Part shown: in pieces, positions 1 through 64,000 of the stretch
Layout: every line of letters starts with the position of its first letter
Position numbering within the stretch: position 1 is the stretch's first letter
Assembly (NCBI GenBank): GCA_964016885.1
Contig: OZ024745.1
Location: 48,918,001 to 48,982,000, forward strand
Length of the DNA: 64,000 nucleotides
Direction: 5' to 3'
Origin: Eledone cirrhosa
Lineage: Eukaryota
Program-made: the position numbers and the translations under genes
The notes under the pieces: model-generated
The model's input: the letters and a program-made list of their open reading frames with translations, nothing else
What the model was told of the DNA's origin: nothing
Database searches by the model: none

Positions 1-276
1 CTGCTATTCATTCCTTAATCTCTATTCCTCACTCTTCTACCAACAACCAGTATCTAGCCACATAGCTTTGTCTTCTCCACCACATTTATAGCCATATGTG
101 TTTACCTTAGCCATCAGAACCCTCCTATCTCCATTTTTGAAACAAGACAGCCCCTCTAATATCTTCCTTTGTCACCAACCATCATCTATTCTCACCCTTG
201 ATCTGGCTCATCTTGAAACAAGGCACCTTATGATGTTGATATGATGATGTATGAATATATGTATATGTAGCTGTGT

Positions 277-1878
277 CATCATCATTATCATCATTGTTTA
301 ACGTCCATTTTCCATGCTAGCATGGTCTGGACGGGAATTGTCCCACTTGAGGCAAGATTGGTTGTCTTGCTCAGGACTGTCTGGCGGGTTTTCTACGGCT
401 GGATGCCCTTCCTAACACCAACCACCTTTACAGTGTGGACTGGGAGGGTTTTACCGTGTTACCTACACGGCCACATTACAGCGTGGACTGTGTGTTTTTT
501 TGTTGTGACACCTACACGACCTCATTTATTTAGGACTGGATGTTGTGGTACCAACATAGCTTTACATCGAAAGGGGTGGTGTAGATGGCGGTGGGGGTAG
601 GGTTAGTGGGACGGGGGTGTATTTTGGTTAAGAGGTGCCTACTGACTGTAGGTTTCGCTTTGTACTTAGGCAAGGCGGGTCTTCTGTATTACTACGTAGC
701 GCCAAAGATCTCTGTCCAGTGACATTGTCTTGGAGAGGTGTGTGAGGTCGGATTTTATCAAGTCGTCCCAGGTTTTTCTGGGTCTGCCTACTCCGTAGCT
801 ACCATCTATTTTGATCGCCCTGCACTTTTTTATACAGCTGTTGTCTTTCATGCGCATCACATGACCATACCAATGTAGTCTTCTCTCGAGTAAACAGCAT
901 CTGATCCTTCTTATTCCTAATTTCTCACTTAGTTCATTTATGCTTTGCCGTTCGCGTATATTACTATTACACATCCAACGGAGCATGCAAGCTTCGTTCC
1001 TCTCCAGTCTGCGTAGATCCTCTGCACACAAGGCCCATGTCTCACTGCCATGTAACATTGCTGTTCGTATGCAGGTGTCATACAGCCTGCCTTTATTTTT
1101 AGAGAGAAACCTTTAGCGGCCAAAAGTGGTATAAGCTCTCTGAACTTTTTCCATCCCGTTCTGACTCTAGCTACAGTACTTTCAGAGCACCCTCCCCCAC
1201 TGCTGATTTTGTCACCCAGGTAACAGAAGGTGTCCACTATTTCTATAGCCCCATCTGGGCAATGGAATGAGCTAGTATCCTGTGGGCACTTGCTGCTACT
1301 TATTGCACCAGAGCACCAGCCAAATATAAAATCTATATTCTTAGTTAGCTTACCTGTGATCCCACTACATCTTTTATGCACCCATACTTTGCATTTGGGA
1401 CATAAAATGGAGTTTCTGCCTACTCCTTTCCTACACACTGAGCATGGCCATTTCCCAAATGAGACCAGTGCCCTATTCTCCTTCCTACATATTAGGACTT
1501 TAGTCTTAGACAAGTTAACTTTAAGGCCTTTTGATTCTAGGCCATGCTTCCATGTTTGGAATTTCTTCTCTAGTTCAGCCATTGATTCGGCTATGAGCGT
1601 TAGATCATCTGCGTATAGAAGTTCCCATGGGCAGCCGGTCTTGAACTCCTCCGTTATAGCTTGGAGGGCGATAATAAATAGGAGGGGTCTAAGGACGGAG
1701 CCCTGATGAACACCAACTTTTACGCTAAACTCTTCACTATATTCGTTGTTAATTCTAACCTTGCTGACTGTTTCTTTATACATGGCTTGTATAGCTCTCA
1801 CAAGCCATTCATCTACACCTAGTTTTCTAAGAGCTCACCAGATAATGGAGCGGGGGACTCTGTCAAAGGCTTTCTCCA
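277..1878 (-). mobile_element. 5'-truncated RTE-clade LINE (subfamily B), frameshifted RT C-half, 3'UTR and (GAT)n tail
   Basis: ORFs 938..1801 and 666..1058 contain GVHQGSVL, YADD, the PHD and FCYLG. The sequence matches the 41000-42346 copy more closely than the 33-37 kb copy. Confidence 0.93.
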
Positions 1879-2796
1879 GTATGTATATAATAATCAATGT
1901 ATTCCTTCAGTCTTTCACAAGATGTATGATTTTTCTCACTTATGATATGAGAAACATTTTAAGTACTACTGTCTCTCTGAATTTGGTTTAGACTAAGTAC
2001 ACCATATTCCTGTGTGTCATAAGAGGCAACTAAAAAGGTTGGTATTAGGAAGGGCATTAGGCTGTAAAATATTGCCTGAAAAATTCCCATGTTGATATGA
2101 AACCTATTATGAGGTCACAAAACTAACCTAAGCTTTAGTGGAGAAAATAGTCTTAAAACATATGTTGTTATTATGTTTTACTAATAAAGGTTGATGCATT
2201 GGCAGAATCATTAGAGTGTTGGATAAAATGCTTTGTGGTATCTGTTCTAGCTCTTTTTATTCAAATTCTGACATTTTTAACTTTGTCTTTTCATCCTTCT
2301 GGAGTTGATAAAATAAAGTACTGGGGGCAATTTAAATTGACCCCAGTACCCTTCTTCTGAGGCAGTGAATCAACAGAGTTATTAGCACATTGGATAGAAG
2401 GCCTTGAAGTATTTGTTCTGGCTCTTTGTGCTCTGAATAAAACATCCACTGAGGTTAACTTTGCCTTTCATCATTTTGAGGTTAATAAAAAAGTACCCAT
2501 CTAGTACTGGTGTTGATTCTTCATCTATATATCTCTCTCACCTTCTCTGGAAGTAATCAGCTGTGTTCAGACTTGGAGAGAGCTGAGAGCTCCACCAGGT
2601 TTTAAATGCTCAAGAAACATTGCATGTTACGGTGCCCCTATGATTCCATTAGCAGTTATGTTGTCCATACATACATAAATACAATCCTTTCCCCTAAATT
2701 ACTGGCCTTGTACCTTAAGTAGAAACCATATTTTACTAATATCAAATTTGTTTTCTTCATATATTTTTTTGTTCTAGCCATTTTAGAATTTCAACA

Positions 2797-2886
2797 ATGC
2801 CTTCAATGAATTGGACCAAAATTATGAATGCATCTAAATGCAACATAGAGGATGACTGCGAGGTGTTCTTTGAAATGATCAAATCT
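2797..2886 (+). CDS. CEP290: CEP290 coding exon 1 (MPSMNWTKIMNASKCNIEDDCEVFFEMIKS)
   Basis: ATG at 2797 lies just after a pyrimidine tract and AG (ttttgttctag), implying an upstream UTR exon. 90 nt, donor gtaagt. Confidence 0.88.
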
Positions 2887-5800
2887 GTAAGTTGCCTCAT
2901 TTCATTTTACTCTTTAATTTGTGTGTGTAGCCTAGTGGATAGCGTGTTGGAGTCTTGATCATAAGGTTGTGGGTTCAATTTGTAAGGTTGTGGGTTCAAA
3001 ACTGAGTGACACAATGTTTTCACAATAGGACTAGGCCTTTATCATTAAAACACCCCAAAATCCTCCTATGAGATGCAATCTTGTAGGTGGTCAGCTAAAC
3101 CTACATAGGTGGGAGCTGGAAATTTCACCTTTATTTTTTACTATTTAATTCATTTACTGTGCTGATATACAAGAGATATAGTAGTGGTAATATTTCACAA
3201 GAAAAAGCACGCTAGCACTGAAAACGAAAGCCAGATTTAGCAGAAAGGGATGGGCTTCGCCAGGCTTAAAATGCCCAAGTAACGCCATATGTCAATATTC
3301 CACCCCTATGACTCTATCAGGAGTTATGGGACCATATATACATACAGTAATAATTATTTTTTAAAATGTTTATTTAGTTGTATGTAAATGTTTATTTAGT
3401 TGTGTGTAATAGCACACTTTAAAGTGGTCATGTAGGTGTCACGAAAAAAAGCACCCAGCCCACACTGTAAAGGGGTCATGTGGGTGTTGGGACAAAAAGC
3501 ACCCAGCCTACACTGTAAAGTGGTCGTGTAGGTGTCATGGCAAAAAGCACCCAGCCCACACTGTAAGGTGGTCATGTGGGTGTTGTGACAAAAAGCACTC
3601 AGCCCACACTGTAAAGTGGTCATGTAGGTGTCATGACAAAAAACACCCAGACCACACTGTAAGGTAGTTATGTAGGAGTCATGACAAAAAGCACGCAGCT
3701 CATACTGTAAATATGGTTGGTGTTAGGGAGGGTATCCAGCCATAGAAATCTAGCCAGAAACAGTTCTATATGAGCAAGACAAGGTCACCTTACCCAACTT
3801 GCCTCAAATGGAACAACCTGTCTAACCCATGCTAGCATGGAAAGTGGACATTAAATGACAACGATGATGATGATTATTCTCTATCATAGCAATATTCTTT
3901 GATGTCAGTTTAGTTTCATCTTTGTTAGGGTGATTATCTTTATAGCAGTTATAAGATTTTTGTATTACACACTGGACTTCAGAATATACCAAGTATATTT
4001 TAAAATCCACTTTTATTATTATCCTTCAACTTCTATATCAGTTTCTGAAAGCTTAGAATAGGTTCAGTTATTATCTTGATTGTTAGAATATACACATAAC
4101 TCTGTGTGAAGGAGGTTACTAAAAGGGTTGGTATCAAAAATGGTATCTAGCTGTAAAATACTGCTTCAAAAGGTTCTGTCAAACCCATACTAGCAAGAAA
4201 AAACAGACACTAAACTGATGAGATAGGAATAAATGTAATTTTAAATTGAGATTTTATTGTATTACAGTTCGACGGTAGCCATGAAAAGGACATTGAACGC
4301 ATGAAGAAGTTATTTGAAGTAACTCGAGATCTCATATTATTGAAAAATGATCAATTGGAGGAGGTAATAATAAATATGGAAGTAGAAACCAAAAAAGATG
4401 CTAAGAAAGGTATGTACATCATAAACAGTTTACGCTTATGAATTATTATATGTTTATAAAGTAGAAAATCCACAACGTTGATCCTCATGTCCAGCTGCAC
4501 AATCACTACTATCTTTCTTTTAACATTGTTTTTACCTTGCTCCTTTTGTATCTCCTCTCTTATTCATGCTTAACCTTCCCTCTAGATTTCATTCTATTCT
4601 TTTTGTGGGATAAGGGGAGACTTCAGTTTACTTCACATATATCATTTTGTTCTATTTTTTTTTACTGGTTTCAGTCATTAGACTGCAGCTATGCTGGGGC
4701 AGTATATATTACTGGTTTCAGTCATTAGACTGGGGCCATGATTGAAGAGATTTAGTGAATCATATCGACACAGGATTTATAATAATAATAATAAAATTAT
4801 TGTGTAAAGTACTCAGGTGCGCTACAACTCGTCAAAGGTGCATGTATAGTACATAGAATAATATACAAATGTCAGGGAAGTGAATAGTGTATGAGTCATG
4901 ATATACATGTGTGTATGTGTATGGAGGGGGAATGTTAGGTGTAGTGTTGGCGAATCTCAGGAAGCATGGGGTTTTAAAGGATACAGTGTCTCGACAGCTA
5001 ACAACTGATGCAGGTAGTTTGTTCCATGCTTCAGCAACTCTGAGCGTGAAAAAATGTTTCCGAAAGTCATGGGAACTGTACTGTTTTCTGACTTTGTGGG
5101 CATGCCCACGTGTGTTAGACACATGGAAATCAAAAAGGTACTCAGGGTTCAACATATAATAAAGGTACATATAATAAAGGTACTTTTCATGTCTGGTAAT
5201 TATTTTATTGATCCCTTTTTGTCAAACCACTAAGTTATGGGAGATAAACAGTAAACCTAAATACAGTCTTACACACATATACATACACCCTCTCCTACAT
5301 AGATGTCGCAACAAAAAGCCCACACTGTAAATGTCGTTGGTGTTAGTAAGGGCATTCAGCCATAGAAATCAATCCCAAACCACTCCTGTATCAGCAAGTC
5401 ATGGTCATCGGACCTGGCTTGTCTCACAACAGGGCAACTTGTCTAATCCATGCTAGCGTGGAAAATGGACGTTAAACAGAGATGATGATGATATGATGGG
5501 CGTCTACACAGTTTCTGTCTAGTAAATATCACTCACAAGGCATTGATCAATCTGAAGACACTTGGCTAAGGTACCATGCAGTGGGACTGAGCCCGAAACT
5601 ACATGGTTTTGAAGTAAACTCCTTAACCACCCAGCCATGCCTGTGCATATGTATATTTTCTTCTTTTTTGTGTTGTTATTTTTATTGAGCTGTTGAATCC
5701 TGATTGATCTGGATTGATGATTGCTGTACTGTCTTAACTTCTTGTCCTGAGTGCAGGAATGTATATAAGCCTATAGCCCATTTGAGAGGTCAGTAGCTCT

Positions 5801-8800
5801 GCTTGAGTACTGACTTGGTCTGTTATACCCATCCAACCCTTGCTGGCAGGGTAAGAAGTTGTTAAATGATGATGATGTTTGGCACAAATAATGTACATTC
5901 CATTCAATAACTGTTTTTTTACAGAACAGGAATTACAAGCTAAAATGTATTTTACATTCAATAATTATTTTGACAGAACAAAGACTGCAAGCTAAAATCA
6001 AAGAGATGGAACACCAACTTAACAACTTAAAGGTATTGTATGGTATGCTTAACTCTTAACATCCTGTAATAATTTAGCAGAAAATACCTGAAAAGGGTTT
6101 GTTAATTCAAATATTTATAGTATGTTTACTAGTTGACTGATTGTTGTGAAAATTTCTAATATGATGCAATCATGGTGATGTTTTGTACATTTTAAGTATA
6201 TCTTGCTCATGAGGTTCCACGTGGTACAGGATGTTAAGAGTTAATTCTTACTTTAAAATTTAATATTGACATTTTATATGGGCAAGGGGCTTCACATTTA
6301 CAGTAAATGAGAGGGAGTTAATTGGATTTAAACTCAGAATATAAAGGGATGAAACTATATACTTTAAAGATTGACACTTTACAATTCATTGTCTACCGCA
6401 AGAAAAGTAACATAATCACAAAGCTTCTTATATAGTTTATATATTACTAGTGGACCTCTGCTGTCCATAATGATGGCAATAGCATTGAATGTATTTAATT
6501 TTTTGAGTTTGGAATTGGTATGTCATGTATATCAGGATTACCAGATATATGAACAATTATACAAACTGGGAAAATTGCATTCTGATAAATTAATTGTTTG
6601 AATAAGAGAAACCTTATAGTTTATGTTACTGACATATGGAAATGATTAAAGATAAGAATTATATTTTAATAATTTATTTCTTGCATATAATTACATAAAT
6701 GTTAAACATATATGTACAAATGACATACAAGATTAAATGTAAGAATAACTTTGAAAATATCACTATTAACAGGGATATATGTAAGGTTATATGGAGAATG
6801 TGATTGGAAATTGAACTTCTTATTGTAGCAACATGCATTATGTGTGAGTGCATACATTTTAAAGGGTTACAGATGGAGATAAATATAAATATACAAACAC
6901 GCATGATGTATTATTATGGTTTATTTTCTTTATTTTCCTTTCTTTCAGAGATCGGATAGTGATGGAGATTATACATCTTCCAGTACCAAATACTTGCAGG
7001 AAGAGATAAACCATTTGAATAACCAAATTCATCATTTAACTGAAGAAAATATGGAACTTCAAAGAGATCTAGATGATGAAAAGAGAGCTAGTGAAAGGGT
7101 ACAATTGATATGTTCATTGTGCATGTGTGTTTGTGTGTACATGATGGCTACACATGGTTACCTTTTTGTCTCCATGTAAATGACAATAATTTTCACTTGA
7201 AAGGACGTCTTCAGAAACTTCTGTTGGTGTTGTCCTCAATATTAGTGAAAACTGAAAATTGTAGTGCAAAAATGTTTTGACTAAACACAAGTTCTTTGCC
7301 TAAAACAACTTACTCTACTTTTCTGGGTCTAGAATCTTCAAATGAAAGAATCTTTTCTCTTATTTTATCAGTGTGGAAAAGTTATTTACAGCCACTCGTG
7401 GAAGAGAGACAGTAGAAGTAGTACAGAAACAAACACTGATAAATGAATAAATAAATACATACATACATGGCACACACACATACGCATATGTACATACATG
7501 CATACATGGCGTACACACACACACATACGTACATACATACACGCCTTGTCTAATGGGAAAGCCAGATGAATTTGTTCATTCCTCCCAAGTATTTCATTTT
7601 TCCAGTGTGCAATATATATACATATATATATGATATTCTTTTTTTGTTACTTTCAGTATAATTCCCAAATTATTGACCTTGACAGAGAAAAGGCTATTCT
7701 AAGACAAGAAGTAAGCAAACAATTTCTTTCCATAATGAATTAAAATTCTTTTTCTGTAATATTCTATTACACTAAAATTATGATTATCAAACTCTCTATG
7801 AGGTTTACACTGCCACTTTTACATCTTCAGTAGCAGAAATATTGCCCTCAATGTGGTTTTCTGCTGCCTTTCCAGTCTGACCAAGGACATGGGGCAATCT
7901 ATTGATATAATAAGGTAGTTTGGGTCCACCCTGTAAGGTGGTAATGTTGGTGCCATACTGAAAAGCACCCAGCCCACCTTGTAAGGTGGTAGTATGGGTG
8001 CCGTGCTGAAAACTCAGTCCACCCCGAAAAGTAGTAGTTCCAGAGACAATAAAGTGCTCCCAGTAAATGTTGTAAAGTGGTTGGCTTTAGGAAGGGCATC
8101 AAACCATAGAAACTAAACCAAAATGGAGCATATGAGTAGGACATTACCATATAACTGGTCTGGCATCAGCATGTGATAACCTGTCTAACCCATGCAAACA
8201 TGGAAAACACATTAAATGGTGATGATGATGATATCATCATCATCATCATCAACGTTTAACGTCCGTGTTCCACGCTTGCATGGGTTTGGACGGGGGTAGT
8301 CCCACTTGAGGCAAGAGTGATTGTCTTGCTCGCATAGGACTGTCTGGCAGGTTTTCTACAGTTGGATGCCCTTCCTAACACCAACCACATTTACAGTGTG
8401 GGTCTGGGAGGTTTTTACCGTGTTGCCTACACGGCCACATTACAGCGTGGACTGTGTGTTTTTTTGTCGTGACACCTACACGATCTCATTTGTTTCGGCC
8501 CGGATGGCGCGGCACCAACATAACTTTACATAGGACGGGGTGGTGTGGATGGGGTGGGGGTGGTGGTGGTGGGACGGGGTGTATTTTGTTAGAGATGCCT
8601 ACTGGCAAGGCGGGTCTTCTCTGTTACTGAGTACCGCCAAAGGTCTCGGTCCAGTGACATTGTCTTGGAGAGGTGTAAGTGTGTGAGGTCGGAGTTTATC
8701 AGCTCGTCCCAGGTTTTTCTAGGTCTGCCTATTCCGTGGCTACCGTCTATCTTTATTGCCCTGCACTTTGTTATACAGCTATCGACTTTCATGCGCATCA

Positions 8801-11343
8801 CGTGTCCATACCAACGTAGCCTTCTCTCGAGTAAACAACATCTGATCCCTCTTATCTCTAATTTTTTCCTTAGTTCGTTTATGCTTTGCCGTTCACGTAT
8901 ATTACTGTTACACATCCAGCGGAGCATGCAAGCTTCGTTCCTCTCTAGTCTGCGTATATCCTCTGCACACAATGCCCAGGTCTCACTGCCATGCAACATT
9001 GCTGTTCGTATGCAGGCATCGTACAACCTGCCTTTCATTTTTAGGGAGAACCCTTTAGCAGCTAATAGTGGTATAAGCTCTCTGAACTTTTTCCAACCAG
9101 TTCTGACTCTAGCTACAGTACTTTCAGAGCACCCTCCCCCACTGCTGATTTTATTGCCCAGGTAACGGAAGCTGTCCACTATTTCTATAGAACCCTCTGC
9201 GCAATTGAAAGAGCTAGTATTGTGTGGGCACTTGCTGCTACTTATTGCCCCAGAACACCGGCCACATGTAAAATCTATGTTCTTAGTTAGCTTACCTGTG
9301 ATCCCACTACATCTTTTATGCACCCATACTTTGCATTTAGGACACAAAATGGAGTTTCTACCTACGCCTTTCCTACACACCGAGCACGACCATTTCCCAG
9401 AAGGGACCGCCGCCTTGTTTTCTTTCCTACAAACTAGAACTTTGGTCTTAGCCAGGTTAATTTTAAGTCCTTTTGACTCTAGGCCGTGCTTCCATGTTTG
9501 GAATTTCTTCTCTAGCTCGGCCATTGATTCCGCTATGAGTGTCAGGTCGTCTGCGTATAGGAGTTCCCATGGGCAGCCTGTCTTGAACTCCTCTGTTATA
9601 GCCTGAAGGGCAATAATAAATAGTAGGGGGCTGAGAACAGAGCCCTGATGGACGCCAACTTTTACGCTAAACTCTTCACTATATTCGTTGTTAATTCTAA
9701 CCTTGCTGACTGTTTCTTTATACATGGCTTGTATAGCCCTCACAAGCCATTCGTCAACGCCTAGTTTTCTAAGAGCCCACCAGATAATGGAGCGGGGGAC
9801 TCTGTCGAAGGCTTTCTCCAAGTCGACAAAAGCTAAGTAGAGGGGTTTACCTTTAGCTAGGTACTTCTCCTGTAGTTGTCGTACTATGAAAAGAGCGTCT
9901 GTGGTACTTTTGCCTGACACAAACCCGAACTGCATTTCATCTAGGTCAATTCTCTCTCTGATTAGTTGCGCTATTACTTTTTCTGTGACCTTCATGACCT
10001 GGTCGATTAATTTAATGCCTCTATAGTTACTCCTATCTAGGGCGTCTCCTTTACCCTTATAACAGTTAACGATGATGCTGCTATGCCAGTCCTTCGGAAC
10101 AACCCCATTCTGTACGACTTGGTTAACTATGCGGGTGACCATGGTGTGTCCCACCGTGCCAGATGCCTTCAGCATCTCAGCAACTATTTCCGAAGGCCCA
10201 GCCGCCTTACCTGTCTTCATATCCTTGATTGCCTTACTTATTATACTCCCCTCGACTAACACTGCTGGTCCCTCTATTGGGTCGACATGGGGGAGACTGT
10301 CTTTCTCCCATTTATTCTCCTCATTTAGTAGCCTTTCATAGTGACACTTCCAAGCTGCCTTCTTATCAGTGTCGGTGATGGCAAGTATGCCATCATCGTT
10401 AAGTACACACTTCTCCCCGACAATATCACGGTTTTCCTTGACGCATTGCCTAGCAATCCTGAACACCTCACGTTTTTGGTCATCGCGTTGTAGGACATGC
10501 TTGAACTTTCTTTCCTCAGCTTCCCTTCTTGCTAAGTACACTTCTCTCCTAGCTTCCCTCCTGGCCACTTGATAGTCTACTCTACTTCCCCCATCCCGCC
10601 ATACTTTCCAAGCCTGCTTTTTGGCCTTAATTGACTCCTCCACCTTACTGTTCCACCACCATGTTACTCTCCTCCTGCCTACAGGCCTGCTCCAGCCACA
10701 GACTTCGTCTGTGGCCAACAGCAGGTTTGCTTTCAGAAATTCCCACTGTCCCTCTATATTGTCCGACTCTAAGTGTTCTTCCTTACTGTCGAAAGCATCA
10801 AGTAATATGTTTTGAAATTTATTTTTGGCTGTGGGGTCCTTTAGCTTCCATATTTTTCTCCTGAGGATAGTCCTCTTCTGCTGTCGAGTACGTCTCGACC
10901 TGACTATGAGGTCGCTAATTATCAGTCTATGTTGGGAGGTGCATTCTTCATGGGGGAGGGATTTAGTGTTTACAACAGACACTCTGTCACGTCTTCTGGT
11001 AAGGATATAATCTACCTGGCTTGTGTGTTCCCCGGATCTATAGGTGATCAGGTGATTGTCACGTTTTTTGAAGTTAGTGTTACAGATAGTTAGGTTATTT
11101 GCATCACAGAATTCCAGGATTCTGGAGCCTTCCTCATTTCTAGTACCAAACCCATAGCCTCCATGGATTTCGTCGTAGCCGTCACAATGTTGCCCAACGT
11201 GACCATTTAGGTCGCCTGCAATAATTATATAGTCACTGTCAGATATTTGGGAGGTAGTGAGCATCAGTGTCTCATAGAATCTGTCTTTTATATATATATA
11301 TATATATATAGCGTGGAAGAACGGACGTAAAATGGTGATGATG

Positions 11344-11374
<31 letters not shown>

Positions 11375-14300
11375 TATCATTATCATCACTGTAAATGAGG
11401 TTAATGTTAGGAAGGGCATCCAGCTGTAGAAACCAAGCCCAAATCAGTTCTGTATAAGCAAGGTATGATCACCTGCAACAGGATAACTCGTCTAACCCAT
11501 GTTAGCGTGATAAAATGGATGTAAAATGGTGATGATGATAAACCGCAACTCAGCAGAACATGAAAGCTTCAGCCTACATCATGATGGGCAGATATGGAAG
11601 TTTATTAAGGCTGGTGAAACATGGAAAAGAGATACCAGCTGGTCTGAAAACACTGTACCCACAACAACTGGCAATAAAAAAACTGAAAAAACTCTGGGAA
11701 ACTAAGTCAGAACAACCTGCCATCCCCTGCACATAATCATTGACTGAAATCAAGGTACAAATTGTTGTCCTTGAATGCACGTAGTCTATGCAATAAGATA
11801 CATCTTTTTGACTCCTACGTCAAAAGTATCAACCCTGACTTCATTACAGTCACAGAAACATGGGCACATTCCTTACTCTGTGATGGGGTTTTCAGCATAA
11901 CTGGCTACAACTTGTTTCGTAAAGACTGCATTAATCATGGTGGTGGTGGTGTAATGGTCTACGTTCGGTCAAATTTTTCAGCAATTCCTTGTGTTGATTT
12001 GAACCAATCACAGCAAGAGATATTTTTCTGAGATATACGTATGACCATGTCAACACTGCTACTTGGAGTCGTTTACCGTCCCCCAAATTACCATCAGGAC
12101 ACTCAACTTTGTGATACCCTCAGAGCTGCTGCCAGGAAAACAGCCACTTATGTTTTTATTGCAGGGGACTTCAATCACCCTGAGATTGACTGGGAAACCT
12201 TTCGTTGGCCGCAAAGTGCAAATGATTTCCTTGAGCTAGTGCTGAACTAAAACTGGTCCCAAGTAGTCACCGCCCCAAAAAGAGGTGACAACACTTTGGA
12301 TCTGCTCTTCACCACTACTCCTGAAACGGTTATTAGTGTTACTACTGAGGAACCTTTAGGTGACTCTGATCATGCTATGATCATTGCCAATCTATCCCTC
12401 ATGGGCAGTAACAAAAACCACAACCATCTCCAAACTGTTCACTTTGACTGGAATAAAGCAAACTGGAACTGTTACTCCACCGAGTTGCAACGTCCAAACT
12501 GGCTTGAGTTTTATGACTCTGGAGATGTCAACACTGTACTCCAGAACATCCTGAACTCAATATGGATAACATGTGCATCATCGGTGCCATTAAGCAGAAA
12601 AAACATCCCAAAAGTGCAATTTGAGAGACTGCAGCAGTCCGTCTTGCCAGAAAAGAACGTTGCAATGCTGAACGTGAGAGTACAAACTGCATAAATCAGA
12701 TATCAATAGGAAAAAGCAAAATAAATCATCCAACCATCTCAAGCAGGTGACAAAAAAGGTAGTGCTTGAATTTTAGCAGTGCATAGCAACCAGCCCTGAC
12801 AGTAAGGTGTTCTGGAAGTATGTTCACTCAAAGCAGAGGCCTCACTCTCCAGTTGGTCCTCTGCGCACTCCCCACACAAGCCAGGTTACTGACGACCCCA
12901 AGGAATGCGCAGAGCTCATTGCTGAATGCTATGCAGGCATTTTCACTATTAGAGACCAGAGTGTACCGTCTCCACCGCCTCTGACATTGAATTCTATTAC
13001 AACTATGGAATTTACACCTGAAATGCTCCGACGTCACGTTAAAAATAAACGCAACCATGCCTCTCCTGGTCTTGATGGTGTTACGTACCTGCTTCTCAAA
13101 CGTGGTGGGTACTTCCTTCTGCACAAGCTATTACGCTTCTTCCAATTCTGTCTGAACAATGGTGCTACTCCAGAACAGTGGAAAACTGCCAGTGTCATTC
13201 CTCTGGATGTTGTTTACGTTGACTTTGCTAAAGCTTTCAATTCTGTGCCACACAAAAGACTTATGGCAATGGGTCTGAAGGATAATCTTTTTAACTGGTT
13301 GAAGTCCTTCATTCTCAGTCGAAGAGAGGTAGTCACGGTTCTAGGACAGCATTCCTCACCATATGAGATGTCATCTGTTGTACCACAGGGATCTGTTCTT
13401 GGCCCCCTTTTGTTTGTGGCATATATTAATGACATAGATGCCAACTTAAAGAATGCCACAGTACTGAAATATGCAGATGACATCAAGCTGTACCTTGAGA
13501 GAAAAAGGACAGATCCTGAACACTATAGATCTTGCTTGCAGTCTGACCTGGACACAATGCAACAATGGATCTCAGACTGGCAACTCAAGCTAGCTGTGGA
13601 CAAGTGCACCACCATGCATTTTGGGAGTAAAAACCCAGTGTCCACATACTCCCTCCACAATACTAATATCAAGAAGTCTTCTTGTGAACGTGACCTGGGC
13701 ATTACTGTCAGCAGCGATTTGCGTTGGACGAAGCACGTCTCTAAAATTGTCAAGAAGGCCGAGGGTGTCTTAGCATCACTCAGCAAGACCTTTGTCAGCC
13801 GCTCTCCAGCTATCTATATAAAGCTGTATATAGCTATGGTGTGGCCATACTTAGAATTTGCATCACCAGTCTGGAACCCCTATCTTGCTCAGAACATTGA
13901 CTGCCTGGAAACTGTTCAGAGACGTGCAACCAAGCGAATGCCCTCCATCAGGCATCTACCATACTCTGAACACCTTGCTTCCCTGGGCATGGATACATTG
14001 AAGCTCCGACGTCTGGCAACTGACTTGGTAAACACCCACAAAATTACTAACCATCTTGCCAACAACAACCCTGAGTACCTTTTTAATTTCCATGTATGAT
14101 GATGTATCTAACACACGTGGGCATGCCAACAAAGTCAGAAAACAGCACAGCTCCCATGACTTTCAGAAACATATTTTCATGCTCAGAGTTGCTGAAGCAT
14201 GGAACAAACTACCTGCATCAGTTGTTAGCTGTTGAGACACTGCATCCTTTAAAACCTCCATGCTTCCCGAGATTCGCCAACACTACACCTAATACTCCCC

Positions 14301-17300
14301 TCCATACACACGCACACATGTATATCATGACTCATACACTATTCACTTCCCTGACATTTGTACATTATTCTATGTACTATACATGCACCTTTGATGAGTT
14401 GTAGTGCACCTGAGCACTGTACACAATAATTTCATTATTATTATATATATAGGAGGGAGAGTAAAAAGAGTGATAATTTTTTTAAAAGCTGGTACAATGA
14501 GGTAGAAATATACATAGGACAAATGATGACAAATTAAACAAAAAACAAAGTAATGTTTTACCCTGTCTATTTTAGCATGATAGTTTAGGGCTATTACCAT
14601 CTTTTCAATCTGTCCTGTTTTATGTGTTTTGATAAGATGGTAGAAGGTGGGAGCTTACTGTTTCTGGTGATGAAGATGCATTTTATTCTACTAAGGAGGC
14701 TTCTGTTGTTAATGGTGACCTCTAGTTGGCTAGATGTGATGGTGTTGCTAACCTTACTATATAGAGTTGTGTTAAGGTGTTTTAGCTCTAGTTGTGTATA
14801 AATGTTCTGCTCAATGTCACAGAATTCTCTCCTTTTGTCTGATGGGAGGTATATAATAATAATAATAAAAATAATAATAATGAAATTATTGTGTAAAGTG
14901 CTCAGGAGCACTACAACTCATCAAAGGTGCATGTATAGTACATAGAATAATACACAAATGTCAGGGAAGTGAATAGTGTATGAGTCATGATATACATGTG
15001 TGTATGTGTATGGAGGGGGAACATTACGTGTAGTGTTGGCGAATCTCGGGAAGCATGGAGGCCTTAAAGGATGCAGTGTCTCGACAGCTAACAACCGATG
15101 CAGGTAGTTTGTTCCATGCTTCAGCAACTCTGAGCATGAAAAAATGTTTCTGAAAGTCACGGGAACTGCACTGTTTTCTGACTTTGTGAGCATGCCCACG
15201 TGTGTTAGACACATGGAAATCAAAAAGGTACTCAGGGTTGTTGTTGGCAAGATGATTAACAATATTGTGGGTGTTTACCAAGTCAGTTGCCAGGCGTCGG
15301 AGCTTCAATGTATCCATGCCCAGGGAAGCAAGGCGCTCAGAGTATGGTAGATGCCGATGGAGGGTATTCGCTTGGTTGCACGTCTCTGAACAGTTTCCAG
15401 GCAGTCAATTTTCTGAGCAAGATAGGGGTTCCAGACTGGTGATGCAAATTCTAAGTGTGGCGGCACCATAGCTATGTACAGCTTTAAATAGATAGCTGGA
15501 GAGCGGCTGACAAAGGTCTTGCTGAGTCATGCTAAGACACCCTCAGCCCTCTTGACAATTTTAGAGACGTGCTTCGTCCAACGCAAATCGCTGCTGACCG
15601 TAATGCCCAGGTCACGTTCACAAGAAGACTTCTTGATATTAGTGCTGTGGAGGGAGTATGTGGACGCTGGCTTTTTACTCCCAAAATGCATGGTGGTGCA
15701 CTTGTCCACAGCTAGCTTGAGTTGCCAGTCTGAGATCCATTGTTGCATTGTGTCCAGGTCAGACTGCAAGCAAGATCTATAGTGTTCAGGATCTGTCCTT
15801 TTTATCTCAAGGTACAGCTTGATGTCATCTGTGTACTTTAATACTGTGGAATTCTTTAAGTTGGCATCTATGTCATTAATATATGCCACAAACAAAAGGG
15901 GGCCAAGAACAGATCTCTGTGGTACACCAGATGACATCTCATATGGTGAGGAATGCTGTCCCAGAACCGTGACTACCTCTCTTCGACTGAGAATGAAGGA
16001 CTTCAACCAATTAAAAAGATCATCCGTCACACCCATTGCAGAGAGTTTTGCCATAAGCATTTTGTGTGGCACAGAATTGAAAGCTTTCGCAAAGTCAAGG
16101 TAAACAACATCCACCCATGAGCCGCCATCAGTGATCCGGGTGATGTCTTCAAGAAACTCGATAAGTCGTATTTTTTAAAATGTAGTTCTCTTGAAGTGGT
16201 GAGCTGGGACCTAGAGAGATTGTGGAAGTGGGAAGAGTGCTTTTGTAAGATCTTGGAAATGGAATTCTTGAGTCTAGCTAGTTTAACGTTAAGTTTATGG
16301 TTGATGGAGGTGGTTGGAGTGGGTTGCCAGGGTGGAATATGGAGAAAGAACCAAAGTTCATGTTAACAGAGGTAGTAGTAGTGGCAGTGTTGGTGAAGTC
16401 TGTTGTGGTAGTGGTAGGCATGGATGTTAGAGCTGTCACCCACTTTAACTGATATGCTGTTTGTACAGAAGTTGGCCTCATTGCCAAGCCTTATCTTCTC
16501 AGTGTAGCATTGACCTACGATGAATTTAGATCCATAACTTAATAATTCCAATTCTCTAGATGTTGTCGAGCCAGATAGATCGGTTACATGTGCTTTGTTT
16601 GTAGTTTCGTTTGTAGTTCTATTGTGGTTGTTGTAATTTCCAAGTGCCTCTTCACCTAAAAAACATTGCTGCAGCCAAGACATTGAGGTCCCCATATTTC
16701 ACAAACATGTGGTTAGAATGTTTCAGGAAAGAATCGCTGAACAGATTTTACATGCAAAACTAACTGGTCAGGAGACCTGGTCTTGTTTGAGGATCCAGCC
16801 AGATCAATTGGAGATAGCTGCTTCTGACAGGACCTGCTCGAAGGTGTACTTAAGGACTCTGCCCCCAGGAATAAGTGAGGAAAGAAGGAGAAGATTCAAC
16901 AAGTACTTACTTGTATAGTTGGGGATATTTTAAATACATTCTTTTTTACTGTTACACTCTCACTTTTTGTAATTTAAGCAAGTTCAGTATCTTACTGGTG
17001 TTTTTACTCAATAAGAAGAGGTGTAAAACAGAAAGTTATCTTTTCCATGAAGCATCAAGTTTAGCTTTTTTGCTGTATTTCTTCTCTTCAATGATCTATA
17101 TTCTTTCTAATAGTATTTGTTGTATTGGTTTTTAAATATCTTTTTTATGCTTATAGAATGACCAAATGAGACAGGATATTAGTGACTACAAAATGCAGCT
17201 ACAATCTCAAAGAGATAACTTATTGCATCAAAAAGAAGGGGATTTGGAATATAAAGAAAAGGTATTAAAGAAGAATCGTCAGCTTGGTGAGGCAATGGAA

Positions 17301-19663
17301 GAATTGCAGGTATGAGAATCTGTTTCTATGAATTATAAACAAAATATTTGAATGGTATGTGTTTGTCATTTCCAACAGTACAGGAGTGGTATCACTTGTC
17401 AACAGTTAATACATGTAACTGTAGTTTATCTCTGCAAGTGAAGTGATTGAAGTTTTTAAGATGAGATTATTATAATCCTAGCCAGCACTGAGTTAAGCCA
17501 CCTTGGGTGGCTATTTACTTATCAAAGGGTTTCTCTCATCCAGGTCTCTCTGTGTCAGAAGGAAGGAAAAGCTAGTAGTTCCGAGACAGATAACCAAATA
17601 AAGAGGTTGCTAAGAGAGTTAGCAATGCCCATCTGAAAAGCCTTAATGAGGATTTGCTTCATTTCTAAGTTTAAAAGATGGCTGTTCACTCAGTTTCATA
17701 TGGACCCAAAAATCTGGTATGGTCCCCTATGAGCTCTATGGCTCCTTGTTGAGATTCACTTGTCTAACCTTTATTTGATGTTTCTTTCCTAAAGTTGGTA
17801 ACTGCAGATAGAATAGTTTCAGATTTCTATTTTTATTTGTGCAGAATTTAACTGATGCTAATGAAGACCTGAAAGATCAAGTTGAAAAACTGACTAACAA
17901 GTTAACCGAAGCTGTCAAAGATATTGAACAAGCAACTGAAGAATATTTAAAAGTGAAGGTAATTGATATTAAAGTTATAAAAAAAATATGCACCCATTAG
18001 TTATGACTGACCCTGTGTTTGCACCTGGTCAAAGTACAAGCCTGAGAAAAGAGTTTTGTAAAAGACTAGCTGTTGCCCATGCATGCCAGTCTCCCCTTCC
18101 ATACCACCAATGTTGTCCAAGGGAAAGGCAAAGATCAATGTAATTTGGCACTCGTGTTGGTGTAATTCATATTTTCCAGCTGAGTGGATTGGAGCTATGT
18201 GAAATAAAATGTTCTGGTCAAAGTGACCAGTCATCCAAGTTACCAGTAAGTAAAGCAATTAAGGAGATATGTGTGATATTTGCAAATGTGTGATATTTGC
18301 TGAGATGCTGAAAGCATCTGGTATAGTGGGATGCAAGCTAACTATGTGCATAGTAAATGAAGTAATACAGGATGGCGTCATACATAATGACTGGAATAGC
18401 AATGCCATCAACCACTACTATGGCAAAGGACATATACTGGACAGAGGAAATTAGAAATATGAAGTTGATGAATTAGATCATGAATGAACTAAAACCAAAC
18501 AGATTACAAAACTAATAAGAATGAAATAAACAATTGTTTCTACTTTTTGGCACAAGGCCAGCAATTATCCCAGTGTATTACTGGTACTTTATTTAATCGA
18601 CCCCGTAAGGATGAAAGGCAAAGTTAACCTCGGCGGGATTTGAACTCAGTCCGTAAAAGGACGTAACTGTGCTGCAAAACATGGCGTCCGACCCTCTACC
18701 GATACTGCCAATCCACCATCATTCAAGAAACATGTCAGCTTTATGGGAATTATAATAAATTGCAGGCTCAGATTAAATACAAAATACTTATGGTTATTGG
18801 TTTTGTGTTTTATGTGCAGAAACTATTCCATGTATAAAAGTTTCTATGTAATGATTATAATATTTATTTGATATCTATTTGTATAGAAAATTGTTGATGA
18901 TGGTGATAACATCAATGATAAATTAAGAGAAGAGAACGAATTTATGAAAAGTCAGGTTGGTATGACATATCTTTCTGAAACTATATAAATATTACAAGAA
19001 TAAGTAATTATGTCATTTCATTTCATTTCATTTCATTTCATTTCATCATTCATTTCATTTTACGTCCGTTTTTTTCCTTGCTTGCAAGGGTGGGACGGGA
19101 ACTGATTCTGGCTTGATTTCTACAGCTGGATGCCCTTCCTAACACCAACCTCATTTTCAGTGAGTGCTGGGTGCTTTTTTTTCATGGCGCCTACACGTCC
19201 ACTTTACAGTGTGGGCTAGGTGCTTTTTTGCCGTGGCACTTCCATGACCACTTTGCTGTGGAATGATAGGGACTCCAGTCCTATCATCTCATTTCTACAG
19301 CTGAGTAAACTGGAGCAATGTGAAATAAAGTGTCTTGCTCAAGGAAACAACACATCACCCGGTCTGAGAATTGAACTCACAACCTTTCGATTGCAAGGCC
19401 AATGCTCTAACCACTAAGCCATGTGCCTCCATAAATATATATCCAATACAATTCAGGGTCTTCTCACTCCAGTTATATGAACCCCTCCCTGGTTGAACTC
19501 CACCGCTTTCTGTTTGGTTTGGCCATGTCACTTGGCCAATTGCAGGTTGGTGAGGTTATGTAACCCAGGGTCTGGTGGGGGAGCCAGTTTAGTTGCCGAC
19601 CTCGCAACCATGAAGCAGGTACTGGGTTATATGGTATCAGTAGCAGGTAGGAGCCTCACCTGA

Positions 19664-19712
<49 letters not shown>

Positions 19713-22700
19713 ATTTTCAGGCATAAGGTGTTTGATTTGGCAAAGTTGTGAGAGTGTTGGGTAGTTTGTTTCAGGTCTCTATGTTCTGTGTTCAAATCTG
19801 ACCAAGGTCTACTTTGCCTTTCATGATTGATAAAGACAGTATCAGTCTAGTGCTGGTGCAGTCATTTCTCCTTCTATCTGTCGTATCCTGGATGTTCTAC
19901 TGGATTAAAGAAGGGCAGGTTGAGAGGGTGCCTATATGAGCTTGTAAAACCCTTAGTGAAAGCATGGTTCATACTATCGGCTCTACACATGACAATGCTT
20001 TGGGATCGTTAGCTTAGGATGACCTCGGCCTTGTTGAGCAAAAAGAAGATGGTACATGCTACCAAGTCAACCTTGATTGCCAGTGATGGCTGTAGTAGAT
20101 TTCTTGGCAGAGAAAATGCTGTTTTTCTCCCAAAATAAGTCTGGAGAATTTACACTGCCGCTTAGAAGTTGAATGTTACATTAGTCATAGGCCTCTCAAA
20201 ATGTCCTTCATACAGGGAAATACAATATCGTTTATACTTTGAAATATAATTTTTAGCTATTAAATATTTATATAGTTTTAATAATAGAGTAGCTGGCTTC
20301 TATGTACATGTTATGTATTTAAATTAAAGGATGAATTTATTGTGGTCTAGATACCATAATTTTTTAGTATGTTAAACCAGTAAAGTTTATTCAGATGTTT
20401 AGTTGAAGTGAAAAAGTTAGTTAAAGCTAGTTAATAATATCTTGAACTCGAAATATATACACGTAGAATAATATAGTATCTAAAGTTAAGGTATTTTCGC
20501 AAATATTTCTTTGCAGTTGTGGAAAATAAAAACCACAATTAAGGATTTGTTTGACACTCATGATTTTTACAACCTTTTTTTGATCATATTGATTATTATT
20601 AATATTAATCTATCTGTTTGAGTACTATATTATAATAATTATATAATGGGCAAGTCATTTTTAGCCATTCAAAAACACATAAATATTGTTAGATTCATGT
20701 TTCATTTATTTTGTGGCATCAAATTTTTTTTTCACTCTTTGTCACCTCGTCACTGACACAACGTTTTTTGCAACAGTTGTAGATTTTCTGTGGTTTTGTG
20801 AATGGCTAAAATGACTTGCTTATGATATAATTGCTTCATTTCCAACACATGTTGTCAAACAAGCACAACTTGGAAATCAAATCGAAATATACCCATGAGA
20901 AGACTGCCATGTTTATGATTATGATTTCTATCTATTTTTCAGCTTGCTGATTTGATGGAGAAGTTACAAGTAAAATCAGAATCTGATGATTCTGTCATGC
21001 TAGCAGTAAATGAAAAAGTGAATGACTGGAAGGTATATAAATATTTATTGTTTTTTAAAACTAGCATTTTAAGGTCCTGCTAAAGCAAGGATCAGCCATG
21101 TGACCAGTGTGACACCAAAAAATCATTTGTTTTGTTAAGTTATAGTAATGTAAGCATTATTGATAATAATCTGGTGAATTTTGTTGTTTTACAGAAAATC
21201 CTTGCTGAAAAAGACCAAGACATTGCTAGTTATCAAGGAGATATCATGAATCTTCGTAAAAAGCTGGAAGTTGTAAATTTAGATGCTGACCGTTCCTCAT
21301 TAATTACCCTAACAAGTGTAAGTTGTATACATTAACTTTTAACATCCTGTACCACATAAACCACGTTATAGTATAGATTAACTTTCAACATCCTGTACCA
21401 CATCAAACCACATTATAGTATAGATTAACTCTCAACATCCTGTACCACATCAAACCACATTGTAGTATACATTAACTCTCAACATCCTGTACCACATCAA
21501 ACCACATTGTAGTATACATTAACTCTCAACATCCTGTACCACATCAAACCACATTGTAGTATACATTAACTCTCAACATCCTGTACCACATCAAACCACA
21601 TAGTATACATTAACTCTCAACATCCTGTACCACATCAAACCACATTATAGTATAGATTAACTCTCAACATCCTGTACCACATCAAACCACATTATAGTAT
21701 ACATTAACTCTCAACATCCTGTACCACATCAAACCACGTTATAGTATAGATTAACTTTCAACATCCTGTACCACATCAAACCACATTATAGTATAGATTA
21801 ACTCTCAACATCCTGTACCACATCAAACCACATTGTAGTATACATTAACTCTCAACATCCTGTACCACATCAAACCACATTATAGTATACATTAACTCTC
21901 AACATCCTGTACCACATCAAACCACATTGTAGTATACATTAACTCTCAACATCCTGTACCACATCAAACCACATTATAGTATCCATTAACTCTCAACATC
22001 CTGTACCACATCAAACCACATTATAGTATACATTAACTCTCAACATCCTGTACCACATCAAACCACATTATAGTATACATTAACTCTCAACATCCTGTAC
22101 CACATCAAACCACACTATAGTATACATTAACTCTCAACATCCTGTACCACATCAAACCACATTGTAGTATACATTAACTTTCAACATCCTGTACCACATC
22201 AAACCACATTATAGTATACATTAACTCTCAACATCCTGTACCACATCAAACCACATTATAGTATACATTAACTCTCAACATCCTGTACCACATCAAACCA
22301 CATTATAGTATCCATTAACTCTCAACATCCTGTACCACATCAAACCACATTATAGTATACATTAACTTTCAACATCCTGTATCACATCAAACCACATTAT
22401 AGTATACATTAACTCTCAACATCCTGTACCACATCAAACCACATTATAGTATAGATTAACTCTCAACATCCTGTACCACATCAAACCACACTATAGTATA
22501 CATTAACTCTCAACATCCTGTACCACATCAAACCACATTGTAGTATACATTAACTCTCAACATCCTGTACCACTTCAAACCACATTATGGCATCCATTAA
22601 CTCTCAACATCCTGTACCACATCAAACCACATTGTAGTATAGATTAACTCTCAACATCCTGTACCACATCAAACCACATTGTAGTATACATTAACTCTCA

Positions 22701-25700
22701 ACATCCTGTACCACATCAAACCACATTATAGTGTACATTAACTCTCAACATCCTGTACCACATCAAACCACATTATAGTATAGATTAACTTTCAACATCC
22801 TGTACCACATCAAACCACATGATAGTATCCATTAACTCTCAACATCCTGTACCACATCAAACCACATTGTAGTATACATTAACTCTCAACATCCTGTACC
22901 ACATCAAACCACATTATAGTATAGATTAACTTTCAACATCCTGTATCACATCAAACCACATTATAGTATACATTAACTCTCAACATCCTGTACCACATCA
23001 AACCACATTATAGTATAGATTAACTCTCAACATCCTGTACCACATCAAACCACATTATAGTATACATTAACTTTCAACATCCTGTACCACATCAAACCAC
23101 ATTATAGTATAGATTAACTCTCAACATCCTATACCACGTCAAACCACATTGTAGTATACATTAACTCTCAACATCCTGTACCACATCAAACCACATTATA
23201 GTATACATTAACTCTCAACATCCTGTACCACATCAAACCACATTATAGTATACATTAACTCTCAACATCCTGTACCACATCAAACCACATTATAGTATAC
23301 ATTAACTCTCAACATCCTTTACCACATCAAACCACATTATAGTATACATTAACTCTCAACATCCTGTACCACATCAAACCACATTATAGTATACATTAAC
23401 TCTCAACATCCTGTACCACATCAAACCACATTATAGTATACATTAACTCTCAACATCCTGTACCACATCAAACCACATTGTAGTATACATTAACTCTCAA
23501 CATCCTGTACCACATCAAACCACATTATAGTATACATTAACTCTCAACATCCTGTACCACATCAAACCACATTATAGTATAGATTAACTCTCAACATCCT
23601 GTACCACATCAAACCACATTATAGTATCCATTAACTCTCAACATTCTGTACCATATCAAACCACATTATAGTATAGATTAACTTTCAACATCCTGTACCA
23701 CATCAAACCACATTATAGTATCCATTAACTCTCAACATGCTGTACCATATCAAACCACATTATAGTATACATTAACTCTCAACATCCTGTACCACATCAA
23801 ACCACATGATAGTATCCATTAACTCTCAACATCCTATACCACATCAAACCACATTGTAGTATACATTAACTCTCAACATCCTGTACCACATCAAACCACA
23901 TTATAGTATAGATTAACTTTCAACATCCTGTACCACATCAAACCACATTATAGTATAGATTAACTCTCAACATCCTGTACCACATCAAACCACATTGTAG
24001 TATACATTAACTCTCAACATCCTGTACCACATCAAACCACATTATAGTATAGATTAACTTTCAACATCCTGTACCATATCAAACCACATTATAGTATACA
24101 TTAACTCTCAACATCCTGTACCACATCAAACCACATGATAGTATACATTAACTCTCAACATCCTGTACCACATCAAACCACATTGTAGTATACATTAACT
24201 CTCAACATCCTGTACCACATCAAACCACATTATAGTATAGATTAACTTTCAACATCCTGTACCACATCAAACCACATCATAGTATCCATTAACTCTCAAC
24301 ATCCTGTACCACATCAAACCACATTATAGTATCCATTAACTCTCAACATGCTGTACCACATCAAACCACATTATAGTATACATTAACTCTCAACATGCTG
24401 TACCACATCAAACCACATTATAGTATACATTAACTTTCAACATCCTGTACCACATCAAACCACATTATAGTATAGATTAACTTTCAACATCCTGTACCAC
24501 ATCAAACCACATTATAGTATACATTAACTCTCAACATCCTGTACCACATCAAACCACATTATAGTATACATTAACTCTCAACATCCTGTACCACATCAAA
24601 CCACATTATAGTATAGATTAACTCTCAACATGCTGTACCACATCAAACCACATTATAGTATACATTAACTCTCAACATCCTGTACCACATCAAACCACAT
24701 TATAGTATAGATTAACTCTCAACATCCTGTACCACATCAAACCACATTATAGTATCCATTAACTCTCAACATCCTGTACCACATTATACTATAGATTAAC
24801 TTTCAACATCCTGTACCATATCAAACCACATTATAGTATACATTAACTCTCAACATCCTGTACCACATCAAACAACATTGTAGTATACATTAACTCTCAA
24901 CATCCTGTACCACATCAAACCACATTATAGTATACATTAACTCTCAACATCCTGTACCACATCAAACCACATTATAGTATAGATTAACTCTCAACATCCT
25001 GTACCACATCAAACCACATTATAGTATACATTAACTCTCAACATCCTGTACCACATCAAACCACGTTATAGTATAGATTAACTTTCAACATCCTGTACCA
25101 CATCAAACCACATTATAGTATACATTAACTCTCAACATCCTGTACCACATCAAACCACATTATAGTATACATTAACTCTCAACTTCCTGTACCACATCAA
25201 ACCACATTATAGTATCCATTAACTCTCAACATCATGTACCACATCAAACCACATTATAGTATACATTAACTTTCAACATCCTGTATCACATCAAACCACA
25301 TTATAGTATACATTAACTCTCAACATCCTGTACCACATCAAACCACATTGTAGTATACATTAACTCTCAACATCCTGTACCACATCAAACCACATTATAG
25401 TATAGATTAACTCTCAACATCCTGTACCACATCAAACCACACTATAGTATACATTAACTCTCAACATCCTGTACCACATCAAACCACATTGTAGTATACA
25501 TTAACTCTCAACATCCTGTACCACATCAAACCACATTATAGTATCCATTAACTCTCAACATCCTGTACCACATCAAACCACATTATAGCATCCATTAACT
25601 CTCAACATCCTGTACCACATTAAACCACATTGTAGTATACATTAACTCTCAACATCCTGTACCACATCAAACCACATTATAGTGTACATTAACTCTCAAC

Positions 25701-28700
25701 ATCCTGTACCACATCAAACCACATTATAGTATAGATTAACTTTCAACATCCTGTACCACATCAAACCACATGATAGTATCCATTAACTCTCAACATCCTG
25801 TACCACATCAAACCACATTGTAGTATACATTAACTCTCAACATCCTGTACCACATCAAACCACATTATAGTATAGATTAACTTTCAACATCCTGTACCAC
25901 ATCAAACCACATTATAGTATAGATTAACTCTCAACATCCTATACCACATCAAACCACATTGTAGTATACATTAACTCTCAACATCCTGTACCACATCAAA
26001 CCACATTATAGTATACATTAACTCTCAACATCCTGTACCACATCAAACCACATTATAGTATAGATTAACTCTCAACATCCTGTACCACATCAAACCACAT
26101 TATAGTATCCATTAACTCTCAACATTCTGTACCACATCAAACCACATTATAGTATAGATTAACTTTCAACATCCTGAACCACATCAAACCACATTATCGT
26201 ATCCATTAACTCTCAACATGCTGTACCATATCAAACCACATTATAGTATACATTAACTCTCAACATCCTGTACCACATCAAACCACATGATAGTATCCAT
26301 TAACTCTCAACATCCTGTACCACATCAAACCACATTGTAGTATACATTAACTCTCAACATCCTGTACCACATCAAACCACATTATAGTATAGATTAACTT
26401 TCAACATCCTGTACCACATCAAACCACATTATAGTATACATTAACTCTCAACATCCTGTACCACATCAAACCACATTATAGTATAGATTAACTCTCAACA
26501 TGCTGTACCACATCAAACCACATTATAGTATACATTAACTCTCAACATCCTGTACCACATCAAACCACATTATAGTATAGATTAACTCTCAACATCCTGT
26601 ACCACATCAAACCACATTATAGTATCCATTAACTCTCAACATCCTGTACCACATCAAACCACATTATAGTATAGATTAACTTTCAACATCCTGTACCATA
26701 TCAAACCACATTATAGTATACATTAACTCTCAACATCCTGTACCACATCAAACCACATTGTAGTATACATTAACTCTCAACATCCTGTACCACATCAAAC
26801 CACATTATAGTATACATTAACTCTCAACATCCTGTACCACATCAAACCACATTATAGTATAGATTAACTCTCAACATCCTGTACCACATCAAACCACATT
26901 ATAGTATACATTAACTCTCAACATCCTGTACCACATCAAACCACGTTATAGTATAGATTAACTTTCAACATCCTGTACCACATCAAACCACATTATAGTA
27001 TACATTAACTCTCAACATCCTGTACCACATCAAACCACATTATAGTATAGATTAACTCTCAACATGCTGTACCACATCAAACCACATTATAGTATACATT
27101 AACTCTCAACATCCTGTACCACATCAAACCACATTATAGTATAGATTAACTCTCAACATCCTGTACCACATCAAACCACATTATAGTATCCATTAACTCT
27201 CAACATCCTGTACCACATCAAACCACATTATAGTATAGATTAACTTTCAACATCCTGTACCATATCAAACCACATTATAGTATACATTAACTCTCAACAT
27301 CCTGTACCACATCAAACCACATTGTAGTATACATTAACTCTCAACATCCTGTACCACATCAAACCACATTATAGTATACATTAACTCTCAACATCCTGTA
27401 CCACATCAAACCACATTATAGTATAGATTAACTCTCAACATCCTGTACCACATCAAACCACATTATAGTATACATTAACTCTCAACATCCTGTACCACAT
27501 CAAACCACGTTATAGTATAGATTAACTTTCAACATCCTGTACCACATCAAACCACATTATAGTATACATTAACTCTCAACATCCTGTACCACATCAAACC
27601 ACATTATAGTATACATTAACTCTCAACATCCTGTACCACATCAAACCACATTATAGTATCCATTAACTCTCAACATCATGTACCACATCAAACCACATTA
27701 TAGTATACATTAACTTTCAACATCCTGTATCACATCAAACCACATTATAGTATACATTAACTCTCAACATCCTGTACCACATCAAACCACATTATAGTAT
27801 AGATTAACTTTCAACATCCTGTACCACATCAAACCACATTATAGTATAGATTAACTCTCAACATCCTATACCACATCAAACCACATTGTAGTATATATTA
27901 ACTCTCAACATCCTGTACCACATCAAACCACATTATAGTATACATTAACTCTCAACATCCTGTACCACATCAAACCACATTATAGTATAGATTAACTCTC
28001 AACATCCTGTACCACATCAAACCACATTATAGTATCCATTAACTCTCAACATTCTGTACCACATCAAACCACATTATAGTATAGATTAACTTTCAACATC
28101 CTGAACCACATCAAACCACATTATAGTATCCATTAACTCTCAACATGCTGTACCATATCAAACCACATTATAGTATACATTAACTCTCAACATCCTGTAC
28201 CACATCAAACCACATGATAGTATCCATTAACTCTCAACATCCTGTACCACATCAAACCACATTGTAGTATACATTAACTCTCAACATCCTGTACCACATC
28301 AAACCACATTATAGTATAGATTAACTCTCAACATGCTGTACCACATCAAACCACATTATAGTATACATTAACTCTCAACATCCTGTACCACATCAAACCA
28401 CATTATAGTATAGATTAACTCTCAACATCCTGTACCACATCAAACCACATTATAGTATCCATTAACTCTCAACATCCTGTACCACATCAAACCACATTAT
28501 AGTATAGATTAACTTTCAACATCCTGTACCATATCAAACCACATTATAGTATACATTAACTCTCAACATCCTGTACCACATCAAACCACATTATAGTATA
28601 GATTAACTTTCAACATCCTGTACCATATCAAACCACATTATAGTATACATTAACTCTCAACATCCTGTACCACATCAAACCACATTATAGTATAGATTAA

Positions 28701-31700
28701 CTCTCAACATGCTGTACCACATCAAACCACATTATAGTATACATTAACTCTCAACATCCTGTACCACATCAAACCACATTATAGTATAGATTAACTCTCA
28801 ACATCCTGTACCACATCAAACCACATTATAGTATCCATTAACTCTCAACATCCTGTACCACATCAAACCACATTATAGTATAGATTAACTTTCAACATCC
28901 TGTACCATATCAAACCACATTATAGTATACATTAACTCTCAACATCCTGTACCACATCTAACCACATGATAGTATCCATTAACTCTCAACATCCTGTACC
29001 ACATCAAACCACATTGTAGTATACATTAACTCTCAACATCCTGTACCATATCAAACCACATTATAGTATACATTAACTCTCAACATCCTGTACCACATCA
29101 AACCACATTATAGTATAGATTAACTTTCAACATCCTCTACCACATCAAACCACATTATAGTATACATTAACTCTCAACATCCTGTACCACATCAAACCAC
29201 ATTATAGTATACATTAACTCTCAACATTTCAAATTACGTCCCTTACATCGGTTCGTTATTCTATACGTTTACCCAGTTTGTATCACAGAACCAGAGGTGG
29301 TTTCAGATTGTTTGGTATCAAAAGGGTTACTCAAAGATTGTTAAGGTTAGAATATGCTAGAAGTACGATAATTCATGTGTAATAATGTATGTGTGTGTGT
29401 GGGGGATTTTTTCCGCCAAAATCTGTTATTACACATGAATTTGTTAATTTCTTACTTCAGGTGATAGAAGAACGAGATCAGCAAATTTATGAGTTGACCG
29501 AGGAGATAAAGAATTTGACAGATGAAATGGATTCAAATGCAGCCCTTATTGAAGATTTGAAAAATGATTTGACCAAGAGTAAGCTAATATTAGAATAATT
29601 GATGTTTAAATGTTTGGCTTTCATCATCATTATCGTACATCTATTTTTCCATACTGGCATGTGTTGAATGGGACCCACACAGTCGTGTCATTTATTACAA
29701 CCCTCTATTGCCCAGCATACACTGCAACAGAAAAAAACCCAGTCATCTTTGTTGTGTATGTCATCATCATCATCATCATCATTGTCATTGTCATCATTTT
29801 TATGCCCATTTTTCCATGCTGCCATTTGTTGGATGAGCTTTTTGAGGCAGAATATTATGGCTCAATGCCTTTCCTGACACCAACCTTCATATGATTTTTT
29901 TAAGTAATGTATGGTGTCTTTGTGTATGTAACCACTGAGCTTCAGGACATTTGTTTATTCAAGACACATACCACACATACCACACTGAGATAGAATTGAA
30001 AACCACATGGTTATGAAGGAAACTCATGAGTCTAAAGTCTGTGAGGCTGGTGCTTATGTTTGTTGAATGGCGTAAAGCGACCGAGAGTACAATACTTCTC
30101 CCTGGACAGGGTGCCAGTCCATCGCAGGGTTAAACCCCTAGCTATAGCTGGTACTCATTTTCAGCTGAGTACACTGGAGCAATGGGAAATGAAATGTTTT
30201 GCTCAAGAACACAGCATGCAACACAGCCCAAGAATCGATCCCACATCATGATCGTAAGTCCAACACCCTTACCCATGCCTCCATGTACATCATGTTTATT
30301 ATGTAATAATACATGAGATACTGCAATGTATCTTTATTATATATTTGTCACCTATTATGTATTCTAATATAAACAAACTATCTGTATAATGTTTTCCAAT
30401 AATTTACTCAATTTTTTGTCCTTGCAGAACCAAAGGATCATATGTTTACAAAAGTGAGAGAACAGAAAAAGGCTTTGTCACAAACGAATAAGCTTTTAAA
30501 AGATGCTGAAAAATTAACCAAACAGGTTTGTTAGATTTGAATATATATTTTCATGTGGATATAACTTAAGATATTATTCTCATTCTATCTATCTGTTTAT
30601 GCCAATTGCCAAGTCACCCATATGTCCTTATATGTGTCCTTCAAACTTCTCATCAGTGTTTTCCTACACTATCCACACTGGTGTCTTCTAGCAGGTTATC
30701 AATGTAATTTTTTTCCTTTCTACTCCTGTTTGTTTATCCATCTGATGGTTCCCACAGAACAGAACAAGATCACTTGCTATCTTCTCATGGTGACGAACAC
30801 AGAGACATGCAAGTTGTCTGTGATAAATATTCATTTAACATCTCAGTTCTTCCTTGATTTATTGTTATGCAAGCAATAATTTACAACTAAATTATGATAA
30901 TTTTTCACATAGGTTTAATTAATTCTTCTCATTATTCATTTATTATTAATTGCTTAATTAGCTTTCTTGAAATATTTCCAGCCTATACATTTACATACAT
31001 TCAGTAAAGGATTCTCATTTAATTCTCTTTGTTTTAATTGCCACCATTATGATTTAACCCTTTAGCATTTACATTAGTCTATATATACTATTATATTTTC
31101 AGAGTAAAGGCTTTATCTCATAATTATCTCACATAATATAAAATCTATGAGATTTTTATATTATTTATTTTGAGAACAATACCTAAACATTAATATGAGT
31201 GACCGGTTATGCCGGTTTGAACAGAAAAAGGTGAGAGAATTCTGGCTGGATACTGCCGGTTTCAATGCTAAAGGGTTAATGGAAAGAGAGCCTATCATGT
31301 AGTTTTATAGTTTTGCACTTTAACTAACCCATCTGCCATAAATATCATGATTTTATTTCAGTTTAATCTTAGTTGTAAGTTACTTTTATACCTATTTAAA
31401 AACTACAATATATATTTACTCACTGTAAATGTGGTTGGTGTTAGGAAGGGCATCCAGCTGTAGAAACCAGATCAAAATCTGTTCTGTATGAGCAAGACAT
31501 GGTGACCTGACCTGGCCTATCTCACAACAGGACAACTCATCTAACCCATGCTAGTATGGGAAAATGGATGTTAAAAGGTGATGATGATGATAGTGAATTG
31601 GCAGTCATTAGAATGTTGGATAGAATGTGTTGCAGTATTTGTTCTGGCTCATTGTGCTCTCTGTGTTCAACTCTCATCTAGGTTAAGGTTGATAAAAAAA

Positions 31701-34700
31701 TACCAATCCAGTAGAGTGGGTGGTTGGGTGGGGGATTTTTCCTCTGTACCTCTCTCTCTCTCGAAGAAATTGCCTATGTTCAAATCTGAAGAGGGATGGA
31801 CTCTGCCAGGTTTAAGATGATGGTGTCCTTACAACTTCATGAGCAGTATATATTTTTTACTCAAGACAAGCTGGGTCATAGAGCAGATTGTGTCTCATTA
31901 AATGAATAAAGAAATACCTCACCTATATATAAAGCTAGTTCATTTTAGGAGATATTTCATTTTATTAAAGTTAGATTTAATAAAGCCAATACATGCTTTT
32001 AAAAGAAGTGTCTTCTTCCCTAGGCTGAACATGATGCACTTGAAAAAGACAAACATCTGGTAGAGGCCTTAGAAAGGATGAGTCAATATGAATCTGTGAG
32101 TACTTGATTTTTGCAAATATATATATTTTAAAGTAAATATCTTTGACATCTTATCTATATTGTTTGATGTATTATATTATTATATCATGATATTTATTTT
32201 TATATTTAAATGGTTGTGGTTTTCAATCTTTCAGGGAGAGTATGGGCTTGCTGAGGCTGTTAATGAAATCAAAGAATTGAAACATAAGTTGACGATTAAT
32301 CAAAGGTTGATAAATTTTAAAAATCAGTTTGAATTATTTAACAACAGAATTGTTTTTTCCATAGGTTCATTTCTATATTGTATGTTTCATTTCTGTATTG
32401 GTCTTCTAAATTCATTTTATTTAGAATACATTTCTCTTTTTTGGTTTTTGTTCTTACATTCTAATTATTGTAACTTACATAGCTAGAGAGGACAGGGTCT
32501 GCTCCAGGTGGCACAAACTACACTACCGAAGCTATATTATAACTGTACAACCTTTATGTCCTTTTATTTCATATTGCTCGAATCCTCCAGTCAGCAGAAA
32601 AATGAGTACCAACAGCCATCAACCATTGTGACAGATTGGTGTCCCATCTTGTACTCTGTCACTTAACAGTATGTGAAACTGGAATAAGCTCTGGCTTGAT
32701 GAGTCTCTAGGCTCAAGAAAAATTAACTTAACTTTATTTATAGATCAATAAATACAAAAGAAGCCTTTGGAAAGTTTAGCTCTATTATAATGTTTAGAAC
32801 TTCATTAAATTTTCCTTTTATTTTGATTTAAAGAAAAAAAATATAAGCTTTTAAAAAATATTTTACTATTCTTTATGGATTAATGCATTTTTTTTAGGGA
32901 CATTGAAGAATTTGTGCAGCATATTAACAGAAATGAAGAAACTCTCAGGGAATTAACAATAGAAAATGAATTATTGAGGACAAAACTAGGCATGGACCCG
33001 AAAAAATCATTAAATATAAAGGATTATCAAACTGATATTACTGTAAAAAAAGAAGAACAACGTGCATTGAATATAGTTCTCCAGAAAGAGGTTAGTTAAC
33101 TCTTTTGTTATCATATTTCTAATGCAATTACCGCCTATGATTTCCAATTAACTTTTTTAATAACCAAACTCTTTTCATGATTAAGTTAGTGTTTAGTAGA
33201 TAATTAGAAAACGTTTTTACAAATCATTATAATGGAAAGTTTATATATATATATACAGTCCAAACATCCAATCTCGCAAAATCCGAAATCTGTATTTTTT
33301 GTTATCTATTTAAGGTTTAAATACGGTGTTTTTGTCGTATTGAACAGAACAAATCTTGCAGTTTTGCTTTTTGTTAAATCGCTTGTTAAACATTCATAAC
33401 CTTCCAGCTAGCTACCCCACACCCCTCCCACCCGCCCCCACACACCACCATTCTTAATACGTGGACCAATCATAAGCCAGAGCCCCCCCCCCACGCATCA
33501 CCATTATTATTATAAGCCAGACCCCCCCCACGCATCACCATTATTATTATTACGCGGACCAATCATAAGCCAGAGGCCTATACTATCGCTTGCCCGGTTG
33601 CCTTCGATATATGATGGATGGACGGATGGACGGACGGACTGCGGAATCCTGGAGAGTGGAAGGGAGAGAAAAATCTGGACGCTCAGAGCGAAAATGCCAA
33701 AGTTAAAGTCAAATTCACCTCGTGGACGAGAATGCGAGCACTCCTCTTTGTTTCGTCCGCGGATGGCTAACATAACCCTATCTCCCCCCGCCCCCCACCA
33801 CCCCCACCCTCCAAACGCAACCCAAAACTTCAGAGTTGGTACCATAAATGTAGGCACCCTAAAGGGTCGCGCTAACGAGGTTGTAGAAATGCTTGAACGT
33901 AAGGAGGTCGATGTTTGCTGTATTCAAGAGACCAGGTGGAGGGGTGGGTCTGCTAGATTCATTGAGGGTAAAAAACGATGTTATAAGCTTTTCTGGGTGG
34001 GAAACGACGATGGGCTGGGTGGAGTAGGAATCATGGTAGCAGAAAAGTGGGCAGATAAGATAATAGACGTAAATAGAGTGAACGACAGAATAATTAAAAT
34101 ACGACTTGTCCTCAATAGAACTACGGTGACAGTAATATCTGTGTACGCACCCCAATCCGGACTGCCCGGCACTATAAAAGACAGATTCTATGAGACACTG
34201 TTGCTAACTACCTCCCAAATATCTGACAGTGACTATATAATTATTGCAGGCGACCTAAATGGTCACGTTGGACAACATTGTGACGGCTACGACGAAATCC
34301 ATGGAGGCTATGGGTTTGGTACTAGAAATGAGGAAGGCTCCAGAATCCTGGAATTCTGTGATGCAAATAACCTAACTATCTGTAACATTAACTTCAAAAA
34401 ACGTGACAATCACCTGATCACCTATAGATCCGGGGAACACACAAGCCAGGTAGATTATATCCTTACCAGAAAACGTGACAGAGTGTCTGTTGTAAACACT
34501 AAATCCCTCCCCCATGAAGAATGCACCTCCCAACATAGACTGATAATTAGCGACCTCATAGTCAGGACGAGACGTACTCGACAGCAGAAGAGGACTATCC
34601 TCAGGAGGAAAATATGGAAACTAAAGGACCCCACAGCCAGAAATAAATTTCAAAGCATATTACTTGATGCTTTCGACAGTAAGGAAGAGCATCTAGAATC

Positions 34701-37700
34701 GGACAATATAGAGGGACAGTGGGAATTTCTGAAAGCAAACCTGCTGTTGGCGACAGACGAAGTCTGTGGCTGGAGCAGGCCTGTAGGCAGGAGGAGAGTA
34801 ACATGGTGGTGGAACAGTAGGGTGGAGGGGTCAATTAAGGCCAAAAAGCAGGCTTGGAAAGTATGGCGGGATGGGGGAAGTAGAGTAGACTATCAAGTGG
34901 CCAGGAGGGAAGCTAGGAGAGAAGTGTACTTAGCAAGAAGGGAAGCTGAGGAAAGAAAGTTCAAGCATGTTCTACAACGCGATGACCAAAAACGTGAGGT
35001 GTTCAGGATTGCTAGGCAATGCGTCAAGGAAAACCGTGATATTGTCGGGGAGAAGTGTGTACTTAACGATGATGGCATACTTGCCATCACCGACACTGAT
35101 AAGAAGGTAGCTTGGAAGTGTCACTATGAAAGGCTACTAAATGAGGAGAATAAATGGGAGAAAGACAGTCTCCCCCATATCGACCCAATAGAGGGACCAG
35201 CAGTGTTAGTCGAGGGGAGTATAATAAGTAAGGCAATCAAGGATATGAAGACGGGTAAGGCGGCTGGGCCTTCGGAAATAGTTGCTGAGATGCTGAAGGC
35301 ATCTGGCACGGTGGGACACACCATGGTCACCCGCATAGTTAACCAAGTCGTACAGAATGGGGTTGTTCCGAAGGACTGGCATAGCAGCATCATCGTTAAC
35401 TGTTATAAGGGTAAAGGAGACGCCCTAGATAGGAGTAACTATAGAGGCATTAAATTAATCGACCAGGTCATGAAGGTCACGGAAAAAGTAATAGCGCAAC
35501 TAATCAGAGAGAGAATTGACCTAGATGAAATGCAGTTCGGGTTTGTGTCAGGCAAAAGCACCACAGACGCTCTTTTCATAGTACGACAACTACAGGAGAA
35601 GTACCTAGCTAAAGGTAAACCCCTCTACTTAGCTTTTGTCGACCTGGAGAAAGCCTTCGACAGAGTCCCCCGCTCCATTATCTGGTGGGCTCTTAGAAAA
35701 CTAGGCGTTGACGAATGGCTTGTGAGGGCTATACAAGCCATGTATAAAGAAACAGTCAGCAAAGTTAGAATTAACAACGAATATAGTGAAGAGTTTAGCG
35801 TAAAAGTTGGCGTCCATCAGGGCTCTGTTCTCAGCCCCCTACTATTTATTATTGCCCTTCAGGCTATAACAGAGGAGTTCAAGACAGGCTGCCCATGGGA
35901 ACTCCTATACGCAGACGACCTGACACTCATAGCGGAATCAATGGCCGAGCTAGAGAAGAAATTCCAAACATGGAAGCACGGCCTAGAGTCAAAAGGACTT
36001 AAAATTAACCTGGCTAAGACCAAAGTTCTAGTTTGTAGGAAAGAAAACAAGGCGGCGGTCCCTTCTGGGAAATGGTTGTGCTTGGTGTGTAGGAAAGGCG
36101 TAGGTAGAAACTCCATTTTATGTCCTAAATGCAAAGTATGGGTGCATAAAAGATGTAGTGGGATCACAGGTAAGCTAACTAAGAACATAGATTTTACATG
36201 TGGCCGGTGTTCTGGTGCAATAAGTAGCAGCAAGTGCCCACAAAATACTAGCTCTTTCAATTGCGCAGAGGGTTCTATAGAAATAGTGGACAGCTTCCGT
36301 TACCTGGGCGATAAAATCAGCAGTGGGGGAGGGTGCTGTGAAAGTACTGTAGCTAGAGTCAGAACTGGTTGGAAAAAGTTCAGAGAGCTTATACCACTAT
36401 TAGCTGCTAAAGGGTTCTCCCTAAAAATGAAAGGCAGGTTGTACGATGCCTGCATACGAACAGCAATGTTGCATGGTAGTGAGACCTGGGCATTGTGTGC
36501 AGAGGATATATGCAGACTAGAGAGGAACGAAGCTTGCATGCTCCGCTGGATGTGTAACAGTAATATACGTGAACGGCAAAGCATAAACGAACTAAGGAAA
36601 AAATTAGAGATAAGAGGGATCAGATGTTGTTTACTCGAGAGAAGGCTGCGTTGGTATGGACACGTGATGCGCATGAAAGTCGATAGCTGTATAACAAAGT
36701 GCAGGGCAATAAAGATAGACGGTAGCCACGAAATAGGCAGACCTAGAAAAACCTGGGATGAGCTGATAAACTCCGACCTCACACACTTACACCTCTCCAA
36801 GACAATGTCACTGGACCGAGACCTTTGGCGGTACTCAGTAACAGAGAAGACCCGCCTTGCCAGTAGGCATCTCTAACAAAATACCCCCCCACCCCATCCA
36901 CACCACCCCGTTCTATGTAAAGTTATGTTGGTGCCGCGCCATCCAGGCCGAAACAAATGAGATCGTGTAGGTGTCACGACAAAAAAACACACAGTCCACG
37001 CTGTAATGTGGCCGTGTAGGCAACACGGTAAAAACCTCCCAGACCCACACTGTAAATGTGGTTGGTGTTAGGAAGGGCATCCAACTGTAGAAAACCTGCC
37101 AGACAGTCCTATGCGAGCAAGACAATCACTCTTGCCTCAAGTGGGACTACCCCCGTCCAAACCCATGCAAGCATGGAACACGGACGTTAAACGTTGATGA
37201 TGATATAACATTATACACACATATATATTTGTATTCACATACTCATACATATTCATGTATAAATGAATACATGCACACAAACATATACATATTCATGTAT
37301 AAACAAATACACATACACTAAGATGCATCCATATATATTGATATATAAACAAATTCATATACCCACACTCAATTACTTGCTAAAATATTATTCAGATTGA
37401 ACGACTTGAAGAAGAGCGGATTTTATTGAAGCAAAACTTAAGGAAATTTGCTCAACAGACTGGACGTAGGTATGAAAACTTTCATAATTTAATTAACTTC
37501 AAAAATTTACACTGCTTTGTGAAGGCATGTGACTTGATGACATATTTGATGGATTATGTGTGTCAAGTGAGAAAAAGATGATATTGGACCACTTTCCAGA
37601 TGTGAAATGTTTACCATCAGAATTTGCCGGTAAAATTTTATATACTGTTTAGTATGACTTGGTAGTATTTACCATGATATTTTGCTTAGGGCTTTAGGTG

Positions 37701-40700
37701 CTCATGCAGTTGTGAGCAGACATAGAAACCCCTCTCGACCATCAATCTTTTGATCCAGTGGAACATACAGGATGTGACAACTGGTTTGAAAAAATTTCAT
37801 AGTTCTTCGAATCTTCATCCCTGCCGAAGGGAAGTTTGGGAAATGTAATTGTATTTACGCCATTTTCTTGTCTCTCTCTCTGTTTTTCACGGTCCATTTA
37901 CTTTACTTAGAATCCAAGCTTTCAATTTTCGTTAATTCTGTCAGACCCTCAAAAACAACCTTCTCGTATTTAAACACTGATTACTGTTATATGTCCGTTT
38001 ATAGGTTTAGATTAAAAAAAAATAACCTTCTAGTTATAACTTTTTCGGGAACATTCTTCCTTCTTCTTCTCCTCTACTCTGTCCCCCAATGCATTGTCTA
38101 TAAGCCTATAGGCCTCCCCCTCTCTCTCTTAGCAAGTATAAAATGAACCTGTCGGTCGTAAAAAAATTTCAGAATTCTTCGAATCTTCATCTCTGCCGAA
38201 GGGACGTTTGAGAAATGTAATTGTATTTACACCATTTTCTTGTCTCTCACTCTGTTTTACACGGTCCATTTACTTAGAATCCAAGCTTTCAATTTTATTT
38301 GTTAATTCTGTCAGACCCACAAAAACAATCTTTTTGTATTTAAACTCTGATTACTGTTATACAACCGTTTATAGGTTTAGATTAAAAAAAATAACCTTCT
38401 AGTTAACTTCCCCATATCCCTCTGCCCTGCCCCCACTCGCCACCATTATTAGATGGTCCAATCATAATTCAGCGGCTTATACGTCTCTTTACCAATCTCT
38501 TACACAAAACCACCACCTCGGCTATTCACTCCTTAAGTTTAAACCTGGTTGCTTTTGATATGCTAGATGGACTGTGGGATTCTGGAGAGTGCGAAGAATC
38601 TGAACACTCAAATGCCATTGTCAAAGATAAAGATAAATTCACCTCATATGGCCGGACGAAAATGCAAGGATTCCTCTTTATTTCAGACGCAGATGGCAAA
38701 CATAACCCCATCTCCCTCACCCCTCCCTACACCTCCAACCCATCCCTTCCACCCATCAAACGAAATCCCAAACTTCAGAGTTGGTACCATGAATGTAGGC
38801 ACTTTAAAAGGTCGCTCTAATGAGGTTGTAGAGATGCTTGAACGTAAGGAAGTTGATGTTTGTTGTGTTAAAGGTGGAGGGGTGGGTCTGCCAGATTCAT
38901 TGTGGGTTAGAAACGATGCTAAAAAATTTTTTGGCTGGGAAATGAAAATGGGCTGGGTGGAGTAGGAATTATGTTAGCAGAAAAATGGGTAGATAAGGTA
39001 ATTACCGTAAATAGAGTGAACAACAGAATAATCAAAATAAGACTTGTCCTAAATAGAAGTACTGTGACAATAATATCCGCTTACACACCCCAATCTGGAC
39101 TGCCTGGCATTATAAAAGACAGATTCTATGAGTCGCTAATGCTCACTACCTCCCAACTAACCGACAGTGACTATATAATTATTGCTGACGACCTAAATAG
39201 TCACGTTGGACAACATTGTGACGGCTATGACGGAATCCATGGAGGCTACGGGTTTCGTACCAGATGACCTGGGATGAGGTGATAAAAGCCGACCTTACCC
39301 AATTGCACCTCTCAAAGGCGATGACACGACCGTGACCTCTGGCGTCACGCAGTAATACAGAGTACCCGACCTCCCATGGGTACAAGCTGAAGCATATAGA
39401 CAATATGCCCCCACACTCTCCCACTGCAAGCTGGTCGTGGAGGTGCCACGGCAAAAAAACATCCAGCCCACACTGTAAAGTGGACGTGTAGGTGCCATGA
39501 AAAAGCACCCAGCACTCACTGTAAATGAGGTTGGTGTTAGGAAAGGCATCCAACTGTAGAAATCAAGCCAAATCAGTTCCTGTATGCGCAAGGCATGGTC
39601 AGCCGACCAAACACTGCCCACAAAAGGACAACCCGTCTAACCCATGCTAGCGTGGAAGAACGGACGTAAAACGGTGATGATGATGAAATGATGAAGGCTT
39701 CAGAATTCTGGAATTCTGTGACACAAATAACCTAACTATCTGCAACACAAACTTCAAAAAACGAGACAATCACTTGATCACCTATAGATCAGGGGAATAC
39801 GCCAGTCAGATAGATTATATCCTTACCAGAAGACGTGACAAAGTGTCAGTTGTAAACACTAAATCCCTCCCCCGCGAAGAATGCACCTCTCAACATAGCC
39901 TCATAGTTAGTGACCTCATAGTCAGGACTAGACGTACTCGACAACAGAGGAGGACCACCCTGAGAAGAAGAATATGGAAGTTAAAGGACCCCACAGCCAG
40001 TAACAAATTTAAAAGCATACTACTTGATGCTTTTGACAGTAAGAAAGAGCAATTAGAGACGTACAGTATAGAGGAACAGTGGGAATTCCTGAAAGTTAAC
40101 CTGCTGGAGACAACAGATGAAATCTGTGGCTGGAGCAGACCTATAGGCAGGAGGAGAGTAACATGGTGGTGGAACAGTAAGGTGGAGGAGTCAGTCAAGG
40201 TCAAAAAGCAAGGTTGGAAAGTATGGCGGGATGGGAGAAGTAGAGAACACTATCAAGTGGCCAGGAGGGAAACTAGGAGACAAGTGTACCTTGCAAGAAG
40301 GGAAGAAGAGGAAAGAAAGTTCAAGCATGTTCTACAACGCGAGGACCAAAAACGTGAGGTGTTCAGGATTGCTAGACAATGTGTCAAGGAAAACCGTGAT
40401 ATTGTCGGGGAGAAGTGTGTCAATAATGATGATAGTATACTTGCCATCACTGATACTGATAAGAAGGTAGCTTGGAAGTGTCACTACGAGAGGCTACTAA
40501 ATGAGGAGAATAAGTGAGAAAAAGATAGTCTGCTCCAAATCGATCCAATAGAGGGATCAGCAGTGCAAGTTGAAGGTAGTATAATAAGTAAGGCAATCAA
40601 AGATATGAAGACGGAGATAATTGCTGAAATGCTGAAAGCATCTGGATCGTTGGGAGACACTATGGTCTCCCGGATAGTAAACCAAGTCATACAGAATGGG

Positions 40701-43700
40701 GTCATACCAAATGACTGGCGTAGCAGCATCATCATTAACTGCTACAAGGGTAAAGGAGTTGCCCTAGATAGGGGAAACTATAGAGGCATTAAATTAATTG
40801 ACCAGGTCATGAAGGTCACAGAAAAAGTTATAGCGCAACTAAGCAGAGAGCGAATTGATCTAGATGAAATACAGTTTGGGTTTGTGTCAGGTACAAGTAC
40901 CACAGACGCTCTTTTCCTTGTACGACAACTACAGGAGAAGTACTATTTATTATTGCCCTTCAGGCTATAACAGAGGAGTTCAAGACCGGCTGCCCATGGG
41001 AACTTCTATACGCAGATGATCTAACGCTCATAGCTGAATCAATGGCTGAACTAGAGAAGAAATTCCAAACATGGAAGCATGGCCTAGAATCAAAAGGCCT
41101 TAAAATTAACCTGTCTAAGACTAAAGTTCTAGTATGTAGAAAGGAAAATAGGGCACTGGTCTCCTCTGGGAAAGGGCCATGCTCAGTTTGTAGGAAAGGA
41201 GTAGGCAGAAATTCCATTTTATGTCCCAAATGCAAAGTATGGGTGCATAAAAGATGTAGTGGGATCACAGGTAAACTAACTAAGAACATAGATTTTATAT
41301 GTGGCCGGTACTCAGGTGCAATAAGTAGCAGCAAGTGCCCACAGGATACTAGCTCATTCCATTGCCCAGATGGGGCTATAGAAATAGTGGACACCTTCTG
41401 TTACCTGGGTGACAAAATCAGCAGTGGGGGAGGGTGCTCTGAAAGTACAGTAGCTAGAGTCAGAACGGGATGGAAAAAGTTCAAAGAGCTTATACCACTA
41501 TTGGCCACTAAAGGTTTCTCTCTAAAAATGAAAGGCAGACTGTATGATGCCTGCATACAAACAGCAATGTTACATGGCAGTGAGACATGAGCATTGTGTG
41601 TAGAGGATCTGCGCAAACTGGAGAGGAACGAAGCTTGCATGCTCCGTTGTGTAATAGTAATATACGTGAACGGCAAAGCATAAATGAACTAAGTGAGAAA
41701 TTAGGAATAAAAGGGATCAGATGCTGTTTACTCGAGAGAAGACTATGTTGGTATGGTCACGTGATGCGTATGAAAGACGACAGCTGTATAAAAAAGTGCA
41801 GGGCGATCGAAATAGATGGAAACTACGGAGTAGGCAGACCCAGAAAAACCTGGGATGATTTGATAAATTCCGACCTTACACACTTACACCTCTCCAAGAC
41901 AATGTCACTGGACCGAGATCTTTGGCGCTACGCAGTAATACAGAAGACCTGCCTTGCCTAAGTACAAAGCGAAACCTACAGTCAGTAGGCACCTCCTAAC
42001 TAAAAATACACCCCCATCCCACTACCCTTACCCCACCCCCATCTACTCCACCCCTTTCTCTGTAAAGTTATGTTTTTGCTACAACACCCAGTCCTAAATA
42101 AATGAGGTCGTGTAGGTGTCAAGACAAAAAAAAACACAGTCCACGCTGTAAAGTGGCCGTGTAGGTAACACGGTAAAACCCTCCCAGTCCACACTGTAAA
42201 TGTGGTTGATGTTAGGAAGGGCATCCAGCTGTAGAAAACCTGCCAGACAGTCCTATATGAGCAAGACAACCAATCTTGCCTCACGTGGGACAATTCCCGT
42301 CTAAACCCATGCTAGCGTGGAAGATAGACGTTAAACGATGATGATGAACTCTGCTAGGATGAAAGGCAAAGTGGATCTCAGTATTATTGAACTTGGAATA
42401 CAGAGATCTGAAAAAAATATTCAATTCTCTGATGACTCTGCTAAATTAATTGCCTGCTGTATCATGTATAATGTGACAAATTTGTTGAGTTGTTAGAGTG
42501 TCAGATTAATACTTCATGATATTTATTCAAATCCCTTTTTTATTCTTTTGGGGTCCATAAATAAAGTATCAGCACAGTGGTGGATTGGTGGAACTATATA
42601 AGCATCAAATATGATGCATAATCTCTGTTGGCTCCTTACATTTTGAATTTGTCTGCAACATCACTAATGCAAGCTGTATTGGTTGTTGCCTTTTCTTAGT
42701 ACAACATCAGTGGTATGGCCAATTGCTGGTCATTCACAAAAAACCTTGCCCAGGTTTCCACCTTGGAGAGGAAATTTCCAGGTACAGATCCATGGTCTTA
42801 CAAGACATGGGTTCCCTGGATAATATTTGAAATTTGTATAAAGCTACCATATTGCAGAAATGTTTTCTTTTTCAATGTAGAAGTCATATTAAGAAATATA
42901 GGGGGATAATGTGTTTATGCTCCAGTCCATCTCCAAGCTGTCCTATTTTATAGATGCAAATATACAATTATTCTGAAATTTTGAAGTGCTTCGCACTCCA
43001 AGTCCCAATTATTTCTGATAATGTATTATCAACCAGTATCAGGTTTTATTTTTTAAGCAATGCATGTTTATTTACTACTTCTTTGTTACAGAAGTTTAAT
43101 TTGAAATTCTAGTGTTAGTTAACTCTTTGAATGCCAGTGATGTTTTTTTATTTTATTTTACTGTCCTAAGCTGGAATTACATATTAGTTTTTGACTATTC
43201 AAAAAATTGTTAAAAATTAAATAAGAGATATTTTGATCAAATTAATTCTATTCACCTTGTCTGGACCTGAGCTTCACAAACTAAATTAAAAGACATACCA
43301 GTACATTTTTGATGCTCAAAACATTAAGAAAGAAGAGTTAAAACATTACAAAGTATGCAGCCCATAAAGTTTGCTTCAGCACTTAGAGTAAGATTAGGTT
43401 AGATTGTTCAGAAATATATTAGTATCATGAATTATTTGAAATGGCTTAATTGATAGCTTTTTAACATATTCTTTCACAGAGCTGTAGCCTTGGGTCTTAC
43501 TGCTGATGATATGGTATCCATTCAGAATTATACTGAAGGCTTAAAAATAAGGAATTTGCCTGAGGCTACTGCAGAGGTTTCCCCCAAAATATCAGAAGTA
43601 GAAGATTTAAAAATGAAGGTAATAACCTTGCAAAATAAAATTGTCTGACTGTTAATTTGACTTTGCAGTCTTTATTTACTGTTCAGATTTGAATTTTTTT

Positions 43701-46700
43701 TTTGTAAAAAAAATCATTAAAAAAGAAAAAAATGCTCCTTATTCTAATCAAACTAGTAATATTACAATCATACTACTACAAAAAAAAAATACTATTTTTG
43801 CAATATTCTGAATATTACTAGCAAGTCATATGTTTAACTGCTAAAAATAAAAAAAAAAGACTTGCTGTTGTTTTCATTCACAGTTGTTTAAATCTCTATT
43901 ACTTTAATTAAAGAGTAAAGTACTATTTACTTTGTTAAAGACTAAAATACTACTTACTTTGCTGCAGAGTCAATTGACAGTTAACTCTAAATGTTCTTTA
44001 TATAAATGTAACAAGCCTTATGTGTTGTCGACATTAATCTATATTTCATGTTGAGTTTTTCTTTTTTTGTTCATGCTTCCAAATTACTTCCACATTGATA
44101 TTTTAAGCAGTATCACATCAATAAGGAAATATTTATTATTGGATATGAAAGGCAAAGTTGGCCTTGGCAGGATTTGTGAGTTTAAATCTCACCAACATCA
44201 ACTTTGCCCTTCGTCCTTCCAAGCTCAAGAAAATTAAGTATCAATCAAATATTGGGGATCAAAATATTTGACTCTTCCTTTCCTTAGAGTTGCCAAAATA
44301 AATACCATTTAAATAATGGATTCTAATTTAGGTGCAAGGCCAGTTCTTTGGGGACAGGATAAAGTCAGTTATATTTACCCCAGTATTTGACTGGTACTTT
44401 ATTTTTATCAACTCCAGAAGGATAAAAGGCAAAGTTGATATGACGGGATTTGACCCCAGAATGTATAGGGCCATAAATAAATTCCACAAAGCATTTTATC
44501 CAACAGACTAACAATTCTGCTAATCATTGTACCATTCAAATAATGTAGTTGGCTTTACTGATTATCATTCTCCTTCCAATAAAATTATTTTCTGGCTTTG
44601 TGCCTATGTAAGAAAATATTAAAGGTAGGATTAGTCTTTTCAAACACAATTGGTTTTTTCTTCACCCTTAATAAATTTCATTGGGAGTTGTTTTGTGTAG
44701 GTGTAAACTGAAACACTCGAGAAACAAAGCTGTTATACTATCAAGTAATCCAAGTAGTTTAATATGTCAAGCAGCAATTATTTAAAAAGAATGCCTTTAG
44801 TATTTATTGAAGATGCCCTAATGACACTAATAATACAAATCAATATTGACATCCATTTAGGGTTAATAAAAAAAAAATACCAGTGAAGTACTGGAACTGA
44901 TATAATCTTCTCTTCACTCAATTTTACGGCCATGTTTCTATGCTATAAATCAATATTTAATTTGATAGATCCTCCATCAGTTTCAACAAGAGCCTTTACT
45001 TGTTCAATCACTTGTTTTCCCTACTCATTAAATTAATGTGTATGTGACTGAGTATTTCCCAGACTTGAGTACGCTTAATATAATTCTCAGGCTGAATCAG
45101 TATGACACATTATATGACAAGGCTGGACCTTTGAATTACAGGAATAATCCATCCAATGGGCTTCCACACAGTTTCCTTCTACCTAATTTTCCTCACTAAG
45201 TTTGGGTCAACCTGATATGGTAAAAGACACTTTCCCAAGTCACCATGTAGTGGGGTTGAACTTGGGACCTCATGATTGCTAATTCATTAATTATGTAGCT
45301 ATATCTGTATTCACATATTTAGTTTAAAATCAAAACTTCATTTTTATTGTTGATCAGGGGCGATATTAGTGTTTAAAAACATGTATTAAAAATAAACTAT
45401 AAAGGAATGATACTTGGTGAAGAGTTGAGAATGAAAATTTTTATTAACAATATTATCAGATATCAATTTTATATTGATTTTTAAAGCTTTCACCTAATTT
45501 GGAAACAGATACACATAGAAATATTTTGTTTGGTAATATTAAAACTGTTAAACAGAAATATCTATGCTTCACTTGGGCACAACACAATAAGAATGTTTCA
45601 GAACATTTTCCTTGCTAAAGCATGTAGACCTTAATAGGCTTCATACTCATGATGGGGTCCTTTTTGAGGTGTTGTTTTACAGTTGGATGCCCTTCCTGGT
45701 ACAAACCCTTTAGAGTGTTGAGCTGAAAAATATTACCTCAAAAAGGATCCCATCATGAGTGAGTTGGGTAACACATAAAAAGAAGTGATGGCAATATCAT
45801 ATATATGTATGAAAAGTTACTCTTAATGGGGTAAAATTGACAGCAGAAATTCATTGAGCCACACTTTCACAGAATTGACTATTATATTATAAGAAAAATA
45901 GTTTCATTCATTTAAATCTAAGAATTGTAAACACTTTTAAAGAGATGGGAATATATGTATGTGTACACATCAGTATGGATGTTTGAATATAGATTGATGG
46001 AAGGGTATTAAGAAAATCATTTCTTATGGGTATGAGAGGATCCATGGTCTGTGGTAAATTTGATAATCGAGATGATCAATGAGTGGCTCAATGAATTGAA
46101 ATGGTAGATAACAAGTTTGCTGTGATTTTAATTGTTGTGAATATTAATCCTTTTAATACCAACCAACACTAGACTGCCTGTACTAAAGTGGTCATATTTA
46201 AATAAATATCTGGATCAAAATCTCCTAACACGAATGATGACATCATATTTCAGTTGGTCAACACCAACATAATATATAATAATATATAAAGTTACAGATA
46301 TTTTACTGCCTTCAAAATCTTGATTAGATTGAAAATTAGTTAAAACACATAGGCAGCCTGCTCATTAGAAATATGGTTATGAAAGGGTTAATGAAATGCT
46401 TGAGAGAGGGTTTCCCACCAAAATACAAAACCAAACAGCATCCCGTTTTGCCTGTATGCATGCAATAAAGTAGATGAGGTTGGTCTGGAGATATGGCTAA
46501 ATGTTTGTATGACATGGTACTGGAATATAAATTTACAGGTGTGATACCTGCAATGAGAACATTTGAAGGTTCCTGACTGGGGCTGCTTGATTGCAGAGAT
46601 TTTGTATTCCTTTGGAAGGACAAAAGAGATGGTGTGGGAAATATCAAGGCAGTTATATATTCTAATATTCTTCTATTTTATTGTTTTAGTTGTTTAGGGT

Positions 46701-49700
46701 AGTGTCGAACACCATGCTTTGTGGCATAGAGTTACAACCTTTTATGTTCTGATTCTAAATCCTGCTGAGGTTAGCTTTGCCTTTCATTCTTAAGGGGGTT
46801 GATAAAATAAAATACCAGTAACGCACTGGGTTCAATTTAATTGACTTTCCCCTCTCCCAAAATTGTTGGTCTTGTGCTTAATATATATATGCTTACAGTA
46901 AATATATTGATTAATTGAGGTTGCGTATGCAGCACATCTATCAGTGAATAATGATGCAATTTGATTTAAGCACTCAACTTTATGTATTTTCTTCTAAATG
47001 TGATTTGTCAGTCAGTGATGGAGTATATGTAGAATAAGGAAAATGCAAAGTTTGGTATAGATGTTTAAAAATCCTTTATTAACAAAGCTGTGATACATAT
47101 TCAATGGCGATTGTGGTTATGTGATTGTTCAATCATACAACCAGTCACGTGATATCATCAGACAGCATATTATGTAATAAAGTTACGTTTCTGAGGCAAT
47201 CCAATTTAAAGACAAGGGAATGGACAGAAATCATGTTTTCATAACTGAAGTCCATTCCCTTGTGAACTTTAATCCTGCTCCACAGTTTTGTGCAGACATG
47301 GAGATGAAGGACTGACTAACCATCCATCTGCCATCCCTTCCCTGCATCAGTCAGGTCCACAGAGACATGCCTGACTCACATACCAAGCCTCACCCTCCAC
47401 AGCTGGTGAGATACTATAGTCACAGAGTTCAATTTAGTCTAAGATGTTTTTGTTTACTGTTAGGCTCTTGTCCAGCAGATGTCAGCACCAATATATCAAA
47501 AATCCTGAACACATGTCAACACGTTGACTGCAAAATCTTATATCAACGACAAGTGAATTATTATTCACCCCTCCCCCCCAACATAAGTGGATAGACAAAA
47601 TAATGCTTGTGTCTAGAAATTAGAATTCTACATTGCAAATTAGAAAAATTAAAGTTTCAGAATTCACATTTAAAAATAAATAAATAGGAAAATAAAATAA
47701 ATAAGAAGATGTATAAATTATTATTAGAAATTAGAGTTCAACATTGAACATTAAATATTTTGAACTAACGATTAACAATTGAAAGTTATGAGTTAAAAAA
47801 TCATCAATATTTTATGTCCACTTTTAAGTAATGTTCTATAAAATGAAGTCCACGAGAGATAGGTAAAAATTGGATATTCCTGTGCCAGGAACAGGAAGTC
47901 ATTCCTCCTGCATAAACAACAGAGTCCCAAAGTATATGGATGTTCTTGTAAAAATTCTGAGTAATGCCTGCTGGATGAACAATGAAACACTCCAGCAATA
48001 ATATATGAAGCTGAGGTCTCTCTATTGAATCAACACCACTAAAAGGAATCCTGGAAATATATCGGTATGTCAGAGAGCTGGTTTAAAAATTGCTTCCTTA
48101 ATCACAAAATGACCTTCAGATACCCAACTAAAATAAACTCTTAAATTTGGTAAATAGAATATGGCAATTCAAAGACAAGAATATAGACTTCTCCATCAAA
48201 TGGAAGATACTAGAAAAATCTCAACCATATATAAATGGGCTCAAGGCTTGCAGATTATGGGTTGATGAGAAATGGTAGATATTGAATAATTCCCACAAAC
48301 CACTTAACACATACAGAGTTCTCCTTACGATGTTCTCACCTCTTTAATATTGATTTACATCTTTCTTAGTCTATCAATTTTTTCTATGTTTATGTCTACT
48401 ACATTTATAGAAACTATAGGTATGCCATATGGTGATACCAAGTTTGAAATCCTAGGGGGTGTCCTTCAAGGTGATACATTTGCACGATAGTACAAGTCAA
48501 CAGGTTATAATTCACTTCGTTTAATCATATTTGCTGTTTTATACATTTTGGTGATAATCGTTATGCAACAGTTATGACCTCATCAGACAGCTAGAAATTG
48601 AACAGAAAAAACAAAAACAAAGAAGAAATAAAGCTTATTTTTGTTGTTTCCATTCATTGATATGCTCCAGGTTGATATTTGGTGTTCTTACCAGTGTTTT
48701 GAGAGAGCAACACCAAATATCAGCCTGGAGCATATCAATGAACCGATGTTCTGTAACTTGAAATAAATATTTGTAAACACCTCAAATATATGAATCATAT
48801 ATTAATGATGTCTAAGATTTCTCTCACTCTGGAATTTGATGTGAGATTTAGTGCCTTTCACTTTCATATTGATTATTTTTATTTGAGAATAAAGTAATAT
48901 AGCTTCTCAAATTCTTGTCTTAACTCAAGAAATGGCTTAAAGTAGGCACATACCTTTGCAACATGAAGCTGTAGATATGACAATGCTTCACAGTTACACA
49001 TTGGTGTTTTATTGTAACTTATACTTGTTCAGAGCCTTAACATGAGTAGACCTTGATGTGAAATGAGAAAGGAAGTGAAGTGATGAAGCTTTTCATGCTT
49101 TTCAATCAGAGTACTTTGGAAACGTTTCAGAACAGTCAGAGCCTTCCACCTCACATTTGGCCTCATTAACTGATTCGCTCTGTCTAAAGCAATGCTGATG
49201 TTTTCAAATTCGTTTCCATCAATTTCAACTTCTTGAATTTTGATTTCAATTTCGCTACCCATTTTCAAATGAGAAATGAAAATAACTTTTACTGAGCTGT
49301 TATAAAATAACTTACTCTGAGCTTTTATAAAATATCTTACACTGAGCTGTTATAAAATATCTTACTCTGAGCTGTTATAAAATAACTTACTCTGAACTGT
49401 TATAAAATAACTTACTCTGAACTGTTATAAAATATCTTACTCTGAACTGTTATAAAATAACTTACTCTGAGCTGTTATAAAATAACTTAATCTGAGCTGT
49501 TATAAAATATCTTACTCTGAGCTGTTATAATATAACTTACACTGAGCTGTTATAAAATAACCTACCCTGAGCTGTTATAATATAACTTACACTGAGCTGT
49601 TATAAAATATCTTACTCTGAGCTGTTATAATATAACTTACACTGAGCTGTTATAAAATATCTTACACTGAGCAGTTATAAAATATCTTACTCTGAACTGT

Positions 49701-52575
49701 TATAATACAACTTACACTGAGCTGTTATAAAATATCTTACACTGAGCTGTTATAAAATATCTTACACTGAGCTGTTATAAAATATCTTACTCTGAGCTGT
49801 TATACTATAACTTACACTGAGCTGTTATAAAATATCTTACTCTGAGCTGTTATAATATAACTTACACTGAGCTGTTATAAAATATCTTACTCTGAGCTGT
49901 TATAATATAACTTACACTGAGCTGTTATAAAATATCTTACACTGAGCAGTTATAAAATATCTTACTCTGAACTGTTATAATATAACTTACTCTGAGCTGT
50001 TATAATATAACTTATACTGAGCTGTTATAAAATATCTTACACTGAGCAGTTATAAAATATCTTACACTGAACTGTTATAATATAACTTACTCTGAGCTGT
50101 TATAATATAACTTACACTGAACTGTTATAAAATATCTTACACTGAACTGTTATAAAATAACTTACTCTGAACTGTTATAATATAACTTACACTGAGCTGT
50201 TATAAAATAACTTACTCTGAACTGTTATAATATAACTTACTCTGAGCTGTTATAATATAACTTACTCTGAACTGTTATAAAATATCTTACTCTGAGCTGT
50301 TATAATATAACTTACACTGAGCTGTTATAAAATAACCTACCCTGAGCTGTTATAATATAACTTACACTGAGCTGTTATAAAATAACCTACCCTGAGCTGT
50401 TATAATATAACTTACTCTGAGCTGTTATAATATAACTTACACTGAGCTGTTATAAAATATCTTACACTGAGCAGTTATAAAATATCTTACACTGAACTGT
50501 TATAATATAACTTACTCTGAGCTGTTATAATATAACTTACACTGAGCTGTTATAAAATATCTTACACTGAACTGTTATAAAATAACTTACTCTGAACTGT
50601 TATAATATAACTTACACTGAGCTGTTATAAAATAACTTACTCTGAGCTGTTATAATATAAATTACACTGAGCTGTTATAATATAACTTACACTGAGCTGT
50701 TATAAAATAACTTACACTGAGCTGTTATAAAATATCTTACACTGAACTGTTATAAAATAACTTACTCTGAACTGTTATAATATAACTTAATCTGAACTGT
50801 TATAAAATAACTTACACTGAGCTGTTATAAAATATCTTACTCTGAGCTGTTATAATATAACTTACACTGAGCTGTTATAAAATATCTTACACTGAACTGT
50901 TATAAAATAACTTACTCTGAACTGTTATAATATAACTTACACTGAGCTGTTATAAAATAACTTACTCTGAACTGTTATAATATAACTTACTCTGAGCTGT
51001 TATAATATAACTTACTCTGAACTGTTATAAAATATCTTACTCTGAGCTGTTATAATATAACTTACACTGAGCTGTTATAAAATAACCTACCCTGAGCTGT
51101 TATAATATAACTTACACTGAGCTGTTATAAAATATCTTACACTGAGCAGTTATAAAATATCTTACTCTGAACTGTTATAATACAACTTACTCTGAACTGT
51201 GATAATATAACTTACTCTGAGCTGTTATAATATAACTTACACTGAGCTGTTATAATATAACTTACAGAGCTGTTATAAAATAACTTACACTGAGCTGTTA
51301 TAATATAACTTATTCTGAGCTGTTATAAAATAACTTAATCTGAACTGTTATAAAATAACTTACACTGAGCTGTTATAAAATATCTTACTCTGAGCTGTTA
51401 TAATATAACTTACTCTGAACTGTTATAAAATAACTTACTCTGAGCTGTTATAATATAACTTACTCTGAGCTGTTATAAAATAACTTACTCTGAACTGTTA
51501 TAAAATAACTTACTCTGAACTGTTATAATATAACTTACACTGAGCTGTTATAAAATAACTTACTCTGAACTGTTATAATATAACTTACTCTGAGCTGTTA
51601 TAATATAACTTACTCTGAACTGTTATAAAATATCTTACTCTGAACTGTTATAAAATAACCTACCCTGAACTGTTATAAAATAACTGAGCTATAAAGAAAT
51701 TATTTTCTATAAAGCTGTAAAGAAGTGTTGCTTTCTCAGAATTGCTATGAAATGATATTCTCAAACTGTTAGCTTGTAGATTTTTAGTCACATGACCATT
51801 ATGATGTCATAAGTAAAAGAAACAATATTGGCTTATGTGTGTGTATATGTGTATGTATGTCATCATCATCATCATCATTTAACATCCGTGTTCCACGCTT
51901 GCATGGGTTTGGACGGGGGTTTTCCCACTTGAGGCAAGAGTGATTGTCTTGCTCGCATAGGACTGTCTGGCGGGTTTTCTACAGCTGGATGCCCTTCCTA
52001 ACACCAACCACATTTACAGTGTGGGGCTGGGAGGTTTTTACCGTGTTGCCTACACGGCCACATTACAGCGTGGACTGTGTGTTTTTTTGTCGTGACACCT
52101 ACACGATCTCGTTTGTTTCGGCCTGGATGTTGTGGCACCAACATAACTTTACATTGAAAGGGGCGGTGTGGATGGGGTGGGGGTGGTGGGACGGGGTGTA
52201 TTTTGTTAGAGATGCCTACTGACTGTAGTAGGTTTTACTTTGTATTTAGGTAAGGCGGGTCTTCTCTATTACTGGAGAGGTGTAAGTGTGTGAGATCGGA
52301 ATTTATCAGCTCGTCCCAGGTTTTTCTGGGTCTGCCTATTCCGTGGCTACCGTCTATCTTTATTGCCCTGCACTTTGTTATACAGCTGTCGTCTTTCATG
52401 CGCATCACGTGACCATACCAACGTAACCTTCTCTCGAGTAAACAACATCTGATCCCTCTTATTTCTAATTTTTTCCTTAGTTCGCTTATGCTTTGCCGTT
52501 CACGTATGTTACTATTACACATCCAGCGGAGCATGCAAGCTTCGTTCCTCTCTAGTCTGCGTATATCCTCTGCAC

Positions 52576-52606
<31 letters not shown>

Positions 52607-55600
52607 GTATGTGCAATGTATGTGTATATACACACACACACACACACACACATTTTTTTTAAACCCTGGCAGAGTGGCTGATGCTAAACCTTGACATATA
52701 AGTATATTTAGCCATGTGGGTGTATGGGAGCATATGATAGTATAGATATGTGTATGCATAAATATATGCATGTGTGTGTAATCATGTATATATAGGTCTG
52801 TGTATGTGGATAGGTCAGTCACCTGTTTCGCATCACTTCCACTGAATGCTAAATATAACAAGTCATCATTGGCATAACAAGTTATGATTGGCAGTATCGG
52901 TAGAGGGTCGGACACCATGTTTTGCAGCAAAGAGTTACGGCTCTTTTTGATCTGAGTTCAAATCCCGCCAAAGTTAACTTTGCCTTTCATCCTTATGGGG
53001 TCGATAAAATAAGTACCAGTAATGTACTGGGTAATTGCTGGCCTTGTGCCAAAAGTAGAAACAATTATAGAACTTAATGCTGCAAGTAATCTGTCTCCTC
53101 TTCCACCCTGCCAGGCAGTGGTTGTTATAGTATTAGTGACAGGTATCTCCTCCCACACTAGCAGTTTACTCATTGGCAACACTACCACACCATTAAGGTT
53201 ATCTGGTGGAGGAGGTAATAACTGTGAAAGTGGCGTTGGAATATTATAACTAAATACATGAAATAAACATAAAATAATTAATTAACAGAGGATTCTATTG
53301 TGTTTTGGAGAACCCTGCTGACAAGGATGTGGAATGAGGTTACCAATGAAAGAAATGCTGGCAAAGCCAGCAAGATTGGCCGCCATCCAATGTCGTAAAA
53401 CCTGACGTTGCATATCTCCTCAGCTACCGCTCAGATACAAGTATCGAGGTCAGCGAGGAGAGATGGCTGTAGCACGGAGAGCAGTGAAGGGTGTAGAGGA
53501 GCTTCGGCATGGCGAAGCAGTTCCTCAACTGGAAGAGAGGTGGGTGGCCGTCGAGCAAGCCCAGTCGGCTCATGAGGGTCTGGAGTTGTTGGAGCCTAGA
53601 CCTGATGGTGGAGTGGATGGCCGGCGGGTGGATCAGTGATCCGAGGATTAGGACAGCCTCATTGGGGGTCACCTATGCCTGGTGGAGAATTAACCACACA
53701 TCCGAGATGGAGGCTGCCAAGCTCTCAGCATCATGGCTGACATTCACCACCTCCAACTTGGATGAGTTGACCTGGAGGCCGATTCCTGCCAGGGCAGGAA
53801 CCACCGATTGAAGGTCATGGCAGACAGTCTCCACGGGCCCGCCCAGCATAGCATCATCCAGGTAACAAATGTTGAGAAGGGCTGTGATACTCTGGGCAAT
53901 GTGGTCTATACCAAGGGCAAACAGGAGGGGGCCCAAAGGGTCGCCCTGTTGGACCCCAGTGGCTGAAGGTATGACCGTGTCAGCAGCAAAGAGCATGCTC
54001 GGGCTCCATATGACAAGTAGGCCAGCGGGTAGGTGGGGGGGACTCGGCTGAAGCAGGCATTGAGCAGATGGTCCCGGCGTATGCAGTTAAAGGCATTCCT
54101 CATGTCAAGCTTGACAATGAGGTGCCTGGACTCCCTGAGTGCCGGTTTCCGTGGGCAGCTATTGAAGAAATGCCTGGCTGCATGTGCGGCCCCCTCACAG
54201 CCACCGGACTGAACTCCTCACCCAGTTCAAGTGTTATGGACCTGCAGACCACCTTAGCAGCCAGGCTAGCCGAAATAAAAAGGCCATGGCGGGAGGATCC
54301 AGGGTGCCATGGATAAGCCTATTGGTGAGTGCCACAATTGCACTCAGAAGGCGACGCCTGGCCTCAGCGGAGAGGAGGGATAGCAACTCTTTGAGATGGC
54401 CTGGTCAGAGACCATCAGCACCTCCGCTGCTGCTAGCTGGCAAGGACTTGATGGAAGACATGATGTCTGCGTTGGAAGCCACAAGGAGAAGGTGGGGATC
54501 GGGTGGGGGTATGGGTCTGAGGTCAGCGGGTGGTTCAGGGTGCTTGAGTGGCAGGGCAGCCAGAACCTCCTCGGTGGATTGGAGGACAGTGTCCTCTTAG
54601 GCAACCACTCTGACTGCGGCCGAGACATTACCCATGATAAGTTTAGCGTTTACGCAGTCACGCAAATGCTTGGCGCTGGCCTCAGGGGTGGAGGATTGAA
54701 GGCACTCAAGAGCAGGGGTTGTGGCGTCCTTCAGCATGCTTGGAATGGGTGCTTCCCCAAAGTACGAAACATTGGCCTTGACAAAGGCTGCTGTCGACAT
54801 CTGCCTTGGTCAGCGCCAGAGCTGGGGAGACCAAGGGTGAGTGGGGCGAAATAGAAGAGGCGCTCCCAGTTGCTGGCTCGATTGGAGTCCAGAGCACTCT
54901 CGATTGAGGAAGCGAGAGCATCGGCTACCGGCATCCGGGATCCTGAGCGGAATCTTCCAGAGCCACCTGAGCCGAGCGATGTTGACCAGCGAGGCTTGGG
55001 CATCAGGCAAGCTCGCAGTCTCATCTGGTGGAGTGCCAGATGGCCGTGGTTGGGCAGACGAGGGGAAGAGACAGTTTCTGCATCTCCACTCTGCGAGGGC
55101 ACTGGAAGCTCGACGCGTCAACACAGGTGATGTGGTGGAAGCAGCTGCACCCTGAGCAGTTCCGGCCCCTCTTCCTTCTGTTCATGGTGCTGCAAATGCT
55201 GCAGATGTCGACTGGTGGGGATGGCGGATGGGGCATGGAGCCGGGGACTGGGGCACCAAGCGGCATCAGGGGTGAGTGGCTAGTTGTCACCAGCTCAGGT
55301 GCTAGGCACAAATGCACGTGGGTGGAAGGAAAAGTGTTGGTATGAGTGAGGCCTCATAGCTCACCTACATCAGATATGGAGGCGACAGAAGACAAGATAA
55401 AAGAGAAGGGGGGGGATGCAGGGAGGGAGACACACACAAAAGTAGAAAGTTAGCAAATAAATAAATAAATGAATGGATGAATGTACAAAAAGAAAACAGG
55501 GGGTAGTTCCCAGCGAAATGACCCAAAGGTTGTTATTGTTACTGATGCTGGAGTTGGCTTCCTCTTGTTAATGGTGGTGGTGGTAGTGATTGCTGGTAAG

Positions 55601-58600
55601 ATGTTGGTGTACACACATATATGTTGTTATTGTCACTGGCGCTGTCATATCCTTCCTCTTGTTAATGGCAGTGGTAGTTGATACTGATACCTATTTCGGC
55701 TGCCCGGCTGGTTGCTGGGGCTTGAATGCCTTCTTTCATCGAAGATGCAGGGTCGTTGTTATTGTCACTGTTACTGTCATTGCCTCCCTTGTTTGGTTTG
55801 GGTTGGTTTTCGCTTCTGTATCTTTTATATCTCCATAGTTAATTTATTTGGCAATCAATGTTTATCATTGATTGACCAGCAGTTAAAAATACAGATATGA
55901 ATATATATATATAGTCTATCAAAGTTCTTTCGTCACACATCTGCGACATCATCAGTGGTACTATTATGTTTCTTCCCATTGTATTGTAATGTCTATGCCA
56001 TTTTTATTTAATTAATTTAATTGAGGATTGAATTAAATAGATATACTTAAAATAGATAACGTTATAGCTTAACAAGAATATAAAGTAGTCATTATAAAGT
56101 TTAACTTGGCTATAAAGTGTTATATGTGAGAGCTCTTTGCTATTGTTAAGTCTGTGCTTAACTATAGTTCAGTGGAGTTCATCCTTATGTCCATAGCCCC
56201 AGCTAAGGAGATTCATGCACTCGATGAGCAAAGCATCAGAGTGGAATGTTTCAATCTAAAGGGAATGTCCAGGGTGAGGTGTGGACAGTAGGAATGGCCC
56301 ACAGCTTGCCGTAGACAGCAATGAAACTGATCAAGATCTCCGGGCTAACAGGTCTAACTGATAAAAAGCTATTAGTGAGTGTTGTAACTTAAAGTAAATA
56401 TAAGAATAAGAAACATCAAGATGAATTATATTAAAGTTAATTAAATTAAAGTATGGTCAGAAATGTACAATATAATAAGTGAAACAGTATGGTATAAAAT
56501 ATAAAACTATACAAGATAAAAAATAGAAAACAAACTGAATAACTTGTGATCATACAAGAAGTAAATGAAAATGTACATATAATAAATGTAATAAAATACA
56601 ATAAAATAACCTGAGATTCCACACAAGGGTAACTAAATATAGATACAAATGTGTCTAAATATATATAGAAATAAAGAGAATGAATTGAGAAATTATACAG
56701 ATAGTTAGGTAAGGATGGGGATAGGAATAGAGTTCAGAGAGAAACTTCCATTTCCATATTTACTTTAAGTTACTTTTTGTTTGTTGTGGCACCAAAACGA
56801 CCACTTTACAGTGTAGGGCAGGTACGTGGAGATTGGAGAAGTAGATCTAGGGTGAGGTACTCATCTGGTGAAGGGTGGGGTGTTAGGATATAGGTGGAAT
56901 GTTAGGACGTGGGAGGTTTAAGGAAGTGGGGAATGGAAGGTAGTGCATACAAGTTGTTGCTTCAGCCTGTGCATATGGGATGGTGGGTCTTCTGTATTAC
57001 TGCATAACGCCAGTGATCTCGATCTTGTGTCATCGCCTTCTAGAGGTGCTATTGTGCAAGGTCAGCTGTATATATGGTTGGTGTTAGGAAGGGCATCCTG
57101 CCGTAGAAAACCTGCCAGATAGTCCTATATGAGCGAGACATGGTCACCCGACCAACCTTGCCTCAAATGAGACAACTCCCATCTAACCCATGCTAGCTTG
57201 GAAGATGGACGTTAAACGAAGATGATGATGATGATATATATATATATATATATGTGTGAGAGCTATACAGCCACGTATAGAGGAACAGTCGGCAAGGTTA
57301 GAATTAATGAAGAATATAGTGAATTTAGCGTACTGGTAGGGGTACACCAGGGCTCCGTTCTTAGCCTCCTCCTGTTTATTATTGTCCTACAGGCTATAAC
57401 AGAGGGGTTTAAAACTGGCTGCCCATGGGAAATTCTATATGCAGATGATATAACTCTCATAGCTGAATCTATGGCTGAACTAGAGAGGAAGTTCTGAACA
57501 TGGAAGCATGGCCTTGAATCAAAAGGCCTTAGAGTCAACTTGTCTATGACTAAGGTTCTAGTATGCAGAAAGGAGAATAAGGCAGAGGTACCCTCTGAGA
57601 AATGGCCATGCTCAGGTGCAGTAAGTAGCAAGGACCCATTGGATATCTCCTTCAACTGCCCAGATGGTTCAATAGAAATAGTAGACATCTTCCGTTACCT
57701 GGGTGACAAAATCAGCAGTGGAGAAGGGATGCTCTGAAAGTGTAGTAGTAGCCAGAGTTAGAACGGGATGGAAAAAGTTCAGAGCTAATACTGCTGTTGG
57801 CTACAAGGGGTTTTTCTCTAAAAATGAAAGGCAGATTGTATGATGCATGTATACGAACAGCGATATTACATGGTAGTGGGACTTGGGCATTGTGTGCGCT
57901 GAAGACCTGCATAGATTAGAAAGAAATGAAGCTTGCATACTCCGATGGATGTGTAATAGTTATGTGTGCAAAAGGCGAAGCATAAATGAACTAAGAGGGT
58001 GACTAAGCATAAGAGTTATCAAATGTTGTGTTCTGGAGAGGAGATTGTGTTGGTATGGATAGGTGATGCGTATGAAGGATGACAGCTGTATAAAAAAGTG
58101 CAGGGAAATGAACATAGATGGAAGCTGCGGAGTGGGTAGACAAAGAAAAACCTGGGACGAGGTGATAAAAACTGACCTTGCCCACCTACACCACTCTAAG
58201 ACAATGTCACTGGATCGAGACCTTTGGGGCCATGTAGTTGTACAGAAGACCCGACTACCATTGCATACAAACCTATAGTCAGTAGGCACCTCTTAACTCA
58301 ATGTACATCCCACCGCCACACACTACCCCACCCTCCCTCTCCCGTTCCGTCCACTGTGTCGATGACACAACAGTCCACACTGTAAGGTGGCCGTGTAGGA
58401 GACACAGTGAAAAGGCTCCCAGTCCACACTGTAAATGTGGTTGCTGTAAAAAAAACCTGCCAGAGAACCTGCCGTGCGAGCGAGACATGGTCTCCTGACC
58501 ATTCCCGCATCAAATGGAACAAAACCGTCAAACCCATGCTAGCGTGGAAGATGGACGTTAAACGATGATGATGATGATGATATACTGTATTTGATGGCTT

Positions 58601-60393
58601 ATAAGGCATACTTTCTTTTCCAAAAATGTCTCAGAACATCACCCTGTATCTTATAAGGTCAAGGGTCATTTTGGCTAGTGGAGTTCTAGTGCTGTAGTGG
58701 TCCTTAATTTAAACAGCAAACATCTCTGCAAATGTAAACAAGGTAGTGATCGCTTCTACACCAACAATGGTGTACCAGAAGACATAGTTGATCTTCAGAC
58801 ATTTGCTGCCAGTTCATCCAAAGACTTGGGCTGTGCTCCCCCGAAGAGTGCTCTATACCTTGGCCGACCAGGTCCGAAACCCAGGCTAATTAGACTGTCT
58901 TTTTCGAACTCAACTGAGGCATGTTCATATCTTTCAGCCTCTGGTAATGCTAGGCGTGAAAGTCAGATTGCCTTCCGAACATGCCCTGGTCTTCCACTTG
59001 ATGTACACCCAAAGCTGCGTGCTGCAGCTTCCTTAAACTGCAACTTGGCAGAACATGAAAGCTTCAGCCTACGTGATGATGGGCAGATATGGAAGTTTAT
59101 TAAGGCTGGTGAAACATGGAAAAGAGATACCAGCTGGTCTGAAAACACTGTACCCACAACAACTGGCAATAAAAAAACTGAAAAAACTCTGGGAAACTAA
59201 GTCAGAATAACCTGCCATCCCCTGCACATAATCATAGACTGAAATCAAGGTACAAATTGTTGTCCTTGAATACATGTAGTCTATGCAATAAGATACATCT
59301 TTTTGACTCCTACGTCAAAAGTATCGACTCTGACTTCATTACAGTCATGGAAAAATGGGCACATTCCTTACTCTGTGATGGGGTTTTCAGCATAACTGGC
59401 TACAACTAGTTTTGTAAAGACCGCATTAATCGTCGTGGAGGTGGTGTAATGGTCTAATTTCTGTAAAACTTTTCAGCAATTCCTTCTGTTGATTTGAACC
59501 AATCGCAGCAAGAAGTATTTTTCTGCGGTATACGTATAAGCATGTTAACACTGCTACTTGGAGTCGTTTACCGTCCCCCAAATTACCATCAGGACACTCA
59601 ACTTTGTGATATCCTCATTTATAACGACATCAAATGTTTGTCTCAGAACTGAGGCAGCATTATCATGACTATCACAGAAAATGACCTGATCTATGACTTC
59701 GAGGAGAAAAGAAAGCATTCTTCTAGGTATTTTTATCCATGTTTACTCTAAGGGCTGGATGAGTGAGGATGGTATGAAACTGTGGCTAGTAAAGGTGTGG
59801 TCATGGTGTCCTGGTGGACTCTTCAAAAAGCCATTGCTTCTTGTGTGGAACAAGTTCAGGGTTCAGTTAACAAAAGCCATTAAGAGTAGAGTAAGCAGCT
59901 TACACTCAAAACTAACTGTAACATCAGGAGGATTAACATATCAACTGCAACTCCTTGATGTACGTATAAAGAAGCCTTTCAAGGGTTACATGCATGGAGA
60001 ATGGAATGAATTGATGGGACTCTGCAGCATGAGCTAACACCATCAGGTCACATCAAGAGGCCTACAATATCTCAGGTTTGCCAATGGGTAATAAAATGCT
60101 TGGGATAAGGTTACAACAGAAGCAGGTGTACTTTTATTCAAAAAAATGTGGCATTAGTAATAACATGAATGGCACAGAGGGTGACCTTTTATATGAAGGT
60201 AATGACTCTTATGATTCTGATTACTTTGAGGAATGCATGGATGATAGTGACCATAACTTTGCAGGATTTGACCATGAATAAAAAAAACTACAATTTTAAT
60301 AAATTTCATGATGAATAAAATAAATTTATTTTCATTTTCTTTTGTTTTTTAAAAACATACTAAATATTTCAACAAAAAATATGTGTATATATG

Positions 60394-60444
<51 letters not shown>

Positions 60445-63400
60445 ATCATGTTTCTCAATAAAAAGCTCCAATTATACAACAAAGCATCAATTATACAACA
60501 AGTTTAAATGATATATAAAATAATATATATTGATATTATCAATTGGGAAACTACTAGTATTTTGTACCAATATACAGAACAATTAATATGAAAGTAGATA
60601 TATTTACTTCTATATGGTAAAACTGCCTACAGTACCTTAAACAGATCTTTCTGGAAATCAAAGAATAGATGCAAAGCATCGATCTAGTAATTAATATCAA
60701 TACCAATTATCGATTTTGGTAATAAGCATCTCAAGACCAAGATTTCCTTCATCAGTAAAACTTTATTTTAACTCCACATGGAAAAAATTTCCAAATTCAC
60801 TAGTAATTTGTGTTGCGTGAAATATATATATAAGGAAAAAAGATGAAATCGAAAATGCAACTGGAGTCTTTTTAAGAATATTTATTTGGTTCCTTTACCG
60901 GTTTCGCAGTTCTTGTGCTTTTCAAAAGTAGAATTCAGATGGAGGGTTTGTGATTTTTCTCGCATCTGGTTGGTGTTCGAATGTTACTTCTGTTATATGT
61001 TCAAATGTTACTCTGTGGAAAAAAGTGGCTCAAAATGCTAGGTTTTACATGACAGTCATCAACCAACCAGATTTACTTTTCTAAAAAAACCTAGCATTTC
61101 GAGCCACTTTTTTTCGCATATAACAGAAGTAACATTCGAACACCAACAGATGCGAGAAAAACTACAAACCCTCCATCTCAATTTTACTTTTGAAAAGGTC
61201 AAGAACTGCGAACCCGGTAAAGGAACCAAATAAATATTCTTAAAAAGACTCCAGTTGCATTTTCGATTTCATCTTTTTTCCCTATACTTTCACTCATGTA
61301 GGACATCTCGTTTTTCATTTTGTAAAAAAAATCTCATTTTCTAATATATATATATATATATGTGTTGTGTGATTATATATATATATATATGTGTATTTAT
61401 ATATACATATACACATATATATATATATATATACACATATATATAATGCCATGCTTGTGTATGAGTGAACACCGTAGCAATGTTTTCCCATTCAAATATG
61501 GTATTATATAATATGGTTATTATATAACATCCTATTTTATATATTTACTGTTATTACTTATATTTCTCACATTCTTTTTATTAATAAGCATACCGAACTC
61601 AGTGAAGATTTAAAAGTAAATTCACGACAGTTGGAAGGATATCAGCAAGAAAACATTGAATTAAAAACTCAAAACAAAAAACTCAAAACAAATAACACAG
61701 CACTGGAATTGGCATTGAAAGAGATCAACAAGAATATGAAAAAAACCCCTATAAGTAAGAACTTTTAATCATTTCAGATGTTTTAATCTCTCAACTGTCT
61801 CCATAGAAATTCTTACTATATATTTATGATATATTTATATGTGCATCTGGTATTGAATAGGTACATTGTATATACACTGTGTGACATACGAGGTCACAAA
61901 TAGGGTAGGTCATCCACAAACCAGGTAGGTCATCCAGTTAGAAATCAGTTCTTATGAAAGTATTCTATGATGAGCATGATATTTTTCATGAGGCCTCCAT
62001 GGCTAACCTCTGCTTTAGCTGGGGGAAATGGTTTCAAAATACTTGCTGCTACAGCATCTATGTTTCGTTGTTGTTCCCTAAGAAGTCTGTATAAAATAAC
62101 CAGAATAACTCAGAGTAGTTTTTTTTATTGGGAAAACATACCTAGAGAATGGAACTTTTCAATAGAAATAGATAGATTAATGGTGGTGCCCAGCATGGCC
62201 ACATTCCATAGGCTGGAACATGTAAAAAAGTATATCACTAGAGAAATTAGAATAAAAACTTCAAGTAGTACCCAAGGAGTGCTTAATTAGTTTATAATAC
62301 AAATATAAGATACCTATCCCTATTTTGAACTGGTGTACAAAAGTTACAGCACACAAGTTGCTGAGGGTTGTTTCGAGACATAGTTGATGTTTGTTGTTGC
62401 TATTTATTTTCATCATTTTTGTAACACAAATCTTTTAATTTACATACCATCTACTTGGATAAGAAGGTCCTAGAGATGTAAATATTGACTAGTAGAAGGC
62501 TAAATCTACTGGTTATGATTGGTCTCTATGTTTACACTGACTCTGGTTACATTGATAAACTGAGTATCTCTCTCACCCTGTATGTAGCTCATTGCTCAGT
62601 TAACATTAAGAAAAAATCCTTTATGATTTGTAGGAGTGAACATTTGATTGAATTTGTCCAAATGAATCTTTTGAAAATGTTTTCCATATTCTTTTTAATG
62701 TTTTGTTAGATTCAGATGAAGCAATTATAAAGTGTCCTTCCCTAGACAAAATCCTTGCAGTGAGTTATTTTTGTTTTGTTTTGTTTTCCCTGAAAATGGG
62801 GTTGTTAATTCAAATGTTTATTGTATCTTGATTAGTGGACAGATTGCTGTGAAAATTTGAAATAATCTAAAATAAAGGCTTTCATATTTAATATGATATT
62901 GTCATAGAACTATTTTGACCTTTTCAAGAATGGCTTGTTAATGTAGTTTCATGTGGCATAGGATATTAAAAGTTGACAATAGTTGACAATAATTAAAACT
63001 GTGACCCTTACAATAGGAATAATGCCTATGGCAACAGTTTTTATCATATCTGATACCATAATTATTTAAGAAGTCTTTAAAAGATGTTGATTTTTCTAGT
63101 TCCTTATCTGATATGAGAATTCGTAGCATGATTATTCATCAAATGACATTTCATTCGATTATTTTGTAAATACAGAAGAATTTTAAATAGAGAATATTTT
63201 TTAAATAAGAAATAACAATAGAATTCCCCATCTTAAATTTTATTTTAAAATCACAACTGTAACAGAACTTTAAAATGTTCTACTTGTGCTAATTTCGAAA
63301 GTTAAATACTACAGACAGCAGATGATTAATTATTCAGTCATTAAAGGTATGATAACCAATTATAATGTTGTTTATTTACTGCATCATAATATTTTTTTTA

Positions 63401-64000
63401 TTGGTGTTCCATCAAACAATCACATATTTGTAGATGGGAAAACATTATTCCTTAAAATAATGTATTCTATGAAAAGTCATTTCTCTGAAAAGTTGTTTTG
63501 ATAAAAAAAATCATTTCAATAAAAAGTTATTTCAATGAAAATCCATTTCAATAAAAAGTTATTTCAATAAAAAGTCATTTCAATAAAAAATCATTTTGAT
63601 AAAAGGCCATGGTACCATAAAAATGAGAGTGCAGAGAGCTGGAATAAATACTGTAAGGTGTTTAATCCAATGCTCTAGTAACGTTGCCAACCAGGTGATG
63701 GATTAAGTCTACTGCCATTTGACTTGGTCTGCTCAACATAATCATTATTAGCAGCAAATATTTAGTGGGAGTTGATTGGTTTCCTGTGTGCATGTTATAT
63801 AATACCTATTATATAATAAGAAAAATGATGTTCAATCTAATAATTACTTTGAATTTTGTAGAATATGCAACATAAACCTGTTTCAGAAAATCAGGAAGTT
63901 ATTTCCTACTTCAAAGAACAAATTAAAAATTTGGAAACTTTGAATAATGAATTGAGGTTAGTTTTCAAAGATTCCCGCCATGAAGCTAATGTGGCTAAAT
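2797..64000 (+). CDS. CEP290: CEP290 (centrosomal/ciliary transition-zone coiled-coil protein), N-terminal ~720 aa in 20 coding exons; gene runs off the window end
   Basis: The manually spliced exons join in phase with no stops (2161 coding nt). They are collinear with recalled human CEP290: MPSMNWTKIM ~ MPPNINWKEIM; DDSVMLAVNEKVNDWK ~ DDPIMVAVNAKVEEWK; AEHDALEKDKHLVEALERMSQYESGEYGLAEAVNEIK ~ AEADAREKDKELVEALKRLKDYESGVYGLEDAVVEIK; IERLEEER ~ IESLEEER. Confidence 0.95.
3413..3873 (+). mobile_element. RTE 3'UTR-derived element with about 6-7 tandem copies of a 48-bp subrepeat
   Basis: gcacccagcc recurs at 3451, 3499 and 3547. It is followed by the RTE 3' end (ggttggtgttagg...aacccatgctagc...gatgatga). 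Confidence 0.8.
4268..4409 (+). CDS. CEP290: CEP290 coding exon 2 (FDGSHEKDIERMKKLFEVTRDLILLKNDQ...DAKK)
   Basis: ttacag acceptor, gtatgt donor, 142 nt, ends in phase 1. Confidence 0.88.
4779..5151 (-). mobile_element. CR1-like LINE 3' fragment with (TTA)n tail, nested in a SINE-like repeat
   Basis: Encodes TRGHAHKVRK..FRKHFFTLRVAEAWNKLP; near-identical to 14856-15240. Confidence 0.88.
5977..6032 (+). CDS. CEP290: CEP290 coding exon 3 (EQRLQAKIKEMEHQLNNLK)
   Basis: tgacag acceptor, gtattg donor, 56 nt, phase 1 to 0; resembles human ENQLKTKVMKLENELE. Confidence 0.85.
6049..6244. mobile_element. 188-bp MITE with 16-bp perfect TIRs (CTCTTAACATCCTGTA) flanked by TTAA (piggyBac-like)
   Basis: TTAA at 6049-6052, TIR 6053-6068, reverse TIR 6225-6240, TTAA at 6241-6244. 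Confidence 0.8.
6949..7098 (+). CDS. CEP290: CEP290 coding exon 4 (RSDSDGDY...DDEKRASER)
   Basis: tttcag acceptor, gtacaa donor, 150 nt; lies within ORF-track 6916..7179. Confidence 0.88.
7657..7710 (+). CDS. CEP290: CEP290 coding exon 5 (YNSQIIDLDREKAILRQE)
   Basis: tttcag acceptor, gtaagc donor, 54 nt, phase 0/0. Confidence 0.85.
7905..8231 (+). mobile_element. Degenerate RTE-3'-tail element (SINE tail or short LINE copy)
   Basis: Contains the 48-bp-type subrepeats, ggttgg..aggaagggcatc and a (GAT)n tail. Confidence 0.65.
8233..11288 (-). mobile_element. RTE-clade LINE (subfamily A), 5'-truncated inside the endonuclease, with an uninterrupted ~900-aa frame
   Basis: ORF 8589..11288 has AGDLNGHVG, QVDYIL, FVDLEKAFD, YADD and the PHD. 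It differs from the 33598 ORF at about 17 aa. It has a (GAT)n tail at 8233, and its 5' end abuts (TA)n. Confidence 0.96.
11545..14442 (+). mobile_element. CR1/L2-type LINE, degenerate: ORF1 end, APE endonuclease, RT with internal deletion, (TTA)n tail
   Basis: Motifs LNARSL, VTETW, GVVYRPP, AGDFNHP, SDH, DFAKAF, VPQGSVLGPLLF, YADD and ERDLG. Carries stops and frameshifts, and a deletion at ~13203 (VIPL|DVVY). Confidence 0.93.
14450..16625 (-). mobile_element. Penelope-like element N-terminal/RT remnant, split by the CR1 insertion at 14856-16168
   Basis: VTDLSGSTTSRELELLSYGSKF (16500-16590) and LKN..|YLPSDKRREFCDIEQNIYTQL..HL..TTLYSKV resemble the PLE motifs VxNLS..ExxLLxxGxxF and DKGxxxVxxxxxxY. 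Confidence 0.6.
14856..16168 (-). mobile_element. 5'-truncated CR1-like LINE, inverted relative to the 11545-14442 copy
   Basis: ORFs 15527..16114 and 15024..15317 are near-identical to the + copy; tail (TTA)n at 14856-14881. Confidence 0.93.
17157..17309 (+). CDS. CEP290: CEP290 coding exon 6 (NDQMRQDISDYKMQLQSQR...MEELQ)
   Basis: ttatag acceptor, gtatga donor, 153 nt; resembles human NEQLCQDIIDYQKQIDSQK. Confidence 0.92.
17845..17958 (+). CDS. CEP290: CEP290 coding exon 7 (NLTDANEDLK...TEEYLKVK)
   Basis: gtgcag acceptor, gtaatt donor, 114 nt. Confidence 0.92.
18290..18500 (+). mobile_element. Old RTE RT fragment
   Basis: AEMLKASGIVG..IVNEVIQDGVIHNDW..YGKG..LDRGN aligns to the full-length RTE ORF. 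Confidence 0.75.
18536..18718 (-). mobile_element. tRNA-derived SINE (family with many degenerate copies in the window)
   Basis: The reverse strand has A-box-like tggcagtatcgg and B-box gagttcaaatccc. Near-identical to 52886-53066. Degenerate copies lie near 2200, 2360, 19740, 31600, 42350, 44150, 44330 and 46700. Confidence 0.75.
18887..18955 (+). CDS. CEP290: CEP290 coding exon 8 (KIVDDGDNINDKLREENEFMKSQ)
   Basis: gtatag acceptor, gttggt donor, 69 nt. Confidence 0.88.
19285..19432 (-). mobile_element. Second tRNA-derived SINE family copy
   Basis: The reverse strand reads ggaggcacatggcttagtggttagagc (A box) ... gagttcaattc (B box) ... ccttgagcaagacac. Relatives lie near 2925, 18170 and 30040-30285. 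Confidence 0.72.
20638..20831. mobile_element. MITE with ~38-bp imperfect TIRs
   Basis: attatataatgggcaagtcatttttagccattca at the left end; the reverse complement of the right end is attatatcataagcaagtcattttagccattca. Confidence 0.7.
20943..21032 (+). CDS. CEP290: CEP290 coding exon 9 (LADLMEKLQVKSESDDSVMLAVNEKVNDWK)
   Basis: tttcag acceptor, gtatat donor, 90 nt. Confidence 0.93.
21195..21317 (+). CDS. CEP290: CEP290 coding exon 10 (KILAEKDQDI...LDADRSSLITLTS)
   Basis: ttacag acceptor, gtaagt donor, 123 nt. Confidence 0.93.
21331..29227. repeat. 47-bp satellite, ~168 copies (attaactctcaacatcctgtaccacatcaaaccacattatagtatac)
   Basis: 47-nt periodicity (attaact at 21424 and 21471); low divergence; fills most of the intron after coding exon 10. 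Confidence 0.98.
29461..29578 (+). CDS. CEP290: CEP290 coding exon 11 (VIEERDQQIYELTEE...IEDLKNDLTK)
   Basis: cttcag acceptor, gtaagc donor, 118 nt, ends in phase 1. Confidence 0.93.
30428..30525 (+). CDS. CEP290: CEP290 coding exon 12 (KPKDHMFTKV...DAEKLTKQ)
   Basis: ttgcag acceptor, gtttgt donor, 98 nt, phase 1 to 0. Confidence 0.87.
31054..31279. mobile_element. piggyBac-like MITE: TTAA + CCCTTTAGCATT ... AATGCTAAAGGG + TTAA
   Basis: 12-bp perfect TIRs at 31058-31069 and 31264-31275, with a TTAA duplication. Confidence 0.82.
32024..32095 (+). CDS. CEP290: CEP290 coding exon 13 (AEHDALEKDKHLVEALERMSQYES)
   Basis: ccctag acceptor, gtgagt donor, 72 nt. Confidence 0.94.
32235..32305 (+). 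CDS. CEP290: CEP290 coding exon 14 (GEYGLAEAVNEIKELKHKLTINQR)
   Basis: tttcag acceptor, gttgat donor, 71 nt, ends in phase 2. Confidence 0.92.
32898..33090 (+). CDS. CEP290: CEP290 coding exon 15 (DIEEFVQHIN...RALNIVLQKE)
   Basis: ttttag acceptor, gttagt donor, 193 nt, phase 2 to 0. Confidence 0.93.
33256..37204 (+). mobile_element. Full-length, apparently intact RTE-clade LINE (subfamily A)
   Basis: About 440-nt 5'UTR starting after (TA)n, a single long ORF, about 330-nt 3'UTR with subrepeats, and a (GAT)n tail. Confidence 0.96.
33694..36876 (+). CDS. RTE ORF, 1060 aa from the first ATG: APE endonuclease, reverse transcriptase, embedded PHD finger
   Basis: Endonuclease motifs GTINVGTL, CIQETRW, SVYAPQ, GDLNGHVG, VDYIL and SQH. 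RT motifs YKGKGD, NYRGIKL, QFGF, DLEKAFD, QGSVLSP, YADD and FRYLG. C4HC3 at 36079-36210. No stops. Confidence 0.95.
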   Translation: MPKLKSNSPRGRECEHSSLFRPRMANITLSPPAPHHPHPPNATQNFRVGTINVGTLKGRANEVVEMLERKEVDVCCIQETRWRGGSARFIEGKKRCYKLFWVGNDDGLGGVGIMVAEKWADKIIDVNRVNDRIIKIRLVLNRTTVTVISVYAPQSGLPGTIKDRFYETLLLTTSQISDSDYIIIAGDLNGHVGQHCDGYDEIHGGYGFGTRNEEGSRILEFCDANNLTICNINFKKRDNHLITYRSGEHTSQVDYILTRKRDRVSVVNTKSLPHEECTSQHRLIISDLIVRTRRTRQQKRTILRRKIWKLKDPTARNKFQSILLDAFDSKEEHLESDNIEGQWEFLKANLLLATDEVCGWSRPVGRRRVTWWWNSRVEGSIKAKKQAWKVWRDGGSRVDYQVARREARREVYLARREAEERKFKHVLQRDDQKREVFRIARQCVKENRDIVGEKCVLNDDGILAITDTDKKVAWKCHYERLLNEENKWEKDSLPHIDPIEGPAVLVEGSIISKAIKDMKTGKAAGPSEIVAEMLKASGTVGHTMVTRIVNQVVQNGVVPKDWHSSIIVNCYKGKGDALDRSNYRGIKLIDQVMKVTEKVIAQLIRERIDLDEMQFGFVSGKSTTDALFIVRQLQEKYLAKGKPLYLAFVDLEKAFDRVPRSIIWWALRKLGVDEWLVRAIQAMYKETVSKVRINNEYSEEFSVKVGVHQGSVLSPLLFIIALQAITEEFKTGCPWELLYADDLTLIAESMAELEKKFQTWKHGLESKGLKINLAKTKVLVCRKENKAAVPSGKWLCLVCRKGVGRNSILCPKCKVWVHKRCSGITGKLTKNIDFTCGRCSGAISSSKCPQNTSSFNCAEGSIEIVDSFRYLGDKISSGGGCCESTVARVRTGWKKFRELIPLLAAKGFSLKMKGRLYDACIRTAMLHGSETWALCAEDICRLERNEACMLRWMCNSNIRERQSINELRKKLEIRGIRCCLLERRLRWYGHVMRMKVDSCITKCRAIKIDGSHEIGRPRKTWDELINSDLTHLHLSKTMSLDRDLWRYSVTEKTRLASRHL
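37396..37469 (+). CDS. CEP290: CEP290 coding exon 16 (IERLEEERILLKQNLRKFAQQTGR)
   Basis: attcag acceptor, gtatga donor, 74 nt, ends in phase 2. Confidence 0.93.
37790..42346 (+). mobile_element. Near full-length degenerate RTE LINE (subfamily B) with duplicated 5'UTR, nested insertion and internal deletions
   Basis: ORF fragments at 38567, 38971, 39774, 40563, 41042 and 41587 tile the RTE ORF. Premature stops; deletions at ~40613 and ~40943; (GAT)n tail at ~42346. Confidence 0.92.
39268..39686 (+). mobile_element. Short 5'-truncated RTE (third subfamily) nested in the endonuclease region of the host RTE
   Basis: Begins TWDEVIKADLTQLHLSK and has its own 3'UTR and (TGA)n tail. The host frame resumes at ..EGFRILEFCD. 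Confidence 0.88.
43480..43618 (+). CDS. CEP290: CEP290 coding exon 17 (AVALGLTADDMVSIQ...EDLKMK)
   Basis: tcacag acceptor, gtaata donor, 139 nt, phase 2 to 0; resembles human SATSGLTTEDL. Confidence 0.9.
46144..46391. mobile_element. Degenerate TTAA-bounded MITE
   Basis: ttaatccttttaatacc ... ggttatgaaagggttaa; related ends at ~29300-29330 and 33096. Confidence 0.5.
47900..48300 (+). mobile_element. Penelope-like element GIY-YIG endonuclease remnant
   Basis: Translation across stops and frameshifts gives IIYEAEV..KYIGMSESWFKNCFLNHKMTF..IWQFKDKNIDFSIKWKILEKSQPY..CRLWVDEK. Confidence 0.75.
49029..49296 (-). CDS. Candidate terminal exon of an unknown antisense gene nested in the CEP290 intron
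   Basis: Open frame SVKVIFISHLKMGSEIEIKIQEVEIDGNEFENISIALDRANQLMRPNVRWKALTVLKRFQSTLIEKHEKLHHF...RL*. Preceded by ttattttataacag, with AATAAA 15 nt after the stop. No homolog recognised. Confidence 0.35.
49279..51693. repeat. 25-bp minisatellite, ~96 copies (tataaaataacttactctgagctgt)
   Basis: 25-nt periodicity with a few variant positions. Confidence 0.97.
51860..52578 (-). mobile_element. Short 5'-truncated RTE (subfamily A-like)
   Basis: Encodes CAEDIRRLERNEACMLRWMC..GRPRKTWDELI, followed by the 3'UTR and tail; the 5' end abuts (TA)n. Confidence 0.92.
52886..53066 (+). mobile_element. tRNA-derived SINE
   Basis: Near-identical to the reverse complement of 18536-18718; B box gagttcaaatccc. 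Confidence 0.75.
53424..55345 (-). mobile_element. GC-rich, frameshifted CRE-like (early-branching) non-LTR retrotransposon fragment with N-terminal PHD and RT; 3' end missing
   Basis: Motifs SGGADGL, LAAKVV, KLDMRNAFN, SATGVQQGDPLGPLLF, YLDD, GLQVNSSKLE and RNCFAMPKLLY. The Cys/His cluster is at 55071-55203. Clade assignment rests on recalled motif style only. Confidence 0.8.
55919..55958 (-). ncRNA. Minimal type-I hammerhead ribozyme-like motif (degenerate)
   Basis: CA-CUGAUGA-U-GUCGCA(gaug)UGUGAC-GAAAG-AA-CUU-UG. Confidence 0.5.
57075..57235 (+). mobile_element. RTE 3'-end fragment, adjacent to an inverted RTE 3' fragment at ~56790-57065
   Basis: ggttggtgttaggaagggcatc...ctaacccatgctagc...(GAT)n. 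Confidence 0.75.
57257..58581 (+). mobile_element. 5'-truncated, degenerate RTE lacking the PHD segment
   Basis: GVHQGSVLS, YADD, WPCS|GAVSS and FRYLG, then the 3'UTR and (GAT)n tail; several stops. Confidence 0.9.
58700..59617 (+). mobile_element. Internal CR1-like fragment (ORF1 C-terminus and ORF2 endonuclease start)
   Basis: 59040-59617 is near-identical to 11545-12120. ORF 58697..59200 has GRPGPKPRLIRLSF, typical of LINE ORF1. Confidence 0.85.
59693..60281 (+). pseudogene. pogo/Tigger-type DDE transposase remnant
   Basis: KGWMSEDGMKLWLVKVW..LLLVWNKFRV..GGLTYQLQLLDVRIKKPFKGYM..KKCGISNNMNGTEGD and an acidic tail; a possible left end TACTGTATTTGATGGCTTATAAGGC at 58583. Confidence 0.85.
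60830..61285. repeat. ~450-bp palindrome (~200-bp arms, ~40-nt spacer), probably an inverted Penelope-type terminal repeat
   Basis: ggaaaaaagatgaaatcgaaaatgcaactggagtc... mirrors ...gactccagttgcattttcgatttcatcttttttcc. Confidence 0.92.
60893..60928 (-). ncRNA. Minimal type-I hammerhead ribozyme with U3-A8 core variant
   Basis: CUU-UUGAAAA-GCA(caagaac)UGC-GAAAC-CG-GUA-AAG, followed by aataaa. Confidence 0.55.
61589..61754 (+). CDS. CEP290: CEP290 coding exon 18 (HTELSEDLKVNSRQLE...ELALKEINKNMKKTPI)
   Basis: Uses a less common AAG acceptor (ttaataag) after a pyrimidine tract; gtaaga donor; 166 nt; ends in phase 1. Confidence 0.8.
61945..62381 (-). CDS. Candidate two-exon antisense micro-ORF (62381-62314 + 62086-61945), 69 aa
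   Basis: MSRNNPQQLVCCNFCTPVQNRD-R-LLREQQRNIDAVAASILKPFPPAKAEVSHGGLMKNIMLIIEYFHKN*. Donor AG/gtatct and acceptor ttattttatacag are phase-compatible. No homolog recognised. Confidence 0.25.
62710..62759 (+). CDS. CEP290: CEP290 coding exon 19 (NSDEAIIKCPSLDKILA)
   Basis: tgttag acceptor, with an in-frame alternative ttcag 6 nt downstream; gtgagt donor; resembles human LIIPSLERLVN. Confidence 0.85.
62789..62976. mobile_element. Degenerate relative of the 6049-6244 MITE
   Basis: cctgaaaatggggttgttaattcaaatgttta..gattgctgtgaaaattt matches 6088-6155. The end gtggcataggatattaaaagttga matches gtggtacaggatgttaagagttaa. Confidence 0.7.
63497..63605. repeat. Short ~16-bp tandem repeat (atttcaataaaaagtt)
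   Basis: About 6-7 imperfect copies. Confidence 0.7.
63862..64000 (+). CDS. CEP290: CEP290 coding exon 20, partial (NMQHKPVSENQEVISYFKEQIKNLETLNNELR...DSRHEANVAK)
   Basis: ttgtag acceptor; open to the window end; resembles human LKAQVDQLTGRNEELRQELRESRKEA. Confidence 0.85.

What the first reader, a model, noticed from the sequence alone, without database searches (positions are those of the whole stretch)
33256..37204. Intact full-length RTE LINE with a PHD finger inserted inside the reverse transcriptase
Seen: a stop-free 1060-aa ORF carries C-x2-C-x10-C-x2-C-x4-H-x2-C-x14-C-x2-C (36079-36210) between the RT motifs GLKINLAKTK and FRYLG, that is, within the RT rather than in ORF1 or at the C-terminus. 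A ~98% identical sister copy lies 22 kb upstream, so the family is young. Known: C4HC3 is the PHD pattern, PHDs often read histone H3 tails, and PHDs in LINEs are mostly described in ORF1 of CR1/L2-type elements. I recall expressed octopus RTEs and zinc-finger-bearing invertebrate RTEs being reported, so this may not be new. Inference: this could be a competent element with a chromatin-reader module coupled to the polymerase.
Basis: partly seen in the sequence, partly recalled or inferred. Interest (0 to 1): 0.72.

Follow-up and report, generated by a model that had tools for sequence, protein, structure and literature searches.

The report
PHD finger inside RTE reverse transcriptase
A widespread branch of RTE jumping genes, very abundant in this genome, carries a conserved, strongly positively charged PHD zinc finger inside its reverse transcriptase, in the loop that R2 elements use to touch target DNA, so it likely helps grip DNA at the insertion site; this particular copy is clipped at its front end and is probably not an active one.

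Summary
The finger is real: a 1060-aa APE-RT frame carries a Pfam-level C4HC3 PHD between RT motifs 6 and 7. It is a lineage trait, not an oddity of this copy. It occurs in 120 of 120 best relatives, forms one RT branch, and is under RT-level purifying selection between subfamilies (dN/dS 0.047). It adds about 63 aa to the loop where R2Bm's 6a insertion reads target DNA. It keeps the methyl-lysine Trp but is basic (+10) and lacks the Asp after Cys3 seen in 7 of 7 host PHDs, so I favour nucleic-acid gripping over histone reading; neither is shown. 'Intact full-length' is overstated: the copy starts inside a tandem-monomer 5' UTR and has eight private or minor amino-acid changes, one at an endonuclease position that is Thr/Ser in 82 of 82 relatives. 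Young copies sit at (TA)n tracts. CpG-poor flanks are shared with a CR1-like LINE, so they do not show PHD targeting. Databases already flag the domain, I found no paper describing it, and this scan noted it 11 times before on other DNA.

The parts
33257..37204 (+). RTE-clade LINE copy, clipped inside its 5' UTR, complete ORF and 3' tail
33242..33255 (.). (TA)n tract at the 5' junction; such a tract lies at 23 of 40 defined 5' junctions of the family
33257..33693 (+). Remnant of the 5' UTR; starts part-way into a roughly 520-580 bp unit that is tandemly repeated in longer copies
33694..36876 (+). Single ORF, 1060 aa: APE endonuclease, RT, PHD insert, thumb and wrist; no L1-type C-terminal domain
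33820..34566 (+). APE-type endonuclease (aa 43-291); N52, E79, Y151, D187, N189, D254 and H281 present; private change T232I at a Thr/Ser column
35431..36033 (+). RT core, Pfam RVT_1, with YADD at 35908-35919 and motif 6 at 35995-36024
36079..36210 (+). C4HC3 PHD finger (aa 796-839) within an insert of about 63 aa between RT motifs 6 and 7
36295..36309 (+). RT motif 7 (FRYLG), where the RT fold resumes
36877..37195 (+). 3' UTR
37196..37204 (+). (GAT)3 tail; 4-10 units in other copies
8242..11292 (-). Sister copy, 98% identical, 5'-truncated at residue 161, finger intact

Best explanation
This is one copy of a large RTE-clade LINE lineage whose single protein carries a conserved, selected, strongly basic PHD finger inserted between RT motifs 6 and 7, and the finger likely works as a zinc-stabilised grip on target DNA (free or nucleosomal) during target-primed reverse transcription. 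Shown: position, fold, conservation, purifying selection, charge, and that the site matches the R2Bm 6a loop by alignment. Inferred: the loop faces upstream target DNA as it does in R2Bm; basic residues around the His and Cys1-Cys2 contact the backbone; this steadies the enzyme at a nick, which for the young family usually lies in or beside a (TA)n tract, while the (GAU)n RNA end pairs with an AT at the nick. Inferred from the tree: one ancient gain with later losses. The window copy itself is a clipped insertion decaying neutrally in an intron.
For: Insert site: motif 6 to motif 7 spacing is 92-101 aa in 13 and 30-41 aa in 9 of the 22 measurable rows of an RT-only search. Residues 644-779 align to R2Bm 523-666, and the R2Bm 6a loop (672-677, between motifs 6 and 7) reads target DNA and is needed for nicking (PMC10499050, passages). 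Charge: aa 791-841 is +10 here, median +8, none at or below zero in 119 rows; 7 complete host PHDs of this genome run from -9 to +6, median -3, and all 7 have Asp after Cys3 against 3% acid in the RTE finger. Basic positions are conserved: 793 84%, 801 76%, 819 81%, 820 89%, 827 70%. Selection: dN/dS 0.047 in the finger (9 synonymous, 2 non-synonymous), 0.043 in the RT core, 0.16 and 0.22 in the linkers, between the young majority and an older subfamily sampled from outside the finger. AlphaFold2 folds it at pLDDT 84-93 between looser linkers (74, 62) without breaking the RT. Junctions: (TA)3 or more at 23 of 40 5' and 20 of 41 3' junctions against 6.1% background.
Against: No binding was measured, and I had no coordinates to dock the finger on DNA. 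The two DNA-binding PHDs in a 2018 review are structurally atypical, while canonical C4HC3 fingers typically bind H3 (PMC6222470, passages). The nearest folds are H3K4me readers (TAF3, Pygopus) and the cage Trp is kept. The R2 paper calls 6a unique to R2, so the shared site is analogy, not homology. Many RTEs lack the finger. The (TA)n bias can come from the endonuclease, from AT pairing with the tail, or from additions by the RT; no finger-less RTE was found in this genome to separate these.
Confidence: 0.42

Rival explanations
1. The finger is a histone H3 tail reader (most likely methyl-K4) that tethers the polymerase to marked chromatin and biases insertion.
For: Canonical C4HC3 spacing; Trp at His-2 in 98% and an aromatic at Cys1-2 in 98% of relatives, the positions occupied by Trp in the TAF3 alignment; the conserved Trp marks methyl-K4 readers (PMC5415848, passages); best Foldseek rows are TAF3 (rmsd 1.9, probability 1.00, E 0.012) and Pygopus; best Atlas cluster is PHD/PHD_Pygo at 0.95.
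Against: Net charge +8 median against a basic peptide; no acid after Cys3; Ser in place of the cage Met. Flank CpG depletion is no stronger than for a CR1-like LINE (medians 0.51 and 0.46 against 0.37; random 0.71), and whole flanks of young copies did not differ from random (0.55 against 0.61, p 0.36).
Confidence: 0.27
2. The finger binds the element's own RNA (3' UTR or template) and helps load or hold it, standing in for the C-terminal zinc domain that this protein lacks.
For: Basic surface; the model aligns with L1 ORF2p only to residue 1064, so the L1 C-terminal domain is absent; there is no ORF1.
Against: Finger-less RTE relatives would have to do without it; the site corresponds to a DNA-facing loop in R2Bm. 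No RNA test was run.
Confidence: 0.16
3. The finger binds a host protein other than histone (a repair, replication or silencing factor) or serves as a structural or dimerisation module.
For: The near-invariant G-V-G-x-N-S-I loop (96-99% at G802, V803, N806, S807) suggests one specific conserved contact rather than general charge.
Against: No partner was identified; the same loop could equally pack against the RT or DNA.
Confidence: 0.15

Closest known systems
RTE-clade non-LTR retrotransposons (single ORF, APE + RT, short-repeat tail)
   Same: One ORF with APE endonuclease and RT, (GAT)n tail, 5'-truncated copies, RT 40-47% identical to finger-less relatives.
   Different: About 63 extra residues holding a C4HC3 finger between RT motifs 6 and 7, and a 5' UTR of tandem units. 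The clade definition is recalled; Repbase and Dfam could not be queried.
Octopus RTE-2_OV and the O. bimaculoides RTE of Petrosino et al. 2022 (PMC9115989)
   Same: RTE clade, about 1.1 kaa single ORF, octopod host (best named hit here is O. bimaculoides, 65% identity over aa 700-920).
   Different: The paper reports a C2H2 finger drawn as a separate domain and a microsatellite making up most of the 3' UTR (section 6); it never mentions a PHD domain.
R2Bm RT insertion 6a (PMC10499050)
   Same: Same loop between motifs 6 and 7; accessory module grafted on the polymerase.
   Different: 6a is a short loop that reads specific bases for a site-specific RLE element; here it is a folded two-zinc domain in an APE element that is not site-specific.
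PHD fingers in ORF1 of CR1 and L2 elements (PMC4120745)
   Same: Same domain family inside a LINE.
   Different: There it lies in ORF1 or ahead of the endonuclease and is shuffled; the paper calls ORF2 highly constrained (passages). Here it lies inside the RT fold.
TAF3 and Pygopus PHD fingers (H3K4me readers)
   Same: Nearest folds; Trp before the His and aromatic before Cys1.
   Different: Opposite net charge, no Asp after Cys3, Ser at the cage Met position.

Membership tests
RTE-clade LINE | Single ORF with N-terminal APE endonuclease and RT | tested here: met
   Pfam Exo_endo_phos and RVT_1; model matches L1 ORF2p at Z 26.9, rmsd 4.0, 586 aligned.
RTE-clade LINE | 3' tail of short tandem repeats, not poly(A) | tested here: met
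   (GAT)3 here, 4-10 units in 39 other copies.
RTE-clade LINE | No C-terminal cysteine-histidine domain | tested here: met
   Protein ends at the position of L1 residue 1064; no Pfam hit after the PHD.
RTE-clade LINE | RT groups with named RTE reference elements | tested here: inconclusive
   Tree built on unnamed relatives only; no named reference set was on hand. The finger-less rows look like fish and plant RTEs from recall.
PHD finger | C4HC3 ligand pattern and Pfam PF00628 above cut-off | tested here: met
   eight ligands invariant in 77 aligned rows.
PHD finger | PHD fold | tested here: met
   Model pLDDT about 90 in the core; listed Foldseek rows are PHD entries with probability up to 1.00, though none reaches E 0.001.
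PHD finger | Binds two zinc ions | not testable with these tools
   Inferred from the ligands only.
H3K4me3-reading PHD (TAF3/BPTF type) | Trp two residues before the His | tested here: met
   W816 in 98% of 120 relatives.
H3K4me3-reading PHD (TAF3/BPTF type) | Second cage residue (Met or aromatic three before Cys3) and acid after Cys3 (roles recalled; residues seen in the TAF3 alignment) | tested here: not met
   Ser in 96%; acid in 3%.
H3K4me3-reading PHD (TAF3/BPTF type) | Binds methylated H3 tail | not testable with these tools
   Needs a binding assay.
Autonomous, competent LINE copy | Complete 5' end with promoter | tested here: not met
   Starts part-way into a UTR unit; longer copies exist. 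Where the promoter lies is not known.
Autonomous, competent LINE copy | Catalytic residues intact and no damaging private change | tested here: inconclusive
   Catalytic residues present, but T232I hits a Thr/Ser column in 82 of 82 relatives.

The most novel reading that the evidence does not exclude
A whole branch of animal LINEs has built a targeting module into the polymerase itself: the PHD in the 6a loop contacts nucleosomal DNA through its basic face and a methyl-lysine through its conserved Trp, steering insertion to (TA)n tracts in chosen chromatin. That would make the motif 6-7 loop a swappable targeting port used independently by R2 and RTE.
Probability: 0.2. Interest if true: 0.8.

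Novelty: new variant of a known kind. Interest (0 to 1): 0.48.

Why it matters
LINE ORF2 proteins are held to be structurally constrained, and their target choice is credited mostly to the endonuclease. A folded, selected domain inside the RT, at the loop that R2 uses for DNA recognition, would show a second route to target engagement and marks a position that tolerates a whole domain, which is of use for retrotransposon-based gene writing. The family is also a major part of this genome (family-related sequence in 7 of 40 random windows, about 5.5% of sampled bases), so any insertion bias shapes it. The single copy in this window is ordinary.

Tried and rejected
Complex prediction of the finger with this genome's H3 residues 1-30 and two zinc ions gave no answer (score 0.04, mark 0.34); it is not used either way. 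Sequencing-run search: no RNA holder listed; no reads were laid. CpG-poor targeting by the finger: rejected as specific, because a CR1-like LINE shows the same or a stronger bias; whether that family has a PHD in an ORF1 was not tested. A finger-less RTE control in this genome: a finger-less query returned finger-bearing families in the 12 loci inspected of 128 matches. The finger-less copy at 57270-57728: a deletion between short repeats in a decayed copy; only 3 other of 40 scored places span the junction, at 82-87% identity, so no amplified finger-less subfamily was seen. C1 or RING identity: weaker Pfam scores than PHD. Chance motif or host-exon capture in this copy alone: rejected. TSD calling was confounded by (TA)n. 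Homologue search with the upstream host exon found nothing at E 0.001. Cluster look-ups gave almost no taxon names. The wide VIA search of the finger model was not run. Literature searches for this architecture found no description; term look-ups in PMC2887409, PMC10294476 and PMC13282606 gave no PHD or zinc. Repbase, Dfam and subscription journals were not searchable, and four of eight listed supplements of PMC9115989 were not searched, so an existing catalogue entry is not excluded.
Full report
Observation. The frame 33412-36876 has no stop and gives 1060 aa from the Met at 33694. The C4HC3 pattern lies at 36079-36210, between motif 6 (GLKINLAKTK) and motif 7 (FRYLG). Pfam gives Exo_endo_phos, RVT_1 and PHD, the last above its cut-off. 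A 98.0% identical copy lies at 8242-11292 on the minus strand and is 5'-truncated at residue 161. The genome is 3.0 Gb; a search with the finger region had 82,861 first-look candidates, and the 150 scored are 98-100% identical. The best named protein hit is from Octopus bimaculoides at 65%.

State of this copy. I fetched 40 of the 150 listed copies, chosen for long open frames. They share no common 5' end: longer copies carry a UTR of tandem units of roughly 520-580 bp, and the window copy starts inside one, with 436 nt of UTR against up to at least 1465. Against 41 other copies it has 8 private or minor non-synonymous changes and 2 private synonymous ones, whereas the states it shares with about half of the copies are 12 synonymous to 1 non-synonymous. 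T232I falls at a column that is Thr or Ser in 82 of 82 relatives. Family-wide, outside the searched region, rare changes are 76 synonymous to 166 non-synonymous and shared ones 39 to 13 (p 1e-8), and CpG transitions are about 4.5 times more frequent than other C/G transitions. So source elements are under selection and this copy is decaying. 23 of the 40 keep one open frame from a Met through the thumb; the sample was chosen for that.

A lineage trait. All 120 listed of 651 homologues have the full pattern 56-58 aa after YADD, but that search included the finger. An RT-only search avoids this bias: among the 22 of 150 rows where the spacing could be measured, motif 6 to motif 7 is 92-101 aa in 13 and 30-41 aa in 9, so the insert is about 63 aa. 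In an RT-core tree of 57 rows that I picked (37 with finger, 18 without, 2 unclear), all finger rows lie on one side of a 98/92 branch together with the 2 unclear and 3 finger-less rows. Holding finger and unclear rows together is not rejected (p-AU 0.384), which does not prove a clade; the root is a midpoint. A second family in this genome, about 67% identical, has the finger too. Named carriers are few: octopus, a catfish and a record labelled as a nematode.

Selection on the finger. Thirty loci of an older subfamily were drawn with DNA downstream of the finger. Their majority against the young majority gives dN/dS 0.047 in the finger (9 synonymous, 2 non-synonymous over 47 codons), 0.043 in the RT core, 0.066 in motif 7 to thumb, and 0.16 and 0.22 in the linkers. 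One of the two changes is loss, in the young family, of a Pro that is invariant in 118 of 118 relatives.

Fold and site. AlphaFold2 on 119 rows gives mean pLDDT 88.9; the finger scores 84-93 between linkers at 74 and 62. The model matches L1 ORF2p up to its residue 1064 (Z 26.9, rmsd 4.0, 586 aligned), so there is no L1-type C-terminal domain. The finger alone matches PHD entries, TAF3 and Pygopus first, though none at E 0.001; the Atlas agrees. Residues 644-779 align with R2Bm 523-666. R2Bm's 6a insertion, between motifs 6 and 7 at 672-677, reads the upstream target motif and is needed for nicking; the authors call it unique to R2 (PMC10499050, passages). The RTE insert starts at the same place. 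I noted this lead before reading earlier scan notes.

Histone or nucleic acid. For histone: Trp at His-2 and an aromatic at Cys1-2 are near invariant, the Trp marks methyl-K4 readers (PMC5415848, passages), and the DNA-binding PHDs in one review are atypical (PMC6222470, passages). Against: aa 791-841 has net charge +10 here and median +8 in 119 rows, none at or below zero. Of 30 top Pfam PHD loci of this genome, 22 gave a complete finger: 15 RTE fingers at +7 to +10 and 7 host fingers at -9 to +6 (L170 moved to host by eye), all 7 with Asp after Cys3, against 3% acid in the RTE finger. The position of TAF3's Met is Ser in 96%. The roles of these pocket residues are recalled. I put target-DNA gripping at 0.42, histone reading at 0.27, RNA binding at 0.16 and other partners at 0.15.

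Insertion sites. (TA)3 or more lies at 23 of 40 defined 5' junctions and 20 of 41 3' junctions, against 6.1% of random positions and 21% of positions that start with AT (one copy had no tail, one no defined 5' end). At 3' junctions the counts are 20 of 39 young, 7 of 29 older, 3 of 30 CR1-like and 2 of 80 random. In L040 a short copy sits in the (TA)n tract of another copy's UTR unit, a tract present uninterrupted in L026 and L042, so at least some tracts pre-exist. Whole flanks of young copies were not CpG-poorer than 40 evenly spaced windows of contig C1 (0.55 against 0.61, p 0.36). With satellite-like rows dropped, 3' flanks were: young 0.51 (21), older 0.46 (23), CR1-like 0.37 (22), random 0.71 (56). 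The CR1-like label is my reading, and a PHD in its ORF1 was not tested.

Context. The element lies in sense orientation in an intron (33091-37395) between two in-phase exons. From recall they resemble CEP290; the only CEP209_CC5 hit of the genome lies 29 kb past the window on the same strand, while a homologue search with the exon found nothing.

Prior knowledge. Petrosino et al. 2022 report an expressed octopus RTE with a C2H2 finger (PMC9115989: passages, section 6, part 1 of supplement 1, term search in four of eight supplements). PHDs of LINEs are described for CR1 and L2 ORF1 (PMC4120745, passages). Seven searches and term look-ups in three papers found no account of a PHD inside an RTE RT; Repbase, Dfam and subscription journals were out of reach. 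Pfam PHD is precomputed on many relatives, and 11 earlier findings of this scan in at least 3 genomes hold the same words.

Verdict. A real, selected, apparently undescribed domain insertion that defines an RTE sub-lineage: a new variant of a known kind. Its function is untested, and the window copy is not special. Interest 0.48.

Noticed in passing
L015, L017, L021, L025, L026, L040 (5' regions); window 33257-33413: The family's 5' UTR is built of tandem units of roughly 520-580 bp, recalling mouse L1 promoter monomers (recall), in two sequence types; no common 5' start was found among 41 copies.
   Followed up: partly
window 32898-33090 and 37396-37469: In-phase exons flanking the element, CEP290-like from recall; the genome's only CEP209_CC5 hit lies 29 kb beyond the window on the same strand.
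   Followed up: partly
window 8187-8242 and 11293-11432; L016, L026, L032, L033: Copies often abut the inverted 3' end of another copy, giving tail-to-tail (GAT)n-AT-(CAT)n junctions.
   Followed up: no
window 57270-57728: Decayed older copy that lost 43 codons of the finger by a deletion between short repeats; not an amplified subfamily.
   Followed up: yes
L127-L138: A second finger-bearing RTE family in this genome, about 67% identical in protein, with open frames near 1024 aa.
   Followed up: partly
window 36076-36078: The young family has Ser where 118 of 118 relatives and the older subfamily have Pro, just before Cys1, yet it amplified recently.
   Followed up: partly
window 12777-14440: CR1-like LINE fragment with an (ATT)n tail and many 93-95% identical copies; used as control.
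   Followed up: partly
window 21325-29227 and 49279-51685: Minisatellite arrays: 47 bp x 168 copies and 25 bp x 96 copies.
   Followed up: no
L024 5' region: A 27-bp piece of the UTR unit expanded into a long tandem array inside one copy.
   Followed up: no
G000:C25:19-24 Mb: Many near-identical 138-bp PHD matches clustered on one contig, longer than the 132-bp RTE finger; possibly another repeat family.
   Followed up: no
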